A DNA stretch of 64,000 nucleotides. It comes from Candidatus Aenigmatarchaeota archaeon (lineage in GTDB: Archaea; Aenigmatarchaeota; Aenigmatarchaeia; QMZP01; QMZT01). A program made the position numbers and the translations under genes. The stretch covers positions 132,183-196,182 of the forward strand of contig JAFGCI010000001.1 in NCBI GenBank assembly GCA_016932735.1, in the 5' to 3' direction. The notes under the pieces are model-generated. The model was not told where the DNA came from. It was given only the letters and a program-made list of their open reading frames with translations, and did no database searches. Positions 1 to 64,000 of this stretch are shown piece after piece. Every line of letters starts with the position of its first letter. Positions within the stretch are counted from its first letter, which is position 1.

Positions 1-469
1 CATCACCGGCCGGATCGGATACGTACGAAACTTTCTTTGAAACGAAGCTGTAGATTCCGAAAATCTTGGCTGCTACCGAATTAGGGTTCCTGAATTTGGA
101 TACTGAAGCAACTGCAAGATTCCTGACGGACGCGGGATCCATCTTCTCTTTGAAAAGATCAGACGAATATATCGGAATCTTTTTCGCATGCTCGATAAAT
201 ACAGGAGAGAAGGTTATGCTCTTCTCAACATTGGGCGTTATGTTCCAGAAGCATGTCCATCTCTTTGAAAAGCTTACAGGGGAAACGCAGTTGCAGAATC
301 CATCCTTTATGAACCCTGTCTTTCCATCCTCCAGGCAGAGCGTTTTGCATTGCTCTGCCGTATCCGTTGTCGCGAGTATGAGCGAGTCTTCTATGTATTT
401 CAGTTCATACGCAAGCAGTATGAATAGAACAATGATTATTAAAATCAGAAAAATTGTCCGTTTGCGCAT
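1..469 (-). CDS. Hypothetical membrane-anchored protein, partial. The start codon is inside the window and the 3' end runs off the window edge.
   Basis: I reverse-complemented 1..469 by hand. An ATG (complement of 467..469) opens a frame with no stop through position 1. The translation starts MRKRTIFLILIIIVLFILLAYELKY..., which is a clean N-terminal signal-anchor helix. The overlapping plus-strand ORF 66..515 has a Ser-rich, low-complexity, antisense-like translation. Confidence 0.4.
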   Translation of the reverse strand, partial: MRKRTIFLILIIIVLFILLAYELKYIEDSLILATTDTAEQCKTLCLEDGKTGFIKDGFCNCVSPVSFSKRWTCFWNITPNVEKSITFSPVFIEHAKKIPIYSSDLFKEKMDPASVRNLAVASVSKFRNPNSVAAKIFGIYSFVSKKVSYVSDPAGD

Positions 470-713
470 ATATAATCACCGACATAACAATTTAGAAAAT
501 GTCGTTGAAATATAGTGAACGACCGGATTCTAAAAAGTTATGCCATTCACTATAGAATATATTATGCCCGTTTAACTAATAAAAAATCAAATTTCACGGA
601 ATCTGCCCTTTATGTCTTTGATTATTTTCGAAAAAAGCTTTTATTGAATAATTAATAAATATAATCTATGCCAGCCATGCTCATGTCGTGGTTTTAGGCT
701 TTTTGGGTATATT

Positions 714-3700
714 ATGGCGGGGGACAGGTTCTTGTACAGGAAAAATATTCTTCTTTTAACAACGTTAGTCGCTTTTGCTTTGTCGTTCGCCTTCATGGCG
801 CAGGCTTTCGATTTGGAAGGAGCCTATTTCATCACAGCCGAACAGCCGAAGAATTCCGATGGATTGGGATTCTTCAGGATAGGGACTCCGCTCGACGCGG
901 ACGTCAACATAAGCTTCAGCTACCCGATACCGCTCAGCCCTGGAGAGGCGGATCTGACAGCTGTTGTATACAAACCAACGAACATATTCACGAACATGGA
1001 ACTGCCATGTTCTTTGAATTCACAGACTGGGTATTATCCAGTCAATGTCCAGCACAGATACTATGTCCCACAAGATGTGTGGTATCAGTATTATAGAGCT
1101 GGTGGAAGATTCAATTACCAATCGAGTGCATGTATAAATGGATTGGTCCATGTGTTTACAGAACCCTTTGAAATGAACACAATATCCCTCGGCGACATAA
1201 TCAAGGCAGGCGACATCAACGGCAACCAGATTGTCTCCGGCAACCCGCCGACATACGACTTCAAGGAGTATTTCTTCGACTTCACCCTGAACCTCACATA
1301 CGACAACGTAAGCGAGGAGGGAATCGACTTCAAGTACAATTACACGAGGGATATAGAAAAGACAGAAATGAGTAATACGGACGACTTGGAAGTGGCTTTG
1401 CCTACCGGAGACAATAAATATCATTTTGAAGACTATGATAACTATGTCGAGTATAGAAATTTATTAGCACCCCCCAAAATAGTTTATCATGATACCGACG
1501 ACGGGGATTCAAATGAAGTATTTGATTCTGAAATATATGTATACTCAGAAACAGTGAAAGCTGTCACTTTTTATGTTAGAGGTTATAATGATGACTCAAC
1601 TATAGACGACAAAGCCGCAATAAACATATATCAGGCAGGAAATCCTACCGCATTGAGCAGTTCTGGTTGGAAGGAGCACAGTCCTTTCTATCACAGTTTC
1701 ACATTCCTGCCCGGAATCGAATACAGAGTCCAGTTCAGGCTGAAAAATAGAGCCGATCATGATAACGAACATGCACATTTTGAAGTTCAGATATCCAGCC
1801 CTTCCATAACAAACCATAACCAAATATGGAGTGTCATAAATTCGGGAATTTTCAATGTTGATATAAATCAGGAATTCTGGAAGATTACCCAGCGCCAAGG
1901 CATATTTGATGCAAACAATAACCAGCGGCTTGATAATTATTGTTCGGGGCCTCAGGATTTTTATGTAAAGGCCGCTACCGGTATTAAATCTGAAAGTTGT
2001 GACGGAACGGATGTCGTCATAACAGCAACCAATCAGGCCGGAGATTCAGACGATAAAGTGGCTCATATAGCAAATGGAGGATTTTTATTCTTTAAACAGG
2101 ACGATATGAACGATACAAGCTATCATTTCGAAACTGTCGTAAGAACAGGAAAAGCCCTTGAAATAGAATTTGCTGTCATGGTAAATTACGGAGTTTCGGT
2201 TTATGTTGACGGCGACCTTTCCAAGGGATTCAGGATAGGATGTCCTTCCGCTGAAGACTGTGCTAACCAGAACTACTATACACCGTCAGAAAAGCTAAAC
2301 ATACCGGCCGGTTATCACAAGATTGATATCTACCTTTTCTGCAAGGACGGGCAGAAATGTTTCCTTGAGATGAAAGCCATAGAGAAAAATGGAAACGCGC
2401 CGGAGATATTTTTCAAGGATAATTTTGATGAGATAGGAAAACCCGTCGACAGCAATCTTGAAAAAAACCCAATCGAAGCAAATTCCGGACAGGCCGTCAC
2501 ATTCTCAACCGAAGACGGGCTTGTCGATGTTGAAAGGAAAGAGCCTGTTTATTTTGAATCAGGCCTTTACAAGGATCTTGAGCCTGTCAAAGCTGATAAT
2601 GTCGATGAAGCAGATGACAGGATCCAGCTTTCAATGAGGCTTGCATGCGGCGAGCAGATTTACCAGCCGTGCAGGGACTTCGGAAAATGGGGTGCCTGCA
2701 CCACCGATAACAACGGCTGGATAAGGAACAGGATACTCCATGAGAATTACGCCGATTACGAATTGGTGGAAGACGATAACGGGGACTATACAATAGCCAA
2801 ATTCACAATAGAGCCCTTTGACCATCACAGCCTTGATTATACCAACAATGCAAATGCACCGAACCAGCCGGGGCAGCATAACAGGACAGCTTACGGCGGT
2901 GAATACATCGGCGGAATATACGAGTGCAAGATGAACTGGCCGAACTACGAGACTGAATGCCCGGACCCCACCTACCAGTACAGCTTCAGCGGCTTTGAGT
3001 GCTGCTACCAGAAATACACAGAGGCTGACAATAAGCCGACAGGCCCTGTCTGGTGGTCCGGAATATCCAAGGATCCCGATACTGGAGAGCAGGTGGGAAC
3101 AATCCATATAAGGGACTTCAAGGAATCCACCCAGACGTCGGGGGAAGCCGTCATTTACATTGTCAATTATCTTCCATATGGAGGCTACACTTCAAAACTC
3201 GATGCAGAGTACATGAACTTCTCCATGTTCGACGAGCGCCCGAAATTGTGCGCGTATGTAACCAAGAAGGTGTCCCTTCCGCATGAATATCTCATAACTT
3301 TCAACAACACACATACATGCAATAAGGTGTCAGCGACGGGAGACTGCTGCTACTGCGACCCCAACTCGGTCTGCACGCTGAACTGCAAGAACAGGGAAGA
3401 CATAACGGACATGTATTATGCTACCTCCCTGATAACGGCGAACAGCCTGAGGGCGTCGAGCTTCAACCTCCCCTTCACGACAATGGGAAGCGGATGGTAT
3501 CTTGAGAACATAAACGTCTCCGTAATAGTCGACAGCGATACGGGAAGCAACGTGTCCGTTTCCGTGGAAAATACGAGCGCCACGAGATGGAAGACGACAG
3601 CGGAAATGAAAGAAGGCTCGCAGAGGCTCCTTCAGGAAGGAAACTACACCGTTTCCGTCAATCTTCACCACGATTTCGGCTTCAATGTCTCCGACGACAA

Positions 3701-6700
3701 TCCGGGGACATATTACGTAAACTTCACCCTGGATTACATCAATTTCAGCAAGAGGACTTATTCAGACGCCGAATTTGATTTCGGCAGCAATGAGATGGGG
3801 AACAGCTCATGGGAAATATACCTGAACCAGTACAATCAGGACGACTACCCCTCAAGCGTCAGGGACCAGTATGTCTCCTACTCTCCCCTCAAACCGCAGG
3901 AGATTGACGTTAAGAAGATATCGTTCTCGGGAGAGTCGGGAAGCATAGTCGATTACGGGAAGAGGATAAGCTTCAGAGCGCCTCCCAAGAACCAATATGA
4001 ATGTGAGACAGCCGCAGAGTTCGCGGCTTATTGTACAACATGCAGTGGAACATCAACGCGGGGTCACTGGGACGGCACGAAATGTGTATGTAGTTATCCT
4101 TCCGAATCAGAAAAAGGCATTTGTTTTGAAGTTGATGTACAAGCTGGGTGTAATTCTAATTGTTGTGTATGCCCAGAATCATTTAATAATCCGGTGATAT
4201 ATTGGAATCGTAATGTATGCCAATGCACCGAGTCTAGGGCAGATAACAAACCGCCAACAATAACAATATTAAATGAATCTGGAAGCACAATAAATGATAA
4301 CACGGCAACTATTAAAGGCACGGCATACGACTTAGGAGGGCTTGCAGATATTAGAATTTCTATTGAATCTACAGAACAACGACAAATTGCAACTCTTAAT
4401 GACTTGGAAGAAGGCGAATATGAATGGGAAGCGGAGTTATCGTTCTCATATCCGGCTACATATACCGTTTCAGCTACAGCAACCGATTTGGGACGCAATA
4501 CAAATAGTGTTTCAATCACAATAACAGTTTCGGACACCGCCTTCCCTCCGACAATAACAATAAACGCGCCTGAAGAAGGGCATGAATTCTTCACGACAAC
4601 AACCAAAGTGAATCTTGAAATATCAACAAACAGGGACGCTTTATGCAGGTACTCTACCAGCGATTTGGGTTATGATGAGATGGAGCCGACACAAAACTTC
4701 ACAGAGGAGAATCCTACAACAAACTTCAAAGCAGAAGTGCCTGTCTACTCGAACCAGAGATATACATACTATTTTGCATGCACTGACGGAACAAAAAGCC
4801 ACACATCAGCAGACAATTCGCAGGTTTCCTTTGATGTTCTCGGGGTTGGAGGCAGAGAGCCAATCGACTTGGAATGTTCCGAAGAAATTGTTGATGAAAG
4901 CACATGCACTGTGGACAAGTGCAACTGCGGGCCTGACGGCGGGATACCAATCTGGAACGCGCACAGGGGTTGCATCTGCACCAAATGGGACAATGTCTGC
5001 AGGGACGTGACCGACTGCAAAGAAGACAGGAACGGCGGGCCTAACCAATACCGCTACTGCGACACGGAATACAATATGTGCTATGACAATGAATACACTT
5101 CCTCGAACCTTAAGCTTGCCGGAGGCACGGAGCCTCGGAACAACATTAATTTCACGGCTTCCGAATGCACGGTAATAGGCTCCGAGACGAGGTTCATCTA
5201 TGACTGGAAAAGTCATCCCGGAACTTACGACGATTTCGGAGCATGCGCATCCGACGGGACCTGTCCGGACGGCGGCATCTGCGCATTTGTGAATGAAATA
5301 GAAAGCAGGTGCATCCTTCCGAGGGGCGGGTGCTCCCTCGGTTTGCAGGTGTGCGGCCCCGGCTACAGATGGCTTTATGCGGAGAGCGAGGAGGAGCCCG
5401 TGTACAACAAGCCAGAAACCTGCAACCGAATTGACGACGACTGCAACGGCTGGATTGACGATACTGTCAACTTCACCACAATGTTCAAGATATCCCTCGA
5501 GCTTGCCGGAAGCGGAATAGGAAGGAGCCCGCAGGAAATCACGCAGTGCCAGTGCTTCAACGGGCTTCCCCCTGAAGAGGAAGTCTGCGATTCCATAGAC
5601 AACGACTGCGACGGAATCATAGACAACGACGTAAAATACGTCCTCAGGAACAACTGCACAGAAGAGGTCTTGACGATTATTGATATAGGCAACCCTCCCA
5701 CAGGATACAGCCTTTATGATTTTGCCTACAACAAATATTACAGCGATGAGTGCACCATTACAAACGAAACAATACGTGAAACCCAGAACCTGACTGTCAA
5801 CCCCTGCACTGACGAGGTTTATGAATGCATGCAGCTTGGCAAATATCACACAGAAATAATTTATAACAACGACACAGATGAATATGAATTTCCTTATAGA
5901 TTTGAAGATTGCACTACACAATTATGCCTTGATGGCTGTATAGAACATGGATATAGTTCGGTCCCCAACGATACAGCGCAACTTGAATGCGAAACCTATT
6001 TCGGTAGTGCCAGCGAATGCTGCTATAAGATGGGCTATAATACAAATCCGCCTATACCAGACAATGCTCTCCAGAATACATACGAATATTGCGCCGAGAA
6101 ATATTATAATCCTTACACATGCATCCCACTTGAAGAAGAGATGTACTATGTCCCCGGAGAATTATGCAATTGTGAATTCACTGGAACCATGTATGATTCA
6201 GGCGGAATAACACAAGAATATCTGGATTTCATAAAAAAGGTGGATTCAAACAACGAAAGCTATTGCTCATCTTACACACCTTTTAGCACCGAATGTTGTA
6301 ACGGCATAGACGACAACTGCGACGCGCTTCTGGACAACACGGAATATCCGGAATTGTGTGCATGTTACGGCATTGATAATACAACCATCAGAGACGAAAC
6401 GTGGACTATAAATGACATGAATTGTACAGGAAGGGACGAGAACTGTGACGGGACTATAAACGAGAACGCATTATTTTGTAATTGTACGCAAACATTAAAC
6501 CTTCCAAACGCTACGACAATAAAAGAAGCTTTGATTTCTGATGAAAGTTGTAACGGCATAGACGATAACTGCAATAATGAATATGATGAAGATTTCCCTG
6601 TCAACACCTCTTGCGGAGGAACCAATGTAAGCAGGTGTTATGGCGGAGTGTATGTGTGCAACGCTACGGGATATAATGCTGTTTGCAATACAACAGCAGA

Positions 6701-9700
6701 CATATCGGAAATAAATACAGATGAGGGATTTTTTGGTACAGCGACAGGTGCTGATCTTAGAATACCTGAAGTTTGTAGTGGGGAAGATAGTGACTGCAAC
6801 GGGACAGTCGATGACACTGCACATCCGGAGCTTTGCAACTGTTATAATTATGAAAACTTGTGGGAGATTCAGGACATATGGGAAAACAACACAGACGACA
6901 ACTGCAACGGAATAGACGACAACTGCAACATGAGAATAGACGATGAATCCTTCAGTTGCGCATGCACGAACAAGACAGAGTCAGAGGTTGTCCAGATAAA
7001 GACTGTCAACGAGACCTGCGACGGCATCGACAACAACTGCAACGGATTTGCAGACGAGACATATTCCGATATTGGAAAGATGTGCGGATTCGGCGCGTGC
7101 GCAAACGGCGTGATGGTATGCGATGTCTACGGAATGAGGACTGTCTGCAACACGACAGTCGATGCGGCAGACACTTACAGCGGAATCGCGCAGAGCTTCA
7201 TAAGCGACGAAGTGTGCGACCTTGTCGGCGACGAGGACTGCGACGGCTCAATAGACGAGGGATGCGCCTGCACCCCGCAGGGCATAAAGAAAATATGCGG
7301 ATACGCGTCTGAGCTCGTCTACAATAACAGGCAGCACATCGACAGCATTTGCAATGAGATAAGAAGCCAGCTAAGGAACATGGTATCCAAGTCTTCCTCT
7401 CCGGGAGACATGAAATACAGGAGAACAATCAAAATAAAGAACAGCAATAGTTATGTTGTTAAGGACTATCCGGTCAGGGTCGACCTTTCGGTAATAGGCT
7501 CGACAAAGATAAGAAGCGATTTCGGCGACGTCAGGGTTCAGGATGCAAGCGGAAATGAGCTTCCGTGGAGAAGGGACGGCGGTTCAATCGTGTTCAAATC
7601 GAGTCTCCTGAGCGCCGGAAACAACAAATATACATTATATTACGGAAGCCCTGTCAGGACATATTCCGAGAAGTCAATGACGGAAATATACGGGCTTGAA
7701 AGATATCAGGAGACATTCCTGATGTGCGACTTCAATTACAATACACAATGCAATAAGGGAAACATGGTTCCAAGGGCATCTGACGTTTCAGTATTCAGCA
7801 TCGGAAGATATGAAGCGGCCATGCTTTTCAATTCAACAAATCACACTCTGCGATACGCCTCATCCGCAAACATAAACCTCAACAGAGGAACAGTCGAGAT
7901 GTGGATAAAGACATCTTCTTCATCAGGGACTCTGTTCCATCTTCCTGCGGCTGCAGGTTCAATAAAGCTTGAGATAAATGCGGGAGCCGCTTCTCTGGCA
8001 AGAGACTCTTCTGTAATAGCAAGCGGCGGGTCGGTATCAGACGACCAATGGCATCATATAGTCGTTGGATGGGATAATCTCATTGGAATGAGCCTTTATG
8101 TTGATGGGAACAAAGTCGGAGGATCTGTAGTGGCATGGACTCCGAACAACATGGGAACCGATATATTCATAGGTTCCGAGCAGGGCGCTGCAAATTATTA
8201 TGCAGGTCTTATCGATGAGCTCAGAATTTCAAAGACAAAGCTGAGCGACGGCGAGGTAAAGGCAGATGCACGCCTGCTCGGAGGAAGCATCTCACCATCC
8301 CTTGCTAACGAAGAGGACATGGGAAGTGTCGGCGGCGGTTCCGGACAACTGACTGATTCAGAATTATATTATGAATGCCTGGAAAGGCTGGAGAATGCGG
8401 CAGGCGCTCCCGAGAACTCAGACAACGAGAACAGCATCCTTAGCCTGTGCTCATCAATGATAACATGCAACAGCGACTTCAGCATTGATTCTGCAAGCGT
8501 CTGCAGGGTCGGAGTCCAGAGCTGCAGCTCATCGGGATGGAGCGATTGTTCAGGAAACGTCGTCCCGCAGACAGAAGTTTGCAACAGGAGAGACGACGAT
8601 TGCAACGGTTTGACTGATGATTTCCTTTATGCACAGGATACATGTGCATGCTACAACGGGAACCCGCCGAACGGCCCCGAAGAGTGCAACGGTGTGGATG
8701 ACGACTGCAACGCCCAGGTTGATGACGGCTTCGGCGGCAGATGCGCCTGTTCAAGCGGCCAGAGAGCGCAGGGAGATGAGCCGAGGATATGCAATGGAAT
8801 AGACGACAACTGCAACGGGATAATTGATGAGAATGTATCCAACTGCGCCTGCGCGGACGCAACATTCGCTGAAATAAACCAAAGGGTTGGCACTGAGAGA
8901 TGCAACGGCATTGACGACGACTGCGACGGCGAGATAGACGAGGACTTCGCTAATGTGGGAAACACATGCGGGGGAGACCAGAACAGCGCCTGTTATGGCG
9001 GCTACTATATCTGCAAAGCGGACGGAACAGGGACAGTTTGTTCGACCACTACAGACGGAGTCCAGTTGCTGGGCAACCTTACCAGTATTGACCTGAGGAC
9101 AGATGAAACATGCAATGGAATAGATGACGACTGCGATGGTGAGAGAGACGAGAACATTCCTAGGTGTGCATGTGCTGACGGAGCCCAGAATACGGGCGGA
9201 TATGAACCGCAGGTCTGCAACGGAATAGACGACAACTGCAACGGACTTATAGATGAAGGAGTCCTGAAATGCCCGTGCGCAGACAAGACTCTTGAAGACG
9301 TTGAGAGCTTCATAACACCTGATTTGACATGCGATGATATTGATAATGACTGCAACGGGATTGTTGATGACCAGTATCCTCAGCTAGGAGAAGTATGTGG
9401 CGGCAACCCAAGGAGCGCATGTTATGGAGGCAAGTATGTATGCAGTATCGATGAGGTTTCAGTTGTCTGCAATACTATGACTCCGCCTGAAAATTCCTTC
9501 ACCGGAAAGACCATAGACAGAAGAAGTGAAGAGAGCTGCAACGGAATAGATGACGACTGCAATGATGTAATAGACGATCTGGCCGGCAGCAACTCAAACA
9601 GATATTGCGCCTGTTACAACGGAATGCGCCTTCCCGGGGAACTCGTGGAAAGATGCAACGGAATTGACGAGGACTGTGACGGCGTGATAGACAACAACGT

Positions 9701-11168
9701 CCCAATGTGCGGATGCTCAGGCGTGAGCACTATGATAAGCAATTCAAAGCTTGTCCAGACAATCGACGGAAAGAGAGCGTCTTCTGAAATCTGCAATAAC
9801 ATTGACGATAATTGTGACGGCGGCATAGATGACGGCCTCGGAAAGTCATGCTATTGCACCGGCGGATACAACGGAACCGCGCTTGGAAGGCCCGAATTCT
9901 GCAATGCAGTTGATGACAATTGCAACGGGGTTATTGATGATATACCAAAGCCGTATGCATGTGCATGCTATAATGGCGCGCACGGGGCAGGGGAGCTCAC
10001 AGAAATATGCAACGGCATAGACGACGACTGCAACGGAATAGTCGATGAAGAATATCCGGAGAAGGGAGCTTTCTGTGGCGTAGGTATATGCACGGGGGGC
10101 ATGTACGAATGCTCCCAGGACAACCTGACGACAACCTGTTCCGGTAACAGGAGAGCGATTTCAGCCGCCCTCGAACATCCGTCATACTGCAACACATATG
10201 ACGACAACTGCAACATAGCGGTAGATGAAGGATGCGGCACGAACGCATCTGTGACTAACAGAAGCTGCGGCAGCGATATTGGTGAATGTTCTTCCGGCCT
10301 TCAGCTGCTGGTCGGGGGAAAATGGGGCCCATGTATGACAATAGGCCAGAACAGGCTCAAGGGGCCCGAAATAGAGGTTTGCGACAGCCTTGACAATGAC
10401 TGCGACGGTATAATAGACAACATAGGCGGAAAGACATCCACAGAAACAACAAGATGCGGTTGTTACGGAGGTGCCCAGCCTTCGACTGAAGAATGCAACG
10501 GCATCGACGACGACTGCGACGGGACTATTGACAACATCGGCGGAAAGACGTCTGTTGAATCCACTAAATGCGGCTGTTATGATGATGAATACGGAAGAGG
10601 AGCCAGCATTGAAAGATGCAACGGAATAGACGACGACTGCGACGGTATAGTCGATAATGTCAAGGAAGAAGAGTCTGTTGAAGCCACGAAGTGTGGATGC
10701 TACGGAGGACTTGTCCCGACGGCCGAAAGATGCAACGGCATTGATGACAACTGTGATGAGCGCATAGACGAGGATTTCGTTGAACTGGGAAAAGAATGCG
10801 GTATCGGTTACTGTTCAGGCGTATACATATGCAGCCAGGACGGTCTGCAGTCCGTGTGTAACGGCAACACTCCCACAACAGAAATATGCGATTCGATAGA
10901 CAACGACTGCGACGGCAAGATAGATGAGGGCTGTTACGGCAGTGAGCTAACGAGCTGCGAAAACGGAATCAGGGACGGTCGTGAAGAGGGCATAGACTGC
11001 GGCGGTCCATGTCCGGATGAATGCATGGGAACGCACGGACCTTCTGTCGATGACCTCAATACAAAGAAAGAAAACATAAAAAGCACATGGTTCACTATAT
11101 TCCTTGTAATGGTTGTTCTTATTATAGGCATAGGCATCGTCCTGCAATTCGGCCTGAAAACCAAGTAA
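714..11168 (+). CDS. Giant 3,484-aa secreted and anchored surface protein. It has an N-terminal signal peptide, Cys-rich modules, tandem Ig-like domains, a LamG/ConA-like lectin domain, about 27 MopE-like/TSP3-like Cys-Asp repeats of the form CNGIDDDCDGxIDE, and a C-terminal TM anchor.
   Basis: A single uninterrupted 10.4 kb ORF. The N-terminus is MAGDRFLYRKNILLLTTLVAFALSFAFMAQA, a signal-peptide-like segment. The C-terminus is WFTIFLVMVVLIIGIGIVLQFGLKTK, a TM helix followed by a basic tail. Repeats such as CNGIDDDCDGIVDE and CDSIDNDCDGKIDEGC recur about 27 times. A LamG motif region reads GTVEMWIKTSSSSGTLFHL...YAGLIDELRISKTKLSDGE. Ig-like segments read KPPTITILNESGSTINDNTATIKGTAYD...TYTVSATATDLGRNTNSVSITITV. 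Confidence 0.9.
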   Translation: MAGDRFLYRKNILLLTTLVAFALSFAFMAQAFDLEGAYFITAEQPKNSDGLGFFRIGTPLDADVNISFSYPIPLSPGEADLTAVVYKPTNIFTNMELPCSLNSQTGYYPVNVQHRYYVPQDVWYQYYRAGGRFNYQSSACINGLVHVFTEPFEMNTISLGDIIKAGDINGNQIVSGNPPTYDFKEYFFDFTLNLTYDNVSEEGIDFKYNYTRDIEKTEMSNTDDLEVALPTGDNKYHFEDYDNYVEYRNLLAPPKIVYHDTDDGDSNEVFDSEIYVYSETVKAVTFYVRGYNDDSTIDDKAAINIYQAGNPTALSSSGWKEHSPFYHSFTFLPGIEYRVQFRLKNRADHDNEHAHFEVQISSPSITNHNQIWSVINSGIFNVDINQEFWKITQRQGIFDANNNQRLDNYCSGPQDFYVKAATGIKSESCDGTDVVITATNQAGDSDDKVAHIANGGFLFFKQDDMNDTSYHFETVVRTGKALEIEFAVMVNYGVSVYVDGDLSKGFRIGCPSAEDCANQNYYTPSEKLNIPAGYHKIDIYLFCKDGQKCFLEMKAIEKNGNAPEIFFKDNFDEIGKPVDSNLEKNPIEANSGQAVTFSTEDGLVDVERKEPVYFESGLYKDLEPVKADNVDEADDRIQLSMRLACGEQIYQPCRDFGKWGACTTDNNGWIRNRILHENYADYELVEDDNGDYTIAKFTIEPFDHHSLDYTNNANAPNQPGQHNRTAYGGEYIGGIYECKMNWPNYETECPDPTYQYSFSGFECCYQKYTEADNKPTGPVWWSGISKDPDTGEQVGTIHIRDFKESTQTSGEAVIYIVNYLPYGGYTSKLDAEYMNFSMFDERPKLCAYVTKKVSLPHEYLITFNNTHTCNKVSATGDCCYCDPNSVCTLNCKNREDITDMYYATSLITANSLRASSFNLPFTTMGSGWYLENINVSVIVDSDTGSNVSVSVENTSATRWKTTAEMKEGSQRLLQEGNYTVSVNLHHDFGFNVSDDNPGTYYVNFTLDYINFSKRTYSDAEFDFGSNEMGNSSWEIYLNQYNQDDYPSSVRDQYVSYSPLKPQEIDVKKISFSGESGSIVDYGKRISFRAPPKNQYECETAAEFAAYCTTCSGTSTRGHWDGTKCVCSYPSESEKGICFEVDVQAGCNSNCCVCPESFNNPVIYWNRNVCQCTESRADNKPPTITILNESGSTINDNTATIKGTAYDLGGLADIRISIESTEQRQIATLNDLEEGEYEWEAELSFSYPATYTVSATATDLGRNTNSVSITITVSDTAFPPTITINAPEEGHEFFTTTTKVNLEISTNRDALCRYSTSDLGYDEMEPTQNFTEENPTTNFKAEVPVYSNQRYTYYFACTDGTKSHTSADNSQVSFDVLGVGGREPIDLECSEEIVDESTCTVDKCNCGPDGGIPIWNAHRGCICTKWDNVCRDVTDCKEDRNGGPNQYRYCDTEYNMCYDNEYTSSNLKLAGGTEPRNNINFTASECTVIGSETRFIYDWKSHPGTYDDFGACASDGTCPDGGICAFVNEIESRCILPRGGCSLGLQVCGPGYRWLYAESEEEPVYNKPETCNRIDDDCNGWIDDTVNFTTMFKISLELAGSGIGRSPQEITQCQCFNGLPPEEEVCDSIDNDCDGIIDNDVKYVLRNNCTEEVLTIIDIGNPPTGYSLYDFAYNKYYSDECTITNETIRETQNLTVNPCTDEVYECMQLGKYHTEIIYNNDTDEYEFPYRFEDCTTQLCLDGCIEHGYSSVPNDTAQLECETYFGSASECCYKMGYNTNPPIPDNALQNTYEYCAEKYYNPYTCIPLEEEMYYVPGELCNCEFTGTMYDSGGITQEYLDFIKKVDSNNESYCSSYTPFSTECCNGIDDNCDALLDNTEYPELCACYGIDNTTIRDETWTINDMNCTGRDENCDGTINENALFCNCTQTLNLPNATTIKEALISDESCNGIDDNCNNEYDEDFPVNTSCGGTNVSRCYGGVYVCNATGYNAVCNTTADISEINTDEGFFGTATGADLRIPEVCSGEDSDCNGTVDDTAHPELCNCYNYENLWEIQDIWENNTDDNCNGIDDNCNMRIDDESFSCACTNKTESEVVQIKTVNETCDGIDNNCNGFADETYSDIGKMCGFGACANGVMVCDVYGMRTVCNTTVDAADTYSGIAQSFISDEVCDLVGDEDCDGSIDEGCACTPQGIKKICGYASELVYNNRQHIDSICNEIRSQLRNMVSKSSSPGDMKYRRTIKIKNSNSYVVKDYPVRVDLSVIGSTKIRSDFGDVRVQDASGNELPWRRDGGSIVFKSSLLSAGNNKYTLYYGSPVRTYSEKSMTEIYGLERYQETFLMCDFNYNTQCNKGNMVPRASDVSVFSIGRYEAAMLFNSTNHTLRYASSANINLNRGTVEMWIKTSSSSGTLFHLPAAAGSIKLEINAGAASLARDSSVIASGGSVSDDQWHHIVVGWDNLIGMSLYVDGNKVGGSVVAWTPNNMGTDIFIGSEQGAANYYAGLIDELRISKTKLSDGEVKADARLLGGSISPSLANEEDMGSVGGGSGQLTDSELYYECLERLENAAGAPENSDNENSILSLCSSMITCNSDFSIDSASVCRVGVQSCSSSGWSDCSGNVVPQTEVCNRRDDDCNGLTDDFLYAQDTCACYNGNPPNGPEECNGVDDDCNAQVDDGFGGRCACSSGQRAQGDEPRICNGIDDNCNGIIDENVSNCACADATFAEINQRVGTERCNGIDDDCDGEIDEDFANVGNTCGGDQNSACYGGYYICKADGTGTVCSTTTDGVQLLGNLTSIDLRTDETCNGIDDDCDGERDENIPRCACADGAQNTGGYEPQVCNGIDDNCNGLIDEGVLKCPCADKTLEDVESFITPDLTCDDIDNDCNGIVDDQYPQLGEVCGGNPRSACYGGKYVCSIDEVSVVCNTMTPPENSFTGKTIDRRSEESCNGIDDDCNDVIDDLAGSNSNRYCACYNGMRLPGELVERCNGIDEDCDGVIDNNVPMCGCSGVSTMISNSKLVQTIDGKRASSEICNNIDDNCDGGIDDGLGKSCYCTGGYNGTALGRPEFCNAVDDNCNGVIDDIPKPYACACYNGAHGAGELTEICNGIDDDCNGIVDEEYPEKGAFCGVGICTGGMYECSQDNLTTTCSGNRRAISAALEHPSYCNTYDDNCNIAVDEGCGTNASVTNRSCGSDIGECSSGLQLLVGGKWGPCMTIGQNRLKGPEIEVCDSLDNDCDGIIDNIGGKTSTETTRCGCYGGAQPSTEECNGIDDDCDGTIDNIGGKTSVESTKCGCYDDEYGRGASIERCNGIDDDCDGIVDNVKEEESVEATKCGCYGGLVPTAERCNGIDDNCDERIDEDFVELGKECGIGYCSGVYICSQDGLQSVCNGNTPTTEICDSIDNDCDGKIDEGCYGSELTSCENGIRDGREEGIDCGGPCPDECMGTHGPSVDDLNTKKENIKSTWFTIFLVMVVLIIGIGIVLQFGLKTK
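5421..7270 (+). repeat. Block 1 of in-frame tandem Cys/Asp-rich repeats (about 9 copies, C-x-G/R-I-D-D/N-D-C-D/N-G) inside the giant CDS. The repeats are also visible at the DNA level, e.g. tgcaacggaatagacgacaactgcaa.
   Basis: Recurrent translated motifs: CNRIDDDCNG, CDSIDNDCDG, CNGIDDNCDA, CTGRDENCDG, CNGIDDNCNN, CSGEDSDCNG, CNGIDDNCN, CDGIDNNCNG, CDLVGDEDCDG. Confidence 0.8.
8580..10935 (+). repeat. Block 2 of tandem Cys/Asp-rich repeats (about 18 copies). Many copies are near-identical at the nucleotide level, e.g. tgcaacggaatagacgacgactgcgacgg.
   Basis: Motifs from CNRRDDDCNG, CNGVDDDCNA and CNGIDDNCNG through CDSIDNDCDGKIDEGC. The spacing between Cys pairs is regular, and an Asp/Glu-rich loop of the form DxDxDGxIDE resembles Ca-binding loops. 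Confidence 0.8.
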
Positions 11169-11181
11169 TATTTAAATATAA

Positions 11182-11215
11182 TTCCTGACATAAACCTTTA
11201 TAAAACGTCAGGAAA
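11182..11215 (+). terminator. Hairpin immediately downstream of the giant CDS, a candidate terminator or processing structure.
   Basis: ttcctgac (11182..11189) and gtcaggaa (11208..11215) form a perfect 8 bp inverted repeat around a 17 nt AT-rich loop. The element begins 14 nt after the stop codon. Confidence 0.25.
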
Positions 11216-11359
11216 ATCTAGTGAAAGGCATCATTCCGGATATTTATGCCTTCCACTATAATTGATATTTATTTATGGTTAACAGTACAAATATAGTAGA
11301 AAGTCCTGTATTCGGGACATTCAGCAAGAATATAGGATTCGGTATAAAGGGGTGGATTT

Positions 11360-11551
11360 ATGATTATACCCGTCAGATGCATGACCTGCGGAAAGGTCAT
11401 CGGGCAGGAATGGGAAACCTTCAGGGAAAAGATAAAGAAAGGTGAAAACCCGAAGAAAGCATTGGATGAAGCAGGATTGGAGAGATATTGCTGCAGAGCC
11501 GTGTTTATAGGCCACAAGGACCTTATTCAGGGCATGAATAGATTTATATAA
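11360..11551 (+). CDS. rpoN: DNA-directed RNA polymerase subunit N (RpoN/Rpb10).
   Basis: 63 aa. MIIPVRCMTCGKVIGQEWETF...LERYCCRAVFIGH matches the RpoN/Rpb10 zinc-binding CxxC...CC signature and length. Confidence 0.85.
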   Translation: MIIPVRCMTCGKVIGQEWETFREKIKKGENPKKALDEAGLERYCCRAVFIGHKDLIQGMNRFI

Positions 11552-11576
11552 AATATTCTCATAAGGTGCCAATATT

Positions 11577-11732
11577 ATGAATATAAAGAAATATCTGAGA
11601 GTTCTTCAGGTCGCAAGAAAACCCAGCAAAGAGGAATTTATGGCTTCTTCCAAGATATGCGTGCTTGGAATAGTTATTATAGGTATCATAGGATTCTTGA
11701 TATTCCTCGCAGGCGTATTAACAGGAATTTGA
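11577..11732 (+). CDS. secE: Protein translocase subunit SecE / Sec61-gamma. At 51 aa it is below the ORF-track length cutoff.
   Basis: Hand translation gives MNIKKYLRVLQVARKPSKEEFMASSKICVLGIVIIGIIGFLIFLAGVLTGI*. This is the archaeal SecE pattern: a K/R-rich N-terminal segment followed by a single TM helix. It sits directly upstream of spt5, which is the conserved gene order. Confidence 0.7.
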   Translation: MNIKKYLRVLQVARKPSKEEFMASSKICVLGIVIIGIIGFLIFLAGVLTGI

Positions 11733-11741
11733 TGTGAGATT

Positions 11742-12191
11742 ATGATTTATGCTGTCAGAACAACTTCAGGAAGGGAAAACATAGTTATAGACCTTCTCGA
11801 GGATTCCATAAAGGCCAGAGGATACAACATAAATGCTGTTGTCCACCCGGCAGAAATCAAGGGCTACATATTTATAGAAGGCAACGTCGCCGACATACAC
11901 AAGGCCGTTCATGGCGTCATGCATATCAAGGGCGTTATAGAGAAGCCCATATCAATAGGCGAGGTTGAAAGATTCCTTGTGACAAAGAAGAAGGAACTTA
12001 ACATAGGAATGGAAGACATCGTCGAGATAATAGGCGGACCTTTCAGCGGCGAGAAAGGAAAGGTAAAAAGAATAGATGTTGTGAAGGAAGAAATCACAAT
12101 AGAGCTTCTTGAAGCCGCAATACCGATTCCTGTTACGATTTCAATAGAACTTATAAAACTTATTAAGAAGAATGAGGGTAACCAAGAGTGA
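11742..12191 (+). CDS. spt5: Transcription elongation factor Spt5 (archaeal NusG homolog; NGN and KOW domains).
   Basis: 149 aa. MIYAVRTTSGRE... is an NGN-domain start. The C-terminal KOW-like segment reads IGMEDIVEIIGGPFSGEKGKVKRID. It lies between secE and L11, which is the universally conserved position. Confidence 0.85.
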   Translation: MIYAVRTTSGRENIVIDLLEDSIKARGYNINAVVHPAEIKGYIFIEGNVADIHKAVHGVMHIKGVIEKPISIGEVERFLVTKKKELNIGMEDIVEIIGGPFSGEKGKVKRIDVVKEEITIELLEAAIPIPVTISIELIKLIKKNEGNQE

Positions 12192-12766
12192 TTTTTATGG
12201 GTAAAGAGACTATAGAACTGTTAGTTGAAGGTGGCAAGGCCACCGCAGCGCCCCCGTTAGGACCATCGCTGGCGCCATTAAAAGTGAATGTGGGTCTCGT
12301 GGTTGCGGAGATAAACAAAAAGACAGCAGAGATGGCCGGGATGAAGGTTCCCGTCAAGGTTACAGTCGATAAGGATACTAAAACATTTGAAATATCCGTC
12401 GGCACACCGCCCGTTTCAGCCCTCATCAAGAAGGAACTGAAGCTCGAAAAAGGCTCTTCGGAGGCCGGAGTCGCAAGAGTCGGCGACCTTTCAGAAGAGC
12501 AGGTAAGAAGGATAGCAAAAATAAAATTCGGTTCGGATGATAAGAGATTCACTGAAATGATAAAGGGAACGGCAAGAAGCATGGGCGTGACAGTGGGTGT
12601 CGGCCAGGTCACAGCTGAAGAAAAGGCAAAAGAGAAAGCCCACAAGCAGGAACTTAAGGACGGCGATAAAACAAAGGAAGAACCCAAAGCAGAAGAGGCA
12701 GCAAAAGAACCTGCTGCTAAAGATAAAGAAAAATCCAAAGAGAAACCCAAAGAGAAAAAGAAATAA
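12188..12766 (+). CDS. rpl11: 50S ribosomal protein L11 (uL11) with a Lys/Glu-rich C-terminal extension.
   Basis: The LVEGGKATAAPPLGPSLAPLKVNV motif is diagnostic of uL11. The C-terminus is KEKAKEKAHKQELKDGDKTKEEPKAEEAAKEPAAKDKEKSKEKPKEKKK. Confidence 0.9.
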   Translation: MIFMGKETIELLVEGGKATAAPPLGPSLAPLKVNVGLVVAEINKKTAEMAGMKVPVKVTVDKDTKTFEISVGTPPVSALIKKELKLEKGSSEAGVARVGDLSEEQVRRIAKIKFGSDDKRFTEMIKGTARSMGVTVGVGQVTAEEKAKEKAHKQELKDGDKTKEEPKAEEAAKEPAAKDKEKSKEKPKEKKK

Positions 12767-12779
12767 TATATGTGATGTT

Positions 12780-13580
12780 ATGACTGTTATAAAATTACTG
12801 AATAAGCCGAAGCTTGTCAATCCGATATTCATTGAAGGCCTTCCAGGAGTAGGAAACATCGGCCGGGTTTCTGCGGGTTATCTTGTTGAAGAGCTGGGCG
12901 GAAAAAAATTCGCTGAGCTTTATTCGGAATGGTTCTTTCCGTTCGTAATGCTTCATGACGATCACAGAATACATTTACTGAAGAATGAGTTCTATTATGT
13001 AAAAAAAGGGTCACACTGCAACAGGGACATGATAATACTTACAGGCGACTGCCAGTCATTGTCGCCTCAGGGACATTATGATGTAAGCACGAAAATACTG
13101 GAATTTGTGAAGAAATTCGGAACTAAAGAGATAATAACCATAGGCGGTCTGGCCACAGGCGAGCTCGATGACAAGGAGCAGAAGGTTGTCGGGGCGGTCA
13201 CTCATGATGAACTTCTTAAGAAATACAAAGACAAGAAACTTGATTTCAATGCAGGAAAAAAAGTTGGATATATAGTCGGTGCAACCGGCCTTCTGCTTGG
13301 AATAGGCGCTGAAATGGATATGAAGGGCGTCTGCCTTCTCGGGCAGACTGCCGGATACCCGATAATAACGGACCCAAAAGCAGCTGAGGAAGTCCTTATT
13401 GTTCTTTCAGACCTTATCGACATGAAAATGGACATGAGCAAAATCGGTAAGAGGGTCACTGAAATGGAAGAGTTCATAAAGAAAGTCGAGGCTCTCCAGA
13501 AGAAAGCCCTTGCTGAAATAACAAAGCAGAGCAAGTCCGGAGGCGCAACCAAAGAGGACGAGACCAGATATATAGGGTGA
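12780..13580 (+). CDS. PAC2-family protein (proteasome assembly chaperone-like).
   Basis: An in-frame ATG at 12780 gives [40 protein letters not shown], which is the characteristic PAC2 family N-terminus. The longer ORF-track start at 12597 overlaps L11 in another frame and is low-complexity. Confidence 0.6.
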
Positions 13581-13587
13581 AATTATT

Positions 13588-13767
13588 ATGAATAAGAAAT
13601 ATACAAGATACGAGAAGACAAGGATTCTTGCTGCAAGGTCCCTCCAGATATCGCAGGGAGCTCCAGTGCTTGTAAAAATACCGGCGGGAACTACAGATCC
13701 CCTGAGGATAGCAGAGATTGAATGGGAGAAGGGAGTAATACCGATAGATGTCAAAAGAATAAATTAA
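13588..13767 (+). CDS. rpoK: DNA-directed RNA polymerase subunit K (RpoK/Rpb6). At 59 aa it is below the ORF-track cutoff.
   Basis: Hand translation gives [59 protein letters not shown]. The TRYEKARILAARALQIS...DPL..A..E motif is the Rpb6/RpoK signature. It sits immediately upstream of an enolase-like gene, which is the conserved archaeal rpoK-eno linkage. Confidence 0.75.
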
Positions 13768-13813
13768 TAACCTCTCTTCTTAATATTTAACCAGTTTTTC
13801 CCAATATATTATC

Positions 13814-14923
13814 ATGATTAAAGACATCAGGATATACCCATGGAAGACATATTCTGACACAAGTTATGTTCTCACCAAGATATCCACCCCCGATTCTTCT
13901 TATTCAACGATAACAGCCCTTTCAGATGAATTTATAAAATCAAAGAAAAGGCTTTCATCCTTAAGGAAAAATCTGGCGGCAATGGACGAGGATTATTGGG
14001 AATCAGCCGACGAAATGCTTGAGGAAATCAACGTGAAATCCGATTCTGACCCCGGCCTCCTGCTCGGAACATCACTATCGATGTGCAAGGCTGCCACCAA
14101 GGGAGATCTCTGGATGATTGACGAAGTTAAGCAGAATATGATATTCCCGAGGGTATGGCTATCCGTTATAAGGGGACGTGTTTCCGGAAGTGGTTCCGAC
14201 TGGAGGGATTTCATGATTCTGCCGGAAAAGGTAAAGGATACTTTGGACATGCAGGACAGGTTAATTGGGTCATGGAGCGAAATAGGCGAAGAGCTTAACA
14301 GGAAGAAGACTCTAGCGGGAAAAGACATTGAGAACAGGTGGATATCCTCAATGAACACAGAGCAGACGCTTGAATTATTATCCGGAATATGTGCGGAAAT
14401 GAATCTCAGCCTCGGGATAGACTGCGGTTCCTGGAGGCCTTCAAAAAACAACATATATGACTACAGGAACGAAAAGAAGAAGCTTACTGAAGAGAAACAC
14501 AAAGATTTTCTGAAAGAGATGTGCAATAAATATGCAATAAAATATCTGGAGGATCCATTTGTTCCGGGTTCGTATGACCTGTTAGAGGAACTGAAAACAG
14601 GGCTTAAGGCAGAGATATCAATTGATGTGCGCAATGAGAACTCCTTCCAGAAAGTGCTTGAGAATAAGAATGTAACCATATTAGACAATTCCCCTGATTT
14701 GTTCTTCAATTTTTCCGGAATTAAAAAATACGTTAAATTCATTTCAGAAAAGGGAAAGAATGCAGTCTTTTCTGCTCCTGAATATGCTATTCAGGATCCT
14801 TGGGTAGCCGATTTATGCATAGCACTGAAGGTTCCGTTCATAAAAGCAGACCCTTCAACCGGGAAAGGCGTCCTCAACCGCCTGAGCGAGCTTTGGCATG
14901 ACGTCCCTAATGAAGTCATCTGA
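13814..14923 (+). CDS. Enolase-like protein, divergent and probably non-catalytic, with a TIM-barrel C-terminal domain.
   Basis: 369 aa. YLEDPFVPGSYD aligns to the enolase SIEDPFDEDDW metal-ligand region. AVFSAPEYAIQDPWVADLCIALKVPFIKADPS aligns to enolase [33 protein letters not shown], but the catalytic His, Arg and Glu of the SHRSGETED motif are replaced, and the KxNQIG lysine is not conserved. Confidence 0.6.
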   Translation: MIKDIRIYPWKTYSDTSYVLTKISTPDSSYSTITALSDEFIKSKKRLSSLRKNLAAMDEDYWESADEMLEEINVKSDSDPGLLLGTSLSMCKAATKGDLWMIDEVKQNMIFPRVWLSVIRGRVSGSGSDWRDFMILPEKVKDTLDMQDRLIGSWSEIGEELNRKKTLAGKDIENRWISSMNTEQTLELLSGICAEMNLSLGIDCGSWRPSKNNIYDYRNEKKKLTEEKHKDFLKEMCNKYAIKYLEDPFVPGSYDLLEELKTGLKAEISIDVRNENSFQKVLENKNVTILDNSPDLFFNFSGIKKYVKFISEKGKNAVFSAPEYAIQDPWVADLCIALKVPFIKADPSTGKGVLNRLSELWHDVPNEVI

Positions 14924-15180
14924 TTCTTCCTTTTCTGTCGGACATTTTCTGTATCTTATTCCTTCAATAAGAGGTTCATTATTATGATATTTTCTGAAAC
15001 AGGTTTCTGATAAAACAGTATGCGTACATTCTAAATCATAAAGATTTTTAAGTCTTCTTGCAGTCTTTGGAGAGTATATCTGTCCGTGACATATCATAGA
15101 ACCGCAGTAACACGTTGAACATAGCTCTGCCATTAGTAATCACTCAGAAGTACTTATTTTTAATTCATTTAAATGTATGC

Positions 15181-15699
15181 TTATAAAAACAGTTTTTCAT
15201 AGCATAATTTCCTTAATTCCGGCTCTATATCAGAGTATGATTTTCCGCAAAGCATTCCGCCTGCGAGGAATTCTTCTTGTGTTACTTCAACGATGCAGAA
15301 ATCTGGCATCTCGAAAGAATTTTTATCTTCTTTGGTTTCGAACTCAAAATCAGCGACTATAAGGCCCTTTAGCGCGTCCTGATAGACATCTATCTGGGAT
15401 TCGATTCCGTTAAAATCATAGTAATATCTTATTTTCCTGAAGCTTTTGCCTTCAAGCTTCATCAATTCATCATATTCTTCTTTAGAAAGGACGATCGTCT
15501 GCTCTTTCTGGCAGGATATGTCGTTCTCGTCCACCGGGCATTTCTTTGTCATCTCTAAAACTTCCCCATTCTTCCTTATCCGAAGAACAGGATGGCGGCT
15601 TCCTTTCGGAATGAAAAGGTCTATTATTTCCCCTGATTTGCATTCTCTGAGGTCGTCCGGTATGTATTTCAGAAGAAAAGTCCGTTCCAGTTCTATCAT
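15181..15699 (-). CDS. CYTH-domain protein (triphosphate tunnel metalloenzyme family).
   Basis: 172 aa. The N-terminus MIELERTFLLKY matches the CYTH ExExK-type opening motif (E-x-E-R-K/T-F-L). The size is typical for the family. Confidence 0.6.
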   Translation of the reverse strand: MIELERTFLLKYIPDDLRECKSGEIIDLFIPKGSRHPVLRIRKNGEVLEMTKKCPVDENDISCQKEQTIVLSKEEYDELMKLEGKSFRKIRYYYDFNGIESQIDVYQDALKGLIVADFEFETKEDKNSFEMPDFCIVEVTQEEFLAGGMLCGKSYSDIEPELRKLCYEKLFL

Positions 15700-15739
15700 T
15701 AGAAATAATTGGAATTAGGAATATAAGAAAAAGAAGAAA

Positions 15740-18700
15740 TTATTTCTTCTTCACCAGTTTCTTAAGCTTCATAAGAGGCCCGCCACCCTTGTGTACGGCA
15801 TAAACACTTGCCTGTCTCTCATATCCGGGCATGTACGGGCTCTTGAACTGCACGATTGTCTTCTGGCTCCCAAAAGCCTTTTGCCTGCCAATTCCCCGAC
15901 CTGATGATTTTATTTTTGGTATTTTGTCCTTTATGCTATTCAGCATATTCTTCCTTTTCGGACCAATCGCCCTGTAGCCGGACCTCATGCTGTAACTTCC
16001 GTGTTTCGGTGGCAGGAGAAGATACACTAGAATACCACCGACTATGACAACGATTACAATTCCCACTATCCAGAAAGTTGTATCTGTCAAGGCGAGTCCC
16101 AGTATCTGCTGCTTCTCATTCTGTAAATCGGAGAACTGGTTATCTATCTCGCCAAGCAGGGCGTCGACTTCTTTCAGAAGCTCGTTTGCCTCCAGATAAT
16201 ATCCGGCGGCCAGCTTGGTCTTTATGTCTTCCAGCATCCTTCCTATGGTTACAATCGACCTGTTGAGTTTGGTGTAATTATCAGAAGCCACACCCCCCAT
16301 ATTCACCGTGCTGAAGTCTGCCAGGAATTCGTTGAGCATTTTTACATAAGTATCATATGTTGTATTAATCAGGAGTTTTGTCTCTTCGTTTGGCTGTATT
16401 CTTATTGTGATGTTATATTCAACAGATGCAGCCGTCCTGTCCTTGTCGTAAGCAATGAAGGTTATATTCCCAGTCCCTATATCACTTGTCTCTGATATAT
16501 TGACATCAAGCGTTGAACTGTATGTCATGAATGGCTGGAGTATGTGGTAGACACCAGAAGGTATGGGGATATTGACGCCCCTGAGGATTGATGTTGCGTT
16601 TATCTTTACATTCGAGGTGACGTTGCCGATGTTTTTTATCTTGAATTCTATAGTACCGTTTTCGCCCTGTTTTATATCAAGAAATTCTGTTATCTCCATT
16701 ATTTTTAGTGCATAGTTGTATGTATCCAGAACACATTCGTGGTTTACTGCTGAGTATCCAGCAGCGCAAACCAGTTCCAGACACGTCCCGCCTACGCAAT
16801 GATAATTTGAAGAGCAATCGTCGTCCTCATCACATTCATCCGTTGTGGATGTATCGCCTGTCGTTCCCGTATTGTCAGTAGTCGTGCTTGAGCTGCTGTT
16901 GGTGACCGTTATTATTTCGTAATCAAGGTGTGTGGAGTTGTAGAATATCTGCTGGGCTGAAGCGTTTCCATAAGCATAAACCACCGACAGCCTGAAGTCG
17001 CCGAGTGCTGTCGCCTCAGCATCTAAAGCATTGTTTAAATCTGGTCCGCATTCCATGTTCTGCCATGTCGAGGAAGAGTTGGGCAATGTATTATTATAAT
17101 AGCAATAAAGATTTACAGTGGTCTCGACTTTATAGCTGGAACTGTTTGACTGGATAAATGCTGTCACATTTGATATGTCTTCCGTCCCGTCATTGAGAAC
17201 CTGCACATATATTGTGTCGGTATTTCCTGAAGGGTATGAAAGCGATGTATCGACCCCGTAAAAGGCGACCTGAAGCTGGGGAGCGATTATATTATAGACG
17301 TTAGTGTCATTCGCCCATCCTGAATAGTTGCCGCATCCGTATGTGGCTGAAATTTCTATCTTAGTCGAATGATTTCCGGATTCTGCGACCCTCCTCTCTG
17401 TTATAGCATAGTCTTTAAATTCAAAATTGTTTAGCGGTACTGTATAATTAATAATATATAAGCCGTTGCCACCCCCGCCAAAGTATGTGACATTCGCAGT
17501 CCTGTTCCAGTCGTCCCTTCCTGAATATGAATCGTATATTACAGTAATATTTGAAGTATCAAGGCCGGTAATGGCCGTCCCATTGGAAAGCTTAACGGAT
17601 ATGTTCAATGTTACTGTGTCTTCGGGGAGGACGGCTGAGCCGTATGTTATTACATCAATAAGAGTGACATTGAGGTCTGTGGAGATATATTCCACCCTTG
17701 TATTGTTTGAGCTGACCCCCAAAACCTCATCTCTTTCCATTGTCCAGTTGTCCCCATAGTCGGCGGTGGCATTTATGGATGTATTGCAGTTCCTGGCTAT
17801 CAGCCCTGTATAGTTTATATAAGCCTCTTCTCCAGGATTAAGAGACGCAATTGTGACAGAGGAATTTGTCGTCGTATAGTAAGAGAAACTGACATTAGTA
17901 ACGTTCGTAACCGGTGCCGTTCCTATATTTTTGACGATTACGGTTGCATTGAATTCCTGCCCTCCGTAAGGAGATCCGGGAGTTATTGTTATATCGTATA
18001 TGATAAGGTCTGACCTGTTCCCGACATACAGCGTCCTGTTAGACGATGCGAATGCTGTGTTATTTTCAGAGTCGTAGCACTGCACATTCCATATGTATGT
18101 TCCGTTATGGTTCGTGCTGTTGTTCATGCCGTCAACAGAGAATGTCGTAAGCGTGTTGTTTTCCATGGTGGAATTCGTCTGGTTTATATCCCATGCGCCA
18201 CCTGAAGAGTTCGTAAGCCAAAGGCTACAGTTTGCGAATCCGGAGAAGTCGGTAGCCGTGAAATTGAATGTTACTGCATTCCCGTCATCGTCCCACCAGC
18301 TATCCGAAGTGTTGAGGACTACGGAAGGCGCCGTATTGTCAATTACGATTGACTGGTTCTCCGCTGTCGAATTGCCGTTTCCTGCAAGGTCAATCATTGT
18401 TATGTTTATGTTATACCTGCCATCCGCGGGTACTGTCGAAAGCGATATGTTCTGGGTAGTCGTATTTGTTCCGGCTGTTATGTTAGATGTATTGGATGCA
18501 GAATAAACAGAATAGCCCGTTGCGTTCGTTATGTTGATTATGAATGAAGCGGGATTTGCTTCTGTATAGCTGAAATTCATTGTGAAGTTTATAGTTGAAT
18601 TTATAGTCTTAAGATAGGCCGGCGTCGAGTTCGTCGGCGAGTTAACCAAAAGCTGTGCGGGCGTGTTATCAATTACAAGCGATCCGTTCTCCCTTGTCGA

Positions 18701-19780
18701 GTTTGAATTTCCCGCCCTGTCATAAAGCGTTATCTCTATATCATAGTTCCCGTCGGCAAGAAGTCCGGGATAGTCCATTGATACGTTCTGAGCCTTTGAT
18801 AAAGATGAGCCTCCTGTTATAATGCTTGAATTTGTCACATTGTGAACACAGTCCCCCGTGCTGTTGGTTATGTTTATCCAGTACAAAGCCGGATATAGCT
18901 CCGTATAGGTGAAATCAATTGTGAAATTGATGTAATTGCTTACGTTCTTCTGATAGGTCGGTGTTGCGTTGAGCGGTGAAACCATCGCCAGAGACGGCGT
19001 TGTATTATCGATTGTGACCACCCTCGTTTCAGAGAACTCATCTGCAGTTCCGTCGTCGTCTGAATCGCATCCGATGAACCACGAATAAAGCGTGTTGGAA
19101 AGCGTGGAATTTGCTGTTATGTTTGTATTCGTTGCATTGCCCGCTGTCGTGTTTCCATATGGGGTTGTTACTGAGTCTACGAACAATGTGCAGTTGATCG
19201 TTGTGTTGTATTCCGACAGGAATGTGAAATTGAACTGCGGCTGAGTGTCATTGATGTAGCTCATGCTGGCAGGGTATGTAAGGTTTATGGAATCTATATA
19301 CGGGTCGAATGATATGTTCACCCAGTCAGTTCCATTAAACATCAATAGGGTAAAGTTCCATTTGCCGTAAAGCGGCTCTGTCATGTTTATTTCGACCATG
19401 AAGGGATATACGATATCATTTACAAATGGCAGGTTTTCTATGATGTTCGTGGTTATCTCCGTGCAAGGTATCTGGCTGCAGTTGTATATGGTGAAATTGA
19501 CATCAGTTGTTCCGAAGGTCGCGCTGTTGTTAAATGTTATATTGTATACCCCATTAAGCGTGGCATTATTGCTTGTCATATTGATATATGCAGTGCATCC
19601 CGGATAGCATGAGTACGAAGACTTATCCGAAACGAAAGTCACATTCCAGGGCATTGCCGTATAAGTAAAACCTACCGCAACGCTTGCCAAACCAAAAACC
19701 AAAAAACAAACAAAAACCAAAGTCGATATTGAAAAGTATCTCGAATTAACTATCCTATTCCCCACCATTATCCCACTCAT
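15740..19780 (-). CDS. Large 1,346-aa cell-surface glycoprotein, a candidate S-layer or envelope protein. It has an N-terminal signal or TM segment, a very high density of N-x-S/T sequons, a predicted secondary-structure-rich Cys pair, and a C-terminal TM anchor with a basic tail.
   Basis: N-terminus ...YFSISTLVFVCFLVFGLASVAVGFTY. There are more than 100 N-x-S/T sequons, e.g. NMTSNNATLNGVYNITFNNSATF. The C-terminus is LTDTTFWIVGIVIVVIVGGILVYLLLPPKHGSYSMRSGYRAIGPKRK. Confidence 0.8.
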   Translation of the reverse strand: MSGIMVGNRIVNSRYFSISTLVFVCFLVFGLASVAVGFTYTAMPWNVTFVSDKSSYSCYPGCTAYINMTSNNATLNGVYNITFNNSATFGTTDVNFTIYNCSQIPCTEITTNIIENLPFVNDIVYPFMVEINMTEPLYGKWNFTLLMFNGTDWVNISFDPYIDSINLTYPASMSYINDTQPQFNFTFLSEYNTTINCTLFVDSVTTPYGNTTAGNATNTNITANSTLSNTLYSWFIGCDSDDDGTADEFSETRVVTIDNTTPSLAMVSPLNATPTYQKNVSNYINFTIDFTYTELYPALYWINITNSTGDCVHNVTNSSIITGGSSLSKAQNVSMDYPGLLADGNYDIEITLYDRAGNSNSTRENGSLVIDNTPAQLLVNSPTNSTPAYLKTINSTINFTMNFSYTEANPASFIINITNATGYSVYSASNTSNITAGTNTTTQNISLSTVPADGRYNINITMIDLAGNGNSTAENQSIVIDNTAPSVVLNTSDSWWDDDGNAVTFNFTATDFSGFANCSLWLTNSSGGAWDINQTNSTMENNTLTTFSVDGMNNSTNHNGTYIWNVQCYDSENNTAFASSNRTLYVGNRSDLIIYDITITPGSPYGGQEFNATVIVKNIGTAPVTNVTNVSFSYYTTTNSSVTIASLNPGEEAYINYTGLIARNCNTSINATADYGDNWTMERDEVLGVSSNNTRVEYISTDLNVTLIDVITYGSAVLPEDTVTLNISVKLSNGTAITGLDTSNITVIYDSYSGRDDWNRTANVTYFGGGGNGLYIINYTVPLNNFEFKDYAITERRVAESGNHSTKIEISATYGCGNYSGWANDTNVYNIIAPQLQVAFYGVDTSLSYPSGNTDTIYVQVLNDGTEDISNVTAFIQSNSSSYKVETTVNLYCYYNNTLPNSSSTWQNMECGPDLNNALDAEATALGDFRLSVVYAYGNASAQQIFYNSTHLDYEIITVTNSSSSTTTDNTGTTGDTSTTDECDEDDDCSSNYHCVGGTCLELVCAAGYSAVNHECVLDTYNYALKIMEITEFLDIKQGENGTIEFKIKNIGNVTSNVKINATSILRGVNIPIPSGVYHILQPFMTYSSTLDVNISETSDIGTGNITFIAYDKDRTAASVEYNITIRIQPNEETKLLINTTYDTYVKMLNEFLADFSTVNMGGVASDNYTKLNRSIVTIGRMLEDIKTKLAAGYYLEANELLKEVDALLGEIDNQFSDLQNEKQQILGLALTDTTFWIVGIVIVVIVGGILVYLLLPPKHGSYSMRSGYRAIGPKRKNMLNSIKDKIPKIKSSGRGIGRQKAFGSQKTIVQFKSPYMPGYERQASVYAVHKGGGPLMKLKKLVKKK

Positions 19781-19927
19781 CTCGTTTATTAGATTAAATT
19801 TCAGCCTTGTTTTATTGATGTAATTTAACTGTTATTAGATTATCATTCTGATTTATATATCCGATACCCTGAGGCTGTCTTTGAACCGAGGACATATATT
19901 TATTCGTACCCTGACATAACATATTCC

Positions 19928-21481
19928 ATGACGTCCGGGAAACAGACGAGGGGAATGAAATTCGGAGTTTATGAAGGAATCGCAGCTACTATAATGTCTA
20001 CAATAGTTTCAGCTTTCTTGGGAGTTTACATAGTCTCTTTGGGAGGCACGAACACTGATGTCGGATTTGCTCTTTCCTTTCCTGCATTGCTGACAGTTGT
20101 TGCATATATTCCGGCAGCCTACATGGCCGAGAGGGGGATAAGCAGGAAAAGGATATCGGTAGTAACATCACTTCTCTCCAGAATGCTGTGGATACCGGTT
20201 GCCTTTGTTCCGCTCCTTTTTTTTGGCGGGACGATTCCGGTTCTCATGGTAATAATGCTTGCTACATTATCGTCATTTCTGGGAGCTTTTATAACACCTT
20301 CGTGGTCTTCTCTTATGGGGGACATCGTACCCGCAGGGGAAAGGGGAAGATATTTCGGCTCAAGGAACAACAAATGCATTCTTTTTTCATTGGTTTTTGT
20401 GTTTCTTTCAGGTTTTATAATAGACTATCTGGGAAGCATTCAGGGATTCTTTTTCTCATTCATAATGGCAGGCATTGCAGGAATACTTTCCTCGGTATTC
20501 TTCATGGGTTTCCCTGACATAAGATTCCCCATTTCAGAAAAGATTAACATAAAAAGAGATATAGAATTCATCCTTTCAGATAAGAAATTCAAATACTTCA
20601 TAATATCATTTTCCGTCTTCCAGTTCGGGGTTTCCCTTGCATCACCTTTCTTCAACATTTATCTCGTAGAGTACATGAATGCCCCATATATATGGATATC
20701 TATTCTCATTCTTGCAGGAGGAATAACCAAGATTGTTTTCCAGAAAGGATGGGGCTCCCTCTCGGACAGGTTCGGCCATCTGCACATATTGCGGATAACA
20801 GCTGTCGGAGCCACATTCATACCGTTCTTCTGGATATTTGCGCCTTCCCCTGAATTCACAGTTCCGATTGAGATTCTCTCCGGGCTTTCGTGGGCAGGCC
20901 TCAATCTTGCAAGCTTCAACTTCCTTCTTGAGATAACGAAAGGAAAGAAGAGAACCATGGCCTCAGCGATATTCTGGACATTTACGGGAATAGCGCTCTT
21001 TCTGGGACCGATAATAGGCGGTCTTATAGGAGATAATTTCATAGGCCAGACAATATTCTACATGGACAACATAGAAATCATATTCTTCCTTTCGTGGATT
21101 TTCAGGGGAATCGGAACTATCATGCTTCTTAAAGCTCTATCAGGCGTCAAGACCGACCCGTATTTTTCGACACGATACGTGACAAATGAAATAATGAACA
21201 TAGGAGTATCCCATCTAACACAGCCTTTCATGATGCTTAAAATGACAAGCCATCATGCGACAAGAAAGAGTATCGGATTCCTTTTAGACCATGTAAAGAA
21301 TGCCATAAATGAAATGAAAAGGATGAAGATTGAGATTCCGGTTGGTATCAGAAAAGACATAAATAAGATAGGCAGAGAGATAAGAGCCACAAGAGAAAAC
21401 CACAGCCATCATAAAAGAAACATAGAAAGAAGGGAAATGAGAATCATTTACAGGCTCCACAAGCTCAAGCAAAAGAAATGA
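19928..21481 (+). CDS. MFS-family transporter with a C-terminal basic cytoplasmic extension.
   Basis: 517 aa with about 12 hydrophobic helices. The MFS-like loop motif is AERGISRKRISVVTSLLSRM. The C-terminal tail is highly charged (RKDINKIGREIRATRENHSHHKRNIERREMR). Confidence 0.8.
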   Translation: MTSGKQTRGMKFGVYEGIAATIMSTIVSAFLGVYIVSLGGTNTDVGFALSFPALLTVVAYIPAAYMAERGISRKRISVVTSLLSRMLWIPVAFVPLLFFGGTIPVLMVIMLATLSSFLGAFITPSWSSLMGDIVPAGERGRYFGSRNNKCILFSLVFVFLSGFIIDYLGSIQGFFFSFIMAGIAGILSSVFFMGFPDIRFPISEKINIKRDIEFILSDKKFKYFIISFSVFQFGVSLASPFFNIYLVEYMNAPYIWISILILAGGITKIVFQKGWGSLSDRFGHLHILRITAVGATFIPFFWIFAPSPEFTVPIEILSGLSWAGLNLASFNFLLEITKGKKRTMASAIFWTFTGIALFLGPIIGGLIGDNFIGQTIFYMDNIEIIFFLSWIFRGIGTIMLLKALSGVKTDPYFSTRYVTNEIMNIGVSHLTQPFMMLKMTSHHATRKSIGFLLDHVKNAINEMKRMKIEIPVGIRKDINKIGREIRATRENHSHHKRNIERREMRIIYRLHKLKQKK

Positions 21482-21487
21482 GACGGA

Positions 21488-22804
21488 TTACCTCTTTATG
21501 ACTCCGGGAATCTTATCCGACTCTATCTTTTTCTCTTCGCCGGTTTTCATGTCCCTGACGGTGAAGCGGCCTTCTGCAACTTCCCTCTCGCCGACAAATA
21601 TTGCATAAGGTATGCCCATTGAGTTGAGATAACTGAGGTTTTTGGATATCCCTCTTTTCATCAGGTCTGTCTCTGTATTTATTCCTCTTTCTCTGAGTCT
21701 TGCTGAGAGTTTTAGCGCATCCGGAAGGTTCTTTCCTATGGGAATAATGAAAGCCTCTGTTGTCGTCTTTACCGGTTCTGTCTTCCCTGATAATTTCATT
21801 GCTTCATAAATCGGCTCTATTCCGAATGAAACTCCTGTTGCAGGATAATTCTTCTTTCCGCCAAGATACATCCCTATCATTTTGTCGTATCTGCCCCCGC
21901 CCGCAACCGATGAAGTTATCTTTGAATCCTCAAGATAAACCTCAAAAACGGGTCCTGTATAGTATTCAAGTCCTCTTGCAAGAGAGAGGTCTATTCTAAG
22001 GTTTTGGACTCCCATGGACTCACAGAATTCAATCAGTTCCCTTAATTCTTTGATGCCTTCTTTTCCTTCTTCGGTCTTTACGAATTTCGAAACCTTATCG
22101 AGTATCTCGCTGTTAGTGCCCTTTATGTCGATTGAATCGAGAAGCTTCTTTATTTCGGGCTTGTCAAATCCGAGGTCGAGAAGCTCGTCACGGACTCCGT
22201 CTCTTCCGATTTTGGCAAGCTTGTCTATGGAAATTATGGCTTTCATTGAATAATCCTTGTAGCCTGCATATTCAATGATTCCGTTGAGAAGTTTCCTGTT
22301 ATTGGCCTTTATAACGAACTTGAAATCCATTTTCGTGAAAACATAATCAAGTATGCTGATAATCTCCGCATCTGCCAGCATCGATTCGACGCCGACGATA
22401 TCGACGTCGCACTGCCAGAATTCCCTGTAGCGGCCGAGCTTTATCGGGCCGTCCCTCCAGACAGGCTGCATCTGGTATCTTTTGAAAGGCATGTTAAGGT
22501 TGGGGTTCATTCCAACAACCTTTGCCATCGGAACGGTGAGGTCGAATCTCAGGCCGAGAGACCTTTCACCCTGGTCGGTCAGCTGGAAAATCTCCTTTGC
22601 TACATCGGACGCTTCTCCTGCGCCGAATTTGGCAGTGAGAACGTCGAGTCTCTCAATTGCCGGGGTTTCCAGCGGAGAGAATCCGAACAATTCAAACGTC
22701 TCCCTGAGCATGTCCATTATCTTCTGCCTCGGGATCTTGTCTTCCGGAAGGAAGTTTCTGACACCTTTAGCATCCATGAGTTCGAATTTTTCTTCTTTTA
22801 GCAT
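21488..22804 (-). CDS. hisS: Histidine--tRNA ligase (HisRS).
   Basis: 438 aa with class II aaRS motifs. The N-terminal GVRNFLPED (RDFLPEE-like) and GRYREFWQCDVDIVG (motif 2) are typical of HisRS. An anticodon-binding C-terminal domain is present. Confidence 0.9.
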   Translation of the reverse strand: MLKEEKFELMDAKGVRNFLPEDKIPRQKIMDMLRETFELFGFSPLETPAIERLDVLTAKFGAGEASDVAKEIFQLTDQGERSLGLRFDLTVPMAKVVGMNPNLNMPFKRYQMQPVWRDGPIKLGRYREFWQCDVDIVGVESMLADAEIISILDYVFTKMDFKFVIKANNRKLLNGIIEYAGYKDYSMKAIISIDKLAKIGRDGVRDELLDLGFDKPEIKKLLDSIDIKGTNSEILDKVSKFVKTEEGKEGIKELRELIEFCESMGVQNLRIDLSLARGLEYYTGPVFEVYLEDSKITSSVAGGGRYDKMIGMYLGGKKNYPATGVSFGIEPIYEAMKLSGKTEPVKTTTEAFIIPIGKNLPDALKLSARLRERGINTETDLMKRGISKNLSYLNSMGIPYAIFVGEREVAEGRFTVRDMKTGEEKKIESDKIPGVIKR

Positions 22805-22851
22805 AACATCACTTATGAATTCTTTTTAATCAGGCATTTTAATAAAGTAAC

Positions 22852-23391
22852 ATGCCTGCTAATTCGACATTAATGGCCTCCGTAGCTTCATATGTAATCT
22901 CACTGAACAGCATTTTCAACGAACTGGCCGGCTGGGGCTACATAGGAATTTTTCTCATATCTCTCATAGGGGCGGCAACCATCATCCTCCCGTTACCTTC
23001 CTTGTTTTTTGTTTTTATCATGGGAGCAGAATTGAATCCGATTCTTGTTGCATTGCTTGCCAGCGTCGGGGCAGCGATAGGAGAATTCACAGGATACGCG
23101 CTTGGTTTTGGAGGCTCTTCCCTTTCAGAGAAGAACAAGAAATGGAAGAAAGAAATAGAGAAGACGGAAAAGCTATTCCAGAAATACGGGGGGTTCTGGG
23201 TCATCGTCTTCGTAGGAGCGACACCGCTTCCCGACGATGTTGCAGGAATAGTCGCAGGGCTTTTGAAATATCCGCCAAAGAAATTCCTTCTTGCGACATT
23301 CATAGGAAAAATGATACTGCACCTTATTGTAGCGCTGGCAGGATTCTATTCCATGGGCTGGGTAGTAAATGCCATCGGCGGATTGGGTTAA
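22852..23391 (+). CDS. DedA / VTT(SNARE-associated)-family membrane protein.
   Basis: 179 aa with four hydrophobic segments. The motif YGGFWVIVFVGATPLPDDVAGIVAGLLKYPPKKFLLATFIGKM is typical of the DedA/Tvp38 family. Confidence 0.6.
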   Translation: MPANSTLMASVASYVISLNSIFNELAGWGYIGIFLISLIGAATIILPLPSLFFVFIMGAELNPILVALLASVGAAIGEFTGYALGFGGSSLSEKNKKWKKEIEKTEKLFQKYGGFWVIVFVGATPLPDDVAGIVAGLLKYPPKKFLLATFIGKMILHLIVALAGFYSMGWVVNAIGGLG

Positions 23392-23400
23392 ATCAAAGAA

Positions 23401-23787
23401 TTAGTTCTCTTCTTCAAAAAGGGAAATTCCATAGAACTTCTCAAGCCTGTCCAGCACGGAATCTTCCGGTCTGAAGCCGCTTTCCGCCCTTTTGATTAGC
23501 GAAAGCGGAAGATTGAGCTTTATTGCAACATCTTTTTGCATCATTTTCATCTGCTCTCTTTTTTCCCTAAGTATCTTTGAGAAGTCGGGATTTATTTCCT
23601 TGGGCTTGGCTTCCTCGACCTTTATTTTCGGAAGAGGAACATGCCTCCTGATTTTAACGTTCTTCTTTTTTCTTCTCAGTACCTTCCCCAAAGTAGAGCA
23701 GTTGTTGCATGTCTCCAGAACAATGCCATCAATTGATACTCTGTTGGCCTTGTCTATTCTTCGTCCGCAGACCTCACATTCCGGCAT
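23401..23787 (-). CDS. MBF1-like transcriptional regulator (N-terminal zinc ribbon plus C-terminal HTH of XRE type).
   Basis: MPECEVCGRRID...VLETCNNC is a C4 zinc ribbon. The C-terminal KILREKREQMKMMQKDVAIKLNLPLSLIKRAESG is an HTH. Confidence 0.65.
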   Translation of the reverse strand: MPECEVCGRRIDKANRVSIDGIVLETCNNCSTLGKVLRRKKKNVKIRRHVPLPKIKVEEAKPKEINPDFSKILREKREQMKMMQKDVAIKLNLPLSLIKRAESGFRPEDSVLDRLEKFYGISLFEEEN

Positions 23788-23817
23788 AAAATAGCACCAC
23801 TATTGGGATTTCAGCTA

Positions 23818-24945
23818 TTATTTTTTTGTATATATCCTTACAGATTCTATATTCCAGACGCCGGTGCCAGAGAATGATATCACATTGTCACCCTGAACAA
23901 ATTTTGTAGCATCAATAAACATTGTTGTGTGCCCTTCAACTGAAACGGGGCTGCTGATTTCTTTTCCATTGACAGCCACAATAAGGGTCCCTTGTTTATC
24001 GATTTCTGTTATGTAAATGTCCAGGCTGGCGCCGTAACGGCTTAGGTATGCATATTTATCCTGCGGGATATTTATATTCTTATCTACCCTGGCGCTTCCG
24101 CCCTCAAAAGTAATCACGTTCATCTTGGTGTTGTGCATTGTTATAATGCCGCCTGTCGCTTTAAACGACATGAGATTTGTGCCTGCTTTCAGGTCTGCAT
24201 CCGTATACCCGATTTCAAATTCGGCCCTCTCGCCTATATTATTATCATTGTAAACGACATCACCATTCAGTTTTATGAGTATTGAAGTTTCATCATCGCC
24301 GGTAGTGAAGAATGAAAACTCTCCTTTGTCCCATGTCTCAATCTCTTCGGTTGTAAGGACAAAAGGGACAACCTTCTCCGGTCCGTATTCAGCATAGACT
24401 TTCAGGTTCTCCAGCTCGTAGGAGGTCGCAGTCCAGAACATCCAGCTGGGCGCCGCCGAAATCTCAATATAATTCTTTTCCATAATCCTTTCGCTCGGTA
24501 TTTCTATATCATAATGGTTGAGGTTCGCCACGTCATTGAAGATTTCATAGCCATTCCAGTTTATCACGAGATTTCCAAGCTGGTTAGTCTTTTTCAGGTC
24601 GAAACCGACCTTCACCGATTTCAGGCTTGTTCTGACCTCTTCTACAGTCGTATCAATGTCAAATCTCTCGGAATGAGAACCCATCACTCCGCCCTGGATA
24701 CCGGTTTCCTGAAGGGTTACGAAATCATATTTCTGCGGCGTTCCCAAATCAAATGTGCCGAAGCTGACAACCTTTGCAATATTATTTCCAAGAAGGCCGA
24801 CACTTCCCACAGAAAGATTGGCTATCTCAACTTCATTGCCTGTGCTGCCATCATCAGACATTATATCAGCCAAAGGAGCGCTGAAAGCGAACAATAAAGC
24901 AAATATTACAACAACCGCAATCAAAACATAAATGAACTCATCCAT
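23818..24945 (-). CDS. Hypothetical membrane-anchored extracellular protein.
   Basis: 375 aa. The N-terminal helix is EFIYVLIAVVVIFALLFAFSAPLA, followed by a beta-rich, Thr/Asn/Gly-rich ectodomain. No recognisable catalytic motifs. Confidence 0.6.
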   Translation of the reverse strand: MDEFIYVLIAVVVIFALLFAFSAPLADIMSDDGSTGNEVEIANLSVGSVGLLGNNIAKVVSFGTFDLGTPQKYDFVTLQETGIQGGVMGSHSERFDIDTTVEEVRTSLKSVKVGFDLKKTNQLGNLVINWNGYEIFNDVANLNHYDIEIPSERIMEKNYIEISAAPSWMFWTATSYELENLKVYAEYGPEKVVPFVLTTEEIETWDKGEFSFFTTGDDETSILIKLNGDVVYNDNNIGERAEFEIGYTDADLKAGTNLMSFKATGGIITMHNTKMNVITFEGGSARVDKNINIPQDKYAYLSRYGASLDIYITEIDKQGTLIVAVNGKEISSPVSVEGHTTMFIDATKFVQGDNVISFSGTGVWNIESVRIYTKK

Positions 24946-25007
24946 GACATCGCCTCGTGTTTTATATTTTGTGAGATTGAATTATAAATTAAACGTACGC
25001 CTGTACA

Positions 25008-26024
25008 GTGAGTTATATGAAAACCATTAGAAAAGACCTTCGTGAAGGCGTCATAAAACTCAAGGTGGAAACGCCCAGCGATTTATGGCATCTGGAGAAG
25101 ATTGTGGAGCCCGGTGACCAGGCAAGAGCAGCCACAACGAGAAAGATCATAATCAACAGGGGCGGAGACCTAAAAACCGGCGAAAGGAAGAAAATGATTC
25201 TAACAGTCGAGGCCGAAAAGATGGAACTCACTGAAAGCGCTTTCAGGATTACCGGACCCATAAAGGCGGGTCCTGAAGACATTCAGCTCAATTCATATCA
25301 TACACTCCAGATTGAGATTGGAGACGAGATAGAGATAAAGAAAGTATGGAAGAAGCATCATCTTGACAGAATAAAGAAGGCTCAGGAGACCCAGCCTCTT
25401 GTCCTCATATGCATCCTTGACAGGGAAGATGCTGACATCGCAATGCTCAAGGAATCCGGGATAGAGAAACTCGGAAGGATAAAGTCGGGGGACCCTGAAG
25501 CGAGAGAAGAATATTATGCGGAAATAACTGCCTTTCTGGAAAAGGAGGAGGGATACAGCGCGCTCATTCTTGCAGGGCCCGGATTCGAGAGGGAGAATCT
25601 TCAGAAATACATGAAGGAGAAGAAGAGCCCGCTTGCGGGAAAGGCGCACCTTGTGCAGGCATCCTCGACCGGATTGTCAGGCATCAATGAAGTACTGAAG
25701 TCATCTGCGACAGCCATAATAAACAAGACGAGGATTGCAGAGGAATCTCAGTACGTCGAGAAACTGATGGAAGAGATAAAGAAGGAAGGACTCGCCGTTT
25801 ACGGACCCAAGGAAACAGAGGAAGCCGTCAATGCCGGAGCGGTCCAGACACTCCTTGTTTCAGAGAGCAAAATGAAAGATTACGAGATTCTTATGAGCAC
25901 TATTGAAAAGCTTCAGGGAAAGGTCATGATTATCGGGACAGACCATTCAATGGGAGAGCAGTTTCTTCATATGGGAGGAATCGGGGGATTCCTGAGATAC
26001 AAGCTGAAATATTATAGTGGGTGA
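25008..26024 (+). CDS. pelA: Protein Pelota (Dom34 homolog; mRNA surveillance and ribosome rescue).
   Basis: 338 aa, the typical Pelota length. It has an N-terminal Sm-like beta domain, a central domain, and an eRF1-domain-3-like C-terminus (LVSES...GGIGGFLRYKL). An alternative start MKTIRK lies at 25017. Confidence 0.8.
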   Translation: MSYMKTIRKDLREGVIKLKVETPSDLWHLEKIVEPGDQARAATTRKIIINRGGDLKTGERKKMILTVEAEKMELTESAFRITGPIKAGPEDIQLNSYHTLQIEIGDEIEIKKVWKKHHLDRIKKAQETQPLVLICILDREDADIAMLKESGIEKLGRIKSGDPEAREEYYAEITAFLEKEEGYSALILAGPGFERENLQKYMKEKKSPLAGKAHLVQASSTGLSGINEVLKSSATAIINKTRIAEESQYVEKLMEEIKKEGLAVYGPKETEEAVNAGAVQTLLVSESKMKDYEILMSTIEKLQGKVMIIGTDHSMGEQFLHMGGIGGFLRYKLKYYSG

Positions 26025-26105
26025 CATAACTTTTTAGAATCTTGTCATTCACTATATTTCAACAGCATTATTTGATTTATTATGCTGGTGATCATAGATG
26101 ATTAG

Positions 26106-26774
26106 ATGGATTACCTGACTGCAAAGCAAACCGAAGAGCTTGACATGCTCGCGCAGGAAAAATACGGCATTCCGGTTCTTTTATTGATGGAGAATGCGGG
26201 AAAAGCTGTTTCTGAGGAAGCCGTCGAAAGCTTATCCGGAAAGGGTAAAGTCGTTCTCGTTTGTGGGAAAGGAAATAATGGCGGAGATGCGCTTGTCTGT
26301 GCAAGGCATCTCATCGAAAATGGCCTCGACTGCGAGATATTCCTTATAGGAAATCCGGAAGACCTGAAAGGAGAGCCAAAGACCAACTATGAAAAACTGA
26401 AAGCTATGACTATAATCAGAAGGCTATCTTTTGAAAGCATGGAATTCTTTGAAAGGGAACTGACATATGCAGAACTAATTGTTGATGCAATATTCGGAAC
26501 AGGATTATCAAGAGAAGTGGGAGAGCCTTACAAAACCATTATTGAAAAGATAAACTCTTCGGGAAAGCCTGTGTTGTCAGTTGATGTGCCTTCCGGTCTT
26601 GACGCAACGGCAGGAGAAATTCTCGGAACCTGCATCAAAGCGACAAAAACGGTAACATTCACACTACCAAAGACAGGTTTTGTCAAAAGGGACGGTCCTA
26701 AAGTTACCGGAGAAGTCATTGTCAGGGATATCTCAATCCCAAAATCTTTATTATTGGAAATCACGAAGATTTAG
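26106..26774 (+). CDS. nnrE: NAD(P)H-hydrate epimerase (YjeF N-terminal domain only).
   Basis: LLMENAGKAV...VLVCGKGNNGGDALVCARHL is the YjeF_N signature. No C-terminal carbohydrate kinase domain is present. Confidence 0.75.
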   Translation: MDYLTAKQTEELDMLAQEKYGIPVLLLMENAGKAVSEEAVESLSGKGKVVLVCGKGNNGGDALVCARHLIENGLDCEIFLIGNPEDLKGEPKTNYEKLKAMTIIRRLSFESMEFFERELTYAELIVDAIFGTGLSREVGEPYKTIIEKINSSGKPVLSVDVPSGLDATAGEILGTCIKATKTVTFTLPKTGFVKRDGPKVTGEVIVRDISIPKSLLLEITKI

Positions 26775-26776
26775 TT

Positions 26777-27193
26777 ATGGGACTTTTTTCTAATAAGGGC
26801 GAGATAGAAGAATTGAAACTGAAGATGCCCATTAAAGCGGAGTTTGTTGCTTTGGTATCAAATACCCTCAACGAGGATTTCGAGGAAGAATTGCTTGAAG
26901 GAAATTACATCATGATTTCAAAATCAAAAGTAATTGCAATCACTAACCCTGAAGTTATAATTCACAGAGACCCCAACCAGGTAGAGGTACAAAAGGAAAA
27001 CCTTGAAGTAAGGGGTGAGAATCTTGTAGGTCTTGGAGAAAGCTGGATAAATAAGGAAATATTGGGGAAGCTGATAGAGGCCTTCGTACTTTATGAAAAG
27101 AATTACAGAATGTTCATCAATCCGAGAACGCCCTTTCCGCTCCTGATAACCACATATGACGGAAATGTTAGCATTGCACCTGTCGTAGCCTGA
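26777..27193 (+). CDS. Hypothetical protein.
   Basis: 138 aa ORF tightly coupled to nnrE by a 2 nt gap. No recognisable motifs. Confidence 0.4.
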   Translation: MGLFSNKGEIEELKLKMPIKAEFVALVSNTLNEDFEEELLEGNYIMISKSKVIAITNPEVIIHRDPNQVEVQKENLEVRGENLVGLGESWINKEILGKLIEAFVLYEKNYRMFINPRTPFPLLITTYDGNVSIAPVVA

Positions 27194-27224
27194 CTTATTT
27201 AAACCGTCCATACAATCCCTAATC

Positions 27225-27473
27225 ATGATACCGGTCCATAGGCTTCTCCTTAAATTCCTGGGTGACAGGCAGACAGATAAAAGCGAGTTCGAGATAGTCG
27301 TTGCAGATCCTGCCGGACGGCTGTCATACTATAATCTGGAAGACGTCATGGTGGATGAAAGCAATCCGGAGACATTCACATTCATCGATGAGGATGACAG
27401 CTTCATTAAGATATCGTATTCGGATGTCAGGAAAGTATTAAGGAACGAGAAGCCGGTCTGGGAGAAAGGGTAA
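27225..27473 (+). CDS. Hypothetical small protein.
   Basis: 82 aa ORF with an acidic C-terminal half. No motif recognised. Confidence 0.3.
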   Translation: MIPVHRLLLKFLGDRQTDKSEFEIVVADPAGRLSYYNLEDVMVDESNPETFTFIDEDDSFIKISYSDVRKVLRNEKPVWEKG

Positions 27474-27477
27474 ATAT

Positions 27478-27771
27478 CTACAAAGGTTTACCTTTATACC
27501 TGTCGTCAATGTCTCCATGTTTTCCCATTGTAACTTTCATTGCATCTCTTGCTAAAAGAGTTGTTGTTCTAAAGAAGAACCTGCTTACAGGCTTCATTTC
27601 AGACTCTATTTCTCTGATGTTATTCAATTGTTTTCTGGCAGCCTCGAAAACAGTCTTCTTGCCATATTTTACATCAAGATTCATATGATATAGAGCTGCT
27701 CCTGCCTGTAAAATATTTCCTGCGCCAACATAAATTCCTGCCAGTATGCCGGCAATTCCTAACGGGTGCAT
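27478..27771 (-). CDS. Hypothetical small membrane protein.
   Basis: 97 aa. The N-terminus MHPLGIAGILAGIYVGAGNILQAGAALY is a glycine-zipper-like hydrophobic helix. Confidence 0.35.
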   Translation of the reverse strand: MHPLGIAGILAGIYVGAGNILQAGAALYHMNLDVKYGKKTVFEAARKQLNNIREIESEMKPVSRFFFRTTTLLARDAMKVTMGKHGDIDDRYKGKPL

Positions 27772-27848
27772 AATTAACTACTGGAAAATATACATATATT
27801 CACAATTCAATCGATTATAAAACCTTTCCAGTATAATATAATTGGATT

Positions 27849-28100
27849 ATGAAAGGTAATGGAAAGCATTTTGCGTATGTCTGGGGAGACTTAATTAACG
27901 GTTACGCTAATTTATTAGTCGTTGGAAAAGAAGGCCCTTTCGAGACAGGTACGGAGGAATCAATAATAGCGGAAGTGAGAAAGCTGAAGAGTAAAGGATA
28001 TAAAATCTTTATGGGAGAAAGACCTTTATATGGAGAAAACGGAAGAATAGAAAAAACAGAAAAGGCGACACTATCATCACGTTTTGATTTAGAAATATAA
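27849..28100 (+). CDS. Hypothetical small protein.
   Basis: 83 aa ORF with a TATA-like AT-rich region upstream. No motif recognised. Confidence 0.3.
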   Translation: MKGNGKHFAYVWGDLINGYANLLVVGKEGPFETGTEESIIAEVRKLKSKGYKIFMGERPLYGENGRIEKTEKATLSSRFDLEI

Positions 28101-28191
28101 AACCGTATTGGAACACTTTATAGTCTCGGATATTTATATATGAAACCGGTATGCACAGTTCCTTATTTAAATTTTTATTTTAAGTACTTGC

Positions 28192-28464
28192 ATGGGAAGA
28201 GAACATAAATACATTGTGACCTTCAGGCAGACAAGAGAAATGTATCTGCCGTCTTTCTGCCATCTGGTAAGAGAAGGAGCAACGCAATCCGGCTACATAT
28301 TTGAGGGATTCTCCGGATTCGTGCCAGACCCATCCAAAGGAATATTTGAATTTTATGTCTCAGGTAAAGCGAGGCCGGAAAATAACAAACGACTTAAAGG
28401 AAATCTGGCGATTTATGGAGTAATAGAGAAATCTGAAAAAATCCAAAACCCCTTGAAAGAATAA
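28192..28464 (+). CDS. Hypothetical small protein.
   Basis: 90 aa ORF. No motif recognised. Confidence 0.3.
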   Translation: MGREHKYIVTFRQTREMYLPSFCHLVREGATQSGYIFEGFSGFVPDPSKGIFEFYVSGKARPENNKRLKGNLAIYGVIEKSEKIQNPLKE

Positions 28465-28514
28465 ATCAAAAATAGCGAATTGCTTAAAAAGGCTAATTCT
28501 CTTAATAAATACCC

Positions 28515-29447
28515 ATGAAGAGCGTCAACACAGGAATATTCCATGATTCGTCAGGAGAGCTTCTGTCGCTTCTTGGAAAGAAAGGCACGATGACAGATAT
28601 CCAGTTCTCAAACCGAAAAGAAGGGGATGTCTTCTATGCCTTCCTTGAGCCGAGGGAAGACAAGCTCTCGGCCAAGTGCCAGATTATACAAACAATGGAC
28701 ATCGCGGTACTCTGCATAGACCAGATAACATCCGAAGTGGGCGAAACAATACTGCTTCTTGATGCGATGAAAAAGAATCTCGGTATAATGATTCTTTCAG
28801 ATGTGGTCGATAAAGAAATGCTTTCCAAAGTTACAAAGGGCACTGTGGTTTCCGGCTATAAAGAGGTCGGAAGGGACTTCAACCAGATAATAGAAGCCAT
28901 AAACTCTTTTGAAATCAAGAGGAATGACAGCCTGAAAAAAGTCGTCGAGGTGGACCAGTTCTTCAATGTAAAAGGCGTTGGGACGGTAATCCTTGGTTTT
29001 GTCAAACAGGGAACCATCAACAAGTTCGACAAGCTGAAGATGCTTCCTCAGGGAAAAGAGATTGTCGTGCGTTCCATCCAGATGCACGATAAGGACTTCG
29101 ACTCAGCAAACGACGGATGCAGAGTTGGCCTAGCCCTTAAGGGCGTCGAAGCTGAAGAGTTCACTAAAGGAACACTACTTTGCGAAGACGGAACCGCTGA
29201 ACTCGTAACGGAAGTTCAGATAGAATTCAAAAAGAACAAGTTCTTTTCTGGAGCAGCCGAAGCGGGAAAAGTCTTTCATGTATCCCATGGAATGCAGTTT
29301 CCGCCACTTAGTATAAAATCGATTGATGGAAACAAACTTGTCTTAGAATCAAAAAACAAGATGGCAATACGAAAGAATCAAAGAGTCGTTCTGATAGACT
29401 TGAATGCTCCTAAATTACATTTGGTCGGGAGCGGAAAAATACTATAA
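28515..29447 (+). CDS. EF-Tu/EF1A-family paralog with a degenerate (probably GTPase-dead) G domain and intact beta-barrel domains II and III.
   Basis: Domain II, VDQFFNVKGVGTVILGFVKQGTINKFDKLKMLPQGKEIVVRSIQMHDKDF...GCRVGLALKGVEAEEFTKGTLL, aligns to EF-Tu domain 2 ([21 protein letters not shown]...). The C-terminal ...LHLVGSGKIL resembles the domain III end. The N-terminal region (GIFHDSSGELLSLLGKKGT, LDAMKK, SDVVDKEM) lacks canonical G1 GxxxxGKS/T, G3 DxxG and G4 NKxD motifs. Confidence 0.7.
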   Translation: MKSVNTGIFHDSSGELLSLLGKKGTMTDIQFSNRKEGDVFYAFLEPREDKLSAKCQIIQTMDIAVLCIDQITSEVGETILLLDAMKKNLGIMILSDVVDKEMLSKVTKGTVVSGYKEVGRDFNQIIEAINSFEIKRNDSLKKVVEVDQFFNVKGVGTVILGFVKQGTINKFDKLKMLPQGKEIVVRSIQMHDKDFDSANDGCRVGLALKGVEAEEFTKGTLLCEDGTAELVTEVQIEFKKNKFFSGAAEAGKVFHVSHGMQFPPLSIKSIDGNKLVLESKNKMAIRKNQRVVLIDLNAPKLHLVGSGKIL

Positions 29448-29660
29448 CTTCTTCCATACCATCGATTTCTTTTCGGGAGAGAACCTTCCTTCGACCTTCT
29501 TCTCCCCGCGAAGCTTGATGAGAGCGAAATTAACCTTGTCCATGCATTCGGAGCGGCTGCCTTCCTTTCTGAGAGTGTCCTCAATTTCTGTCGTTGTCTT
29601 CTCTCCCTCATCGAGCAGCCTCATGATTATTATCTCGATGTCCTCTTTGCTTAAAGTCAT
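29442..29660 (-). CDS. Small putative winged-helix DNA-binding protein.
   Basis: 72 aa. The pattern LSKEDIEIIIMRLLDEGEKTTTEIEDTL...VNFALIKL resembles a wHTH (ArsR/TrmB-like) fold. It is convergent with the upstream gene and overlaps it by 6 nt. Confidence 0.35.
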   Translation of the reverse strand: MTLSKEDIEIIIMRLLDEGEKTTTEIEDTLRKEGSRSECMDKVNFALIKLRGEKKVEGRFSPEKKSMVWKKL

Positions 29661-29845
29661 ATGGCATCTTTATAGCTCAATAATATATGAATACTTATAT
29701 ATTATGATGTGATTTCATAGTCAATATGGCAATTCGCTTTACATTTGATTCATGTTTGCAAAGCCAAATGTGAAGCTCTCCATATTGATTGCTAGCTAAG
29801 CAAAAGCATAAACTAATCAATTAATGGTTAGAAAAAGGTGAAAAA

Positions 29846-31660
29846 ATGTTTAATAAACACAAGAAAATAGTACCGGATACATCCGTTCTCATAACAAGGA
29901 AATTATCGGAGCTTGTTTCTGAAGGAAAATTATCCGATGTAAAGATCATAATTCCAAGGTTCGTGATGGATGAGCTTCAGGCTCAGGCATCGCGCAGCCG
30001 CGACACCGGATTTCAGGGTCTTGCAGAAGTGAAGGCACTAAGAGACCTTCCCAGAAAATACAAGATAGAAGTCACGATTGACGGAAGGCTTCCGACGGCT
30101 GAAGAAATAAATTTAGCCAAGAAAGGAAGGCTGGATTCGCTGATAAAGGAATTCGCCGGAAAAGAGAAAGCGCTTCTTATCACAAGCGATTACGTACAGG
30201 CGATTGTCGGCGAAGCGGAAGGCGTCGCCGTCCAGCATTACCCAAGCGCACATCCGCAGATTGTCGGTATCGAGAAGTTCTTTGATGAGAACACACAGTC
30301 GGTTCATCTGAAAACCGGCGTAATCCCTGTAGCAAAGAAAGGGAAGCCGGGATCAGTAAAGCTTGCAAAACTTTCCGATAAGCCCATTACAGAAAAGGAA
30401 ATAAAAAAGATTGTCGATGACATAATGTCCAAGCAGAGGAAGGAAGAAGATTCGTTTGTCGAGATGAATCGTGGCGGAGCTTCCGTTATCCAGCTCGGCG
30501 ACTACAGGATTACAATTACGAAGCCGCCTTTCTCGGACGCGCTGGAAATGACGGCTGTAAGGCCGATAGCAAAGAAGTCGATTGATGACTACAAGCTGAA
30601 AAAAGAAATTATTGACAGGATTACCGGGACATCCCAGGGAGTCCTCATTTCGGGAGCTCCGGGAAGCGGGAAGTCGACCTTCGCTGCAGCTGTCGCTAAC
30701 ATGCTTTCCGGAATGGAAAAGATTGTAAAAACATTTGAACAGCCAAGAGACCTTCAGGTCGTCCCGGAGATAACGCAGTACGCGCCTCTTCTCGGAAGCT
30801 GGGAGAAGACTTCGGAGATACTTCTTCTGGCAAGGCCGGACTACACTGTCTTCGATGAAGTCAGGACGACTGATGATTTCCGTGTCTTTGCTGACATGCG
30901 CCTTGCAGGCGTCGGAATGATAGGAGTCGTCCATTCGACAGACCCAGTATCTGCCATACAGAGATTCGTCGGAAGGATTGAGCTTGGAATGATTCCGCAC
31001 GTAATGAACACAGTCATTTTCATAGAAGCGGGACATGTGAAAAAGATTTACGATGTCTCGCTATCTGTCAGAGTCCCGACAGGGATGAAGGACGACGACC
31101 TTTCAAGGCCGGTCGTTGATATCAAGGACTTCGACACGGGAAAACTTGAATACGAGATATACACGTTCGGGGAAGAAAATGTAGTTATCCCGATTAAAGA
31201 TGCAAAGAAAACAGCGGGGGAAAGCCCGCTGAAAAAACTTGCAGCTGAAACCCTCTACAGGAAACTTTCAAACATAGATAGGAACATGAAAGTCGAGGTC
31301 TTAAGCGATAACAGGATTCTGATAAAGGTCAGAAACGATCTCATTGCAAAGATAATAGGAAAGAAGGGCGCCAATATCGAGAAGCTTGAGCAGGAGATAG
31401 GCTTTAACATATCCGTTGAACCCATTGAGGAAACGATGAAAAAGGAAGCAAAGTTTCAGGCCTTCGAGAAGGGAGCAAGCTATTATATCGACCTAGGACA
31501 CGAATCCGGAGGGCGTTTCGTGGACGTCTACGACGGAAAGAGCCTGATCTTCTCTGTTGAAGTCGGGAAGAGGGGAATGATTAAGGTCAAGAAGAAGTCC
31601 GAGATAGGAAGAAAGATTCTAAGCGCAATGGCTTCTGACAGGATGAAGGTTTATTACTGA
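29846..31660 (+). CDS. PIN-domain / PilT-type ATPase / KH-domain protein (conserved archaeal COG1855-like).
   Basis: N-terminal PIN (VPDTSVLI...D). Walker A is ISGAPGSGKSTFAAAVAN and Walker B is YTVFDEVRT. The C-terminal KH reads KIIGKKGANIEKLEQEIGFNISVEP. Confidence 0.8.
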   Translation: MFNKHKKIVPDTSVLITRKLSELVSEGKLSDVKIIIPRFVMDELQAQASRSRDTGFQGLAEVKALRDLPRKYKIEVTIDGRLPTAEEINLAKKGRLDSLIKEFAGKEKALLITSDYVQAIVGEAEGVAVQHYPSAHPQIVGIEKFFDENTQSVHLKTGVIPVAKKGKPGSVKLAKLSDKPITEKEIKKIVDDIMSKQRKEEDSFVEMNRGGASVIQLGDYRITITKPPFSDALEMTAVRPIAKKSIDDYKLKKEIIDRITGTSQGVLISGAPGSGKSTFAAAVANMLSGMEKIVKTFEQPRDLQVVPEITQYAPLLGSWEKTSEILLLARPDYTVFDEVRTTDDFRVFADMRLAGVGMIGVVHSTDPVSAIQRFVGRIELGMIPHVMNTVIFIEAGHVKKIYDVSLSVRVPTGMKDDDLSRPVVDIKDFDTGKLEYEIYTFGEENVVIPIKDAKKTAGESPLKKLAAETLYRKLSNIDRNMKVEVLSDNRILIKVRNDLIAKIIGKKGANIEKLEQEIGFNISVEPIEETMKKEAKFQAFEKGASYYIDLGHESGGRFVDVYDGKSLIFSVEVGKRGMIKVKKKSEIGRKILSAMASDRMKVYY

Positions 31661-31705
31661 CTATAAAATAGTTAAATTTATATTTAACAAAGAATATTAA
31701 ATATA

Positions 31706-32659
31706 ATGAAAACTTCACCTGAAGTGCTGATAATAACACCCTACAGGGCAGATAATAAAGAAAGAATGAGATTATTTCAGGAGAGAACAAAAGAGAGCGT
31801 TCTTACTCAGTCTTTCATGAATTTCCACTGGTTAGTTGTTGACGACGAATCTCCCATACCCGCAGAAGAAGCCTTAAGAGGAGTCAGGGATTCGAGAGTT
31901 GAGGTTTTCAGAAGACAAAGAAAAACTGGAGATATTTCAACAGCATCGAATGGCATTAACGAAGGCTTCAGAGTTCTTTTTCAGGATTCACGATTTTCTG
32001 ATACACCTTTCGTATCAGCACTGCATTCAGACGATATGTACACGGAAAACGGCCTTAATCTCAAGGTGGATGCAATGAGAAAGGATGAAAGGGCCGGTTT
32101 CCTTTATACAAAACTTAAAATAGAGAATCTTAACGGCGGATATCCTTATTTAAAATTCATTCATAATGGTGAGACCGAACCGGATAAATTAAGAAAACTT
32201 GTATGGATTTCCGGACTTCCTTATATGAGCATGCTTTACAGAAAAGGCTTCATAGCAGATGTGAACAGCCAACTGCAATATCCGGAGAAACATGACTTTG
32301 GCATATGGGACCCTTTGATTAGATTCGGTGAAGATAGAGAAATGGCTCTCCAATGCATAAACGCTGCGCAAGATTGTGGTTGGAAAATAATATCTTTGCC
32401 ATATGTAACGGCTACTTATACAACTCATGACAATTCAATAACAGGAACCACTGGCAGAAAAAGCATAAGAGCTGACAATGAAAGGATAGTAAGAAGACAT
32501 TACGACAGGTTTACACGAGACGAAAAGGCAGAAATGATTATCAAGGATGCATTATGCTATAAAAGATACATAAGATGGCTACCCGACAAAATAAAAAACC
32601 CTTTGAAATATGCAAGAAATTGTATCAGATATCATATGCAGAAGAATCAATTTGCATAA
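31706..32659 (+). CDS. GT-A fold (family 2-like) glycosyltransferase.
   Basis: VLIITPYRAD...WLVVDDESP...ASNGINEGFR...VSALHSDDMY follows the GT2 order of motifs: SVIIPTYN-like, DxD and xDD. Confidence 0.55.
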   Translation: MKTSPEVLIITPYRADNKERMRLFQERTKESVLTQSFMNFHWLVVDDESPIPAEEALRGVRDSRVEVFRRQRKTGDISTASNGINEGFRVLFQDSRFSDTPFVSALHSDDMYTENGLNLKVDAMRKDERAGFLYTKLKIENLNGGYPYLKFIHNGETEPDKLRKLVWISGLPYMSMLYRKGFIADVNSQLQYPEKHDFGIWDPLIRFGEDREMALQCINAAQDCGWKIISLPYVTATYTTHDNSITGTTGRKSIRADNERIVRRHYDRFTRDEKAEMIIKDALCYKRYIRWLPDKIKNPLKYARNCIRYHMQKNQFA

Positions 32660-32665
32660 TTTGCC

Positions 32666-33409
32666 TCAGAGCCAAATCAGTCTCAGAGGAACTTCCGCCT
32701 TCTTTATTGTCACTATGTCGCCCTCGCCTATTTTGAACGTGTACTGGTCCTGCCCATCGATGCTCAGCTCAGCTTCGTCATTCAAAGGAATCACTGTTAC
32801 ATGAGCCGCCGATAATGCCGGGCCTTTCTTGAGCGAGCCTTTGTAAGGTGCGACAGCGCAGACGCCGAATCTTCCTTCAAGGAAATCTGCAGGCCGGACA
32901 CCGGCAGAACCCGCGAATGCGGTTGAGCCCTGCGATGTGTATGCAAGTATTGCGGTATTCATCTCAAGCGAAGTCTTGTTGTCAATCGTGAGTTCAGAAT
33001 GAAGCATTTTTCTCGTGTAAAGAGCGCTCACTATCACTTCGTTTACAGCCGCAGCGTTAACCGGCTCTTTGTTTATTTCAGCAGCGAGTCTCATTAATTT
33101 TCTTATGGAATAGTCCTTGCCTTCAAAACCAAGGATAGTTTTCTTAACCTTCTCCATGTAGTCGCCGGGACCTGCTGCAAGGTAATGTCCCACGGAATCG
33201 CCGCCGTTTATGCCGAGAATCGGGCAATGAAAATCATTCTGGTAGTGAAGAAGCGTCCCGTCGCCGCCTATTGTTATCACGAGGTTTATATGTTCCTCTT
33301 TTTTGTCTGTGTGCCCGACTTTATTATCATCAAGGAACTTCTCTATGTTTTTCCTTATATCGTCATACATGTCCGGCTTGGTCGCGATAAAGACCTTAGT
33401 GAAGCGCAT
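32666..33409 (-). CDS. nadK: NAD kinase.
   Basis: Motifs: GGDGTLL, NEV..., and SQGSTAFAGSAG (matching DGxxxxTxxGSTAYSxSAGG). Confidence 0.8.
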   Translation of the reverse strand: MRFTKVFIATKPDMYDDIRKNIEKFLDDNKVGHTDKKEEHINLVITIGGDGTLLHYQNDFHCPILGINGGDSVGHYLAAGPGDYMEKVKKTILGFEGKDYSIRKLMRLAAEINKEPVNAAAVNEVIVSALYTRKMLHSELTIDNKTSLEMNTAILAYTSQGSTAFAGSAGVRPADFLEGRFGVCAVAPYKGSLKKGPALSAAHVTVIPLNDEAELSIDGQDQYTFKIGEGDIVTIKKAEVPLRLIWL

Positions 33410-33470
33410 AATACCACATTGAAATATTGTTTGGGGCGCTTAAATAACGGCTACATATTTAATTTCGATT

Positions 33471-34292
33471 CTATTTATGGACGAACTTTATCGGGGAACT
33501 AATAGCTGTCTTTGAGTCGGCTATAAACTTGTCCGGGTTTCTACGGTAGCTTTCATAAACATATTCCATCTCTTCAAGTATGCGTTTATCGAAAGACATT
33601 CTTCCCCATATTCTCGTGTAGCAATTCCCCATAAATTTCATGGCTTCTTGAGAAATCTCGTATTGGCGCCGCCCAATATTATCCGGTCGGGAAGGTTTTA
33701 TTAGTTTCTTTTTGATTAGTGGACACAAGTCATATATACCGGGGTATCCAAAAATACCGGTCTTAGATAATCGGGAAATCCTTTCCTCGCTGTAAAGATT
33801 GCTGCCGATGTCGGGTTTGCATTCAGTTATTCTGGAAGCAAGAACAAGAGTTCCATGTCTTACACCCTGGTTAAAACCGGGAGACTGGTTATTCTCAGCC
33901 GCTTTTTTTACATTAAAAGCTGCAAGATTTCTTGCAAATCGGAAGAATCTGCTATTGACTGGTTCTATTAGCCAGTCATTATCTTTATAGACATATGCAA
34001 TTTTCCCGCAATTCAGAAGCTCCGAACGGCTGACACCATTATAGGGTCTTCGGTATAGATTTACTGCGTTTATATGGTGGGGAGTAAAATGTTTTCCAAA
34101 AGCCTCTTCAATAGATTCCAATTTTTTCAGGTTTTCGATATTCCCAAGAAGAAAGAATACCGGCATTTCGGATCTTCCGTATAGCAACATGCATACAGGG
34201 TCAGCCATCTTCCAATCGCTCATATAGTCCATCGTGTCTCCGCCAAGACCCCTGACATACTTTCTTCCGAATATTCTGGGTTTCGACAGCAT
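33471..34292 (-). CDS. Hypothetical protein.
   Basis: 273 aa ORF with good coding character. No motif I can assign. Confidence 0.5.
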   Translation of the reverse strand: MLSKPRIFGRKYVRGLGGDTMDYMSDWKMADPVCMLLYGRSEMPVFFLLGNIENLKKLESIEEAFGKHFTPHHINAVNLYRRPYNGVSRSELLNCGKIAYVYKDNDWLIEPVNSRFFRFARNLAAFNVKKAAENNQSPGFNQGVRHGTLVLASRITECKPDIGSNLYSEERISRLSKTGIFGYPGIYDLCPLIKKKLIKPSRPDNIGRRQYEISQEAMKFMGNCYTRIWGRMSFDKRILEEMEYVYESYRRNPDKFIADSKTAISSPIKFVHK

Positions 34293-34361
34293 ATGTGTTC
34301 ACAGTTTCTATTTCCAAAAGAAGAAATTAAAGGACGAATTGTTCCATGAAATTATGCCTTA

Positions 34362-35090
34362 TCAGAAAACACATTTCTCCCCGTTCTTGCTGAGCCATTT
34401 ATCCCTTTCTTTGTAATCGGGAATGACCTTTCCGACAAGCTCCCAGTACTTCTTTGAGTGATTGAAATGGACCAGATGAGCCAATTCATGAACACATACA
34501 TACTCCAGAATCTCATCTGGAGCAAGCAGAAGCCGCGAGGAAATCGTGATGTTTCCGTGCCTTGAGCATGAGCCCCATCTTGAGCTCATGTTCTTGAACT
34601 TTATGTCCCCCAGCTCCTTCCGGAAGAAAAGATTGTTAAGAAGGTTGATTTTGTTCTGGAGCCGGGGAAGCCTTCTCTGTGCGACAATCTTTGCAAGAAC
34701 GCTTGATATATGCTTCTTCCGATCTTCTTCGGGTATCGCTTCCGGAATATTCAGCCGGATTATATTGCCTAGTATGTTCCCAGAGGCGCTCTTCCTTTTT
34801 GTGTAATCTATTCTCAGCGCGAACTTCTCACCGCCAATGTCTATGACGTCCTGATTCCTGTATTCCCGCGTATATGGGGGTTTGTATCTTTCAGGGTTCT
34901 TTCTTATCCTCTGGATAGCCCATTCCCTGAACTCATCAAGATGCTTCTGGCGCTCGGCCTTGTTAGCTCTTGATGAAAGGCGGATAGTGACAACATTGTT
35001 CTGCATGGAAGCAGTTGAGCTCCATTTCCTGTGCATCAGAACTTTCAGGATGTATTTGTTCCTGCCGATAAAAAACTCTTCAGTCTGCAT
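34362..35090 (-). CDS. DUF45/YgjP-like (M48-related) zinc metallopeptidase.
   Basis: The C-terminal signature SSRWGSCSRHGNITISSRLLLAPDEILEYVCVHELAHLVHFNHSKKYWELV (WGSC...HELxHL...NHS..FW) is diagnostic of the DUF45/YgjP family. Confidence 0.65.
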   Translation of the reverse strand: MQTEEFFIGRNKYILKVLMHRKWSSTASMQNNVVTIRLSSRANKAERQKHLDEFREWAIQRIRKNPERYKPPYTREYRNQDVIDIGGEKFALRIDYTKRKSASGNILGNIIRLNIPEAIPEEDRKKHISSVLAKIVAQRRLPRLQNKINLLNNLFFRKELGDIKFKNMSSRWGSCSRHGNITISSRLLLAPDEILEYVCVHELAHLVHFNHSKKYWELVGKVIPDYKERDKWLSKNGEKCVF

Positions 35091-35112
35091 ATTTAATTAT
35101 GGCTTCAATATT

Positions 35113-35571
35113 TCAAAAATCAATCCTGAAATCTTCCTTTATGACATTGAGGACTACATGCGTTTCTGTCCTTTCTATTGAAGGGAGAGCTAGAAGCGAT
35201 TTCACAAAGCCATTAAGATCGCTTCTTTTCTTAAACCTGGAGATAACTATTGCGTCAGCACGCCCGGTGACATCATAGACAGCAAGAACGCCTCTTTTTC
35301 TCGAGATATCCTTTTCGGCTTCCACGAGCTTTCCTTTGGATGCGAATATCTCTGTTATGGCTGTCATCTCGTATCCAAGCTTTTCATGGTCTAGAATAGC
35401 GGAATAGTTCCTTATTATCCCTTCCTTCTCCATCTCATCTATCTTTCTGGAGACGGTTGTTATGGAGGCGCCAAGAGCCCTTGATAAAGTTCTTAGGGAG
35501 CGCCTTGAATCCTTCTGGAGTTCTTTTAGGATACCGCTCTCAACCCTGTTTTGGACTTTCATACGTATCAC
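35113..35571 (-). CDS. Lrp/AsnC-family transcriptional regulator.
   Basis: N-terminal HTH (ILKELQKDSRRSLRTLSRALGASITTVSRKIDEMEKEGII) plus a C-terminal RAM domain. It is divergent from glnA. Confidence 0.75.
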   Translation of the reverse strand: MIRMKVQNRVESGILKELQKDSRRSLRTLSRALGASITTVSRKIDEMEKEGIIRNYSAILDHEKLGYEMTAITEIFASKGKLVEAEKDISRKRGVLAVYDVTGRADAIVISRFKKRSDLNGFVKSLLALPSIERTETHVVLNVIKEDFRIDF

Positions 35572-35728
35572 AAAAATACTATTATATCAGAATTTATGGA
35601 ACAAATGAAAATAAATACTTTATTTAAGATTACAAATGAGACCCAAAAGATGACATTGGTTAAAATATATACAAAAATAATATCAGGATAAGTTTGAATA
35701 CTTCTCGGGATAGTTAAGAGGTTTTGGC

Positions 35729-37060
35729 ATGAGCTATGAAGACGTATTAAAGAGAGCCGAAAATGACGGGATAAAATTCATATATCTGCAGTTTACCGAT
35801 ATGTTCGGAACTGTAAAAAACGTGACCATTCCTGTCGAAAAGCTTCCTGAGGCGCTCGAAAGAGGTATATGGTTTGACGGATCCTCAATTGAGGGATTTG
35901 TAAGGATACATGAAAGCGACCTTTTCCTTAAGCCGGACACAGAGACTTACGCAGTCATCCCGTGGGAGGAAAGAGATGAGAAGACAGCAAGGTTCATTTG
36001 CGATGTTTTCAGGCCTGACGGAAAACCATTCGAAGGCGATCCAAGGCATATCCTGAAGAAAGCCGTCAGCGAGATTAACGGGATGGGACTGGAATATTAT
36101 GTAGGTCCGGAGCTGGAATTCTTCATATTCAGGAAAGAGAACGGAAACATAACCCCTGTAACTCATGACAAGGCAGGCTATTTTGACTTCTCCTCGGACT
36201 TAGCATCCAACATAAGAAAAGACATGACTCTTTGCATGGAGCAGATGGGAATATCTATAGAGGCGAGCCATCACGAGGTCGCATGGGGCCAGCATGAAAT
36301 AGACTTCAGATACGGGAAGGCCGTAGCAACCGCAGACAATGCAATAACATTCAAATTTATTGTAAAGGCAATCGCGGCCAAATATGGGCTTTACGCAACC
36401 TTTATGCCAAAGCCTATACAGGGAATAAACGGCTCCGGAATGCATGTGCATCAAAGCTTATTCAATATGAAGACAGAAAAGAATGTCTTTTTCGACAGCA
36501 AAGATCGCTACAAGCTCTCGGAGATGGCCTATTCATTCATAGCAGGGCAGATGCAACACATAAAGGGAATGTCAGCCATATTGTCGCCCACGGTAAATTC
36601 CTACAAGCGCCTCCTACCAGGTTATGAAGCCGCCTGCTATATATCATGGGCACAGATAAACAGGTCAGCACTGATAAGGATACCGAGATATTCTCCAGGG
36701 CGTGAGGACTCTACAAGATGCGAGTTGAGATGCCCTGACCCTTCATGCAATCCATATCTTGCCTTTGCAGTGATGCTGAAAGCAGGAATTGACGGCATAA
36801 AGAAGGGAATGAAGCCACCTGAGCCAGTCGAAGAGAACGTCTTTGATTTCGATGATTCAAAGCTTGCCGAAAGAAACATAGAGGTTCTGCCTTATTCGCT
36901 CATTGATGCGGTTAAAGAGATGAGAAAGAACGAAGTTGTAAAAGAAACGCTTGGCAATTACCTCTTTTCAAAATATATTGATGCCAAAATGGAGGAGTGG
37001 GACTCTTTCCGTATATCTGTCACGGACTGGGAGACGAAGAGGTATTTAGAAAAGACATAA
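35729..37060 (+). CDS. glnA: Glutamine synthetase (type I-like).
   Basis: 443 aa. Motifs: IKFIYLQFTDMFG, GPELEFF, NGSGMHVHQS, and the ATP-binding region KPIQGINGSGMH. Typical GS beta-grasp and catalytic domains are present. Confidence 0.92.
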   Translation: MSYEDVLKRAENDGIKFIYLQFTDMFGTVKNVTIPVEKLPEALERGIWFDGSSIEGFVRIHESDLFLKPDTETYAVIPWEERDEKTARFICDVFRPDGKPFEGDPRHILKKAVSEINGMGLEYYVGPELEFFIFRKENGNITPVTHDKAGYFDFSSDLASNIRKDMTLCMEQMGISIEASHHEVAWGQHEIDFRYGKAVATADNAITFKFIVKAIAAKYGLYATFMPKPIQGINGSGMHVHQSLFNMKTEKNVFFDSKDRYKLSEMAYSFIAGQMQHIKGMSAILSPTVNSYKRLLPGYEAACYISWAQINRSALIRIPRYSPGREDSTRCELRCPDPSCNPYLAFAVMLKAGIDGIKKGMKPPEPVEENVFDFDDSKLAERNIEVLPYSLIDAVKEMRKNEVVKETLGNYLFSKYIDAKMEEWDSFRISVTDWETKRYLEKT

Positions 37061-37078
37061 AATGCCCGATAATAATGC

Positions 37079-38068
37079 CTAATCCTTTTGTATCACAAAT
37101 TCAGGGAAGTAATTCCTCTTATAGACATGATATATGGGGATGCTTTCTATCTCCTTTATCAGGAGAGCGAACTTCTGCCTTATCTCGATTTCGATACGGC
37201 GAAGTTCAGCAGTGTTCTCTGCTTCGACATCAATCTCGAGGTTCCATTCTCCCAGAGTCTTCGTGATGAAAACCACATTATTGTGGAATCTGAGATATTC
37301 GATTAAGTTCTCCTCAGCCTCGGAAGAGACATTATGATAACTGATGGATATTTTTGCCGATTTGTAGCCTATTTTAGGAAGGTCTAAAAGAGGCTTAAAG
37401 CCAAGGATTATCCCGTTCTTCTCGAGCTTTCTTATCCTCTCTATAACGGATTTGGAAGAGATGCCGACAGCCTTTCCTATCCTTACAGAGTTCTTTCTTG
37501 CATCCTGTGAGAGCTCCTTTAGGATCCCGATGTCAATTTCATCAGGATTCTCAGGCTCCCTGTCGCCGCCGACGAATAGTTGGTCCTCCGGGTATCTCAC
37601 ATCAAACATATATTTCCTGCCAAAGTGCCTGCTTACAATGGTAGTCAGAACCATGTAATTCTGGAGCTGTGCAGGAAATTTCTCCATTATGCTTCTTAAA
37701 ATCTTGTTGAACTGTGAAGGGTTGTATGCAAAGAATGAGCAGAAGAGATCATATCTCCCTCCGCACGTTTCAATCTTTGCCGAATGCGGCTCTTTTATGA
37801 GGAAATCTATCAGCTCTTCAATCTTTTGCTCTTCGGCATAGCTCACCTTGAAATATACGCGGAAATTAAGGACATCAAGCTTTGCATAATCGATTAAGGT
37901 GTAGAAGTTCTGAATGATGCTCGCCTCAAGCATCGAATTGACTGTATAATGGACCCTTTGCTGACTCTGTCTTGTCTCTTTCCCTACCTTTGTGAATTTA
38001 GTTCTTGCATCGACGTCAAGAAATCTTAGAGTCGACCTTTCAATAGAGGTAAATTTTTTAGTTTTCAT
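37079..38068 (-). CDS. Tandem-duplicated Lrp/AsnC-like regulator (two HTH-RAM modules in one chain).
   Basis: 329 aa with two repeats of an HTH_AsnC-like segment plus a RAM-like segment (...RFLDVDARTKFTKVGKETRQSQQRVHYTV... and ...ILKELSQDARKNSVRIGKAVGISSKSVIERIRKLEKNGII...). It is convergent with glnA. Confidence 0.7.
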   Translation of the reverse strand: MKTKKFTSIERSTLRFLDVDARTKFTKVGKETRQSQQRVHYTVNSMLEASIIQNFYTLIDYAKLDVLNFRVYFKVSYAEEQKIEELIDFLIKEPHSAKIETCGGRYDLFCSFFAYNPSQFNKILRSIMEKFPAQLQNYMVLTTIVSRHFGRKYMFDVRYPEDQLFVGGDREPENPDEIDIGILKELSQDARKNSVRIGKAVGISSKSVIERIRKLEKNGIILGFKPLLDLPKIGYKSAKISISYHNVSSEAEENLIEYLRFHNNVVFITKTLGEWNLEIDVEAENTAELRRIEIEIRQKFALLIKEIESIPIYHVYKRNYFPEFVIQKD

Positions 38069-38170
38069 ATCAATTATTTTTTGTATATTTTACTTTAAAA
38101 ATATAAATATAGTCCTTTTTAAAAAAATTTTATTCATTATTAATAATAATTTACTTTTCAATTTAGGCAA

Positions 38171-39652
38171 ATGTCCAGAAGATTACCTTTTTCTGATTAT
38201 TCAAAAACGATTGCAGTACTAAGTTTCTGCAGGCCAAATGAACTCGATTATCTTTCTTCGGCTATTCCTGAAAATGTGAGAGAATATGGACATAATACAA
38301 AAGATTGGTCTCTTCTCGTTATAGACACCTCGCCTGAAGAATATAAACAGCAAAACCTCAGATCCCTTTCCGGCAAAGGAAAGGACATGGATATATTCTA
38401 TTTTGGCAGGGATAAATTCTCTGAATTGGCGGGAAGATATGGCGAACAGAATTTCAGAAGAATGTTTACAGGGCATGGCGCGGCCGATGCGAGAAACTTA
38501 GGATTTCTGATAACACCGGATAAAACGATGGTTACCCTTGATGATGATATGAGATTGACAAGTTCCGTGCTACATGAAAAGCAGCAACTTCCCGGACCGT
38601 CTTTCCTTTCAACAGGCAGGTTCATACTTCCTGAAAGATTCGGGAAGGAATCATACAAAAGCTCTTTTGATTTGGTGACTGCAACTACGTCTGCATTGGG
38701 AAAGAGAGTGAAAGAAATGGGCATTCCTGCCGAATTGCAGGGTATTGTTCTGGGAAACAGGGATGCTTCAATAGATGAATTAATGGGAGGAGATAATCCC
38801 ACTAACGGTTTTAACGGGAACGGACATGCCTACTGTTTTATACAGCCGGGCTACATAAATCCGGACAGCCGTGTACTAATGCAGGGCGTTTCTGCGATAA
38901 CAGGAAACACGGACTGTCATGCGACAGCGTCCATAAGAGGACTGGCAAAGGCATCAAATGAAAATGGCAATTTTGGTTATGGAAATATGTTTGTCCATTA
39001 CGCCGTCCATGACGGGAATCCTGGAAAGATCGCCGTTGCATCCAGATGGAAAGAATCGACATTGGCCGCTGCAGGAGTACTGAACGAGAGATGTGTACCC
39101 GTATTCTTGCTGAGCAGAAATGAAGACGCTGCGTACAGATATATAATAGGAGAGAACAATCCGGTTGCGATTTATAATATTGCCGTAGACCATAACAGGT
39201 CTCATGACGGAAGACCGCCGTTGTCTCTCATATATCTGAGGGAATATCTTGGCGCAAAGGTGTGCAAGAGGTTTCATGAAGCAATGAGACCCGACGGCAG
39301 CATTGATACCGGAAGAGTAGAACCTCTCCATGAAAGCGATAAAAAAAGCCTTTACAGGTCTGCAAAGGAAACAAGCGCAATACTTGATACTATTAGTAGC
39401 AACGGGAATGCTAATACCGAACTTGGAGCATATGCATCCAGACTTATAAAAGATATTGCTTCATTTATCGGCGTTCCAGAAACGGAAAGAAGAGATTTCT
39501 GGAATGCGGATACCTTCAAGGGAGCCGTATATAAAAAAGCAGACGAGTTCCTTGGGACAGTTATGAGTGATACAAGAGTATTGAACGATAACTGGGAGGG
39601 AATGGTTGCCGATATCAGGAAAAACGGCGTTCATGTCCAGAGAATTGAGTGA
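38171..39652 (+). CDS. GT-A-like glycosyltransferase domain protein with a large C-terminal domain of unknown function.
   Basis: The N-terminal TIAVLSFCRPNELDY...LLVIDTSPEE...GHGAADARNLGFLITPDKTMVTLDDDM follows the GT2 pattern (N.G.A.ARN.G...A.G.YI.FLDADD). The C-terminal 300 aa have no motif I recognise. Confidence 0.5.
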   Translation: MSRRLPFSDYSKTIAVLSFCRPNELDYLSSAIPENVREYGHNTKDWSLLVIDTSPEEYKQQNLRSLSGKGKDMDIFYFGRDKFSELAGRYGEQNFRRMFTGHGAADARNLGFLITPDKTMVTLDDDMRLTSSVLHEKQQLPGPSFLSTGRFILPERFGKESYKSSFDLVTATTSALGKRVKEMGIPAELQGIVLGNRDASIDELMGGDNPTNGFNGNGHAYCFIQPGYINPDSRVLMQGVSAITGNTDCHATASIRGLAKASNENGNFGYGNMFVHYAVHDGNPGKIAVASRWKESTLAAAGVLNERCVPVFLLSRNEDAAYRYIIGENNPVAIYNIAVDHNRSHDGRPPLSLIYLREYLGAKVCKRFHEAMRPDGSIDTGRVEPLHESDKKSLYRSAKETSAILDTISSNGNANTELGAYASRLIKDIASFIGVPETERRDFWNADTFKGAVYKKADEFLGTVMSDTRVLNDNWEGMVADIRKNGVHVQRIE

Positions 39653-39740
39653 TTTAGAACAGGAGAACTACAACCGGAGAAATGCAACTTGTTATTTACT
39701 TACAATATGGTAATAAATATTTAACTCAGAATAATATTCT

Positions 39741-41123
39741 ATGCAAAGACGTCACATGCATAGAAAAGATTATGGAATAGCCGGGTCAAACTTTGATTTT
39801 GAGGACATGGATCCGAAAAAGATTTACGAATTGTGGGTCGGAGACGTAAGATACTGCCCTATTAATCAGGGAGCAGTTTCTGCATTGCAAAAAGAATACA
39901 ACGGGAGGATAGTTGAGCCCATTTACGTTCTTACCAACAACCCTCCTTTATGGTTTTCTGAAGGGTTTAAGTATTTTGTCATCAATGACGAATTATCCGA
40001 AATCAGCAAAATACATCCTGACAAATCATTCTTTCTTGACGAGCATTACTCGGTAACAAACGCCCAGTTCAGAAACAGTCCCTTCGCCCGAAAACTTATG
40101 GAAAGGGCTCTAAGAAATCAGAAAATGATTTATGTTAATCCTTTCAGCCAAATAAATTTCGGAATTGATGACGGATATAGAATAAGGGCAATTTCCCCTT
40201 CAGAAGACCAGTTCTCTTATTGGCAGGATAAAGGCAATGTCCTGAAAACCTGCAGGAAACTGGGAATAAAAACGCCGGAAACGGATATGGCTGAGAATTT
40301 CGAGCATGCAGTGCATCTTTTTCGGGAAAAATACACTCAAGGCGCATTTGTCAAAAAGGCGGGATACAGCTCAGGCGGGTCCGGGAATTTTATTGTCCGC
40401 AGTGTAGAAGAGCTTTACAAAAGCCCCAAATTTAAAGGAGAACAAAGACTAGCCAGTTGTTGTTTTTTGGTATCGGAAATAGTGAATGGCATCATTTCAT
40501 GTCCTTCTATTACAGGAGTCATCGGAGATGAGCAGATATTCATTGCGTCCATTAACGATCAAATCATCAGAGAAAGCTCCGGCTTTTCAGGTTCAGTGCA
40601 TCCATCCGGATTGGGAAAACAAGTCGAAATGAAAATCCTTAAAATGGCTAAGCCAAAGTTAGAGGAAATGCAAAAAAGAGGATACAGGGGAATATTTAAT
40701 ACCGACTACATTATTAGAAATGGAAGAAATGGAGAAACCGTCTTAGACGGCCTTGATATTAATCCGAGAAAACCCGGATCCATTCTGGCTATATATTATA
40801 TGAACAAGCTTTACGGGGGCAAAGACATTCAGGAAATGGAGTTCAGGGCAGTTACAGGGAAGCCTCTTTTTTCTAGTTCATCAATTGAAGAAGCTATTTG
40901 CTATCAACCGATAGGGCTGGAATGGCAAATGAGCAACATTTATGGCGATTCTTCCACAGTAATCAGAAACGGAAGAAACGGTTCTGGTAAAATCAGAAGA
41001 GTTTTTGAAGGCGGAGGAAAGATAATACAGGAATTTGCACCTTTAGATGCCACGAATTTATCTGAAGGTGTATGGGGGCGAAGAATCAATGTGAAAACCG
41101 CTCAAAACGACCGTCACATTTAA
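39741..41123 (+). CDS. ATP-grasp superfamily ligase.
   Basis: QDKGNVLKTCRKLGIKTPET (pre-ATP-grasp), FVKKAGYSSGGSGNFIVRSVEEL (the K..G..G.G loop) and GIFNTDYIIRNGRNGETVLDGLDINPRKPGS (the C-terminal Mg site) follow ATP-grasp order. Confidence 0.55.
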   Translation: MQRRHMHRKDYGIAGSNFDFEDMDPKKIYELWVGDVRYCPINQGAVSALQKEYNGRIVEPIYVLTNNPPLWFSEGFKYFVINDELSEISKIHPDKSFFLDEHYSVTNAQFRNSPFARKLMERALRNQKMIYVNPFSQINFGIDDGYRIRAISPSEDQFSYWQDKGNVLKTCRKLGIKTPETDMAENFEHAVHLFREKYTQGAFVKKAGYSSGGSGNFIVRSVEELYKSPKFKGEQRLASCCFLVSEIVNGIISCPSITGVIGDEQIFIASINDQIIRESSGFSGSVHPSGLGKQVEMKILKMAKPKLEEMQKRGYRGIFNTDYIIRNGRNGETVLDGLDINPRKPGSILAIYYMNKLYGGKDIQEMEFRAVTGKPLFSSSSIEEAICYQPIGLEWQMSNIYGDSSTVIRNGRNGSGKIRRVFEGGGKIIQEFAPLDATNLSEGVWGRRINVKTAQNDRHI

Positions 41124-41275
41124 AAACACTACTCACTATAATAGGGTAATAGTTATTATATATGAAAATATAATAACTGGCAACCGCTTCATATGACGGC
41201 GCGAGCATCTGACCAAAAAGTTGATGCGCCCGATGCTTGTTTAGGTGTTTGCCATGGTAAATCATGATGGATAGA

Positions 41276-41292
41276 TATTGATTTATATATTC
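41276..41292 (+). promoter_or_regulatory. Candidate archaeal TATA box/BRE for the ribosomal-protein operon.
   Basis: tttatata at 41282..41289 lies about 33 nt upstream of the L4 ATG at 41322. An AT-rich, BRE-like purine run sits just upstream. Confidence 0.4.
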
Positions 41293-41321
41293 AATATCTC
41301 ATAATAGGGTAGCTGATCCAT

Positions 41322-42212
41322 ATGCAAGTCTCAGTATTCGATTTGAAAGGCGCAGAGAAGGGGAAGATTGAAGTCCCGAAGAAACTGTTAGCCCCGAAAA
41401 GGAAGGACATTGTTAAGAAAGCTTTCCTTGCTGAGAAGAGCGAGACACGACAGCCCTACGGGACCGACCCGGAGGCTGGACAGAGGTCATCCGCTTATTA
41501 TCATGGAAGAAGATCCAAAAGGAACAGCATGATGAACAGGGAAATGGCAAGAATGCCGAGAGTCATTAATATGGGCTTTCTGAACTTCAGGGCAAGAAAT
41601 GTGCCTCAGGCCGTAAAGGGCAGAAAAGCACATCCGCCCAAGGCCGAAAAGGTATGGACGCTCAAGATCAACAAGAAAGAATGGACATCCGCCCTTTATT
41701 CTGCCATGTCATTTACTTTTGATAAAAATGCTGTTTCTCTTCGTGGTCATGATGTTTCTTCATTGAAAAGCTATCCTCTTGTTCTTGATGATTCATTCCA
41801 GGAAATGAAAAAGACAAAGGAAGTTGTTGATGTCCTTAATGTTCTCGGCTTCGAAAAAGAATTGGAAAGATGCTCTGAGAAAAAAATAAGAGCGACAAAG
41901 GGCAAGATGAGGGGAAGGAAATACAAGGAGAAGAAAGGCCCTCTTATAATTGTTAATGAAGATAAAGGCATTGGAAATGCCAGCAAGAACATTCCGGGCG
42001 TCGATTTCAGGATGGCAGGAAAGCTTGATGTGATGTCCCTTGCTCCGGGAGCTCATCCTGGCAGGCTTGTAATATGGACGAAATCAGCTCTTGAGAGCTT
42101 TAATAAGACAAAAGAAGACAAGAAAGAGAAAGCAGTAAAAGTAAAAAAAGCAGTTTCTCCAAAGGCGGATGCTCCTAAAAAGAAGACGTCTGCTAAGGAG
42201 AAAGCTAAGTGA
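41322..42212 (+). CDS. rpl4: 50S ribosomal protein L4 (uL4) with a Lys-rich C-terminal tail.
   Basis: The N-terminus MQVSVFDLKGAEKGKIEVP... resembles archaeal L4 (MKVNVYSLDGKEVGEIELP). The C-terminal tail is KTKEDKKEKAVKVKKAVSPKADAPKKKTSAKEKAK. There is no L3 gene upstream. Confidence 0.8.
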   Translation: MQVSVFDLKGAEKGKIEVPKKLLAPKRKDIVKKAFLAEKSETRQPYGTDPEAGQRSSAYYHGRRSKRNSMMNREMARMPRVINMGFLNFRARNVPQAVKGRKAHPPKAEKVWTLKINKKEWTSALYSAMSFTFDKNAVSLRGHDVSSLKSYPLVLDDSFQEMKKTKEVVDVLNVLGFEKELERCSEKKIRATKGKMRGRKYKEKKGPLIIVNEDKGIGNASKNIPGVDFRMAGKLDVMSLAPGAHPGRLVIWTKSALESFNKTKEDKKEKAVKVKKAVSPKADAPKKKTSAKEKAK

Positions 42213-42547
42213 TTTTTATGGCTGAAGAAAAGAAACCAGAGGCTGAAAAGAAGGAAGCGAAGGCCGTGGAAAAAACAGCCAAATCAATAAGCCCATGGAA
42301 AATTCTTCAGTATCCGCATCTTACTGAAAAATCAATGAATATGGTCGAGATGGAAAACAAGCTGGTATTCATAGTTGACAGGAAATACAGGAAAAAGGAA
42401 ATTGCAGATGCAATAGAGAAGCAGTTCAATGTCAGGGTGACAGACCTTAAAACTGTCGTTATGACAAAGGGCCGGAAGAAGGCAATAGCGAAACTGGCTC
42501 CTGAAAATCTCGCTTCAGACATTGCATCCAAATTAGGAATGATGTAG
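42209..42547 (+). CDS. rpl23: 50S ribosomal protein L23 (uL23).
   Basis: 112 aa. ILQYPHLTEKSMNMVEMENKLVFIVDRKYRKKEIADAIEKQFNVRVTDLKT is an L23 signature. Confidence 0.85.
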   Translation: MIFMAEEKKPEAEKKEAKAVEKTAKSISPWKILQYPHLTEKSMNMVEMENKLVFIVDRKYRKKEIADAIEKQFNVRVTDLKTVVMTKGRKKAIAKLAPENLASDIASKLGMM

Positions 42548-42628
42548 ACTTTGGAAAGACAGCTAAGCGGTCATGTAAGAAATTCAAGTGAAAAAAGCGA
42601 GAATCGTTATAGATTACAGGGCGAATAT

Positions 42629-43300
42629 ATGGGTAAGAGAATCATACCACAGAGAAGAGGAAAAGGTTCCCTTACTTACAGGGTTCCTAACAAGTCTTCA
42701 AATGTCAGGGTAGAATACAGGCCATCAAGTGGCAGAGTTGTGGACATCCTTAGCGACCCTTTAAAGACTTCGCCTGTTGCAAAGGTAAGATATGATGATA
42801 ACAGCACCGGCTTCATCCTTGCTCCGCAGGGAATCAGAGTCGGAGAGGAAATCGGTAAATATGTGGTTCCATTATCTATGGTTCCCGAAGGAGCGACGAT
42901 TTTCGCTATCGAAACAGTCCCGAAATCCGGACCAAAGATATGCAGATCAGCAGGTTCATTCGCAATGCTTGTTTCAAAAGCAGGTGATGATTGCATAATC
43001 CAGTTGCCTTCAAGGAAGAAGAAGAAACTGAAAGGCGCATGCATGGTCACAATAGGCGTCCCGGCCGGCGAAGGCAGGATAGCAAAGCCATGGCTTAAAG
43101 CGGGAAAGAGATGGATTGTCCAGCACAAGAAAGGCAAGCTGTACCCAAGGACATCAGGAATAGCGATGAACGCCGTGGACCATCCATATGGATGCGGCTA
43201 CGGCGGTCTTGGAAAGCAGAAGACAGTATCGAGGCACACACCTCCCGGAAGGAAGGTCGGTTCAATAGCTGCAAGGAGAACAGGAAGGACTAAGAAATAA
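42629..43300 (+). CDS. rpl2: 50S ribosomal protein L2 (uL2).
   Basis: An in-frame ATG at 42629 gives MGKRIIPQRRGKGS..., the classic L2 start. The C-terminus GIAMNAVDHPYGCGYGGLGKQKTVSRHTPPGRKVG is the conserved L2 motif. The ORF-track start at 42551 is a non-homologous extension. Confidence 0.9.
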   Translation: MGKRIIPQRRGKGSLTYRVPNKSSNVRVEYRPSSGRVVDILSDPLKTSPVAKVRYDDNSTGFILAPQGIRVGEEIGKYVVPLSMVPEGATIFAIETVPKSGPKICRSAGSFAMLVSKAGDDCIIQLPSRKKKKLKGACMVTIGVPAGEGRIAKPWLKAGKRWIVQHKKGKLYPRTSGIAMNAVDHPYGCGYGGLGKQKTVSRHTPPGRKVGSIAARRTGRTKK

Positions 43301-43312
43301 GATAAAGGAAAG

Positions 43313-43705
43313 TTGATTGTTATGGTAAAGAAATTCATGTTCAGAGGAAAAGAATGGGAAGACATTTCCAAGATGGGAATAGAAGAGTATTCAAAAATTG
43401 TCACATCGAGAGAAAGAAGGACCCTCAAGAGAGGTCTTACAATCGTGCAGAAGAAGTTGCTTGAAAAGATAAAGGAAAAACCAAAGAAATTCCACAAGAC
43501 CCATTCAAGGGACATGGTAATACTTCCACAGATGGTAGGCGTAAAGATCGGTCTTTTTGACGGAAAGAAATATGAAACAATCGAAATAAAGCCTGAAATG
43601 ATTAACCACAGGCTCGGCGAATTCGCGCTTACGAGAAAACAGATAAAGCACTCATCGCCAGGATTTGGTGCTACAAAGTCAAGCAAGTTCGTTCCACTAA
43701 AGTAA
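43313..43705 (+). CDS. rps19: 30S ribosomal protein S19 (uS19).
   Basis: ...FMFRGKEWEDISKM...KKFHKTHSRDMVILPQMVGVKIGLFDGKKYETIEIKPEMINHRLGEF matches S19. Confidence 0.85.
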   Translation: MIVMVKKFMFRGKEWEDISKMGIEEYSKIVTSRERRTLKRGLTIVQKKLLEKIKEKPKKFHKTHSRDMVILPQMVGVKIGLFDGKKYETIEIKPEMINHRLGEFALTRKQIKHSSPGFGATKSSKFVPLK

Positions 43706-43715
43706 GGTAGATAAG

Positions 43716-44099
43716 ATGTTAAAATACGCATTAAACCTAAACCCAAAGAAGTCGGCAAGGGCATATGGCAGAGGTCTATCTATATCGCCAAAGCATTCCA
43801 AGATATTATGCGGGAAGTTAAGCGGCATGAATTTGCAGAAGGGGATAAAACTCCTTAACGGGCTCTCCACGGAAACGGTTTCCATTGACGGCAAACACTA
43901 TACGACAGCGGCATCGAACATACTTGATCTTGTCAGGTCTGCAGAAAAGAATGCAGAATTCAAGGGCCTCGATACAGAGAAGCTGGTGATAATGGCCTCT
44001 GCGCACGAGGCATTTTCCTTTTTCAGGCCAAGGAGAACTAAAATGAGAAGGCAACAGCGCAAATCAACAAATGTGCAGGTTGTCCTCAGGGTAAGCTAA
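43716..44099 (+). CDS. rpl22: 50S ribosomal protein L22 (uL22).
   Basis: 127 aa. KKSARAYGRGLSISPKHSKILCGKLSGMNLQKGIKLL matches the L22 N-terminal region. The C-terminus is basic. Confidence 0.8.
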   Translation: MLKYALNLNPKKSARAYGRGLSISPKHSKILCGKLSGMNLQKGIKLLNGLSTETVSIDGKHYTTAASNILDLVRSAEKNAEFKGLDTEKLVIMASAHEAFSFFRPRRTKMRRQQRKSTNVQVVLRVS

Positions 44100-44100
44100 G

Positions 44101-44886
44101 GTGATTGATATTTTACTGAACAGGCACTTCGTTAACCAGTCCATTAACGGGCTAAAGATGCAGGAATTCATAGAAGAGTATCTCAAGGGAGAGATATTCT
44201 CAGACATAGAACTGGAAAGAACGCCTCTTGGTCTCAGAATAATTATCAGTACAAGCAGGCCCGGAAGGATTATCGGGGCCGGCGGAAGGAAGATTAATGG
44301 TCTTGCTGATGAGATAAAAAGAAGATTCAATGTAGAGAACCCGCAGGTTGATGTCAAGACCATAAAGAACCCTGACATGGACGCAAGGCTTGTCGCAAAA
44401 CAGATAGCCTTTGCACTGGAGACAGGAAACAAGCACAAGAAAGTCGGAAACCTTTTCATGAAAAGGGTAATGGATGCAGGTGCATTGGGAGTCCAGATAG
44501 TCATCGGGGGGAAGCTTGGCGGAAGCAAGGGAAGGACCGATAAATTCGCAAGGGGATACATAAAGTACTGTGGCGACACTGCAAAGACTCTGGTAGATCA
44601 CGGATTTGCCGAAGCACTCACACGACCCGGAAAGATAGGCGTGCAGGTCAAAATAATGAAATATTTCATGGATACATTCGGAAACATCATGACAAAGAAG
44701 GACATAATGGACGCAAAAGCTGCAGCTATTCAGGAAGTTATCGAAGCCAAGAAAGAAACCGATTATGAAGAAGAAGCCGAAGATATTGATAATTTAGATG
44801 ACGAGATAGATGACGACGAAGAAAAACCAAAGAAAAGAAAAGTTGTTGTCCCAAAGAAAGAAAAAAAGAAACAAACTGAAAAGTGA
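44101..44886 (+). CDS. rps3: 30S ribosomal protein S3 (uS3) with an acidic and then basic C-terminal tail; GTG start.
   Basis: RHFVNQSINGLKMQEFIEEYL...ERTPLGLRIIISTSRPGRIIGAGGRKINGLADEI is the S3 N-domain plus KH. The C-terminus is ETDYEEEAEDIDNLDDEIDDDEEKPKKRKVVVPKKEKKKQTEK. Confidence 0.85.
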   Translation: MIDILLNRHFVNQSINGLKMQEFIEEYLKGEIFSDIELERTPLGLRIIISTSRPGRIIGAGGRKINGLADEIKRRFNVENPQVDVKTIKNPDMDARLVAKQIAFALETGNKHKKVGNLFMKRVMDAGALGVQIVIGGKLGGSKGRTDKFARGYIKYCGDTAKTLVDHGFAEALTRPGKIGVQVKIMKYFMDTFGNIMTKKDIMDAKAAAIQEVIEAKKETDYEEEAEDIDNLDDEIDDDEEKPKKRKVVVPKKEKKKQTEK

Positions 44887-45104
44887 TGATTATGGCAATC
44901 CTCAGAAAAAAAGAGATAAAGAACATGTCCGAAAAGGACATGGAGAAGAACATTAACGAATTCAAACTTGAGCTTGCTAAGGAGAAGGCAAACATAGCCA
45001 TAGGCGCTACGGTTACATCTCCGGGCAGGATCAGGGAAATCAGGAAGACAATAGCGAGGATTGAGACTGTTCTGACCCAAAGGAGGAACACGTCAAAAAC
45101 ATAA
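44883..45104 (+). CDS. rpl29: 50S ribosomal protein L29 (uL29).
   Basis: 73 aa. ILRKKEIKNMSEKDMEKNINEFKLEL...RKTIARIETVL is the L29 helix-hairpin pattern. Confidence 0.8.
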   Translation: MMIMAILRKKEIKNMSEKDMEKNINEFKLELAKEKANIAIGATVTSPGRIREIRKTIARIETVLTQRRNTSKT

Positions 45105-45167
45105 TTAACCGCATGCATTGTATAAACCATGATGCATGCTATAAAATAAAAGGTGACCGAATAAAAA

Positions 45168-45476
45168 ATGTCTGAAGTATGCCAGAAGTGTGGCTTGCCA
45201 AAAGACCTTTGTGTCTGCACCACAATTGCAAAGGAAGAGGAGAAGATAAAGATATACTCCGAGAGGAAAAGATACAGAAAAACGATGACCGTTGTCGAAG
45301 GAATAAGCAAGGATGTCAATAAGAAGGATATCCTTACGAAACTGAAGACAAAATTTGCATGTGGAGGCACAATAAAAGACGGTAATATCGAACTGCAGGG
45401 CGATCATAAAAGAAGAGCAAAAGAAATGATGATTAAAATGGGTTTCCCTGAAGATATGATTGAAATATCCGATTAA
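45168..45476 (+). CDS. Translation initiation factor SUI1 (aSUI1/eIF1 homolog).
   Basis: 102 aa. CQKCGLPKDLCVC is the N-terminal zinc motif of archaeal SUI1, and KIYSERKRYRKTMTVVEG...FACGGTIKDGNIELQGDH is the SUI1 domain. Confidence 0.8.
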   Translation: MSEVCQKCGLPKDLCVCTTIAKEEEKIKIYSERKRYRKTMTVVEGISKDVNKKDILTKLKTKFACGGTIKDGNIELQGDHKRRAKEMMIKMGFPEDMIEISD

Positions 45477-45751
45477 TGATTATGAAAAGGACTCCGGAAA
45501 ACCTGGTGAGGCACGAAATAGTGGGATTGGACGTCGTTGTCACTGCGTCTTTGAACCCTTCGGTGAAGGGGCTGGGAGGCAGGGTTATCGACGAGACCAG
45601 GAACACTATCACAATAGAAACTGATAAAAAGGTTAGAAAAATAATAAAAGAGGAATGTGCCTTCAGCTTTTCGATTCCGGGAAGCGGAACCGTCGAAATC
45701 GACGGAAAAGAACTGGCCGGAAGGCCTGAAGACAGGATAAAAAAAAGATAA
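45476..45751 (+). CDS. rnp1: RNase P protein component 1 (Rpp29/Pop4 homolog).
   Basis: 91 aa. VGLDVVVTASLNPSVKGLGGRVIDETRNTITIET...GRPEDRIKK is the Rpp29 pattern. It lies between L29 and S17, the conserved archaeal position. Confidence 0.8.
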   Translation: MIMKRTPENLVRHEIVGLDVVVTASLNPSVKGLGGRVIDETRNTITIETDKKVRKIIKEECAFSFSIPGSGTVEIDGKELAGRPEDRIKKR

Positions 45752-45779
45752 GATAGCGGAAAAATATAATGGTGAAAAA

Positions 45780-46118
45780 ATGAAAGAAAACCTGGGTTTG
45801 GGACTAAACCCTCCGAAAGAGAAATGCGAGGACCATAAATGTCCTTGGCATGGAAGCCTTTCTGTCAGAGGAAAGATTCTGGAAGGCGTGGTAAAATCCA
45901 CAAAAACCCATAAGACTGCCACAGTTGAATGGAAGTACATAAAGTTTGTCAGGAAATACGAAAGGTATGAAAGGAGAAAATCAAGCGTTGCTGCATATAA
46001 TCCCGATTGCATGAATGCAAAAGAAGGGGACAGCGTGGTAATAGTTGAGTGCAGGGCGCTATCCAAGACAAAGCATTTCGTAATAGTTCATGTTGACAAG
46101 GCGAAAGCAGATAAGTGA
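45780..46118 (+). CDS. rps17: 30S ribosomal protein S17 (uS17).
   Basis: DHKCPWHGSLSVRGKILEGVVKSTKTHKTATVEW...EGDSVVIVECRALSKTKHFVIV matches S17. Confidence 0.85.
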   Translation: MKENLGLGLNPPKEKCEDHKCPWHGSLSVRGKILEGVVKSTKTHKTATVEWKYIKFVRKYERYERRKSSVAAYNPDCMNAKEGDSVVIVECRALSKTKHFVIVHVDKAKADK

Positions 46119-46522
46119 TAATAATGAAGGCTATACCATCAAGTGTTACGCAATCTCTGACTACAAGGTCAGTCATCAGATGCGCTGACAACTCCGGAGC
46201 AAAATGGCTGGAAGTTATAGCCGTAAAAGGATTTCGTGGAAGAAGAAGGATGAAGCCGTCATGTGGCGTCGGTTCTTTTGTCTTCTGCAAAGTGAGAAGC
46301 GGAAACGAAAAAGTAAGGCATCAGGTACTGAAAGCCGTGATAATCAGGCAGACAAAGGAATACAGAAGAAGTGAAGGTTTAAGAATATCATTCGAGGATA
46401 ATGCTGCCGTAATCATTAGTGATAAAGGGGAAGCGACCGGATCTATAATAAAAGGGCCGGTTGCCAGGGAAGCGGTCCAGAGGTTCCCGACTATAGGCAA
46501 AATAGCAAGCATTGTAGTATAA
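46115..46522 (+). CDS. rpl14: 50S ribosomal protein L14 (uL14).
   Basis: TRSVIRCADNSGAKWLEVIAVKG...GEATGSIIKGPVAREAVQRFPTIGKIASIVV matches L14. Confidence 0.9.
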   Translation: MIIMKAIPSSVTQSLTTRSVIRCADNSGAKWLEVIAVKGFRGRRRMKPSCGVGSFVFCKVRSGNEKVRHQVLKAVIIRQTKEYRRSEGLRISFEDNAAVIISDKGEATGSIIKGPVAREAVQRFPTIGKIASIVV

Positions 46523-46532
46523 TGGTGAAATA

Positions 46533-47108
46533 ATGAAAAAATCATGGTCAAATGAATGGGTTTCGAGCGTGCAGCCAAGGAAGCAGAGGAAGTATGTACA
46601 TAATGCACCGTTGCACGTAAAGCATAGATTGCTTTCGGTTCATCTTGCGCCCGTACTCAGGGAAAGATACGGAACGAGATCAGTAACTGTCAGAAAGGGA
46701 GACAAAGTTAAGGTTATGAGAGGATCCTCAAAGGGATTCAGCGGACCGGTGGAAAGGATATCCCTGAAAAAGATGGAAGTGTTCATAGAAGGTCTTAAGG
46801 CCAAGAAAGTCGACGGAACGGAAGTCCTCAAATCCTTAAAACCATCAAATATCATGATCACAGAACTTAATACTGACGACAAAACAAGACAGTCAAAACT
46901 GTTAGGAAAAGAAAAGACACCAGCAAAACCAAAAGGGGGAGCAGTGAAAAAAGCAGGTTCTGAAGCTAAAAAAGCAGAATCTTCTAAAGAAGAGAAACCT
47001 AAAGAATCCAAAGCTCCTGTTAAAAAGGAAGCGGCTGAAAAGAAGGTTGCATCTCCTAAAAAAAGCGTTGCCTCCAAGAAACCGGCTGAGACCAAGGTGA
47101 AGAAATGA
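46533..47108 (+). CDS. rpl24: 50S ribosomal protein L24 (uL24) with a long Lys/Ala/Glu-rich C-terminal extension.
   Basis: A KOW motif (VRKGDKVKVMRGSSKGFSGPVERI) followed by a basic C-terminus of about 90 aa (KPKGGAVKKAGSEAKKAESSKEEKPKESKAPVKKEAAEKK...). Confidence 0.85.
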   Translation: MKKSWSNEWVSSVQPRKQRKYVHNAPLHVKHRLLSVHLAPVLRERYGTRSVTVRKGDKVKVMRGSSKGFSGPVERISLKKMEVFIEGLKAKKVDGTEVLKSLKPSNIMITELNTDDKTRQSKLLGKEKTPAKPKGGAVKKAGSEAKKAESSKEEKPKESKAPVKKEAAEKKVASPKKSVASKKPAETKVKK

Positions 47109-47791
47109 GCGGATACCTGAAGAGATATGTAATGCCGGCTTTCTGGCCGGTGAACAGGAAAGGGAATAAATGGGTCTCAAGACCCAGAACGGGCCCGCAT
47201 AAGATAGAACAGTGCATATCATTGCAGATACTTGTCAGGGACTCTTTCAGCCTGACTGACAACGTACCGGAAACGAAGAAGCTGATAAAATCCGGAGCCA
47301 TATTGGTGGACAAAAGAAAAAGGACAGATATAAAATATCCTGTCGGTTTCATGGATGTTATTGAGATACCATCAGTCAAGAAATACTACAGAGTCATGCT
47401 TAGCAGCAAGGGACTTCATCCGGAAGAGATAAAGGAGACGGACAGCTCAAGAAAGCTGTGTATTGTCAAGGGGAAGAAGGCTATCAAAGGAGGCAAATTC
47501 CAGTTAAGTCTTCATGACGGAAGAAATGTTATTGTCCTTCCGAAGAATGATTATAAGGTTAATGATTCAGTCATCATATCACTGCCTGAACAGAAGATAG
47601 CAAAACACTTCAAGTTTGAAAAAGGAGCAGCATCATTCATAACTGCCGGAAAAAATATCGGCATCACTGGAACGATAGAGGAAATAAAGGAAAGGAAGAC
47701 GATGCTGGAAAAAGCAATGGTCACGATAAAAACGAAGGACAATAAAAGCCTTTTGGTTCCCAAAAAATATGTAATGGTCGGTGAAGTATGA
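47105..47791 (+). CDS. rps4e: 30S ribosomal protein S4e (eS4).
   Basis: The N-terminus MSGYLKRYVMPAFWPVNRKGNKWVSRPRTGPHK is the characteristic S4e start. Confidence 0.9.
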   Translation: MSGYLKRYVMPAFWPVNRKGNKWVSRPRTGPHKIEQCISLQILVRDSFSLTDNVPETKKLIKSGAILVDKRKRTDIKYPVGFMDVIEIPSVKKYYRVMLSSKGLHPEEIKETDSSRKLCIVKGKKAIKGGKFQLSLHDGRNVIVLPKNDYKVNDSVIISLPEQKIAKHFKFEKGAASFITAGKNIGITGTIEEIKERKTMLEKAMVTIKTKDNKSLLVPKKYVMVGEV

Positions 47792-48312
47792 ATACAATGA
47801 GAGAAATCCGGATAGAGAAGGTAACAATTAATGTGGGAACAAAAGAAGATGCAGATGTCCTTAACAGGGCAGTGTTTATGATAAAAAAGATAACCGGAAA
47901 GGACGGCGTCATTACAACGACACATAAAAGGACGACATTCGGAGGCGCAAAGAACAGAAAAATTGGTTGCAAGATAACTCTTCGCGGAGACGAGGCTAAG
48001 GAATTCCTGCTCAATGCACTGAAGGCCGTTGATAACAGGATAAAACCGACACAGTTCGACCGTACAGGAAACTTTGCTTTCGGTGTGAAGGAGTACATAA
48101 ACATGCCGGGGATGAAATATGATCCCGACATAGGGATATTGGGATTTGATGTTATTGTCACACTTAAGAGGCCCGGATTCAGGGTGAAAAAAAGGAAGCT
48201 CAAAGCGGCAAAGGTAGGAAAGAAACACCTGATTCCGCCCGAGGAATCAATTGAATGGGCCAAGAAGGAGCTTAATATTAATGTTACTGAAGAAGTCGAG
48301 GAAAAATGGTGA
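47788..48312 (+). CDS. rpl5: 50S ribosomal protein L5 (uL5).
   Basis: [11 protein letters not shown]...[32 protein letters not shown] matches L5. Confidence 0.9.
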
Positions 48313-48316
48313 AATA

Positions 48317-48538
48317 ATGACGTTCAAGAACATGAAAAAGCAGGTCGAGAAGAAACCTGAAAAACTTGCAAGAGTCATGAAGTTCAATGCCTCTAAACAG
48401 AGGAATAGCGGACGCGGCATTCATCCATGCCGAATATGCGGAAAGACTGAAGGCGTTATCTCAAAATACGGGCTTGGATACTGCAGACAATGCTTCAGGG
48501 AGATAGCCCCAAAACTGGGATTCAAGAAATATGATTAA
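48317..48538 (+). CDS. rps14: 30S ribosomal protein S14 (uS14, zinc-binding type).
   Basis: An in-frame ATG at 48317 gives ...[42 protein letters not shown], the C4 zinc S14 signature. The upstream extension in the ORF track overlaps L5. Confidence 0.85.
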
Positions 48539-48548
48539 GGTGTATTTG

Positions 48549-48935
48549 ATGAAACATGATTCACTGTCGGATATGTTCACAATATTAATGAACACAGAAA
48601 CTGTAGGTAAAATTTCATGCATAGTTCCGTCCTCAAAAGTCATAAAGGAGATTCTGAAGACGATGCAGAAGAAGGGATACATAGGCAACTTTGAGTTAAT
48701 AGATGACGGAAAGGGCGGCAAGTTTAGAGTCGAGATGGTAGGAAAAATAAACAAATGCGGTGTCATAAAACCCCGCCATGCGGTAGGTCTCAGAAGTTTC
48801 ATTAACTGGGAGAAAAGATATCTGCCTGCAATAGGTATGGGAGAGCTTTTCGTGAGTACACCCGGAGGCGTCATGAGCCACAGGGATGCGACAGAGCAAA
48901 AAAGCGGAGGAGTTCTCTTAGGTTATATTTATTGA
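48549..48935 (+). CDS. rps8: 30S ribosomal protein S8 (uS8).
   Basis: MKHDSLSDMFTILMNTE... and the C-terminal FVSTPGGVMSHRDATEQKSGGVLLGYIY are S8 signatures. An alternative upstream start lies at 48531. Confidence 0.85.
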   Translation: MKHDSLSDMFTILMNTETVGKISCIVPSSKVIKEILKTMQKKGYIGNFELIDDGKGGKFRVEMVGKINKCGVIKPRHAVGLRSFINWEKRYLPAIGMGELFVSTPGGVMSHRDATEQKSGGVLLGYIY

Positions 48936-49210
48936 ACGTGATGTTTATGTCAACAAAAGAAGAAATAAAGAAAGCGCTTGAAGATGAGAAGGCTATAATG
49001 GGAACCAGACAGGTAACAAAAAATGCTAAAGCTTCATCGCTTTCAAAAATCATTTATGCAGACAATGCGCCCGAACTTACAACGGAAAGGATGAAATTCT
49101 ATTCCAAGTTATCCGGCGTTGAAGTCGTAATATTCAAAGGCAATTCGGTTGAATTGGGAAGACTCTGCGGAAAGCCTTTTGGTATAACGGTAATGGGAAT
49201 AAAAAAATAG
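48932..49210 (+). CDS. rpl30e: 50S ribosomal protein L30e (eL30).
   Basis: IMGTRQVTKNAKASSLSKIIYADNAPE...YSKLSGVEVVIFKGNSVELGRLCGKPFGITVMGI matches L30e/L7Ae-fold proteins and its position at the head of the nusA-S12-S7-EF2 cluster. Confidence 0.75.
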   Translation: MNVMFMSTKEEIKKALEDEKAIMGTRQVTKNAKASSLSKIIYADNAPELTTERMKFYSKLSGVEVVIFKGNSVELGRLCGKPFGITVMGIKK

Positions 49211-49222
49211 AGGACATAACAA

Positions 49223-49624
49223 ATGGTTAAAATAGGCAACGAGGAAATACAAACACTGGCCGTATTTGAAAAAGCAACGGGAACATATGCCCGTGACTGT
49301 ATAAGAGACAACGGCTCTATATATTTCATTGTTGAAAACGGCAAGATGGGCACTGCAATAGGAAAAGGCGGTGTGAACGTTAAAAGAGTCAGGGAAATAC
49401 TCAATAAGGACATAAAAATATTCGAATATTCGTCCGACCCTCTCGAGATGACAAAAAAAATGATTCCTGCATCAAAAGGAGTTGAGCAGAACGGGCAGGA
49501 GATTGTCGTGACGCTGGATGCAAAGGACCGCTCGGCGGTAATAGGAAAAAACGGTAAGAATATCAAGATTATAAAAGAGATACTTGACAGACACTTCAAA
49601 ATCAAGAATCTCAGGTTAAAGTGA
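49223..49624 (+). CDS. nusA: Archaeal NusA-like protein (tandem KH domains).
   Basis: 133 aa with two KH motifs (MGTAIGKGGVNVKRVREIL and SAVIGKNGKNIKIIKEIL). It sits between L30e and S12, the conserved position. Confidence 0.8.
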   Translation: MVKIGNEEIQTLAVFEKATGTYARDCIRDNGSIYFIVENGKMGTAIGKGGVNVKRVREILNKDIKIFEYSSDPLEMTKKMIPASKGVEQNGQEIVVTLDAKDRSAVIGKNGKNIKIIKEILDRHFKIKNLRLK

Positions 49625-49684
49625 CATCGACAAGCTGTTTACAGGCGTTGTCAATGTATTGCACCGAAAGGGTGCACATGGAAC

Positions 49685-50125
49685 ATGATAAATGGTGAAA
49701 ATATGCCAGGAACATTCGCTGCAAGGACACTGAAGAAGAAGAGGAAGAGATTCAAGTGGAAATCGACAGTCTATAAAAGGAAATTCCTTAAACTGTGGAA
49801 AAAGGATCCGCTTGCCGGAGCACCTTTAGGCAGGGGAATAGTCCTGAAGAAGAAAGGAATAGAGCAGAAACAGCCTCACTCTGGTATAATCAAAGCCGTA
49901 AGGATACAGCTGATAAAGAACGGCATCCAGTGCACTGCAATGGTCCCGAGGACCGGTGCAATAAAATTCATTGACGAGCACGATGAAGTCACAGTTGACG
50001 GACTTGGAGGTTCGCAGGGCGGTGCAATCGGTTCGATGCACGGCGTAAAATACAAAGTAGTCGCAGTCAATGGAGCCTCTCTTGAGATGATAAGAAGAGG
50101 AAAGAAAGAGAAACCTAAGGGATAA
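49685..50125 (+). CDS. rps12: 30S ribosomal protein S12 (uS12).
   Basis: PLAGAPLGRGIVLKKKGIEQKQPHSGIIKAVRIQLIKNGIQCTAMVPRTGAIKFIDEHDEVTVDGLGG matches S12. The probable true start is MPGTFAARTL at 49703. Confidence 0.9.
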   Translation: MINGENMPGTFAARTLKKKRKRFKWKSTVYKRKFLKLWKKDPLAGAPLGRGIVLKKKGIEQKQPHSGIIKAVRIQLIKNGIQCTAMVPRTGAIKFIDEHDEVTVDGLGGSQGGAIGSMHGVKYKVVAVNGASLEMIRRGKKEKPKG

Positions 50126-50127
50126 AG

Positions 50128-50730
50128 ATGACTAGCAATTTATTGATGATGAATAAGTGGGATATGTCCGAGATCAAAGTCGACGACAGAGGTTTAAAGG
50201 CATACCTCAACATCAAACCTGTGATAGTCCCGAAATCGAGCGGCAGAAATTCCACGCTTTCCCTGAGAAGACAGCATGTCAGCGTGGTTGAGAGATTTAT
50301 CAACAAGCTCATGGTCACAGGCCACAAAGGCAAGAAACACGAGATAACCTCGGATCATAATATAGGAAGATACTTATCTGTTTACAACGCAGTAAAAGAG
50401 GCATTCGAAATAATTGAAAGCAAGATAAAGAAGAACCCGGTTCAGGTTCTGGTAACAGCTATAGAGAATTCGGCCATGTACGAAGAAGTTGCTGCTTACA
50501 GGATGGGCGGAACAATAGCAAGGAAAGCAGTTATAGTCTCCCCCAGAAGAAGAATAGATATGGCATTGAGATTCATGTGCCAGGGAATATTCAGGCAGTC
50601 TTTCGGAAAAAAGACAAAGCTTGCCAATGTTATAGCCAATGAACTGATAGCCATTTACAACAACGATTCAAACACCATGGCTATAAGGGAAAGACAGAGG
50701 CTTGAAAGGGAAGCTGACGGCGCCAGATAA
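50128..50730 (+). CDS. rps7: 30S ribosomal protein S7 (uS7).
   Basis: 200 aa. ...LMVTGHKGKKH...AVKEAFEIIE...AIENSAMYEEVAAYRMGGTIARKAV matches S7. Confidence 0.9.
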   Translation: MTSNLLMMNKWDMSEIKVDDRGLKAYLNIKPVIVPKSSGRNSTLSLRRQHVSVVERFINKLMVTGHKGKKHEITSDHNIGRYLSVYNAVKEAFEIIESKIKKNPVQVLVTAIENSAMYEEVAAYRMGGTIARKAVIVSPRRRIDMALRFMCQGIFRQSFGKKTKLANVIANELIAIYNNDSNTMAIRERQRLEREADGAR

Positions 50731-50769
50731 GCCCTTTTCATATTTTCAATTGACTTAGGTGATTTTTAG

Positions 50770-52983
50770 ATGGCAAAAAAAGGTGATTTGACACAGATAA
50801 TCAAGGTGTTAATGAGAAAACACGAGAACATAAGGAACATAGGCATTGTTGCCCATATCGACCACGGCAAGACCACGCTTTCTGACAACCTTCTTGCAGG
50901 CGCAGGAATGATTTCAGAAGAGCTTTCAGGAAAGCAGTGCGCAATGGATTTCGACGCGCAGGAACAGGAAAGAGGAATCACAATCTTTGCTGCAAACGTT
51001 TCAATGGTCCACGAGTACAAAGGAAACGATTTTCTTATCAATCTTATAGATACGCCGGGTCACGTCGATTTTGGCGGCGATGTAACACGTGCAATGAGGG
51101 CTGTTGACGGGGCTGTCATTCTGACAGACGCAGTAGAAGGCTGTATGCCCCAAACAGAAACCGTTGTCCGTCAGGCTCTGAAAGAAAGGGTCAGACCGAT
51201 TCTTTTTATCAACAAGGTTGATCGTTACATTAAGGAACTCAAGCTTACGCCGGAGCAGATGCAGCAGCAGTTCATGAAAATTATCGCTGAAGTAAATGCT
51301 CTTATAAGCAAATACGCTGAGCCTGAATACAAGACCAAATGGATGGTCAATGTAAATGACGGGTCTGTTGCATTCGGTTCTGCTTACAGGAACTGGGCAA
51401 TATCTGTTCCTTACATGAAGGAGAAGGGAATAAGCTTCAAGGACATAATAGAGATGACAAATGCCGGACCGGAATCTGAAAAAGAGCTTGCAAAGAAAGC
51501 TCCTCTTCACGAGATACTTCTTGATGCAGTCATCAAGCATCTTCCAAATCCTGATCAGGCACAGAAATACAGGGTCCCAAAGATATGGCCGGGAGACAAC
51601 GATTCGGAAGCGGGAAAGGACATGATAATGTGCAATCCTGATGGAAAGCTTGGTGCAGTCGTCACAAAACTTTATCCGGACCCGCATGCAGGTTATGTTG
51701 CAACGGTCAGGATTTTTTCAGGAAAAGTTAAGGTCGGAACAGAGGTCTATCTTGTCGGAACCCAGAAAAAGGTGAAAATCCAGCAGGTATCACTTTACAA
51801 AGGCCAGCAGAGAGTTCCAATGGAAGAAGTCAACGCGGGAAACATCGTAGGACTTGTCGGCCTGAAGGATGCAAGCAGCGGTGAGACGCTTTGCGACCCC
51901 GACGACATCATCGTTGGGTTTGAAAGCATTAAGCATATATTCGAGCCTGTTGTCACCAAGGCAATAGAGCCAAAGAAGCCACAGCAGCTTGCAAAACTCA
52001 TCGAATTTTTAAGGAGGGTAAGCAAGGAAGACCCGACACTTCAGATTGTAATCAACGAAGATACCGGAGAATATCTTGTATCCGGCCTTGGCGAGCTTCA
52101 GATAGACGCAAAGATTGAGAGACCGCTGAAGGAAGCGGAGATTGATGTATCCGTTTCACCGCCGATAGTAATTTTCAAGGAGTCTGTAAGCGGTTCGACC
52201 AAAGAGCCCATTGAAGGAAAATCACCCAACAAGCACAACAGGTTCTACTTCCTTGTAGAGCCTCTGGAAAAAGCGGTCTTTGATGCAATGGTCGCAGGAG
52301 AGCTCCCATCCGACTCTGAAATGAAAAAGAAGGATGTCGATTTCCAGGAAAAGCTTGTGAAGCTCGGCTTCGATCGGGACGAATCAAAGAAAGTCAAGCT
52401 CATCCATAACAGGAATATGCTCATTGATGCGACCTCAGGTGTCCAGGCAATCCTTGAAGTCATGGAAATGATTAAGGAATCATTTAAGGAAGCAATGGAC
52501 AACGGCCCTCTTGCAAGGGAGCCTTGCAGCGGAATAAAGGTCAAACTGGTCGATGCAAAGCTTCATGAAGATGCAATTCACAGAGGTCCGGCACAGGTAA
52601 TTCCTGCGGTTAGGTCGTCAATAAGATTGGGCATGGTAAATGCAAAGGCATACATTCTTGAGCCAAAGCAGATGATAAGAATAGACGTTCCGATTGACCA
52701 TGTCAGCGGCGCTTTGAAGGAAGTATCGAACAGAAGAGGCCAGGTAATCGACATGACTGACGAGCAGGGAGCAACTGTCATAAAGGCAAAGCTTCCTGTC
52801 GCGGAGATGTTCGGATTCAACTCTGCACTCAAGTCATCTACAGGAGGAATGGGATTCTTCTGGCTGATAGATGTCATATATGAGGCGCTTCCAAAAGAGC
52901 TTGAACTGAAATACGTTACACAAATCAAGCAGAGGAAGGGAATAACAGACCTCAAGAATGACGAGAGCGAAGAAGAGGCTTAA
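50770..52983 (+). CDS. fusA: Elongation factor 2 (aEF-2).
   Basis: 737 aa. G1 is IRNIGIVAHIDHGKTTLSD, G3 is DTPGHVDFGGDV, and G4 is NKVD. The conserved C-terminal domains are present (diphthamide-region histidine context ...GPAQVIPA...). Confidence 0.92.
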   Translation: MAKKGDLTQIIKVLMRKHENIRNIGIVAHIDHGKTTLSDNLLAGAGMISEELSGKQCAMDFDAQEQERGITIFAANVSMVHEYKGNDFLINLIDTPGHVDFGGDVTRAMRAVDGAVILTDAVEGCMPQTETVVRQALKERVRPILFINKVDRYIKELKLTPEQMQQQFMKIIAEVNALISKYAEPEYKTKWMVNVNDGSVAFGSAYRNWAISVPYMKEKGISFKDIIEMTNAGPESEKELAKKAPLHEILLDAVIKHLPNPDQAQKYRVPKIWPGDNDSEAGKDMIMCNPDGKLGAVVTKLYPDPHAGYVATVRIFSGKVKVGTEVYLVGTQKKVKIQQVSLYKGQQRVPMEEVNAGNIVGLVGLKDASSGETLCDPDDIIVGFESIKHIFEPVVTKAIEPKKPQQLAKLIEFLRRVSKEDPTLQIVINEDTGEYLVSGLGELQIDAKIERPLKEAEIDVSVSPPIVIFKESVSGSTKEPIEGKSPNKHNRFYFLVEPLEKAVFDAMVAGELPSDSEMKKKDVDFQEKLVKLGFDRDESKKVKLIHNRNMLIDATSGVQAILEVMEMIKESFKEAMDNGPLAREPCSGIKVKLVDAKLHEDAIHRGPAQVIPAVRSSIRLGMVNAKAYILEPKQMIRIDVPIDHVSGALKEVSNRRGQVIDMTDEQGATVIKAKLPVAEMFGFNSALKSSTGGMGFFWLIDVIYEALPKELELKYVTQIKQRKGITDLKNDESEEEA

Positions 52984-53033
52984 AACCTCTTATTTTTCTT
53001 TTATTCTTATTCTATTAGTTAAAATAATCACAT

Positions 53034-53612
53034 ATGGATTTAGTTGAATTGTCAAAAGAATTAATGTTTAAATCTACGCAAAAGAATAAAGCACCATCAT
53101 GGCTTCTTACAGAATTAGTGATAAAAAAAGGTATTGAACTTTCAGAAAAATACTCTGTTAGAAAAGATCTGGTTCTGGCTTCTTTGTATTTGGCTCATAC
53201 GATTTTTGATCAGGTCTGGAAAGGCAAAGTCCAGAAAAATCACCCTAAACTAAGTTCTGATTTTGTTAAAATTTATCTTGATGAATGGAGAGTCGATTCT
53301 ACTGATAAAGATATAATAATAAATTCTATAGAAGCACATCACGATAAAGTACCGACAAAAACTAAAATAGCAGAAATTGTAAAGAATGCTGAGTGCTTCA
53401 AATTTGTGACCGTCGAAGGCTGTTTGATTTTTCTCCATGAACTGGGACTTAGAGGCACGTCATTTGAAGAATCTGTTGATAAAGTAATTCAGAAGATGGA
53501 ACAGAAAAGAAGCCTTTTGACACTTGATGATTGTAAGAAAGAAGCGGAAAATAACTGTAAAGAGATTGAGAAATTATTTAAAAATCTATTAAAGCCCGAA
53601 AAAACCCAATAA
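53034..53612 (+). CDS. Hypothetical protein on a low-GC island.
   Basis: 192 aa ORF in a markedly AT-rich segment. The H-containing motifs (LAHTIFD, IEAHHDK) weakly resemble HD-superfamily segments but cannot be assigned. Confidence 0.45.
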   Translation: MDLVELSKELMFKSTQKNKAPSWLLTELVIKKGIELSEKYSVRKDLVLASLYLAHTIFDQVWKGKVQKNHPKLSSDFVKIYLDEWRVDSTDKDIIINSIEAHHDKVPTKTKIAEIVKNAECFKFVTVEGCLIFLHELGLRGTSFEESVDKVIQKMEQKRSLLTLDDCKKEAENNCKEIEKLFKNLLKPEKTQ

Positions 53613-54080
53613 CCACGGCCCCACAAAACTCCCTACATAAGCCGCGATAAAGAACTGGGCAGTCCTTCCGATTATTGACGCTATCAGGAATTTCTTTATG
53701 CCGAGTTCGCAAATCCCTGAAAACCATGTGAATACCTTGAAAGGAACAGGACTGAAAGCTGCAATGAGAACTGCCCATGCACCGTATTTTTCGTACCACT
53801 GCTCGACTTTCTTGATGTGTTTTTCCTTGAAGAGCTTTTCCGCAACAGGCCTTCCTATGCGGTCTCCGAGATAATAGCCAACCACGCCTCCGATAACAGA
53901 GCCGATTGTTGCGATGACTGCCACAATGAAAGGGTCAGCGCCGAGAGCGGTTACCGGTGCGACTATTGTTGCTGTCGGGACCGGGAATATGAATGATTCG
54001 AGGACTGCTATTACGAAGACGCCGCCGAAACCGTAAGCGGCTACAAACGCCTGCACAGCAAGTATAAACCCTTCAAACAT
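53589..54080 (-). CDS. DedA/VTT-family membrane protein (second paralog).
   Basis: An in-frame ATG (complement of 54078..54080) gives MFEGFILAVQAFVAAYGFGGVFVIAVLESFIFPVPTATIV...YGAWAVLIAAFSPVPFKVFTWFSGICELGIKKFLIASIIG, a DedA signature. The ORF track extends the frame to 54371 with non-homologous sequence. Confidence 0.6.
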   Translation of the reverse strand: MFEGFILAVQAFVAAYGFGGVFVIAVLESFIFPVPTATIVAPVTALGADPFIVAVIATIGSVIGGVVGYYLGDRIGRPVAEKLFKEKHIKKVEQWYEKYGAWAVLIAAFSPVPFKVFTWFSGICELGIKKFLIASIIGRTAQFFIAAYVGSFVGPWLLGFFGL

Positions 54081-54167
54081 AAGAATAATATTGCTACACC
54101 CGATTAATAACGTTATGAAGATGTGGAACACTGATAGTTTATAATCTTTTTTAACATCAATAATTCC

Positions 54168-54644
54168 ATGAGAACTGCTCCTTACGTTGACAGGGTTAAG
54201 CTCATAGAGACTGGTGGTTTTTTCGAGCCCTTCTTCAGGTATATCTCGAAAGAAGCTCAGGATTTCAAAGGTGTCATCGCAAGATGCTCTTCTGAAAGGC
54301 TTATGGAAGCTCTTGAAAGTTCCGGAACTGAACATTCGCCTGCAATAGAATCCGGTAACGGCAATTTCCACTTACGTATTTTTGGAGGTAAAGGATTGCC
54401 GGAAGATTCCGTTTATCAGCAGGTGGAAGGCTATCTGCATTCAAGTGATTTGATGGATTCGAGGGGCAGTATGCCGGAAGATTTCTTTGGAAAAAGCGTC
54501 ATACATATAATAGACCCCAGAATTGCAAGAGACCTTCCGAGAGAGCACATAGGAAATTATCAGAAAGGAGTTTCCGAATGCTGCAGATACAACGGCTTCA
54601 GGGATCCGTACTATCTTGTGACATTCTCTCATTCTTCTATCTAG
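54168..54644 (+). CDS. Hypothetical protein.
   Basis: 158 aa ORF, divergent from the DedA gene. No motif recognised. Confidence 0.35.
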   Translation: MRTAPYVDRVKLIETGGFFEPFFRYISKEAQDFKGVIARCSSERLMEALESSGTEHSPAIESGNGNFHLRIFGGKGLPEDSVYQQVEGYLHSSDLMDSRGSMPEDFFGKSVIHIIDPRIARDLPREHIGNYQKGVSECCRYNGFRDPYYLVTFSHSSI

Positions 54645-54761
54645 GCGCTGTGCCATCTGCAAACGATTATAAATGTTGTTCTGCAATTATGCTATATGCA
54701 AGAAAGCCAATGCAACTTGAGCCCGAGAAGCCCGTGCCCAAGACCTAGCTCCTGCTAGATT

Positions 54762-54866
54762 CATTGGCCCTTTGCTCACCTTTTCTGTATAGATTTTCCT
54801 GAGTGAGGTAATCTATTTTGTCCGGAATGTATGCGGGTGAGCTGAAGCTATAATGGAGGAAACGAA
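54762..54866 (+). promoter_or_regulatory. Copy 1 of a conserved upstream element: cattggccctttgctcacc ... ggtgagc-N-aagctata ... ggagga.
   Basis: The 19 nt cattggccctttgctcacc (54762..54780) is identical to 55221..55239. gctcacc pairs with the downstream ggtgagc (54836..54842) in both copies although the intervening 48 to 55 nt differ. aagctata and ggagga are also shared, immediately 5' of paralogous small ORFs. Confidence 0.45.
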
Positions 54867-55121
54867 ATGGGAAAACAACATAAAATGATGTTGCTAATGG
54901 AAGACGGAAGCGGCATCAGAGCTGAATATCATCCGGCCACGAGGCTTTACATCTCAACCGATACCGGCGAAGGATTATTTTTTTCCGGGAAGAAAAACGG
55001 TTATACAACTCCATTTGAAATTTCTAAACAGCCGGAAAGATACAAATATGTTGTCATGTCATCCCGCGGAACCGTTCGCTCAATAAGCAATTCAAGAATA
55101 AAACACGTTTACATTAATTAG
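54867..55121 (+). CDS. Small hypothetical protein, a paralog of the 55321 ORF.
   Basis: 84 aa. MMLLMEDGSGIRAEYHPATRLYISTDTGEGLFFSGKKNG aligns with MTIELEDGTKIVIEGNGKPETYRIRDTDFMIGFVWRSAGKG of the next ORF (shared EDG, I, E, Y-I, DT, F, G-K-G). Confidence 0.45.
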   Translation: MGKQHKMMLLMEDGSGIRAEYHPATRLYISTDTGEGLFFSGKKNGYTTPFEISKQPERYKYVVMSSRGTVRSISNSRIKHVYIN

Positions 55122-55220
55122 TTTTATAAATGTTTTCTACTAAAAAGTAAACTATGATTGCAAACCAGTGGAACTATAGCTTTGAATTTTATTTCAGCTT
55201 TTATAGCTGTTAAGCTGTTC

Positions 55221-55320
55221 CATTGGCCCTTTGCTCACCTTCTTCTTGACAAATAACTGAAAGCGAGTTATATTGATTCAGGATTTCGGTGAGCGAAAGC
55301 TATAGAAAAGGAGGATTGAG
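55221..55320 (+). promoter_or_regulatory. Copy 2 of the conserved upstream element.
   Basis: cattggccctttgctcacc at 55221..55239, ggtgagc at 55288..55294, then aagctata and ggagga before the ATG at 55321. Confidence 0.45.
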
Positions 55321-55644
55321 ATGCCGGAAGAAAAAAATACAATGACAATAGAACTCGAAGATGGAACAAAGATTGTCATAGAAGGTAATGGAAAACCTGA
55401 AACTTACAGGATTCGTGATACTGACTTCATGATAGGTTTTGTATGGAGAAGTGCCGGTAAGGGGACCAGAATGAGTAGCTTGTCTCCTGTTCCGGGAATA
55501 GGAAAATATCCCCATGGAATAGAAGCAGGTACTGTTAAAAAATCATACAGATCCAGAATCTGTAATTTCAGCGGAACTTACGCAAATACTGTTTTCGAGA
55601 GTGGTGTACCTATATCTATTCTGGTATCATATGAACAGAGATGA
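55321..55644 (+). CDS. Small hypothetical protein, a paralog of the 54867 ORF.
   Basis: 107 aa. Shares the N-terminal core with the 54867 ORF. Its stop overlaps the ATG of the next ORF (atga). Confidence 0.45.
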   Translation: MPEEKNTMTIELEDGTKIVIEGNGKPETYRIRDTDFMIGFVWRSAGKGTRMSSLSPVPGIGKYPHGIEAGTVKKSYRSRICNFSGTYANTVFESGVPISILVSYEQR

Positions 55645-55844
55645 TTAATATGGACGATTCCAAAAAATCAGACCTCTCAACGATTGGAGGAGAAGCAGGT
55701 TACAGGGCATTAACAGCATATATGAAAGAAGTTTGCAGTAGACTGAACCAGAGCACGGGGGCTGAATACGATAATCTGGTTTATAGACTGACAGGAAAAA
55801 CCGCTGCCCAGAGAGCTAAAGAAAGAGAAGAGAATCATAAATGA
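55641..55844 (+). CDS. Hypothetical small protein, translationally coupled to the preceding ORF.
   Basis: 67 aa. The ATGA overlap with the upstream stop suggests co-translation. Confidence 0.35.
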   Translation: MINMDDSKKSDLSTIGGEAGYRALTAYMKEVCSRLNQSTGAEYDNLVYRLTGKTAAQRAKEREENHK

Positions 55845-55927
55845 CATTTAACAATTTTCGGTTTTTTCCTTATAAAAACGTTAGCGGTTTATAAAGGTTT
55901 AGCTAATTCTAAATTGAGGTGGTTTGA

Positions 55928-56461
55928 ATGAATGTAAAGATTATCGTGCTCATAATCCTGTTGGTTTTTGTGACAGCAGTGGGAGCATCTGCAACAATAA
56001 AATTAGAATCTGAAAAGCAGATAGGAGGAGAAAAGGACGAGCATGGCTGCCTTGTCCCGGCAGGTTATTCTTGGGACGAAGATGTTGGTGCATGTATAAG
56101 GGGCTGGGAACTTGATGAGGACCAGAAAAGAGCAGCTAAAGCAGCAATTGAATATCTGGATTCGGAAAAAATATCGACGATAACTGAAGTAGCAGTTTTA
56201 AGATGTCCCGGCTGCTTCGATGTAAAGCTGGAACAAGGTGAAGATAGAGATCTTCTAAGCGTCAAAATAACTGATTGGAGTGCTTCAGGAAAGACCGTCC
56301 TGCGTCATACATGTAAACCAGAAGAAAGGAGCGCAATTATATGCACAATGGAATACAATCCTGTATGCGGCTTTAAGGAAGACGGAACTTCATCAACATA
56401 CGGAAATGGATGTGGTGCATGTTCAGACGGAGTCGTTTACTGGGAATCGGGAGAATGTTAG
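55928..56461 (+). CDS. Secreted Cys-rich protein with a C-terminal Kazal-like domain.
   Basis: Signal-peptide-like N-terminus MNVKIIVLIILLVFVTAVGASA. The C-terminal C-x9-C-x7-C(PVCG)-x10-Y-x3-C-x2-C-x11-C (...CTMEYNPVCGFKEDGTSSTYGNGCGACSDG...C) follows the six-Cys Kazal spacing with the PVCG and TY.N.C hallmarks. Confidence 0.55.
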   Translation: MNVKIIVLIILLVFVTAVGASATIKLESEKQIGGEKDEHGCLVPAGYSWDEDVGACIRGWELDEDQKRAAKAAIEYLDSEKISTITEVAVLRCPGCFDVKLEQGEDRDLLSVKITDWSASGKTVLRHTCKPEERSAIICTMEYNPVCGFKEDGTSSTYGNGCGACSDGVVYWESGEC

Positions 56462-56493
56462 AATGATTAACGGGGTTCCCCCACCCCTTACTT

Positions 56494-57087
56494 TTAGAAA
56501 GGAATTGCATCTTCTAAGCCCAGAAATCGATAGAAATCAACCTGATTTCCAAGGTCTATCGGTATTCTAAATAATCCGTTCTTTTCTAAGTCAGTTTGTA
56601 AGAATATGCTTCCTTCTTTACCCCATTTTGAACATATCACAAGGGGTTCTCCCGGTTCCTCTTTCAATCTTCTGCATAATCCCATATGGTTATAAGGTCC
56701 GGTTTTGGTGTAGTAATATGCAACAATAACATCATCATCTGGTTTTTCTACACGTTCAAAAATACGCTTACCGCTATTTGAATCTGCTGTAAGCATATTT
56801 TTTACCTTTCTTGGCGGTTCTCCAATGTATTTTGGCAGATTAAGCAAATCGAAAACGAAATCGCTTGGCGAGTAATCATTAAGAGGGTTATTATCCAACG
56901 TTTCATCTCTTAAAAGAGGGGCAACGCCATATACAGACATTTCATCGTATTTCTTTTTACAATTCCCATAGCCTCTTGAAATTTCTTTTGATAAATTCAA
57001 TAGTCTATTTCTTATAACATCATCATTTTCTCCACCAAACATGCTTAAGGTTGATATAAAAAGAAATAAAAACCTATATTTCACCAC
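56494..57087 (-). CDS. Secreted hypothetical protein with possible Cys/His peptidase-like (CHAP/NlpC-like) features.
   Basis: Signal peptide MVKYRFLFLFISTLSMFGG. It carries GYGNCKKKY (Cys) and YYYTKTGPYNHMGLC (His) in the order seen in CHAP-type amidases. This is a weak assignment. Confidence 0.45.
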   Translation of the reverse strand: MVKYRFLFLFISTLSMFGGENDDVIRNRLLNLSKEISRGYGNCKKKYDEMSVYGVAPLLRDETLDNNPLNDYSPSDFVFDLLNLPKYIGEPPRKVKNMLTADSNSGKRIFERVEKPDDDVIVAYYYTKTGPYNHMGLCRRLKEEPGEPLVICSKWGKEGSIFLQTDLEKNGLFRIPIDLGNQVDFYRFLGLEDAIPF

Positions 57088-57147
57088 CAGAAAAGCATAT
57101 CGCTTCTATCTTATCCAAATATTTATATAAAACGCGGAATCAAGGTT

Positions 57148-58722
57148 ATGTATAGCCTTCAAATACTGGCAGGTAGAGCTCAGATGGCAGAAAACGACAG
57201 GAAACATAAGAAATACACATCAAAAGAAGAAGATATTGATTCTCTAGATAAAGAACAGGATAATGATGAATCAGTTAGAAAGGATTATCCGGTAAAAGAA
57301 GAAAGCGAATATGATAAAAGTATTCTTATAGAGCCTATTGAAGATAAAAAAGAGACAGACAAAAAAACGGCCAAAAAGAAAACTAACGGCTCTCCTATCC
57401 GTTCCGTCCTTAAAAAATCCATGATAGGCATGGAAGTCGAGATGTTCACTCTTGATGAGAATGGGAACATGGCCAATCTTGCCGACGTCCTGATAAAAGA
57501 GGTCAAAAAGAAATATCCCTTGGTCGGAACTGCGAAGGAAGCCGGCAGAAGCACGATAGAAATCAAGAGCTTCCCAAACGAGGCCATCAGCGATACCATG
57601 GAACACCTTCTTGAGGAAATGGAGAGCGTCCTCATATGCGCTGAAAAAGAGAATATAAGGCTTTTCCCGCTGGGAACATTTCCCGGCTCATTTACACCTG
57701 ATATGAGACAAGACACTCCTTATCTGCTCAAAGAGCAGATTTTTGGGAAAAACAGGTTCCTTATAGCAGGACGCTGTGTAGGCCTCCACATACATTATAC
57801 ACTTCCGTGGGGGGTATTTGACAGCAAGCAGAAAATCCTCAAGAGGCTTCATCGCTCAAAGAACCAGCAGACAATGGTTGGCAGCTACAATCTTCTTATT
57901 GCAATGGATCCGGCTCTGACAACATTCATGCAGTCCTCTCCCTTTTATCAGGGCAAATATATAGGCAAGGACTCGCGTGTTATTGTCTATAGGGGGGGTT
58001 CGGATTTTGATTATCCGCAGGGCCTTTATGCAAACTATTATGCATTCGGTGCTTTGCAGCCATACAAGCAGACGAACACGGATATGATTGACGTTATTTT
58101 CAGGAAATATGACGAATGGAAGAATATAATCCAGAAGATAGATATGAACCTGAGGGTCTTCTCAAAACACGGTTCGATACTCGACACTACGTGGAATCCT
58201 GTAAAGGTCAATGCCGTCGGGACACTTGAGCAGAGAGGGATGGATACAAACCATCCCATGTATATGACGGCAGCGGGAGCCCTGATAAAATATATCCTGC
58301 GATATGTAGAGGATGAAAACATTAATGTCATTCCTTCGGATATCGGTGTTGCAGAGCCATTCAAGCTGGAAGGTAACGTAATGTACATACCTCCACATAC
58401 CCATGTGAGAAAGAATCTCCAGAGGAACGCCGCTTATGACGGTCTTGACAACAGGGAGGTTTACGATTACTGCAAAATACTGCTTAAGCTTGCATCCCAA
58501 TGCATTCCCAAAGATAAGGAAGTCCTTCTGGACCCTTTCAGGAAGATAATAGATGAGAAGAAAACAGTATCCGACGAAATCATTGAATTAGCCAAAAAGA
58601 AGGGAGCGGATCTCAAAGAAACGCTCCCGAAAAGCATCGTGACTGAGATAGCATTGGAGCATTCCGGACGCCTGTTCAAGGAGATTGTGCTTACAAAGAA
58701 GATGCTCCATGACCTGAAGTGA
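57148..58722 (+). CDS. GCS2-family (YbdK-like) carboxylate-amine ligase with an N-terminal low-complexity extension of about 100 aa.
   Basis: IGMEVEMFTLDENG aligns to YbdK LGIELEMQVV. CVGLHIHYTLPW aligns to GQHVHVG. VGTLEQRGMDTNHP aligns to GTVEVRVMDTP. The first 100 aa are D/E/K-rich and disordered-looking; the catalytic domain may start at the internal Met (MIGMEVEM). Confidence 0.75.
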   Translation: MYSLQILAGRAQMAENDRKHKKYTSKEEDIDSLDKEQDNDESVRKDYPVKEESEYDKSILIEPIEDKKETDKKTAKKKTNGSPIRSVLKKSMIGMEVEMFTLDENGNMANLADVLIKEVKKKYPLVGTAKEAGRSTIEIKSFPNEAISDTMEHLLEEMESVLICAEKENIRLFPLGTFPGSFTPDMRQDTPYLLKEQIFGKNRFLIAGRCVGLHIHYTLPWGVFDSKQKILKRLHRSKNQQTMVGSYNLLIAMDPALTTFMQSSPFYQGKYIGKDSRVIVYRGGSDFDYPQGLYANYYAFGALQPYKQTNTDMIDVIFRKYDEWKNIIQKIDMNLRVFSKHGSILDTTWNPVKVNAVGTLEQRGMDTNHPMYMTAAGALIKYILRYVEDENINVIPSDIGVAEPFKLEGNVMYIPPHTHVRKNLQRNAAYDGLDNREVYDYCKILLKLASQCIPKDKEVLLDPFRKIIDEKKTVSDEIIELAKKKGADLKETLPKSIVTEIALEHSGRLFKEIVLTKKMLHDLK

Positions 58723-58723
58723 T

Positions 58724-59956
58724 ATGATGGTTCTCGGCATCGGTGAAAAATACAATAATACCCTTCTCAAAAATCCGGACCTTTCTGAAAAGACGTTCAG
58801 CTATATCAGAAAAGAATATGAAAGAAACAAAATTATGATGGGTAACAGGTTACTTCCATTTTTTCTGACACCGAATTTTATTTCTGAATCCCGAGACAAT
58901 CTAATCATGCAAAGCTCTGAAAGGATGGCTGGGATACTTGAAAAAATAGGAAAAAATATTCTGAGGAAAAGCCATGAATCCAGATTGAATGTGATAAACA
59001 GGATGGATTTCTTCTTCCATGAAGGAAAAATAAAATTCATAGAATTTAATGCGGACAGCCCCTCCGGTGCCGGAAGGCTTGATATAATCAATAAAATTTT
59101 TTCAGAAATCCCGATAATTTCCGGAATAAAAGAAAATAAAGAGATGAGAGAATCCCTTCTGGAAGCTCTTTTCAACTCTTACAAAGAATGGGGAGGAAAA
59201 AAAGAAAAACCGACCATAGCGCTAATAGATTGGAAGGGTGTCAAGACAATATCTGACCAGAAACTTATTGCACAATATTTCAATGGGAGGGGATTCAGAA
59301 CAATCCTTGCGGACCCCAGAGAACTGAAATATAAAAAAGGGAAAATGTTCTCAGGAGAAACGGAGATAGACATTCTCTACAAGCGTGTTATAATAAAAGA
59401 GCTTCTCGATAAGAAAGAAGAATGCAGAGACCTTTTTTCCGCGATTTCAGATAATTCAATTTTCATTTCCAACCCCCTTGAATCGGGAATTCTGGGCGAG
59501 AAGAAACTCATTTCAAGGATGGCCTCCGGAGAATTTGACAAAATTCTGACGGAAGACGAAAAAAGTTTCCTAAGAGAGTATCTGCCTTGGTCAAAAGAGG
59601 TTAACGTTAATCTCAAAGAGAAAATCATTTCGGAAAAAAACAAGCTGGTTCTTAAACCGGATGAAGGCTATGGCGGAGAAGGAGTCAAAATCGGAAAGTT
59701 CCTTTCAGAAGAAGAATGGAAGAAAGCAGTTGATATATCTATTTCAGATAGCGGTTGGACTGTGCAGGAGTACATAGATGTACCGGCAATAAAAATCTTT
59801 GATAAGGGAAAAATCACAAAGAAATTCATGAGTATGTCATCGTTTGTTTTCGGCGGAAAATATGCGGGATGCATGACACGTGTCTCCGATGATCCTGTCG
59901 TCAATACCAGCAAAGGTGGAGGAATAATACCGACGTTCGTTTTAAAGAAGGGTTGA
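58724..59956 (+). CDS. Circularly permuted ATP-grasp superfamily ligase.
   Basis: The ATP-grasp core motifs occur near the C-terminus: LVLKPDEGYGGEGVKIG, WTVQEYIDV, and R..N.s.GG (MTRVSDDPVVNTSKGGGIIP). No Mg-binding E-x-N segment follows, which implies it is relocated N-terminally (circular permutation). The gene starts 2 nt after the GCS2 stop. Confidence 0.65.
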   Translation: MMVLGIGEKYNNTLLKNPDLSEKTFSYIRKEYERNKIMMGNRLLPFFLTPNFISESRDNLIMQSSERMAGILEKIGKNILRKSHESRLNVINRMDFFFHEGKIKFIEFNADSPSGAGRLDIINKIFSEIPIISGIKENKEMRESLLEALFNSYKEWGGKKEKPTIALIDWKGVKTISDQKLIAQYFNGRGFRTILADPRELKYKKGKMFSGETEIDILYKRVIIKELLDKKEECRDLFSAISDNSIFISNPLESGILGEKKLISRMASGEFDKILTEDEKSFLREYLPWSKEVNVNLKEKIISEKNKLVLKPDEGYGGEGVKIGKFLSEEEWKKAVDISISDSGWTVQEYIDVPAIKIFDKGKITKKFMSMSSFVFGGKYAGCMTRVSDDPVVNTSKGGGIIPTFVLKKG

Positions 59957-59966
59957 CAATATTTCA

Positions 59967-60701
59967 ATGAGTGGTGCAATGATAATCGATTTTCATACGC
60001 ACATAGGACACAGCCACGACGGCTCCGAACAGACAATACCAGAACTTGAATCGAATATGAAAAAGCTGGGGATTGACAAATCTGTTGTTTTCAGCATTGA
60101 CGATAAAGACATGTCGAGGGAAGAACTTAGCTTCAAAATAATGGAAGACGTGAGGGGCGATGACTCATTGATACCTTTCTTCAGGTTTGACCCGAAAAAA
60201 ATGAAAGCTGAGAATCTGGAGAGAATCCTGAAAGATTTCCACGGAGTCAAGCTTCATTCGAGAGCGGAGGATTTTAATCCGCTGGATAAAAAGTTCTTTC
60301 CTCTTTACGAAGCCATTGAGAAATCGGGAAAGCCTCTTCTGTTCCATACAAAGAAATACCATCTGAAGCAGACAGACCCCGCGGAAATTGTAAGGATTGC
60401 GGAAGAATTCCCTAAGTTAAAGCTGGTTCTTGCCCATTTTGCAGGCTCGCAGCCACTCGTTTTTAACTATGTTGAAAAGAACGGGCTTGGCAATGTATAT
60501 TTCGACACTTCGGTGAATTGCACGCAGTTCTACATAAGAAGCATAGGCGAAAAACTGGGCTTTGACAGGATACTGTTCGGCTCCGACTGCCCCTACTCGG
60601 ACCAGGAAGTGGAGCTTCTGAAAATAAAGAAACTGGAAATCGGCGACGATGACAAAAACAAAATTCTGGGGCTCAATGCAAAGAAATTACTTAATTTGTA
60701 G
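59967..60701 (+). CDS. Amidohydrolase-2-type metal-dependent hydrolase (TIM barrel).
   Basis: The N-terminal MIIDFHTHIGH (HxH metal site) and the later HFAG...D pattern over 244 aa fit the Amidohydro_2 family. Confidence 0.7.
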   Translation: MSGAMIIDFHTHIGHSHDGSEQTIPELESNMKKLGIDKSVVFSIDDKDMSREELSFKIMEDVRGDDSLIPFFRFDPKKMKAENLERILKDFHGVKLHSRAEDFNPLDKKFFPLYEAIEKSGKPLLFHTKKYHLKQTDPAEIVRIAEEFPKLKLVLAHFAGSQPLVFNYVEKNGLGNVYFDTSVNCTQFYIRSIGEKLGFDRILFGSDCPYSDQEVELLKIKKLEIGDDDKNKILGLNAKKLLNL

Positions 60702-60754
60702 AACATCTATTCGTTACCTATTAATAGAACCAAAGCCAATTATTAACTAAGCCC

Positions 60755-61858
60755 GTGCTATGCGTTTTACTTTGGGTTTGTTTTTATGGAGTGATATTTC
60801 TGGAGCCGCTGAAAAAAATCGGGACGTGCAGGTTGACGCGCGGAAAACTGCGGCATGGGCACATTCCTGTAAAGGGAGGATATCAGATACCCGTTTCCAT
60901 AATGAAAGGAAAAAATGAGGGAAAGATGTGCTTCATTTCCGGCGGGATACATGGCGATGAGATAAACGGAATAAACCTCGTCCAGATGATAATGAAGTCT
61001 CTTGACCCCGAAAAAATCAACGGCACCATAATATTCATCCCCATTGTAAACATAGAGGGTTTTCATGAGAAAAGCCACAAGTTTACCAGGGATTCAAAAG
61101 ACATAAACAGGTGCTTCGCCAAAAGATGCAGGAGCACTTCATATTTTATTGCAAAGACTTTCATGAAAGAGATAGTCGAGAGATGTGATTTCGGGATAGA
61201 CTGCCACGACTGCGGCGAGAAGAACGTGCTTCTGCCGCATTCAAGAGTTCATGACAGCCCTTACATTGATACGGGCGAGGGAGATACAATATCCCTCGGC
61301 AGGCTTTTCGGCACCAGGATAATACTCAAGAGGGAAGGCGAAAGGGGGATGCTTGCCGTTGAAGCGGCACGGAAGTCGAAGAAACAGATTTTAACAGTTG
61401 AAATAGGGGGTGGCCTCGTCTTCTGGAACGAGTTCCTTAATGATGCCCTGACGGGAATACAAAATATATTGATACACCACGGCTTTATGCAGGGGAAAAT
61501 AAAGCTTCCCCGTGAGCAATATATACTTGAGGATCTGGACAGGTTCCGTCACAGAGCGCGTACAGAGGGCTTGCTCTATAAGAAAGTCAATCTTGGTGAC
61601 AGGGTGCATAAAGGCGATGTCATCGCAGTTATCCATAATCCTATAACCAGGAGAAAGAAAGAAATAATATCAAAGCACTGCGGCTTTGTCTTCTCGCTGA
61701 AAATGCAGGACAAGATAAACAAAGGCGAGTCAATAGCTTCAATACTCCAGAGCAACGATTGCACGCGCCATGGAACAAAGAAACAGAGAGGCCTTACCCT
61801 CATAAGAAACTATCCAAATTTATGGGATTTTGCTCCAAAGAAAGAAGAAGTCAGTTAG
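60755..61858 (+). CDS. AstE/AspA-family (succinylglutamate desuccinylase / aspartoacylase-like, M14-related) zinc deacylase; GTG start in the ORF track.
   Basis: YQIPVSIMKGKNEGKMCFISGGIHGDEINGINLV is the family signature (G.HG.E Zn site). A downstream His/Glu lies in GIDCHDCGEKN. The start is uncertain: GTG at 60755 or an internal ATG at 60902. Confidence 0.7.
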   Translation: MLCVLLWVCFYGVIFLEPLKKIGTCRLTRGKLRHGHIPVKGGYQIPVSIMKGKNEGKMCFISGGIHGDEINGINLVQMIMKSLDPEKINGTIIFIPIVNIEGFHEKSHKFTRDSKDINRCFAKRCRSTSYFIAKTFMKEIVERCDFGIDCHDCGEKNVLLPHSRVHDSPYIDTGEGDTISLGRLFGTRIILKREGERGMLAVEAARKSKKQILTVEIGGGLVFWNEFLNDALTGIQNILIHHGFMQGKIKLPREQYILEDLDRFRHRARTEGLLYKKVNLGDRVHKGDVIAVIHNPITRRKKEIISKHCGFVFSLKMQDKINKGESIASILQSNDCTRHGTKKQRGLTLIRNYPNLWDFAPKKEEVS

Positions 61859-62918
61859 CCTTTTTCAGGCCTTCGATTTTCATCTTTAGCTCAATTATCT
61901 TTCTCTCATAATCGTCTGCGAGTTTCTTGAAATTTTCTTCTGTTATCTCATTTTTATAGAATTTCTTTTCGGCCATGTCCCTTGCCATGCGAAGCTTTTC
62001 AATATCGAATTGCAGGTTTTTTATTGTAGCTTCTGTGTCTTTTTCATCGGGCTTAATATTTGATTTGAGATTGCTTATTTCCTTGATAAGCTTTTGTTTG
62101 TTCTTTATGCTCTTCAATTCCAGAGCCTCGAGAGCTTCTTCAATATCGGTCTGCGTCTCCTCCCTTTCGAGCTGTATTTCGGTTTCCCTTCTTATCCTTT
62201 CATTCTCCATCTCGGAAATGGCAGCCTCCCTGTCAAGTTCCCTTGAAGACACTTCCTCCGCCTTCTTGAGCTTCCGGGATATGATGGCATCTGCATCAGC
62301 TTTCTGCATCTCGCTGCCAACCTTTTCTATTTCCTGCTGGTTCTCATAAGAAAACGCGGGATTGAAGACCAGCGAAAGGAGTGTAATACCTATACTCCTT
62401 AAAGAATCTCCCATTTTTCGGAAGGCCTCGCTTTCAATTGTTTTCTGTACATCCGGAATGTCCGACAGGCCGATAAGAGAGCGTTTCGATACGACGGGAC
62501 CTATAACCTTTGATACCAGTTCCTCCTTTATATCTGACCATAAATCTTCCAGAAGAACGGCATTTCTGGTCCGCATGAAATGACCCATGAATGAATTGAA
62601 GCCTGTTATCTGAAGCTTTATCACGACGGTGGCGTGTATCATGTTCTTATCATTCGTCCATAGATCGACGACTGGCCTCTGCATTCTTTTTTCTGATTTG
62701 TCGAACAAAATCACATTTACCTGCCCCTTTCCCAGCAATCCGCCTATTTTGCAGTTCCTGTTTTCGGCTTCCTCTATTATGTTCCCGTCTTTTTCAATGA
62801 AAGCGTGTTCATGCTCCCCTATGTGTATTTTCTTTAAAAAGAAGCCTCTGACCTCATGATTGCTGAGCCTCTGGGCAATAACAGAATCGGAGCGTACCCA
62901 TTTCATTGTTTTCCCCAT
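61851..62918 (-). CDS. SPFH/Band-7-like domain protein with a long C-terminal coiled coil.
   Basis: 355 aa. The middle region (IESEAFRKMGDSLRSIGITLLSLVFN) resembles the SPFH core. The C-terminal 150 aa are a heptad-rich coiled coil of E/K/R residues. No N-terminal TM. It converges on the deacylase gene with an 8 nt overlap. Confidence 0.5.
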   Translation of the reverse strand: MGKTMKWVRSDSVIAQRLSNHEVRGFFLKKIHIGEHEHAFIEKDGNIIEEAENRNCKIGGLLGKGQVNVILFDKSEKRMQRPVVDLWTNDKNMIHATVVIKLQITGFNSFMGHFMRTRNAVLLEDLWSDIKEELVSKVIGPVVSKRSLIGLSDIPDVQKTIESEAFRKMGDSLRSIGITLLSLVFNPAFSYENQQEIEKVGSEMQKADADAIISRKLKKAEEVSSRELDREAAISEMENERIRRETEIQLEREETQTDIEEALEALELKSIKNKQKLIKEISNLKSNIKPDEKDTEATIKNLQFDIEKLRMARDMAEKKFYKNEITEENFKKLADDYERKIIELKMKIEGLKKAN

Positions 62919-63242
62919 TAAATATTTGCTTTAGATAGTTAATAAAAACAGTTAATATTGCAAATAAATAAGAATTCTGATAGCGGCATAATCAGAATTA
63001 TTGTTTATTGCATTATAGTAAATAATGATGAAAATAGAATTTAACACGTTGTAGTATCTCATTTATTCAAAACCAGATACCTCTGTTAAAGAATTATTTT
63101 CTGGAACAAAGGGAGTTTAAAAAGATTATCATTAATCTTCTATCAATTTCGTTCGTAAGAGCCATTAGTATCTCTAATGTCTCTGACGATTAAAATGTTT
63201 AAAGAATATATAAAAGGAGATTAAAGAGGGAGGTGTTATAGA

Positions 63243-64000
63243 ATGACACAAAAATTGACGGCACTGCCCGTACTGCTTTTGCTAGTAGCTTTTTTTGCAG
63301 TTCAGCCAGTACAGGCAGCAAATGGAGACGGCCTCGTTCTTTCGTATAAGCCAAATACGGTTTCTACGGGAACTGATGTCGTTCTTCAGGTTCAGTTCGT
63401 GAATGACGCAACCGACGGTTCGTGTCTTGATGAACTGATAGTCACTCCGCCAGCAACATGGGGAGGACAGGCAACACTCACAAAATATGACAGGTTGCCA
63501 TCTTTACCGGCATGGTCTAACGAAGCAGACTTAACATGCAACGCGCTTCAGACAGACCTTCAGTCAGTAAGGATTGTTCCAACTCATCCGATTTGCTCTG
63601 GAGAGACAGTGAACCTGGAGATTTCCGGTTTAGTCGCTCCTTCTGATTACGAAGTTTCTGAAATAAAGGTTCTGACATCTGATCAAAACGGCGGACCACC
63701 TTCGTGTATCAGGGCGGTAGCAGACACTATGGATGTCTATGTAACACATGCAATAAACCTGAAATTGGAATATTTCCACATAACAAATTTCTCACCGGCA
63801 GGATTCCAGGGTAGAGCATGGGGCGCATGGGCAAGGTTAGACGAGCTTCATCTGGATTCAGATGGCGGCACTCTGACAGTAACCATGGAAACCGGAACAA
63901 CTGATACGGTCATATATGGACCGACCGCACTTGCGGGAGGAGTAGAGACCATATCAATGGATTACACAGGATGGGACCCGTTGAGGAACACAGCAGACCT
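63243..64000 (+). CDS. Secreted hypothetical protein, partial, running off the 3' window edge.
   Basis: A strong SD (aggagattaaagagggaggtg) precedes ATG 63243. The translation MTQKLTALPVLLLLVAFFAVQPVQAANGDG... has a signal peptide with an AxA cleavage site, then a Thr/Ser/Asp-rich beta-type sequence with paired Cys. The frame stays open to position 64000. Confidence 0.55.
   Translation, partial: MTQKLTALPVLLLLVAFFAVQPVQAANGDGLVLSYKPNTVSTGTDVVLQVQFVNDATDGSCLDELIVTPPATWGGQATLTKYDRLPSLPAWSNEADLTCNALQTDLQSVRIVPTHPICSGETVNLEISGLVAPSDYEVSEIKVLTSDQNGGPPSCIRAVADTMDVYVTHAINLKLEYFHITNFSPAGFQGRAWGAWARLDELHLDSDGGTLTVTMETGTTDTVIYGPTALAGGVETISMDYTGWDPLRNTAD

Follow-up and report, generated by a model that had tools for sequence, protein, structure and literature searches.

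A single complete open reading frame at 714..11168 (+) of the window, the 64,000-nucleotide stretch of DNA that was analysed, is real and encodes a predicted cell-surface protein of 3,484 residues from a tiny DPANN archaeon (Aenigmarchaeota). We favor, with modest confidence, the reading that it is a fibrillar, adhesin-like protein with a Ca2+-stiffened stalk and lectin-fold modules. Judged by alignment, the window copy is longer than the other members of its family, a small group not described before, whose proteins have ~2,470 residues and about 21 repeats. The gene fills 16% of the window, in agreement with an earlier note on this DNA that had given one-sixth of the window to one reading frame. 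The protein has 202 Cys and is strongly acidic (566 Asp + Glu compared to 233 Lys + Arg), and an identical protein is named 'LamG domain-containing protein [Candidatus Aenigmarchaeota archaeon]' in NCBI. The features of the protein are as follows.

714..806, +, signal-peptide-like N-terminus, aa 1-31 (basic n-region, hydrophobic core, AQA before F); hydropathy, same layout in relatives
807..1433, +, conserved N-terminal domain 1, aa 32-240, of no known family; 26-31% identity with relatives
1527..1793, +, possible first PA14-like module, aa 272-360; motif-level likeness of relative P0004 (SVDDGVRIYLDG) to the window protein (YNDDSTIDD..INIYQAG)
1878..2393, +, probable PA14-like beta-sandwich, aa 389-560; AF2 model, Foldseek and profile match
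2394..3773, +, family-specific conserved region with invariant Cys and motifs (IEPFDHHSLD, IGGIYxC, YI[IV]NYLPY, PKxCA, CCYC); family alignment
3774..5393, +, lineage-specific insertion, aa ~1021-1560, with Cys-rich stretches and Ig-like domains; absent from the ~2,470-aa relatives
4254..4505, +, Ig-like domain Big_7 (PF17957), aa 1181-1264; Pfam E 1.7e-6, 29 bits (cut-off 24.1)
4545..4838, +, probable second Ig-like domain, aa 1278-1375; weak PKD match (E 0.003, below cut-off) and reading of the sequence
5412..5636, +, MopE-type repeats 1-2, aa 1567-1641; HMM units
5637..6284, +, conserved non-MopE Cys-rich segment, aa 1642-1857; family alignment
6285..7265, +, repeat block 1, units 3-9, aa 1858-2184; HMM units
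~6411-6890, +, window-specific three-unit insertion in block 1 (units at aa 1904, 1946 and 2021); alignment with relatives
7416..7652, +, DUF2341-like module (PF10102), aa 2235-2313, preceding LamG; aligned segment of relatives
7860..8261, +, LamG/ConA-like jelly-roll, Laminin_G_3 (PF13385), aa 2383-2516; Pfam E 6.5e-20, 72.2 bits (cut-off 27.6)
8571..10937, +, repeat block 2, units 10-27, aa 2620-3408; HMM units
~9099-9524, +, window-specific three-unit insertion in block 2 (units at aa 2800, 2835 and 2873); alignment with relatives
10956..11024, +, conserved membrane-proximal Cys module CENGIxDGxEEGIDCGGxCxxxC, aa 3415-3437, of no known family; family alignment
11088..11156, +, single C-terminal transmembrane helix, aa 3459-3481, then a KTK tail; hydropathy, conserved in relatives

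Gene family, gene order and assembly

An exhaustive phmmer search with residues 1-1175 recovered only five relatives among 1.84 billion (1.84e9) representatives, and relatives were found only in Aenigmarchaeota or in unclassified archaeal MAGs, with a common layout of MopE, DUF2341 and Laminin_G_3. A homologue search with the whole protein returned only the protein itself and one with the head alignment returned nothing, though relatives exist; these empty searches are attributed to the word index and the scale of the E-values and are not taken as evidence of absence. The comparison of copy number proposed in the earlier note revealed constancy within the family: 12 full-length relatives were found to be collinear, 2,456 to 2,527 aa in length and fixed at 20 to 21 repeats each (27 in the window protein), with heads 16-37% identical to that of the window protein. 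Compared to these relatives, the window protein has two additional three-repeat insertions and an insert of ~540 aa with Ig-like domains. Twenty-one of its 27 units align one-to-one with units of six full-length relatives, and the two three-repeat insertions are probably duplications.

These data also bear on whether the gene is an assembly artefact, that is a chimera or a mis-joined collapsed repeat array, a possibility raised in the earlier note. The sequence comes from a MAG, the gene product consists to a large extent of repeats, and GC content reaches 0.51 within it compared to ~0.42 outside it in the window. By contrast, copies of the repeat DNA are only 60-84% identical to one another and unequally spaced, with a single 51-nt tandem array detected by TRF. 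Furthermore, 12 relatives from independent assemblies are collinear with the protein over its whole length, and its extra repeats are clean three-unit insertions, with those of block 2 being 71% identical to the neighbouring copy at the DNA level (family D7). Thus, with repeat DNA of this divergence, the gene is not a collapsed-repeat chimera, and we give an artefact next to no probability. Rfam and tRNA scans of the window gave no matches.

A block of glutamate dehydrogenase, thioredoxin and the giant gene was found to be conserved in 12 loci, with one copy per locus. We asked whether the giant gene is functionally linked to the thioredoxin upstream of it, and dropped the idea. Thioredoxin is without a signal peptide, is within a larger syntenic block (SHMT, ThyX, GDH) and is absent from the 713 nt upstream of the giant gene in the window; the association is therefore treated as synteny only. 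Another large surface protein, of Ig-like/CARDB type, is encoded nearby at 15740-19780; comparison of the giant protein with the neighbouring 1,346-aa surface protein revealed no similarity.

Because the number of repeats in adhesin arrays is usually variable, it is unusual to find 21 repeats in positional orthology at 16-37% head identity, and the family provides a counter-example. A constant number of repeats and a conserved gene order are atypical of adhesins and count against one; they are explained at least as well by a conserved core component of the envelope as by an adhesin that evolves fast and is host-specific. The protein could be a core structural part of the envelope, such as a spacer or 'ruler' associated with the S-layer that fixes how wide the pseudo-periplasm or the cell-cell gap is, with its lectin folds bound to the cell's own glycans or S-layer. 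Retention of 20 to 21 positionally orthologous repeats below such divergent heads would be in keeping with this role, as would the gene block kept in 12 loci and the single copy at each. However, nothing points to a lattice-forming capacity, and the Ig-like/CARDB protein is an equally good S-layer candidate. The lineage of the window has altered the length of the stalk by a third and moved the gene, and therefore length is not strictly constrained. In addition, an anchor, a long stalk and a distal lectin-like head are the architecture of an adhesin (PMC8286594). We consider the envelope role unlikely, though a genuine contender, and retain the fibrillar, adhesin-like reading.

Membrane anchor, head and lectin-fold modules

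Only two hydrophobic windows, aa 10-32 and aa 3453-3484, were detected by hydropathy, with the N-terminal sequence being MAGDRFLYRKNILLLTTLVAFALSFAFMAQA followed by F. Assignment of the signal peptide and transmembrane helix was by hydropathy plus conservation in relatives, and by this approach the earlier proposal of a signal peptide and one C-terminal transmembrane segment with a short basic tail appears sound. The predicted topology, extracellular and C-terminally anchored, is supported. Export would be by a Sec-type signal peptide and tethering by the single C-terminal transmembrane helix; with the tether at this end, the N-terminus would be the distal tip. No NCBIfam match to PGF-CTERM or other archaeal sorting signals was detected at the C-terminus (E≤0.1), and the membrane-proximal segment matched no Pfam family except MopE.

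The first ~1,100 residues form a conserved, beta-rich, family-specific head that includes a probable PA14-like beta-sandwich. The earlier description of the first ~1,150 residues as Cys-rich modules was wrong, with about 23 Cys (about 2%) in residues 1-1100. Domain 1 (aa 32-240) had no Pfam match. When aa 380-1020 were modeled by AF2 from five family rows, the mean pLDDT was 44.5, and only aa 389-560 were confident at a pLDDT of 70-81. The best Foldseek matches of the aa 389-560 model were the PA14 lectin domains Epa6A, Epa1A and Cea1A (best E 3e-4 and probability 0.99, with TM-scores relative to the target of just 0.25-0.47); Flo1 and MpIBP were lower down, and CBM35/CBM6 were also among the matches. 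The best PDB match of the head profile, a weak one, was the RsgI3 PA14 dyad (E 0.03). No match to Pfam PA14 was detected at E≤1 for segments of the window protein or at E≤5 for five family members. The Asp-Asp position, which we take to be the Ca2+/sugar-coordinating site of Flo5/Epa lectins, is Asn-Tyr in the window protein and varies across the family, with Asp-Asp found only in relatives L006, L007, L014 and L018.

The region that follows (2394..3773) had an AF2 pLDDT mostly below 50 and matched nothing in Pfam, NCBIfam or, by sequence, the PDB. Sequence searches of the PDB also gave no significant match for the C-terminal 884 aa, the N-terminal 1,562 aa or the profiles of the head and the repeat. 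This conserved, unannotated region of 460 aa (aa 560-1020), with invariant motifs including IEPFDHHSLD, could be the catalytic part of a secreted or surface enzyme or toxin, with the remainder as a delivery scaffold. Its invariant residues, however, are mainly Cys, Gly and aromatics, which are structural, and the failure to match any family or PDB sequence also speaks against catalysis. A catalytic His-His in IEPFDHHSLD was rejected because the pair is not conserved (DNSS in P0004, EHGS in P0005). An enzyme or toxin is very unlikely.

The LamG lectin domain that the earlier note had placed at 7830..8260 was recovered by Pfam as Laminin_G_3 at nt 7860-8261, with Laminin_G_2 also above cut-off (27.9 bits compared to 22.9); the model and Foldseek add the PA14-like domain as a probable second lectin-type fold. 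The segment that precedes LamG exceeded the DUF2341 cut-off of 23.4 bits in relatives P0004 (28.6 bits, 2e-6), L007 (27.3 bits, 5e-6) and L006 (24.6 bits, 3.5e-5). The window copy had no Pfam match even at E≤1 and is 25-34% identical to the segment of the relatives. This module was missed in the earlier reading of the sequence. A search with the DUF2341-LamG segment returned only 37-41-bit matches, all small LamG proteins, three of which have an archaeal pilin N-terminal domain. A head with at least one PA14-like beta-sandwich would be at the tip and the DUF2341-LamG pair in mid-stalk, two displayed lectin-fold modules with which the protein would likely adhere to another cell or a surface through a ligand, either carbohydrate or protein.

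Two Ig-like domains had been placed at ~4246..4620. The first stood as Big_7 at 4254..4505; the second extends beyond this range to ~4838 and matched PKD alone, weakly. Both are within the lineage-specific insertion, of which just 61-69 of 540 columns aligned with relatives. A fragment that is 59% identical (P0002) has an insertion at the same position, partly different in sequence and with one stretch that looks Ig-like by eye.

The repeat stalk and its acidic loop

About 27 MopE-like Cys-Asp repeats had been counted, and an HMM built from the units detected 27 (all i-E<0.01), with a regular expression finding 26-28. By comparison, 1,000 shuffled sequences had a mean of 1.0 and a maximum of 5 repeats. 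Pfam Cu-binding_MopE (PF11617) matched by hmmscan at 1.2e-60 and 201.7 bits (cut-off 27), with 15 stretches reported. Among the families named in advance, Cu-binding_MopE, Laminin_G_3 and Big_7 were thus above cut-off, and TSP_3 was not (no Pfam match at E≤0.1). The two repeat blocks described earlier are both present, but two units (aa 1570 and 1625) are set apart from block 1 by a 216-aa non-MopE Cys-rich segment. Units are 35-70 aa in length and of two types, about 20 short with four Cys and about 7 long with six Cys, so that the number of Cys per unit is always even. An AlphaFold model of a short and long repeat pair (six paralogous rows) had a mean pLDDT of 43 and was unusable.

The stalk would consist of 27 small modules that make up most of the chain length, with loops that may be pinned by disulfides, as the even Cys counts suggest. 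Aenigmarchaeota are mostly from anoxic habitats, where disulfides cannot be assumed to form outside the cell, and this counts against a disulfide-pinned stalk.

The unit consensus is E-x-C-N-G-I-D-D-[DN]-C-[ND]-G-x-[IV]-D-[EDN], with a core of D-x-[DN]-C-[ND]-G-x-I-D. Asp or Asn was found at +1, +4, +5, +6, +8 and +12 in at least 25 of 26 aligned units, and Gly at +9 in 19 of 26. Compared to a DxDxDG-type loop, defined by Asp/Asn at loop positions 1, 3 and 5, Gly at 6, a hydrophobic residue at 8 and an acidic residue at 9, the units have Asp (26/26), Asp/Asn (26/26), Asn/Asp (26/26), Gly (19/26), Ile/Val/Leu (22/26) and Asp (25/26), respectively. By hhalign, the repeat aligned with teneurin C-rich cores over a 13-column acidic core with conserved ligand positions (probability 80%, P 1.3e-5). 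The crystal structure of the teneurin C-rich core has three bound Ca2+ in a geometry like that of TSP type-3 and LDLR-A (PMC9058538), and a likeness of the Pfam MopE motif to this core was noted earlier (PMC3278476). The earlier view of the acidic loop as Ca-binding-like is supported by the consensus and this alignment, and the loop most likely binds Ca2+ as do thrombospondin type-3 repeats and the teneurin C-rich domain. The match is a possible evolutionary link between PF11617, a motif widespread in prokaryotes, and a Ca2+ site of known structure in eukaryotes. A Ca2+-loaded stalk would be stiff and extended; in MpIBP, the rigidity of the extender is Ca2+-dependent.

The Pfam name, Cu-binding_MopE, raises the alternative of a surface protein that binds or scavenges copper or another transition metal, for which the PF11617 match and a supply of 202 Cys and many Asp as possible ligands could be cited. 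In MopE and its homologue CorA, however, Cu is bound by two His close to a kynurenine and Ca2+ is at a separate site (PMC3423442, PMC3912023), and PF11617, which corresponds to a small part of MopE only, 'lacks specificity' (PMC6189053). Across the 26 aligned window units, no column has a conserved His or Trp, and the residues that are conserved (Asp/Asn/Glu) provide hard oxygen ligands of the kind preferred by Ca2+. Copper binding is not supported, and a copper protein is extremely unlikely.

Function and comparison with known systems

To our knowledge, how DPANN archaea attach to other cells has been worked out in only a few cultured systems, and no molecule for attachment has been reported from Aenigmarchaeota, with a genomic survey (PMC8407114) mentioning only S-layer, archaellum and pilus genes. 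The giant protein is thus a rare concrete candidate for how DPANN archaea hold other cells; glycan binding and host attachment may be among its activities, with host interaction proposed because of the DPANN lifestyle. Its family is conserved and of narrow distribution, apparently with one copy at each locus, and combines lectin-type domains with a long stalk that probably binds Ca2+; the protein could be expressed, localised and used as a marker. A bolder view, which we hold to be decidedly unlikely, is that the protein is the principal, phylum-specific attachment fibre of Aenigmarchaeota: a Ca2+-switched tether of fixed length (21 modules), with the PA14-like head and LamG gripping a partner cell and with a stalk unit that is a prokaryotic relative of the teneurin C-rich/TSP type-3 core and a new small Ca2+/disulfide fold. 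Were this true, the lineage of the window, with 27 modules and Ig-like domains, would be a natural experiment in tether length.

Nothing about the giant protein is mechanistically unprecedented. Fibrillar-adhesin-like proteins have been defined by an anchor, a repeat stalk and a distal binding region (Monzon et al., PMC8286594), and a stalk of repeats (27) with a surface anchor (the C-terminal transmembrane helix) was found here. Similarly to fibrillar adhesins such as the ice-binding adhesin of Marinomonas primoryensis (PDB 6x8a, 5j6y), the window protein is one very long chain with an end anchor, a repeat stalk and far lectin folds, and a PA14-type fold is among the Foldseek matches of its head. 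By contrast to these adhesins, it is archaeal, its anchor is a plain C-terminal transmembrane helix, its stalk is built of Cys/Asp mini-modules of 35-70 aa and not of Ig-like domains, and its family has a fixed, not variable, repeat number. It also differs from the M. primoryensis adhesin in that Pfam PA14 was undetected and Asp-Asp has been lost from the putative Ca/sugar position.

As in thrombospondin, repeats that are acidic and braced by Cys lie next to a domain with a ConA-like lectin fold. The acidic D-x-D-x-D-G-x-x-D loop braced by Cys is common to the window units, the teneurin C-rich domain and thrombospondin type-3 repeats (Kvansakul et al. 2004, PMC381422, as cited in PMC9058538), and six Ca-ligand positions of Ten4 (PMC9058538) map on invariant or near-invariant Asp/Asn of the window units. 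The full teneurin motif, ExxCx(D/N)xxDx(D/E)xDxxxDCxxx(D/E)CC with six Cys paired 1-3, 2-5 and 4-6 (PMC3278476, PMC9058538), is not present, and only its 13-column core aligns. Unlike teneurin, the window units have Cys inside the loop where teneurin has Gly/Asn, are without the C-terminal CC-x-C part, and are in 27 tandem copies compared to one.

MopE/CorA of methanotrophs share the short PF11617 motif and are surface-associated or secreted with structural Ca2+ (PMC3912023). These are, however, beta-sandwich copper proteins of ~200-500 aa in which the motif covers a small region (PMC6189053), and their Cu site (His, His and kynurenine, an oxidised Trp) has no counterpart in the window units.

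Large LamG-bearing surface proteins are a familiar theme in DPANN genomes. Those of Mia14 'ARMAN' (PMC5498576) have in common with the window protein a DPANN lineage, the LamG jelly-roll and a proposed role in cell contact. By contrast, no sequence relation is detectable beyond the LamG fold, and the head, the 21- or 27-repeat stalk and the overall layout are specific to the family of the window protein.

Architecture of the giant gene and protein

A single unbroken open reading frame (ORF) of 3,484 residues was found at positions 714..11168 (+ strand), where it occupies 16% of the window. The protein is identical to an NCBI record entitled 'LamG domain-containing protein [Candidatus Aenigmarchaeota archaeon]' on a 209-kb contig. 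By hydropathy analysis, exactly two hydrophobic segments were detected: residues 10-32, which look like a Sec signal peptide (basic n-region, hydrophobic core and AQA|F), and residues 3453-3484, a single C-terminal transmembrane (TM) helix with KTK after it. Acidic residues strongly outnumber basic ones (566 Asp plus Glu vs 233 Lys plus Arg). Whole-protein Pfam analysis matched Cu-binding_MopE (PF11617; 1.2e-60, 201.7 bits) and Laminin_G_2 likewise exceeded its cut-off, while an NCBIfam scan returned no match.

Features of the giant protein (+ strand)
Residues 1181-1264: Big_7 Ig-like domain, above cut-off when Pfam was scanned by segments
Residues 2383-2516: Laminin_G_3 (LamG) domain, Pfam, 6.5e-20
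Window 10956-11024: membrane-proximal module of 23 aa, C-E-N-G-I-x-D-G-x-E-E-G-I-D-C-G-G-x-C-x3-C, directly outside the membrane anchor

An earlier note, made by reading the sequence, had described the single large ORF and the LamG domain correctly. Of the two Ig-like domains it proposed, the first stands as Big_7 and the second was reduced to a weak PKD-like signal in the ~100 residues that follow. Its 1,150 residues of Cys-rich modules proved mistaken, as only ~23 of the 202 Cys lie in the first ~1,100 residues. Residues 2235-2313, preceding LamG, read like DUF2341 (YRRTIKIKN...YTLYYGSP); Pfam gave no match to this domain in the window copy, and in three relatives the corresponding segment scores above cut-off. 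The membrane-proximal module was matched by no Pfam or NCBIfam model and is conserved at the equal position in all relatives.

The giant gene lies among archaeal housekeeping genes (Spt5/NusG, ribosomal protein L11, PAC2, HisRS, eRF1 and EF-2). Two small ORFs between the giant gene and Spt5 (11360-11551 and 11577-11732) were read by eye as RNA polymerase subunit N/Rpb10 and SecE, which would complete a secE-spt5-L11 cluster of the common archaeal type. Some 50-70 nt 5' of the giant-gene start codon is an AT-rich stretch that resembles a promoter. Positions 1-713 may be non-coding; a 149-aa TTG ORF at 66-515 has a low-complexity look and no Pfam match. Elsewhere in the window, a second large surface-type protein (15740-19780, - strand; 1,346 aa; CARDB and Big_13 Ig-like matches) may be an S-layer or envelope component, and a search for similarity between it and the giant protein found none. 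At 57148-59956, a GCS2-like gene adjoins a circularly permuted ATP-grasp (glutathionylspermidine-synthase-like) gene, and the two may encode a small peptide or thiol ligase pair.

Repeat units and predicted Ca2+ loops

By use of an HMM built from the units, 27 MopE-type units were counted, nine before LamG and 18 after (block 2); a motif scan agreed, in keeping with the ~27 of the earlier note, and shuffled sequence gave ~1. Short units (35-46 aa) have four Cys and long units (52-72 aa) have six, with an additional F-x3-G-x2-C-G-x-G-x-C-x-G-G-x-Y-x-C-x6-8-C; given these even counts, the Cys may form disulfides. The unit consensus, E(-2)-x-C(0)-N-G-I-D(+4)-D-[DN]-C(+7)-[ND]-G(+9)-x-[IV]-D(+12)-[EDN], forms a DxDxDG-type loop whose position 4 is Cys.

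The Pfam MopE motif has been aligned with the teneurin C-rich core by Tucker et al. (PMC3278476), and the teneurin C-rich domain structure of Meijer et al. holds three Ca2+, two in thrombospondin type-3-like and one in LDLR-A-like geometry, with E835, D840, D843, N844, D845, D847, D851, D854 and D856 as ligands (PMC9058538). Profile-profile comparison of 26 aligned units to eight teneurin-type cores (probability 80%, P 1.3e-5, 13 columns) placed teneurin D840, D843, N844, D845, D847 and D851 on unit positions +1, +4, +5, +6, +8 and +12, which are Asp or Asn in at least 25 of the 26 units, with +5 being Glu or Ser in three units. On this correspondence, the repeat units probably bind Ca2+. AlphaFold gave no usable model of a repeat unit.

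The Pfam name raises copper as an alternative ligand. Two reports on MopE and its homologue CorA describe copper on two His with kynurenine nearby and a separate Ca2+ site (PMC3423442, PMC3912023), and most of MopE lies outside PF11617 (PMC6189053). Neither a conserved His nor a conserved Trp was found in the units. Copper binding by the repeats is accordingly not supported, and the giant protein is unlikely to be a copper-binding protein.

A narrow family with fixed repeat number

An exhaustive phmmer search with residues 1-1175 against 1.84 billion cluster representatives returned only five relatives.

Relatives from the phmmer search
P0002: fragment, 59% identical to the giant protein, ending in an adapter-like peptide
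P0003, P0004 and P0005: 2,462-2,526 aa, ~32% identity
P0006: 194-aa fragment

The closest relative, P0002 (5.3-kb contig, same as locus L009), ends '...HLSLIHISEPTRPY', which resembles sequencing-adapter sequence in translation where the contig stops; its length is thus not comparable with the other relatives. Scans with two head motifs across GTDB genomes and JGI metagenomes yielded further loci, of which two carry the label Candidatus Aenigmatarchaeota and the others 'uncultured archaeon' or no label. The family is unnamed and very narrowly distributed, and an Aenigmarchaeota genomic survey does not mention it (PMC8407114).

Full-length members (2,456-2,527 aa) all have a signal-like N-terminus, MopE repeats, Laminin_G_3, the CENGIxDGxEEGIDCGGxC module and a C-terminal TM helix, and most have DUF2341. 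Each carries 20-21 units by the repeat HMM. In the family alignment, 21 of the 27 window units pair one-to-one with units of six full-length relatives, and the remaining six make up two clean insertions of three units each (residues ~1900-2059 and ~2796-2937), that in block 2 having 71% DNA identity to neighbouring repeats (family D7). The giant protein also has a ~540-aa insert (residues ~1021-1560) containing the Ig-like domains, and P0002 has an insert at the same position.

Identity of the giant protein to the six full-length relatives, by region
Head: 16-37%
LamG: 30-36%
Main repeat blocks: 47-54%

The repeat copies of the giant gene have 60-84% DNA identity and irregular spacing, one 51-nt array being the only Tandem Repeats Finder report. 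Given this divergence and the collinearity with independently assembled relatives, the ORF is unlikely to be an assembly artefact. GC content is 0.51 at window 8001-10000, inside block 2, vs ~0.42 in the remaining window; this rise probably reflects the codons of the Asp/Gly/Cys/Asn-rich repeats, foreign origin being disfavoured because the gene is vertically conserved. At L008 10001-17402 (1.1-Mb contig), a family member is broken into three ORFs (194, 302 and 1,837 aa), by either long-read assembly frameshift errors or pseudogene formation.

In 12 related loci (L001 8379-9954; L006 6724-8351; L005, L007, L008, L012-L015 and L017-L019), the giant gene is immediately preceded, in the same orientation, by glutamate dehydrogenase and a WCGPC thioredoxin that lacks a signal peptide; SHMT and ThyX are often found farther upstream. 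No such arrangement is seen in the 713 nt before the window gene, in L002 or in the loci of the closest relatives, L003/L009. A second large gene with 12-14 MopE-type units lies just downstream at L008 17891-20585 (with a Metallophos domain), L014 16287-21014 and L018 17095-20604, and has no equivalent in the window. At the Aenigmatarchaeota locus L006 (16382-18298), a 638-aa protein with Hint/intein-type domains is downstream.

The main rival to an adhesive role is a conserved structural envelope or spacer protein, a reading favoured by the constant repeat number, the positional orthology of the units and the retained gene order; we regard it as possible but less likely.

The head and the proposed adhesive fibre

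Residues 32-1020, the head, had no sequence match in Pfam, NCBIfam or PDB. An AlphaFold model based on a five-row family alignment was poor overall (pLDDT 44.5), with residues 389-560 forming a confident beta-sandwich (pLDDT 70-81). By Foldseek against PDB, its first matches were the PA14 lectin domains Cea1A and, from Candida, Epa6A and Epa1A (best matches E ~3e-4, probability 0.99, target-relative TM-scores only 0.25-0.47). Flo1 and the Marinomonas adhesin PA14 ranked lower, and CBM35 and CBM6 modules came after the PA14 structures. Inserts of GH31 enzymes and of yeast beta-glucosidase were also matched, inserts that we take to be PA14 themselves. When PDB sequences were searched with a profile of this region, C. 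thermocellum RsgI3 ranked first through its tandem PA14 module (E 0.03), in an alignment that pairs the hallmark 'S-Y-x-F-x-T...V-N-D-G-x-S-I-Y-L-D-G' with 'S-V-R-W-T-G...T-D-D-G-V-R-L-W-V-D-G'. A PA14-like fold is thus indicated by three lines of evidence, each weak but independent of the others. A second PA14-like stretch is suggested by motif only at residues 272-360. Residues 561-1020 also show conservation, including Cys, Gly and aromatic positions that do not vary, and have no recognised fold. In Flo5/Epa structures the PA14 'DD' is an Asp-Asp pair coordinating both Ca2+ and sugar; the aligned position is N-Y in the giant protein and varies across the family, so a mechanism of that type is not supported.

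Anchored by its C-terminus, the protein would lead away from the membrane in the order TM helix, CGG module, 18 repeats, LamG with DUF2341, seven repeats, a Cys-rich segment, two repeats, the Ig-like domains and the head. We presume the closest functional analogue to be the Ca2+-rigidified Marinomonas adhesin with its PA14 sugar-binding domain and, on this analogy and a fibrillar-adhesin-like layout, lean towards a Ca2+-stiffened surface fibre that would present lectin-fold domains for adhesion. Fibrillar-adhesin-like proteins are defined by this layout (PMC8286594). An enzymatic or toxin role for the giant protein is unlikely. The protein consists mostly of known parts, and DPANN archaea are already known for large surface proteins with LamG (PMC5498576); unusual in this family are the stalk module and the strictly conserved 21-unit array.

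Follow-up and report, generated by a model that had tools for sequence, protein, structure and literature searches.

A divergent archaeal SelB-like protein whose GTPase domain lacks the nucleotide-binding motifs: family placement, selection and gene context in an Aenigmatarchaeota genome

The window, a 64,000-nucleotide stretch of a Candidatus Aenigmatarchaeota contig, contains an unbroken open reading frame (ORF) exactly where a sequence-only reading had placed it. The reading frame begins with ATG and encodes a protein of 310 amino acids, which almost certainly belongs to the divergent clade of aSelBL (archaeal SelB-like proteins), a lineage within the EF-Tu superfamily. The gene, its three domains and the upstream features discussed below are as follows.

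25008 to 26024, forward strand: Pelota (TIGR00111, 226 bits against a cutoff of 177.65), given as context only
28192 to 28464, forward strand: small gene of 90 amino acids, of no known family, with an orthologue directly upstream in locus L084
28484 to 28490, forward strand: TTAAAAA, an A/T-rich run at -31 to -25 from the ATG that, as read from the sequence, may be an archaeal TATA element
28515 to 29447, forward strand: complete gene assigned to divergent aSelBL (ATG, 310 amino acids plus stop, no internal stops)
28515 to 28919, forward strand: N-terminal domain, approximately residues 1-135, a G-domain fold without G1 to G5 (beta1 2-9, short alpha1 16-20, last helix 122-130)
28920 to 29198, forward strand: domain II beta-barrel, approximately residues 136-228 (Pfam GTP_EFTU_D2 at 156-223, E 3.7e-11)
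29199 to 29444, forward strand: domain III, approximately residues 229-310, with a 13-residue deletion relative to MM1309; the protein ends here

A single-sequence phmmer search of the PDB returned MM1309 of Methanosarcina mazei (3wnb) as the best match (E 7.8e-31), and the same structure ranked first when a family profile was used (E 3.5e-49). These similarities are far above chance, with E-values reaching 4e-180 among family members. Across the phmmer and profile searches of the PDB, NCBIfam and Foldseek, MM1309 is followed by aSelB, then by eEFSec and bacterial SelB, then by aIF2-gamma, and only then by EF-Tu and EF1A. The protein had been proposed as an EF-Tu/EF1A-family paralogue; membership of the EF-Tu superfamily holds, as do the intact domains II and III and the loss of nucleotide-binding motifs from the G domain (from the Pfam domain II match, motif search and alignment), but the lineage is that of SelB. 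The NCBIfam models follow the same order, selB above EF-1alpha and EF-Tu, with all scores far below the cutoffs: 71.8 bits against 242.25 for TIGR00475 (SelB), covering only residues 113-297, and 40-56 bits against 449-540 for EF-1alpha and EF-Tu.

The placement within aSelBL rests on this ranking and on indels shared with proteins of Methanospirillum, Methanothrix and Nitrososphaerota, used in place of a tree. Relative to MM1309, deletions of 3-5 amino acids in the P-loop, 9 after G4 and 7+10 around G5 are common to the window protein and to those of Methanospirillum, Methanothrix, Nitrososphaerota, Thermoplasmata and Bathyarchaeia. These fit the 'divergent aSelBL' of Atkinson, Hauryliuk and Tenson, who described the disrupted GTPase domain of this clade in 2011 (PMC3037878), and hence count towards this identity. 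The published deletion of approximately 15 amino acids after the P-loop, around alpha1, is also present, spanning 18 alignment columns relative to aSelB in the window protein, 15 in MM1309 and 20 in most relatives. The published divergent-clade deletions are 4-5 amino acids in the P-loop and 10-14 after G4, relative to conservative aSelBL (PMC3037878); in the window clade they are 3 (5 in most relatives) and 9. The positions are the same and the sizes slightly smaller. The window protein further resembles the published divergent members in its three domains without a SelB extension, its KGTxx and E/DPxxx motifs, its conserved domains II and III and its pocket Asp and Arg; it differs in the shorter P-loop deletion (HDSSGELLSLL as opposed to HDxxLGxEL) and in carrying Gln in place of the pocket His.

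Two other assignments were rejected. SelB proper is excluded by the score below the TIGR00475 cutoff, the lack of functional G domain motifs and the end of the protein at domain III, without the SECIS-related C-terminal extension of SelB. The automatic JGI name given to relatives, 'selenocysteine-specific translation elongation factor', is therefore an over-annotation. Canonical aEF1A or EF-Tu is excluded by the absence of G1, G3, G4 and G5 motifs in their places and of a Pfam GTP_EFTU match, and by the low NCBIfam scores. No canonical aEF1A was found within the 64-kb window, where the sole translational-GTPase signature is that of aEF2 (50770-52983), and an exact-sequence look-up of the window protein did not find an identical record.

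The fate of the canonical motifs was followed by aligning the protein with M. maripaludis aSelB and MM1309, both as verified sequences:

28533 to 28559, forward strand: P-loop remnant G7-I-F-H-D-S-S-G-E15, of which only H10-D11 align with aSelB GHIDHGKT
28575 to 28598, forward strand: switch I/G2 equivalent G21-K-K-G-T-M-T-D28 (family motif LGKKGTxSD), aligned with aSelB QKRGITID
28647 to 28664, forward strand: switch II/G3 remnant E45-P-R-E-D-K50, relative to aSelB DAPGH with Asp replaced by Glu, no Gly or catalytic His and a 2-residue deletion
28794 to 28811, forward strand: former G4 site L94-S-D-V-V-D99, without N/TKxD; the next nine residues of MM1309 have no counterpart
G1: aSelB GHIDHGKT; MM1309 GTEKSGRT; window protein H10-D11 only, with GK[ST] deleted
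G2: aSelB RGITI; MM1309 KGTSS; window protein K23-G-T-M-T27
G3: aSelB DAPGH; MM1309 DAHSY; window protein E45-P-R-E48, with the Gly and catalytic His absent
G4: aSelB TKSD; MM1309 TRSD; window protein L94-S-D-V, no equivalent
G5: aSelB SAK; MM1309 SAK; window protein, inside a 21-column deletion

Pfam GTP_EFTU does not match the N-terminal domain even at E 0.1, nor any of the 120 homologues listed. Regular-expression searches over the 310 residues found no GxxxxGK[ST], no relaxed GxxxxG[KR][ST] and no PGH. The only DxxG (D11-S-S-G14) lies within the P-loop remnant, the only [NT]KxD (N169-K-F-D172) in the domain II barrel and the only SA[KL] (S52-A-K54) in the helix after switch II, each away from the position of G3, G4 or G5 respectively. 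The absence of G1, G3 and G4 that had been noted from the sequence is therefore borne out both by motif search and by alignment, and the strings said to replace them, "GIFHDSSGELLSLLGKKGT", "LDAMKK" and "SDVVDKEM", are all present; the loss of G5, inside the 21-column deletion, had been overlooked. By alignment, the window protein has lost every canonical nucleotide-binding element. What remains at switches I and II (K23-G-T-M-T and E45-P-R-E-D) fits the published aSelBL consensus of KGTxx at G2 and 'E/DPxxx', without the catalytic His, at G3 (PMC3037878). The pseudo-GTPase of the window is thus not a new kind of protein. It had been called unusual, which is fair among translation GTPases generally, but the exact property is the published hallmark of aSelBL (PMC3037878; PMC4342817).

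The description of this domain as degenerate likewise stands only in part: the GTPase motifs are gone, but the domain has a near-invariant motif set of its own and is under purifying selection. The family comprises 1378 homologues of uniform length (approximately 306-310 amino acids), and relatives occur in no fewer than 587 archaeal reference species. Conservation reaches 90% or more in 31 of the 135 columns of the N-terminal domain, where the mean frequency of the top residue is 0.65, compared with 0.73 in domain II and 0.61 in domain III. The same threshold is reached by G7, F9, H10 and D11 of the P-loop remnant, while G21, K22, K23, G24, T25 and D28 of switch I are invariant or at least 90% conserved. 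Compared with the 81%-identical relative at locus L083, the N-terminal domain has a dN/dS of approximately 0.10, and pN is far below pS in each of the three domains. The motif-less N-terminal domain is selectively maintained, not decaying.

Divergent aSelBL has been reported from Thermoplasmata, DPANN (ARMAN), Methanomicrobiales and Thaumarchaeota, with no conservation of gene context (PMC3037878). The window protein falls in a subgroup with GIFHD and EPxEDKLSAK motifs, found in Thermoplasmata, Bathyarchaeia, Aenigmarchaeota and Micrarchaeota, which lacks two further switch II residues relative to the subgroup of Methanomicrobiales, Methanothrix and Nitrososphaerota. A metagenome scan for close relatives added ten loci, mostly short. 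The aSelBL proteins form the only translational-GTPase subfamily added by archaea after their common ancestor with eukaryotes (PMC4342817), and a search of the available literature library found no functional work on them after 2015. The present finding mainly confirms that the 'pseudo-GTPase EF-Tu paralogue' is aSelBL. The family itself is a real problem for study, given its persistence in hundreds of lineages, including those with tiny DPANN-type genomes; to this the window adds one sequence from a poorly sampled lineage, quantitative evidence of selection on the N-terminal domain and a negative result on linkage to Pelota.

The AlphaFold2 model of the protein is compact and confident across all 310 residues (pLDDT 96.1, pTM 0.93). 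Foldseek gave MM1309 (3wnb) as the top fold match (TMq 0.90), and the model resembles GTP-form EF-Tu (1exm, TMq 0.80) much more than GDP-form EF-Tu structures (0.48-0.51). As modelled, therefore, the protein is in a closed, GTP-like arrangement of its domains. Together with the Foldseek matches and the alignment, the prediction bears out an EF-Tu-type three-domain fold from which the nucleotide-binding residues have been lost. MM1309, also known as 'EF-Pyl' or aEF-X, is a conservative aSelBL and the closest solved structure (3wnb, 3wnc, 3wnd and 2elf; PMC4329189), with 29% identity; it shares the closed three-domain form, the LGKKGT switch I, the GE[CT]I helix and the pocket Asp and Arg. By contrast, it keeps a working P-loop (GTEKSGRT), TRSD and SAK, all absent from the window protein, which is 40 residues shorter. 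PMC4329189 describes the apo, GDP and GMPPNP forms of MM1309 as closed and near-identical, with switches I and II serving as domain contacts. The second-best match, M. maripaludis aSelB (4ac9; profile E 2.3e-27, TMq 0.83), has the homologous pocket (D191, H192 and R247), but also the intact G1 to G5 motifs and C-terminal extension that the window protein lacks.

Domain II is the best-conserved part of the protein, with 33 of 93 columns at least 90% conserved. It contains the counterparts of the residues of aSelB to which roles in an aminoacyl-binding pocket have been ascribed (Asp191, His192 and Arg247; PMC3037878):

28953 to 28958, forward strand: pocket pair D147-Q148, equivalent to aSelB Asp191-His192
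29121 to 29123, forward strand: R203, equivalent to Arg247 of the aSelB aminoacyl-binding pocket, invariant in the family

D147 is likewise invariant, so the Asp and Arg of the triad are kept, while His is replaced by Gln148. Family-wide, this His is 93% conserved; Gln occurs at this position in the window protein and in relatives P0001, P0002, P0045 and P0075, and some long-branch aSelBL members have also been reported to be without the pocket His (PMC3037878). This substitution in the window lineage implies that cargo specificity may differ. F31 lies at the position of a proposed hydrophobic lid.

As an explanation of the family and its mechanism together, a nucleotide-independent, permanently 'on' aminoacyl-tRNA binder is favoured, with a probability of roughly 60%. 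The former G domain would be kept under selection as a structural wall that locks all three domains permanently into a closed, 'GTP-like' conformation; this would form the cleft in which factors of the EF-Tu type grip a tRNA by its acceptor stem and its aminoacylated CCA end, and constitutive aminoacyl-tRNA binding without a GTP/GDP switch would be the most likely consequence of such a closed cleft. The cargo might plausibly be Cys-tRNACys or a tRNA charged with another small residue, by analogy with MM1309, which shields Cys-tRNACys from deacylation (half-life 300 min as opposed to 80 min; PMC4329189). Binding would protect the labile ester and side chain, or pass the tRNA to another partner. 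The parts of the mechanism that go beyond family membership (that it binds tRNA, that it does so without a nucleotide, and which cargo it carries) are put at a little under even odds. Several observations weigh against them. MM1309 is the only relative to have been characterised, and it still binds GTP (Kd 0.43 uM; PMC4329189); Cys-tRNACys binding was reported for its GTP-bound form, and it is a leap to extend these data to a protein that has no P-loop. The closed state is that of a predicted model, and the strongly conserved residues F9-H10-D11, KKGT and GET might belong to a site for a ligand or for catalysis that this explanation leaves out.

A closely related possibility, although unlikely, is that the protein would act as a GTP-independent alternative elongation factor, delivering one particular aminoacyl-tRNA to the A site of the ribosome and letting it go without hydrolysis. 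According to Atkinson et al., aSelBL conserves the domain II patches through which EF-Tu touches 16S rRNA, and the same authors mention non-enzymatic delivery as an option (PMC3037878); Yanagisawa et al. proposed such a role under the name 'aEF-X'; the strong conservation of domain II in the present protein is in agreement with this. However, no means is known of coupling codon recognition to release when both the switch II His and a nucleotide switch are lacking, and the chemistry activated by the sarcin-ricin loop in all translational GTPases is absent. A role in tRNA metabolism outside translation, chaperoning a tRNA (charged or not) or presenting it to an enzyme of tRNA modification, repair or tRNA-dependent biosynthesis, was left open by Atkinson et al. 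(PMC3037878) and is also regarded as a minor possibility. The neighbours vary, but some are RNA-related: a weak match to the MJ1316 cyclic-phosphate-end-recognition domain (E 2.6e-4, below cutoff); in the window, HisRS 5.7 kb upstream; in locus L082, CysRS; and in other lineages MetRS, AlaRS and RNase P/Z (PMC3037878). Against this, the retained aminoacyl pocket argues for a charged tRNA, and unbiased clustering of neighbours at 84 loci revealed no conserved partner gene beyond lineage-specific synteny. The second-largest cluster in that analysis is an artefact of antisense ORFs within the aSelBL gene itself.

It is distinctly unlikely that the remodelled N-terminal domain still binds a nucleotide or other small ligand in a non-canonical manner, leaving the protein a switch. 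Strongly conserved polar residues do occur at the old nucleotide site (H10, D11, K22, K23, T25, D28, E45 and K50), MM1309 binds GTP with Arg in place of the P-loop Lys, and Atkinson et al. mention a possible unknown mechanism of hydrolysis (PMC3037878); but the phosphate-binding loop is shortened, the G5 loop and nine residues after G4 are deleted and no invariant Asp occupies the guanine-specificity position. Less probable again is either of two further proposals: that the conserved residues of this domain (F9-H10-D11, K22-K23-G24-T25-x-x-D28, P46 and K50) would form a new functional site, for another ligand or for aminoacyl-tRNA chemistry, or that the protein would be a GTP-independent carrier feeding aminoacyl-tRNA to ribosome-rescue or quality-control factors. 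Were the carrier proposal true, meaning would attach to the loose but recurrent occurrence of Pelota nearby, and of NFACT together with Pelota in one lineage of Thermoplasmata.

The sequence-only reading had gone further, suggesting from the nearby Pelota gene a regulatory or decoy role in the delivery of tRNA-like cargo or in no-go decay. On this view the protein would be a partner of, or decoy for, Pelota or aRF1 in ribosome rescue, in the place usually taken by aEF1A. The proximity is real, the Pelota gene ending 2,490 bases before the ORF on the same strand, and the upstream, same-strand position recurs in L083, where the stretch from Pelota through aSelBL consists of six genes in one direction. 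Seven Thermoplasmata-type loci carry an NFACT-Pelota pair downstream, the start of NFACT being 1.4 to 4.2 kb, and that of Pelota 3.4 to 5.4 kb, past the end of the gene; Pelota is one of only three neighbour clusters recurring in three labelled taxonomic groups; and the model resembles the aEF1A of the aEF1A-Pelota complex (3wxm, TMq 0.80-0.82). Nevertheless, the sampling of synteny (80 reference-genome loci and three contigs of close relatives, giving 83 comparison loci, plus the ten metagenome loci) makes this role very improbable. Pelota lies within 10 kb of the aSelBL gene at only 9 of the 83 comparison loci, always with at least three genes between them. The arrangements, on opposite sides of the gene, represent about two independent events, as L065, where Pelota is downstream without NFACT, has a second neighbour in common with the Thermoplasmata loci. 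A predicted opposite-strand gene is among those lying between Pelota and aSelBL in the window and in L028, the one Thermoplasmata locus examined for intervening genes. The unrelated NAD kinase and ABC ATPase recur about as often as Pelota, and hundreds of species have aSelBL without linkage to Pelota. Nor is a position near Pelota conserved among orthologues in the clade of the window protein: the 91%-identical one is flanked by two IS1595 transposases, with no Pelota, and the 56%-identical one has a divergently transcribed CysRS upstream. The aEF1A of 3wxm is a true GTPase that shares 16-17% identity with the window protein, and the likeness of the model to it, reflecting the superfamily fold, is no better than to aIF2-gamma or EF-Tu. 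The nearness of Pelota thus looks incidental, with which the promoter-like element that the gene may have to itself (see below) weakly agrees. The same sampling provides no consistent backing for a link to cysteine, as CysRS adjoins aSelBL at only one of 93 loci (L082).

That the gene is a frameshifted or decaying copy of aEF1A or aSelB, or an assembly artefact, for which only the missing motifs count, can be virtually discounted given the unbroken ORF, the like length of the 1378 homologues, pN far below pS, the confident full-length model and an upstream ORF that is not G-domain-like. That ORF lies in another frame.

The small 90-amino acid gene upstream has an 86%-identical counterpart in L084, in the same position and separated from aSelBL by the same 50-bp gap, and is absent from L083; no homologue of the upstream 138-amino acid gene in L082, or of the small upstream ORFs in L083, was found. 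Scans of the 64-kb window for tRNA genes and Rfam families gave no matches. In the 50-bp gap before the ATG no Shine-Dalgarno-like sequence was found, and the TTAAAAA element weakly suggests that the aSelBL gene may have an A/T-rich promoter-like element of its own and possibly a leaderless transcript.

The open reading frame at 28515..29447 (+), read from sequence alone as a paralogue of EF-Tu/EF1A, is present at exactly these coordinates as 310 uninterrupted codons starting with ATG; a pseudogene or frameshifted copy was excluded. The only Pfam domain in its product (the window protein) is EF-Tu domain 2 (residues 156-223, E 3.7e-11), and no GTP_EFTU domain was detected by Pfam even at a permissive threshold. 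NCBIfam matches are partial and fall far below threshold; selB comes first (71.8 bits, cutoff 242), then EF-1alpha, then EF-Tu. Among solved structures, the top match by sequence is MM1309 of Methanosarcina mazei, a protein formerly put forward as 'EF-Pyl' (PDB 3wnb; E 7.8e-31, or 3.5e-49 with the family profile), in an alignment spanning the N-terminal domain and domains II and III. The runner-up is the aSelB of M. maripaludis (4ac9), while EF1A and EF-Tu matches are confined to domain II. The same order emerged from a Foldseek search with a very confident AlphaFold2 model (pLDDT 96.1, pTM 0.93) that drew on 121 family sequences.

Foldseek TMq of the modelled window protein against solved structures
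3wnb (MM1309): 0.90
aSelB: 0.83
eEFSec and bacterial SelB: 0.82
aIF2-gamma: about 0.82
GTP-form EF-Tu (1exm): 0.80
GDP-form EF-Tu structures: 0.48-0.51

MM1309 and then aSelB lead both rankings, and the protein is of the SelB lineage, not that of EF1A/EF-Tu; the earlier reading was right at the level of the EF-Tu-superfamily fold, and not in the lineage to which it assigned the protein. The scores, with GTP-form EF-Tu at 0.80 and GDP forms at 0.48-0.51, imply a full three-domain fold, which the model shows in the closed, 'GTP-like' conformation.

This makes the window protein a normal member of aSelBL. The pseudo-GTPase character of this family has been on record since 2011, when Atkinson, Hauryliuk and Tenson defined it as an ancient paralogue of aSelB lacking the SelB C-terminal extension and found in methanogens, Thermoplasmatales, Sulfolobales, Thaumarchaeota and the ARMAN nano-archaea (PMC3037878). 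They separated a 'conservative' clade (Methanosarcinales, Methanocellales and ARMAN-4/5) from a 'divergent' one, in which 4-5 aa of the P-loop and a later stretch of 10-14 aa are deleted. They describe conserved G2 (KGTxx) and G3 (E/DPxxx, lacking the catalytic His) motifs and a retained aminoacyl pocket (Asp191, His192 and Arg247 in aSelB numbering; PMC3037878). A later review lists aSelBL as the single translational-GTPase subfamily added in archaea, with unknown function and a G domain 'disrupted to varying degrees' (PMC4342817). No functional work later than the MM1309 structure of Yanagisawa et al. in 2015 (PMC4329189) was found in the literature searched.

Relatives are numerous: 1378 proteins match at E <= 1e-3, and among the GTDB species representatives that were scanned, at least 587 encode one. 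Of the 120 best matches, nearly all have a length of 300-329 aa, and Pfam GTP_EFTU was found in none. The best identity in reference genomes is 46%; the nearest named relative (56%) comes from a MAG labelled Candidatus Micrarchaeota, in which the neighbouring ATPase is 78% identical to that of the window. The source of the window is probably an uncultured archaeon of the DPANN type. Four comparison loci (L026, L031, L036 and L049) lie in MAGs labelled bacterial (Desulfobacteria, Methylomirabilota, Acidiferrales and Sulfurovum), and are most likely mis-binned archaeal contigs. Many family members bear the automatic JGI name 'selenocysteine-specific translation elongation factor'; as these proteins score far below the selB cutoff and lack both the G motifs and the C-terminal extension, this label is a propagated over-annotation.

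The verified MM1309 and aSelB sequences, taken from the PDB search, were aligned with the window protein and seven relatives of named taxa.

GTPase motifs in aSelB, MM1309 and the window protein
G1: aSelB GHIDHGKT; MM1309 GTEKSGRT; window protein retains H10-D11, the GK[ST] portion being deleted
G2: aSelB RGITI; MM1309 KGTSS; window protein K23-G-T-M-T27
G3: aSelB DAPGH; MM1309 DAHSY; window protein E45-P-R-E48
G4: aSelB TKSD; MM1309 TRSD; window protein L94-S-D-V, followed by a 9-aa deletion
G5: SAK in aSelB and MM1309; window protein, within a 21-column deletion

The absence of GTPase motifs is thus confirmed by alignment and motif search, and extends to G5. G3 has a 2-aa deletion and neither the glycine nor the catalytic histidine; a plain motif search detected no P-loop, and the sole DxxG (11-14), NKxD (169-172, in domain II) and SAK (52-54) strings are misplaced. 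The GIFHD motif is the visible stump of GIFGHIDHGKT in aSelB. These deletions are those of the divergent clade, and are common to proteins of Methanospirillum, Methanothrix, Nitrososphaerota, Thermoplasmata, Bathyarchaeia, Aenigmarchaeota and the Micrarchaeota-labelled MAG, although in the small clade of the window protein the P-loop deletion is 3 aa rather than 5 aa. All G motifs have been lost from a family member that retains the fold and keeps the pocket Asp and Arg. The pocket His, present in 93% of the family, is Gln148 in the window protein. Gln also stands there in its two nearest relatives (90% and 81% identity) and in two further aligned members, P0045 and P0075.

The N-domain has been remodelled and is not in decay. 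Of its 135 columns in the 121-sequence alignment, 31 are at least 90% conserved, including G7, F9, H10, D11, L20-G-K-K-G-T25, D28, N33, K35, F43, P46, K50, K54, D62, G76-E-T78, D83 and G90, and its mean conservation (0.65) lies between those of domain II (0.73) and domain III (0.61). For the N-domain, comparison with the 81%-identical orthologue gave a pN of 0.11 and a pS of 0.60 (dN/dS about 0.10); pN is well under pS throughout the remaining comparisons, but dS is saturated in these. Purifying selection acts on all three domains.

MM1309 was shown still to bind GTP (Kd 0.43 uM), by a P-loop in which Arg replaces Lys, and to be closed and near-identical across its apo, GDP and GMPPNP forms; it shields Cys-tRNACys from deacylation (PMC4329189). 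By analogy with MM1309 and EF-Tu-type logic, the closed arrangement of domains I-III would form a cleft for the aminoacylated acceptor end, with the N-domain as its fixed wall, and in lacking a nucleotide switch the protein would bind aminoacyl-tRNA constitutively. Like MM1309, the window protein could carry Cys-tRNACys, but the His-to-Gln change and the lack of any consistent cysteine-related context (CysRS adjoins aSelBL in one of 93 loci) make this tentative. [quoted passage not shown]

A fourth alternative, put forward in the sequence-only reading, is that the protein partners Pelota, perhaps as a regulator or decoy in no-go decay. The Pelota gene, 2.5 kb upstream, is genuine.

Features flanking the aSelBL gene
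25008..26024, Pelota (TIGR00111; 226 bits, cutoff 178)
27225-27473 (+), MJ1316-like 82-aa protein (weak, sub-threshold full-length match, E 2.6e-4; 22 bits, cutoff 26.3)
27478-27771, predicted opposite-strand ORF separating the Pelota block from the aSelBL gene
29442-29660 (-), 72-aa gene overlapping the aSelBL stop codon by 6 bases
29846-31660 (+), PIN-ATPase-KH protein (NCBIfam PRK13764, 748 bits)

The window's 14 neighbour proteins were compared with 80 reference-genome loci (flanks of up to 10 kb per side), three close-relative contigs and ten metagenome loci. Pelota is no more than 10 kb from aSelBL in 9 of 83 loci (10 of 84 with the window included): L083, seven Thermoplasmata-type loci and L065. 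L065 has a second neighbour in common with the Thermoplasmata loci, and there are therefore about two independent arrangements. Pelota is upstream of aSelBL in the window, whereas in the Thermoplasmata loci it comes after an NFACT-family gene, its start 3.4-5.4 kb downstream of the aSelBL end, with two predicted opposite-strand genes intervening at L028, the sole such locus where these were examined. Unrelated genes recur comparably (NAD kinase in two groups, an ABC ATPase in three), and no family-wide conserved neighbour emerged from the comparison, in agreement with the mostly unconserved gene context reported in 2011 (PMC3037878).

Within the window's own clade, the downstream order is stable (a 71-72 aa opposite-strand gene, a PINA-type ATPase, then NAD kinase), the first two being the steadiest neighbours (L081, L082 and L083). 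By contrast, the upstream side varies.

Surroundings of aSelBL in close relatives (identity to the window protein)
L083 (81%), upstream: Pelota, YjeF_N, 138-aa gene, MJ1316-like gene
L081 (64%), upstream: 138-aa gene directly adjoining
L082 (56%), upstream: CysRS (tRNA-synt_1e and DALR_2), 86-1525 (-), divergent, 0.7 kb away
L084 (91%): 90-aa gene and aSelBL between IS1595/ISXO2-type transposase genes, 146-889 (+) and 2312-3100 (-)

With nine of 83 loci, about two arrangements and an unstable upstream side, a functional tie to Pelota is not borne out; the proximity is most likely incidental, although there may be a loose association.

The arrangement in L084 suggests that its two-gene segment has moved or been rearranged recently. 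The CysRS of L082, a MAG labelled Micrarchaeota, is intriguing for the Cys-tRNA hypothesis, yet occurs there alone. The seven Thermoplasmata-type loci (L005, L012, L017, L028, L046, L048 and L053) carry an adjacent pair of NFACT/Rqc2-like and Pelota genes (e.g. 7487-10542 in L017); the NFACT-like gene encodes about 650 aa, its N-terminal resemblance to ribosome quality-control factors being assigned by eye, and starts 1.4-4.2 kb downstream of the aSelBL end. The PIN-ATPase-KH protein also resembles PINA, a Holliday-junction branch-migration ATPase. MJ1316 domains recognise RNA 2',3'-cyclic-phosphate ends, and the 82-aa protein is kept in L083 (61% identity). The 50-bp gap before the aSelBL ATG contains no Shine-Dalgarno sequence, and TTAAAAA occurs at -31 to -25, a pattern that would fit, if weakly, a leaderless mRNA made from a promoter of the gene's own.

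Scans of all 64 kb of the window detected neither a tRNA gene nor an Rfam family at the gathering threshold, although it contains translation-factor genes and a ribosomal-protein cluster (L4 at 41322-42212). aEF1A follows aEF2 in many archaea; here the gene after aEF2 encodes another protein, and no EF1A signature was found in the 64-kb window.

Other features of the window
50128-52983 (+), ribosomal protein S7, then aEF2
53034-53612, next after aEF2, 192-aa protein without a Pfam family, not aEF1A
714-11168 (+), giant ORF of 3484 aa combining a laminin-G/concanavalin-like domain with numerous putative metal-binding repeats of the MopE-like kind (PF11617, E 1.2e-60)
15740-19780 (-), 1346-aa ORF with CARDB and bacterial Ig-like domains
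57148-59956 (+), GCS2-type glutamate-cysteine-ligase-like gene adjoining a circularly permuted ATP-grasp/glutathionylspermidine-synthase-like gene

The 3484-aa product resembles the very large secreted or surface proteins often seen in small-celled archaea, and the 1346-aa product is probably another cell-surface protein. The two genes at 57148-59956 may form a small peptide-ligase or thiol-metabolism cassette.

Follow-up and report, generated by a model that had tools for sequence, protein, structure and literature searches.

Leader-peptide attenuation is a textbook bacterial mechanism that depends on ribosomes acting on nascent or freshly made mRNA. In the classical transcription attenuators of aromatic amino-acid genes, such as pheL and trpL of E. 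coli, a short leader peptide rich in Phe/Tyr/Trp codons lies upstream of a gene of the aromatic pathway, and in C. glutamicum the aroR leader peptide (Phe-Tyr-Phe) controls the aroF DAHP synthase operon (PMC11802643). In mycobacteria, leaderless polycysteine short ORFs act as translational attenuators: the short ORF is the first cistron and is followed by about 100 nt of structured RNA and an SD-led gene, and control is at translation without an intrinsic terminator (Canestrari et al., bioRxiv 10.1101/834739). In ermC/cat-type translational attenuation, the SD is sequestered in the ground state and the system responds to drug-stalled ribosomes. For Archaea, ribosome profiling of Haloferax volcanii found translated small ORFs in the 5' regions of mRNAs, some of them conserved, but no amino-acid-specific codon bias, conserved RNA structure, or regulatory role was reported for them in what we read (PMC7261190, PMC10117724). 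One paper states that promoter recruitment is the only known target of archaeal transcription regulation (PMC8448881), and in the literature that we searched we found no amino-acid-sensing leader peptide described for Archaea.

Here we describe a conserved mRNA leader of about 170 nt, inferred from sequence alone, in a DPANN archaeon. It begins with a tiny upstream reading frame (uORF) that is rich in aromatic codons in one of two copies, and in close relatives this copy precedes DAHP synthase, the first enzyme of aromatic amino-acid synthesis. Like the mycobacterial attenuators, it has a putatively leaderless short ORF that is enriched (in most members) for one class of amino acid and is followed by predicted structured RNA and an SD-led gene. 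However, in mycobacteria the Cys codons are consecutive and their tract pairs with the region around the SD, while here the aromatic codons are interspersed and such pairing is not supported. Also, the promoter is of the archaeal type, and two conserved helices and an AGCUAUA block have no counterpart in the mycobacterial systems. As in the classical attenuators, a helix involves leader-peptide codons, and leader B would control a DAHP synthase gene as aroR does, but we found no terminator hairpin with a U-tract and no antiterminator alternative (archaeal termination works differently), and the uORF is inferred to be leaderless rather than SD-led. In contrast to ermC/cat, the main GGAGG is predicted to be largely unpaired, and the sequence that is buried in a hairpin is instead a GGUGAG that resembles this organism's usual SD.

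Anatomy of the two leaders

We analyzed a 64,000-nt stretch (the window) of a Candidatus Aenigmarchaeota MAG; ORF A, ORF B, and EF-2 of the window are identical to proteins JW716_01055 and JW716_01060 and to the EF-2 of a 209-kb contig. A first-pass annotation had reported that an exact 19-nt motif and a distant inverted repeat occur before each of two paralogous small ORFs, and this observation is correct. The motif (CATTGGCCCTTTGCTCACC) is at 54762-54780 and 55221-55239 without mismatches, and there is no other copy in the window at up to three mismatches (0.01 expected). The exact repeat is actually 21 nt (54762-54782 and 55221-55241). GCTCACC is followed by GGTGAGC after 55 nt in copy A and 48 nt in copy B, and these are the only two such matches in the window (0.00 expected). 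GGTGAGCnnAAGCTATA follows at 54836-54852 and 55288-55304, and then GGAGG and the ATGs of an 84-aa ORF and a 107-aa ORF. The two ORFs are weakly similar (29% identity over 77 aa, pairwise E = 0.004) and align end to end with the ORF A orthologue of a relative.

The annotation needs two corrections. First, the similarity of the two copies is not limited to the motifs: it runs from a TATA-like box about 95 nt upstream of the motif to the main ATG. Second, the stem was described as covarying between the copies, but its 7-bp core is identical in both and invariant in all seven members of the family that we describe below. The features of the two copies are as follows.

54666..54673 (+), TATA-like box of leader A (ATTATAAA), ending 23 nt before the uORF ATG.
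54696..54758 (+), uORF A, 20 codons plus stop: MQESQCNLSPRSPCPRPSSC.
54706..54712 (+), 5' arm of helix H1 of leader A (GCCAATG, uORF codons 4-6), which pairs with 54762-54768.
54762..54782 (+), exact 21-nt repeat, copy A: H1 3' arm (CATTGGC), linker, and H2 5' arm (CTTTGCTCACC).
54774..54842 (+), hairpin H2 of leader A (core arms GCTCACC 54774-54780 and GGTGAGC 54836-54842, with a variable interior hairpin).
54846..54852 (+), AGCTATA block, copy A.
54855..54859 (+), GGAGG Shine-Dalgarno-like site of ORF A, 7 nt before the ATG at 54867.
54867..55121 (+), ORF A, 84 aa, an orphan.
55123..55130 (+), TATA-like box of leader B (TTTATAAA), ending 24 nt before the uORF ATG.
55154..55213 (+), uORF B, 19 codons plus stop: MIANQWNYSFEFYFSFYSC (8 aromatic).
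55165..55174 (+), H1 5' arm of leader B (CCAGTGGAAC, uORF codons 4-7), which pairs with 55217-55226.
55221..55241 (+), exact 21-nt repeat, copy B: H1 3' arm, linker, and H2 5' arm.
55233..55294 (+), hairpin H2 of leader B (core arms 55233-55239 and 55288-55294).
55298..55304 (+), AGCTATA block, copy B.
55310..55314 (+), GGAGG Shine-Dalgarno-like site of ORF B, 6 nt before the ATG at 55321.
55321..55644 (+), ORF B, 107 aa, an orphan and weak paralogue of ORF A, in the place of DAHP synthase in relatives.
55641..55844 (+), a 67-aa ORF that overlaps the stop of ORF B and is probably on the same transcript.

Thus, the motif is two things joined together. The upstream part of each leader contains CCAATG or CCAGTGG, which is complementary to the CATTGG at the start of the motif, so that the first 7 nt of the motif (CAUUGGC) form the 3' arm of H1. 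The last 11 nt (CUUUGCUCACC) form the 5' arm of H2 and pair with GGUGAGCnAAAG. Single-sequence and alignment folds recover both helices. H1 and upper H2 use G-U pairs and the + strand has lower folding energies than the − strand, which favors an RNA reading on the + strand.

Conservation of the leaders and their downstream genes

ORF A and ORF B have no homologues in a search of 5.8 billion proteins and no Pfam or NCBIfam match. A two-sequence profile of ORF A and ORF B gave only weak hits to repeats in large surface proteins, and an AlphaFold model of ORF B had a pLDDT of 44. Because ORF A and ORF B are orphans, we used EF-2 as an anchor to find relatives. The synteny is kept only in the closest relatives (locus L026; locus L027 ends too early) and is lost at 83% (locus L028) and 76% EF-2 identity. 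The closest relative with enough flanking DNA is GCA_964554465.1 (locus L026, EF-2 89% identical), which keeps the synteny and both leaders. Its leader A precedes an 88-aa ORF that is only 31% identical to ORF A, although the leaders are about 82% identical in DNA. Its leader B stands before a DAHP synthase gene. The identity of this gene is well supported: it matches Pfam DAHP_synth_1 and DAHP_snth_FXD, it scores 328.5 bits against the NCBIfam model for 3-deoxy-7-phosphoheptulonate synthase (just under the cut-off of 335), and it aligns from residue 1 with the solved T. maritima enzyme (E = 1e-73).

We also scanned metagenomes for CATTGGCC N3-6 GCTCACC N40-70 GGTGAG. This returned 94 stretches, of which, by checks of the flanks, about 90 are chance and four (L051, L112, L110, and L094) are members of the family. 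L051 is nearly identical to L026 and carries both copies. L112 has a leader that is 92% identical to leader B, again before a DAHP synthase (71% identical to the L026 enzyme). The enzymes of L026/L051 and L112 are of the T. maritima type, with the regulatory FXD domain. L110 and L094 have much more diverged leaders, which precede a homologous pair of 70-76-aa ORFs of unknown function, next to gatD/gatE-like genes. In total there are seven distinct leaders from four lineages of Aenigmarchaeota-like contigs, and they share the plan of leaders A and B.

The window has no DAHP synthase, and tblastn found no remnant of one. Instead, ORF B and the 67-aa ORF sit in its place, between leader B and a conserved gene with a Kazal domain. 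DAHP synthase follows leader B in L026, L051, and L112, while in the window, L094, and L110 the downstream ORFs have unknown function, and only one of four downstream gene families has a known link to aromatic amino acids. Leader DNA is 82-92% identical between orthologues, whereas the body of ORF A is too diverged to align by blastn.

Other searches did not extend this small family. A scan of the GTDB representative genomes (which do not include the source MAG) with GGCCCTTTGCTCACC N35-65 GGTGAGC gave three chance hits in Actinomycetota. Two scans of viral contigs gave 21 hits to a 15-mer, none of which passed a stricter pattern check, and no hits to a second pattern. A covariance model of the leader, run over the window and 14 loci (246 kb), found only the sequences that it was built from. 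A scan of the window for other short ORFs at this distance from a TATA box found none that were convincing. Rfam gave no hit at gathering score over the whole window, and the only hit at E ≤ 10 within 54500-55700 is a chance miRNA match on the other strand; ARAGORN found nothing relevant. By eye, we found no TRAP-like GAG/UAG repeats, no K-turn or C/D boxes, and no T-box-like UGGN pairing.

Upstream reading frames and RNA structure

In all seven leaders, a box like TTTATAAA ends 22-24 nt before an ATG that is preceded by a pyrimidine. In archaeal promoters, the TATA box is centered near −26/−27, with a pyrimidine at −1 and a purine at +1, so this is the expected position of a transcription start and we infer that the uORF is leaderless. 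From this ATG the frame stays open for 17-20 codons and ends 3-7 nt before CATTGGCC. The predicted peptides are:

window leader A: MQESQCNLSPRSPCPRPSSC
L026 leader A: MHSQWNLDPRSPSPRPSFC
window leader B: MIANQWNYSFEFYFSFYSC
L026 leader B: MIAKQWNYNFEVYFSFYSY
L112: MNSNQWKYSFEAYFSFYSC
L110: MSVCQRSYRYMSFWYFYQ
L094: MQNSQRNYFGFGYFFSR

The B-type, L110, and L094 peptides are 35-42% Phe/Tyr/Trp (8/19, 8/19, 7/19, 7/18, and 6/17), and in the uORF frame only. Against dinucleotide shuffles, the P values are 5e-5 to 5e-3 in three independent lineages whose nucleotide sequences differ in this stretch. Among the three B orthologues, the seven codons that are always aromatic show a single change, which is synonymous, while eight other codons change non-synonymously. 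The uORF of leader A is not rich in aromatic residues but has a conserved Pro/Arg/Ser tract (PRSPxPRPS). Between the window and L026, a 3-nt indel keeps the frame of uORF A, all four Pro codons and both Arg codons of this tract are kept, and the changes in the tract include two synonymous ones. This pattern, in which codon identity is kept and the rest of the peptide is free, is what sensor leader peptides show.

The 5' arm of H1 is uORF codons 4-7, always in the register xxC-CAR-YGx, and its 3' arm starts 2-7 nt after the stop codon, which is inside the footprint of a terminating ribosome. H2 follows after a 2-nt linker and ends 22-27 nt before the main ATG in six of seven leaders (L094 has an insertion of about 90 nt there), next to AGCUAUA and the GGAGG site. 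Both helices are conserved but not proven. In the alignment, 95.5% of cells are paired, but almost all pairs are invariant, only one pair shows a two-sided change, two of seven sequences have a C-A mismatch in H1, and 45 of 500 shuffles reach the covariation score, so the covariation is not significant. A few isolated compensatory changes exist: G-C to A-U at the base of H1, and A-U to U-A in upper H2 among the B orthologues. H2 interiors are only weakly more stable than shuffles (z from +0.4 to −2.7). We also note that the invariance of CATTGGCC, GCTCACC, and GGTGAG in the metagenome members was imposed by our search pattern. In contrast, AGCUAUA (invariant in all seven), the uORF, the TATA spacing, and a UUCUUG tract are independent of it.

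We did not find an output element. There is no conserved U-tract after H2. The predicted probability that the SD is unpaired is 0.15-0.62, and the accessibility of the SD and AUG does not change consistently when ribosome footprints on the uORF are masked. The SD region is not more complementary to any other leader segment than shuffled controls (duplex z-scores of −1.5 to +1.3), so a switch by SD sequestration is not supported. Contiguous 8-10-bp matches between the uORF codon tract and the AGCUAUA flank exist in five of seven leaders, but this pairing is no stronger for cognate than for non-cognate pairs (−10.3 against −9.8 kcal/mol). No conserved alternative helix was found.

The usual Shine-Dalgarno sequence of this genome is GGTGA-like (17 of 50 long ORFs in the window, against 2.1 expected), while GGAG/GAGG is not enriched (4 against 3.5 expected). 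The 3' arm of H2 (GGUGAG) therefore looks like a normal SD, and its 5' arm (GCUCACCUU) looks like the 3' tail of 16S rRNA. The comparison to 16S is inferred, as the window holds no rRNA. H2 may hide a ribosome-binding sequence or an anti-SD sequence.

A proposed leader-peptide sensor and its alternatives

We propose that each copy of the motif is the core of the leader of an mRNA that starts at, or within a few nucleotides of, the ATG of the uORF. Any ribosome that translates or terminates on the uORF would have to melt H1. The speed of ribosomes on the uORF would report the supply of charged tRNA and set the expression of the downstream SD-led gene, most likely at the level of translation. 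The sensed codons would be Phe/Tyr/Trp in leader B and its relatives and the Pro/Arg/Ser tract in leader A. What the analysis demonstrates is the anatomy of the leaders, their conservation, the codon bias, and the link to DAHP synthase; the transcription start, the translation of the uORF, and the sensing are inferred. The evidence is entirely computational, rests on seven sequences, and lacks a defined output step. We consider this reading somewhat more likely than not, and it is the best explanation that we have.

The interpretation in the first-pass annotation is partly supported. It argued that the motifs are under selection and may lie in a structured 5' leader, with an attenuator as one option, and these points are supported: an attenuator is the best fit. 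It missed the conserved uORF, which is what makes sense of the element. Covariation of the long-range stem is not supported. A tight link to the paralogous small ORFs is also not supported, because the same leader precedes DAHP synthase or an unrelated 70-76-aa ORF elsewhere.

A second possibility, which seems unlikely, is a riboswitch or a binding site for a regulatory protein, in which H1, H2, and AGCUAUA are the functional parts and the short frame is incidental. The blocks CAUUGGCC, GCUCACC, GGUGAG, and AGCUAUA are sequence-invariant rather than covarying, as expected for a recognized sequence, the leader is linked to unrelated downstream genes, and the H2 core looks like a duplex between an SD and a mimic of the 16S tail. 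However, no Rfam family matches, the variable regions are large, and there is no conserved junction or loop core. Also, this reading does not explain the ATG at start-site distance from the TATA box in all seven leaders, the open frame, or the frame-specific aromatic bias.

Third, and less likely still, the unit could be an independent small gene, either a dual-function RNA of about 150 nt or a gene for 17-20-aa aromatic-rich micropeptides that act on their own, placed upstream of other genes by chance or convenience. The unit carries its own promoter and is better conserved than the ORFs that follow it, and uORF-like small ORFs, with unknown roles, are translated in Haloferax (PMC7261190, PMC10117724). 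But no oligo-T terminator separates the unit from the SD-led ORF, which starts 22-27 nt after H2 in six of seven leaders, and the peptide sequences are not conserved beyond composition, which is typical of sensor peptides rather than functional ones.

Fourth, the first-pass annotation had suggested that the inverted repeats could be regulator-binding sites and that AAGCTATA could be a TATA box, giving leaderless mRNAs that start at internal Mets. AGCTATA is invariant and contains TATA, and the repeats are palindromic as DNA. Nevertheless, we reject AAGCTATA as a TATA box. With the 22-24 nt spacing of the upstream promoter, the transcript would start 6-8 nt inside the main ORF. No internal Met is conserved (the next in-frame Met of the L026 ORF A is at codon 19), GGAGG followed 5-9 nt later by ATG is conserved in all seven leaders, and the DAHP synthase aligns from residue 1 with solved homologues. 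As for operators, a reading that we consider very unlikely, the half-sites are 45-55 bp apart, and H1 and upper H2 contain G-U pairs that would be mismatches in DNA.

Finally, a neutral leftover of a recent tandem duplication that included the flanks would fit the adjacent units and weakly paralogous ORFs but is contradicted by cross-genome conservation. The ORFs have diverged to 29% identity while 21 nt stay identical, both copies are kept in another species, and related leaders occur at unrelated loci in other lineages.

A bolder form of our proposal, which is tentative and which we consider somewhat less likely than not, is that this is the first case of ribosome-mediated, amino-acid-sensing leader-peptide control in Archaea, in which the leaderless uORF reads out Phe/Tyr/Trp-tRNA (and, in a diverged copy, Pro/Arg/Ser-tRNA) and acts through a new output module, hairpin H2, which would pair the organism's usual SD sequence (GGUGAG) with a mimic of the 16S rRNA 3' tail. 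A conserved, codon-biased, leaderless uORF in front of DAHP synthase would be a concrete and testable archaeal case. It would also suggest a way to find more, by scanning for short ORFs at start-site distance from TATA boxes that have a skewed amino-acid content, and it would show that a DPANN lineage, with its reduced genome, keeps cis-acting regulation of a biosynthetic gene.

Shine-Dalgarno sequences and variation within the leaders

Among the 50 longest ORFs in the window, the usual Shine-Dalgarno sequence is GGTG/GTGA, which is present at −18 to −4 for 17 of the 50 ORFs (2.1 expected; for example, at 50752-50769 before EF-2). In contrast, GGAG/GAGG is not enriched (4 ORFs, 3.5 expected). 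The GGAGG before ORF A and ORF B is therefore atypical, and the GGUGAG arm of hairpin H2 looks like a normal Shine-Dalgarno sequence.

In the A-type leaders, a second, overlapping frame of 12 codons starts at the ATG inside the 5' arm of helix H1 (window 54710-54748, MQLEPEKPVPKT; 5671-5709 of L026, the closest relative with enough flanking DNA, MELGSEKSEPQT). This frame is also open in both orthologues. The leader of L094, a more diverged metagenome member, has an insertion of ~90 nt between AGCUAUA and the Shine-Dalgarno site (L094:6130-6240, − strand). The insertion contains AGCCGUUG, a near copy of the uORF end AGCCGUUA. Both can pair with UAACGGCU, which lies just after AGCUA; this could be an alternative-pairing pair that is peculiar to this member.

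Weak similarities of ORF A and ORF B

A profile of ORF A (54867-55121) plus ORF B (55321-55644) weakly matches a unit of ~75 amino acids that is repeated five times in a 495-amino-acid protein (E = 2e-7). It also matches stretches of a 2301-amino-acid Ig/SprB-repeat T9SS protein (E = 2e-4). AlphaFold predicts that ORF B is all-beta, but with low confidence (pLDDT 44).

Gene content around the leaders

The following genes lie near the leaders or elsewhere in the window:
L094:6424-6741 (−), a pterin-4a-carbinolamine dehydratase gene, directly upstream of the L094 leader on the same strand
L112:2570-3340 (+), an IS1595/ISXO2-like transposase gene (Pfam, E = 1e-28)
Window 57148-60701, a conserved trio of genes downstream (GCS2-like glutamate-cysteine ligase family, ATP-grasp/GSP_synth, and amidohydrolase), which is also present in L026
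Window 714-11168 (+), a single ORF of 3484 amino acids

In L112, a metagenome contig with a B-type leader, the transposase gene sits where the window and L026 have leader A plus ORF A, and the similarity to the window breaks just upstream of the TATA box of leader B. A different change is seen downstream of leader B when the window (55321-55844) is compared with L026 (6303-7373). In the window lineage, the DAHP synthase gene has been replaced by ORF B and a 67-amino-acid ORF, while the leader upstream and the Kazal-domain gene downstream have been kept.
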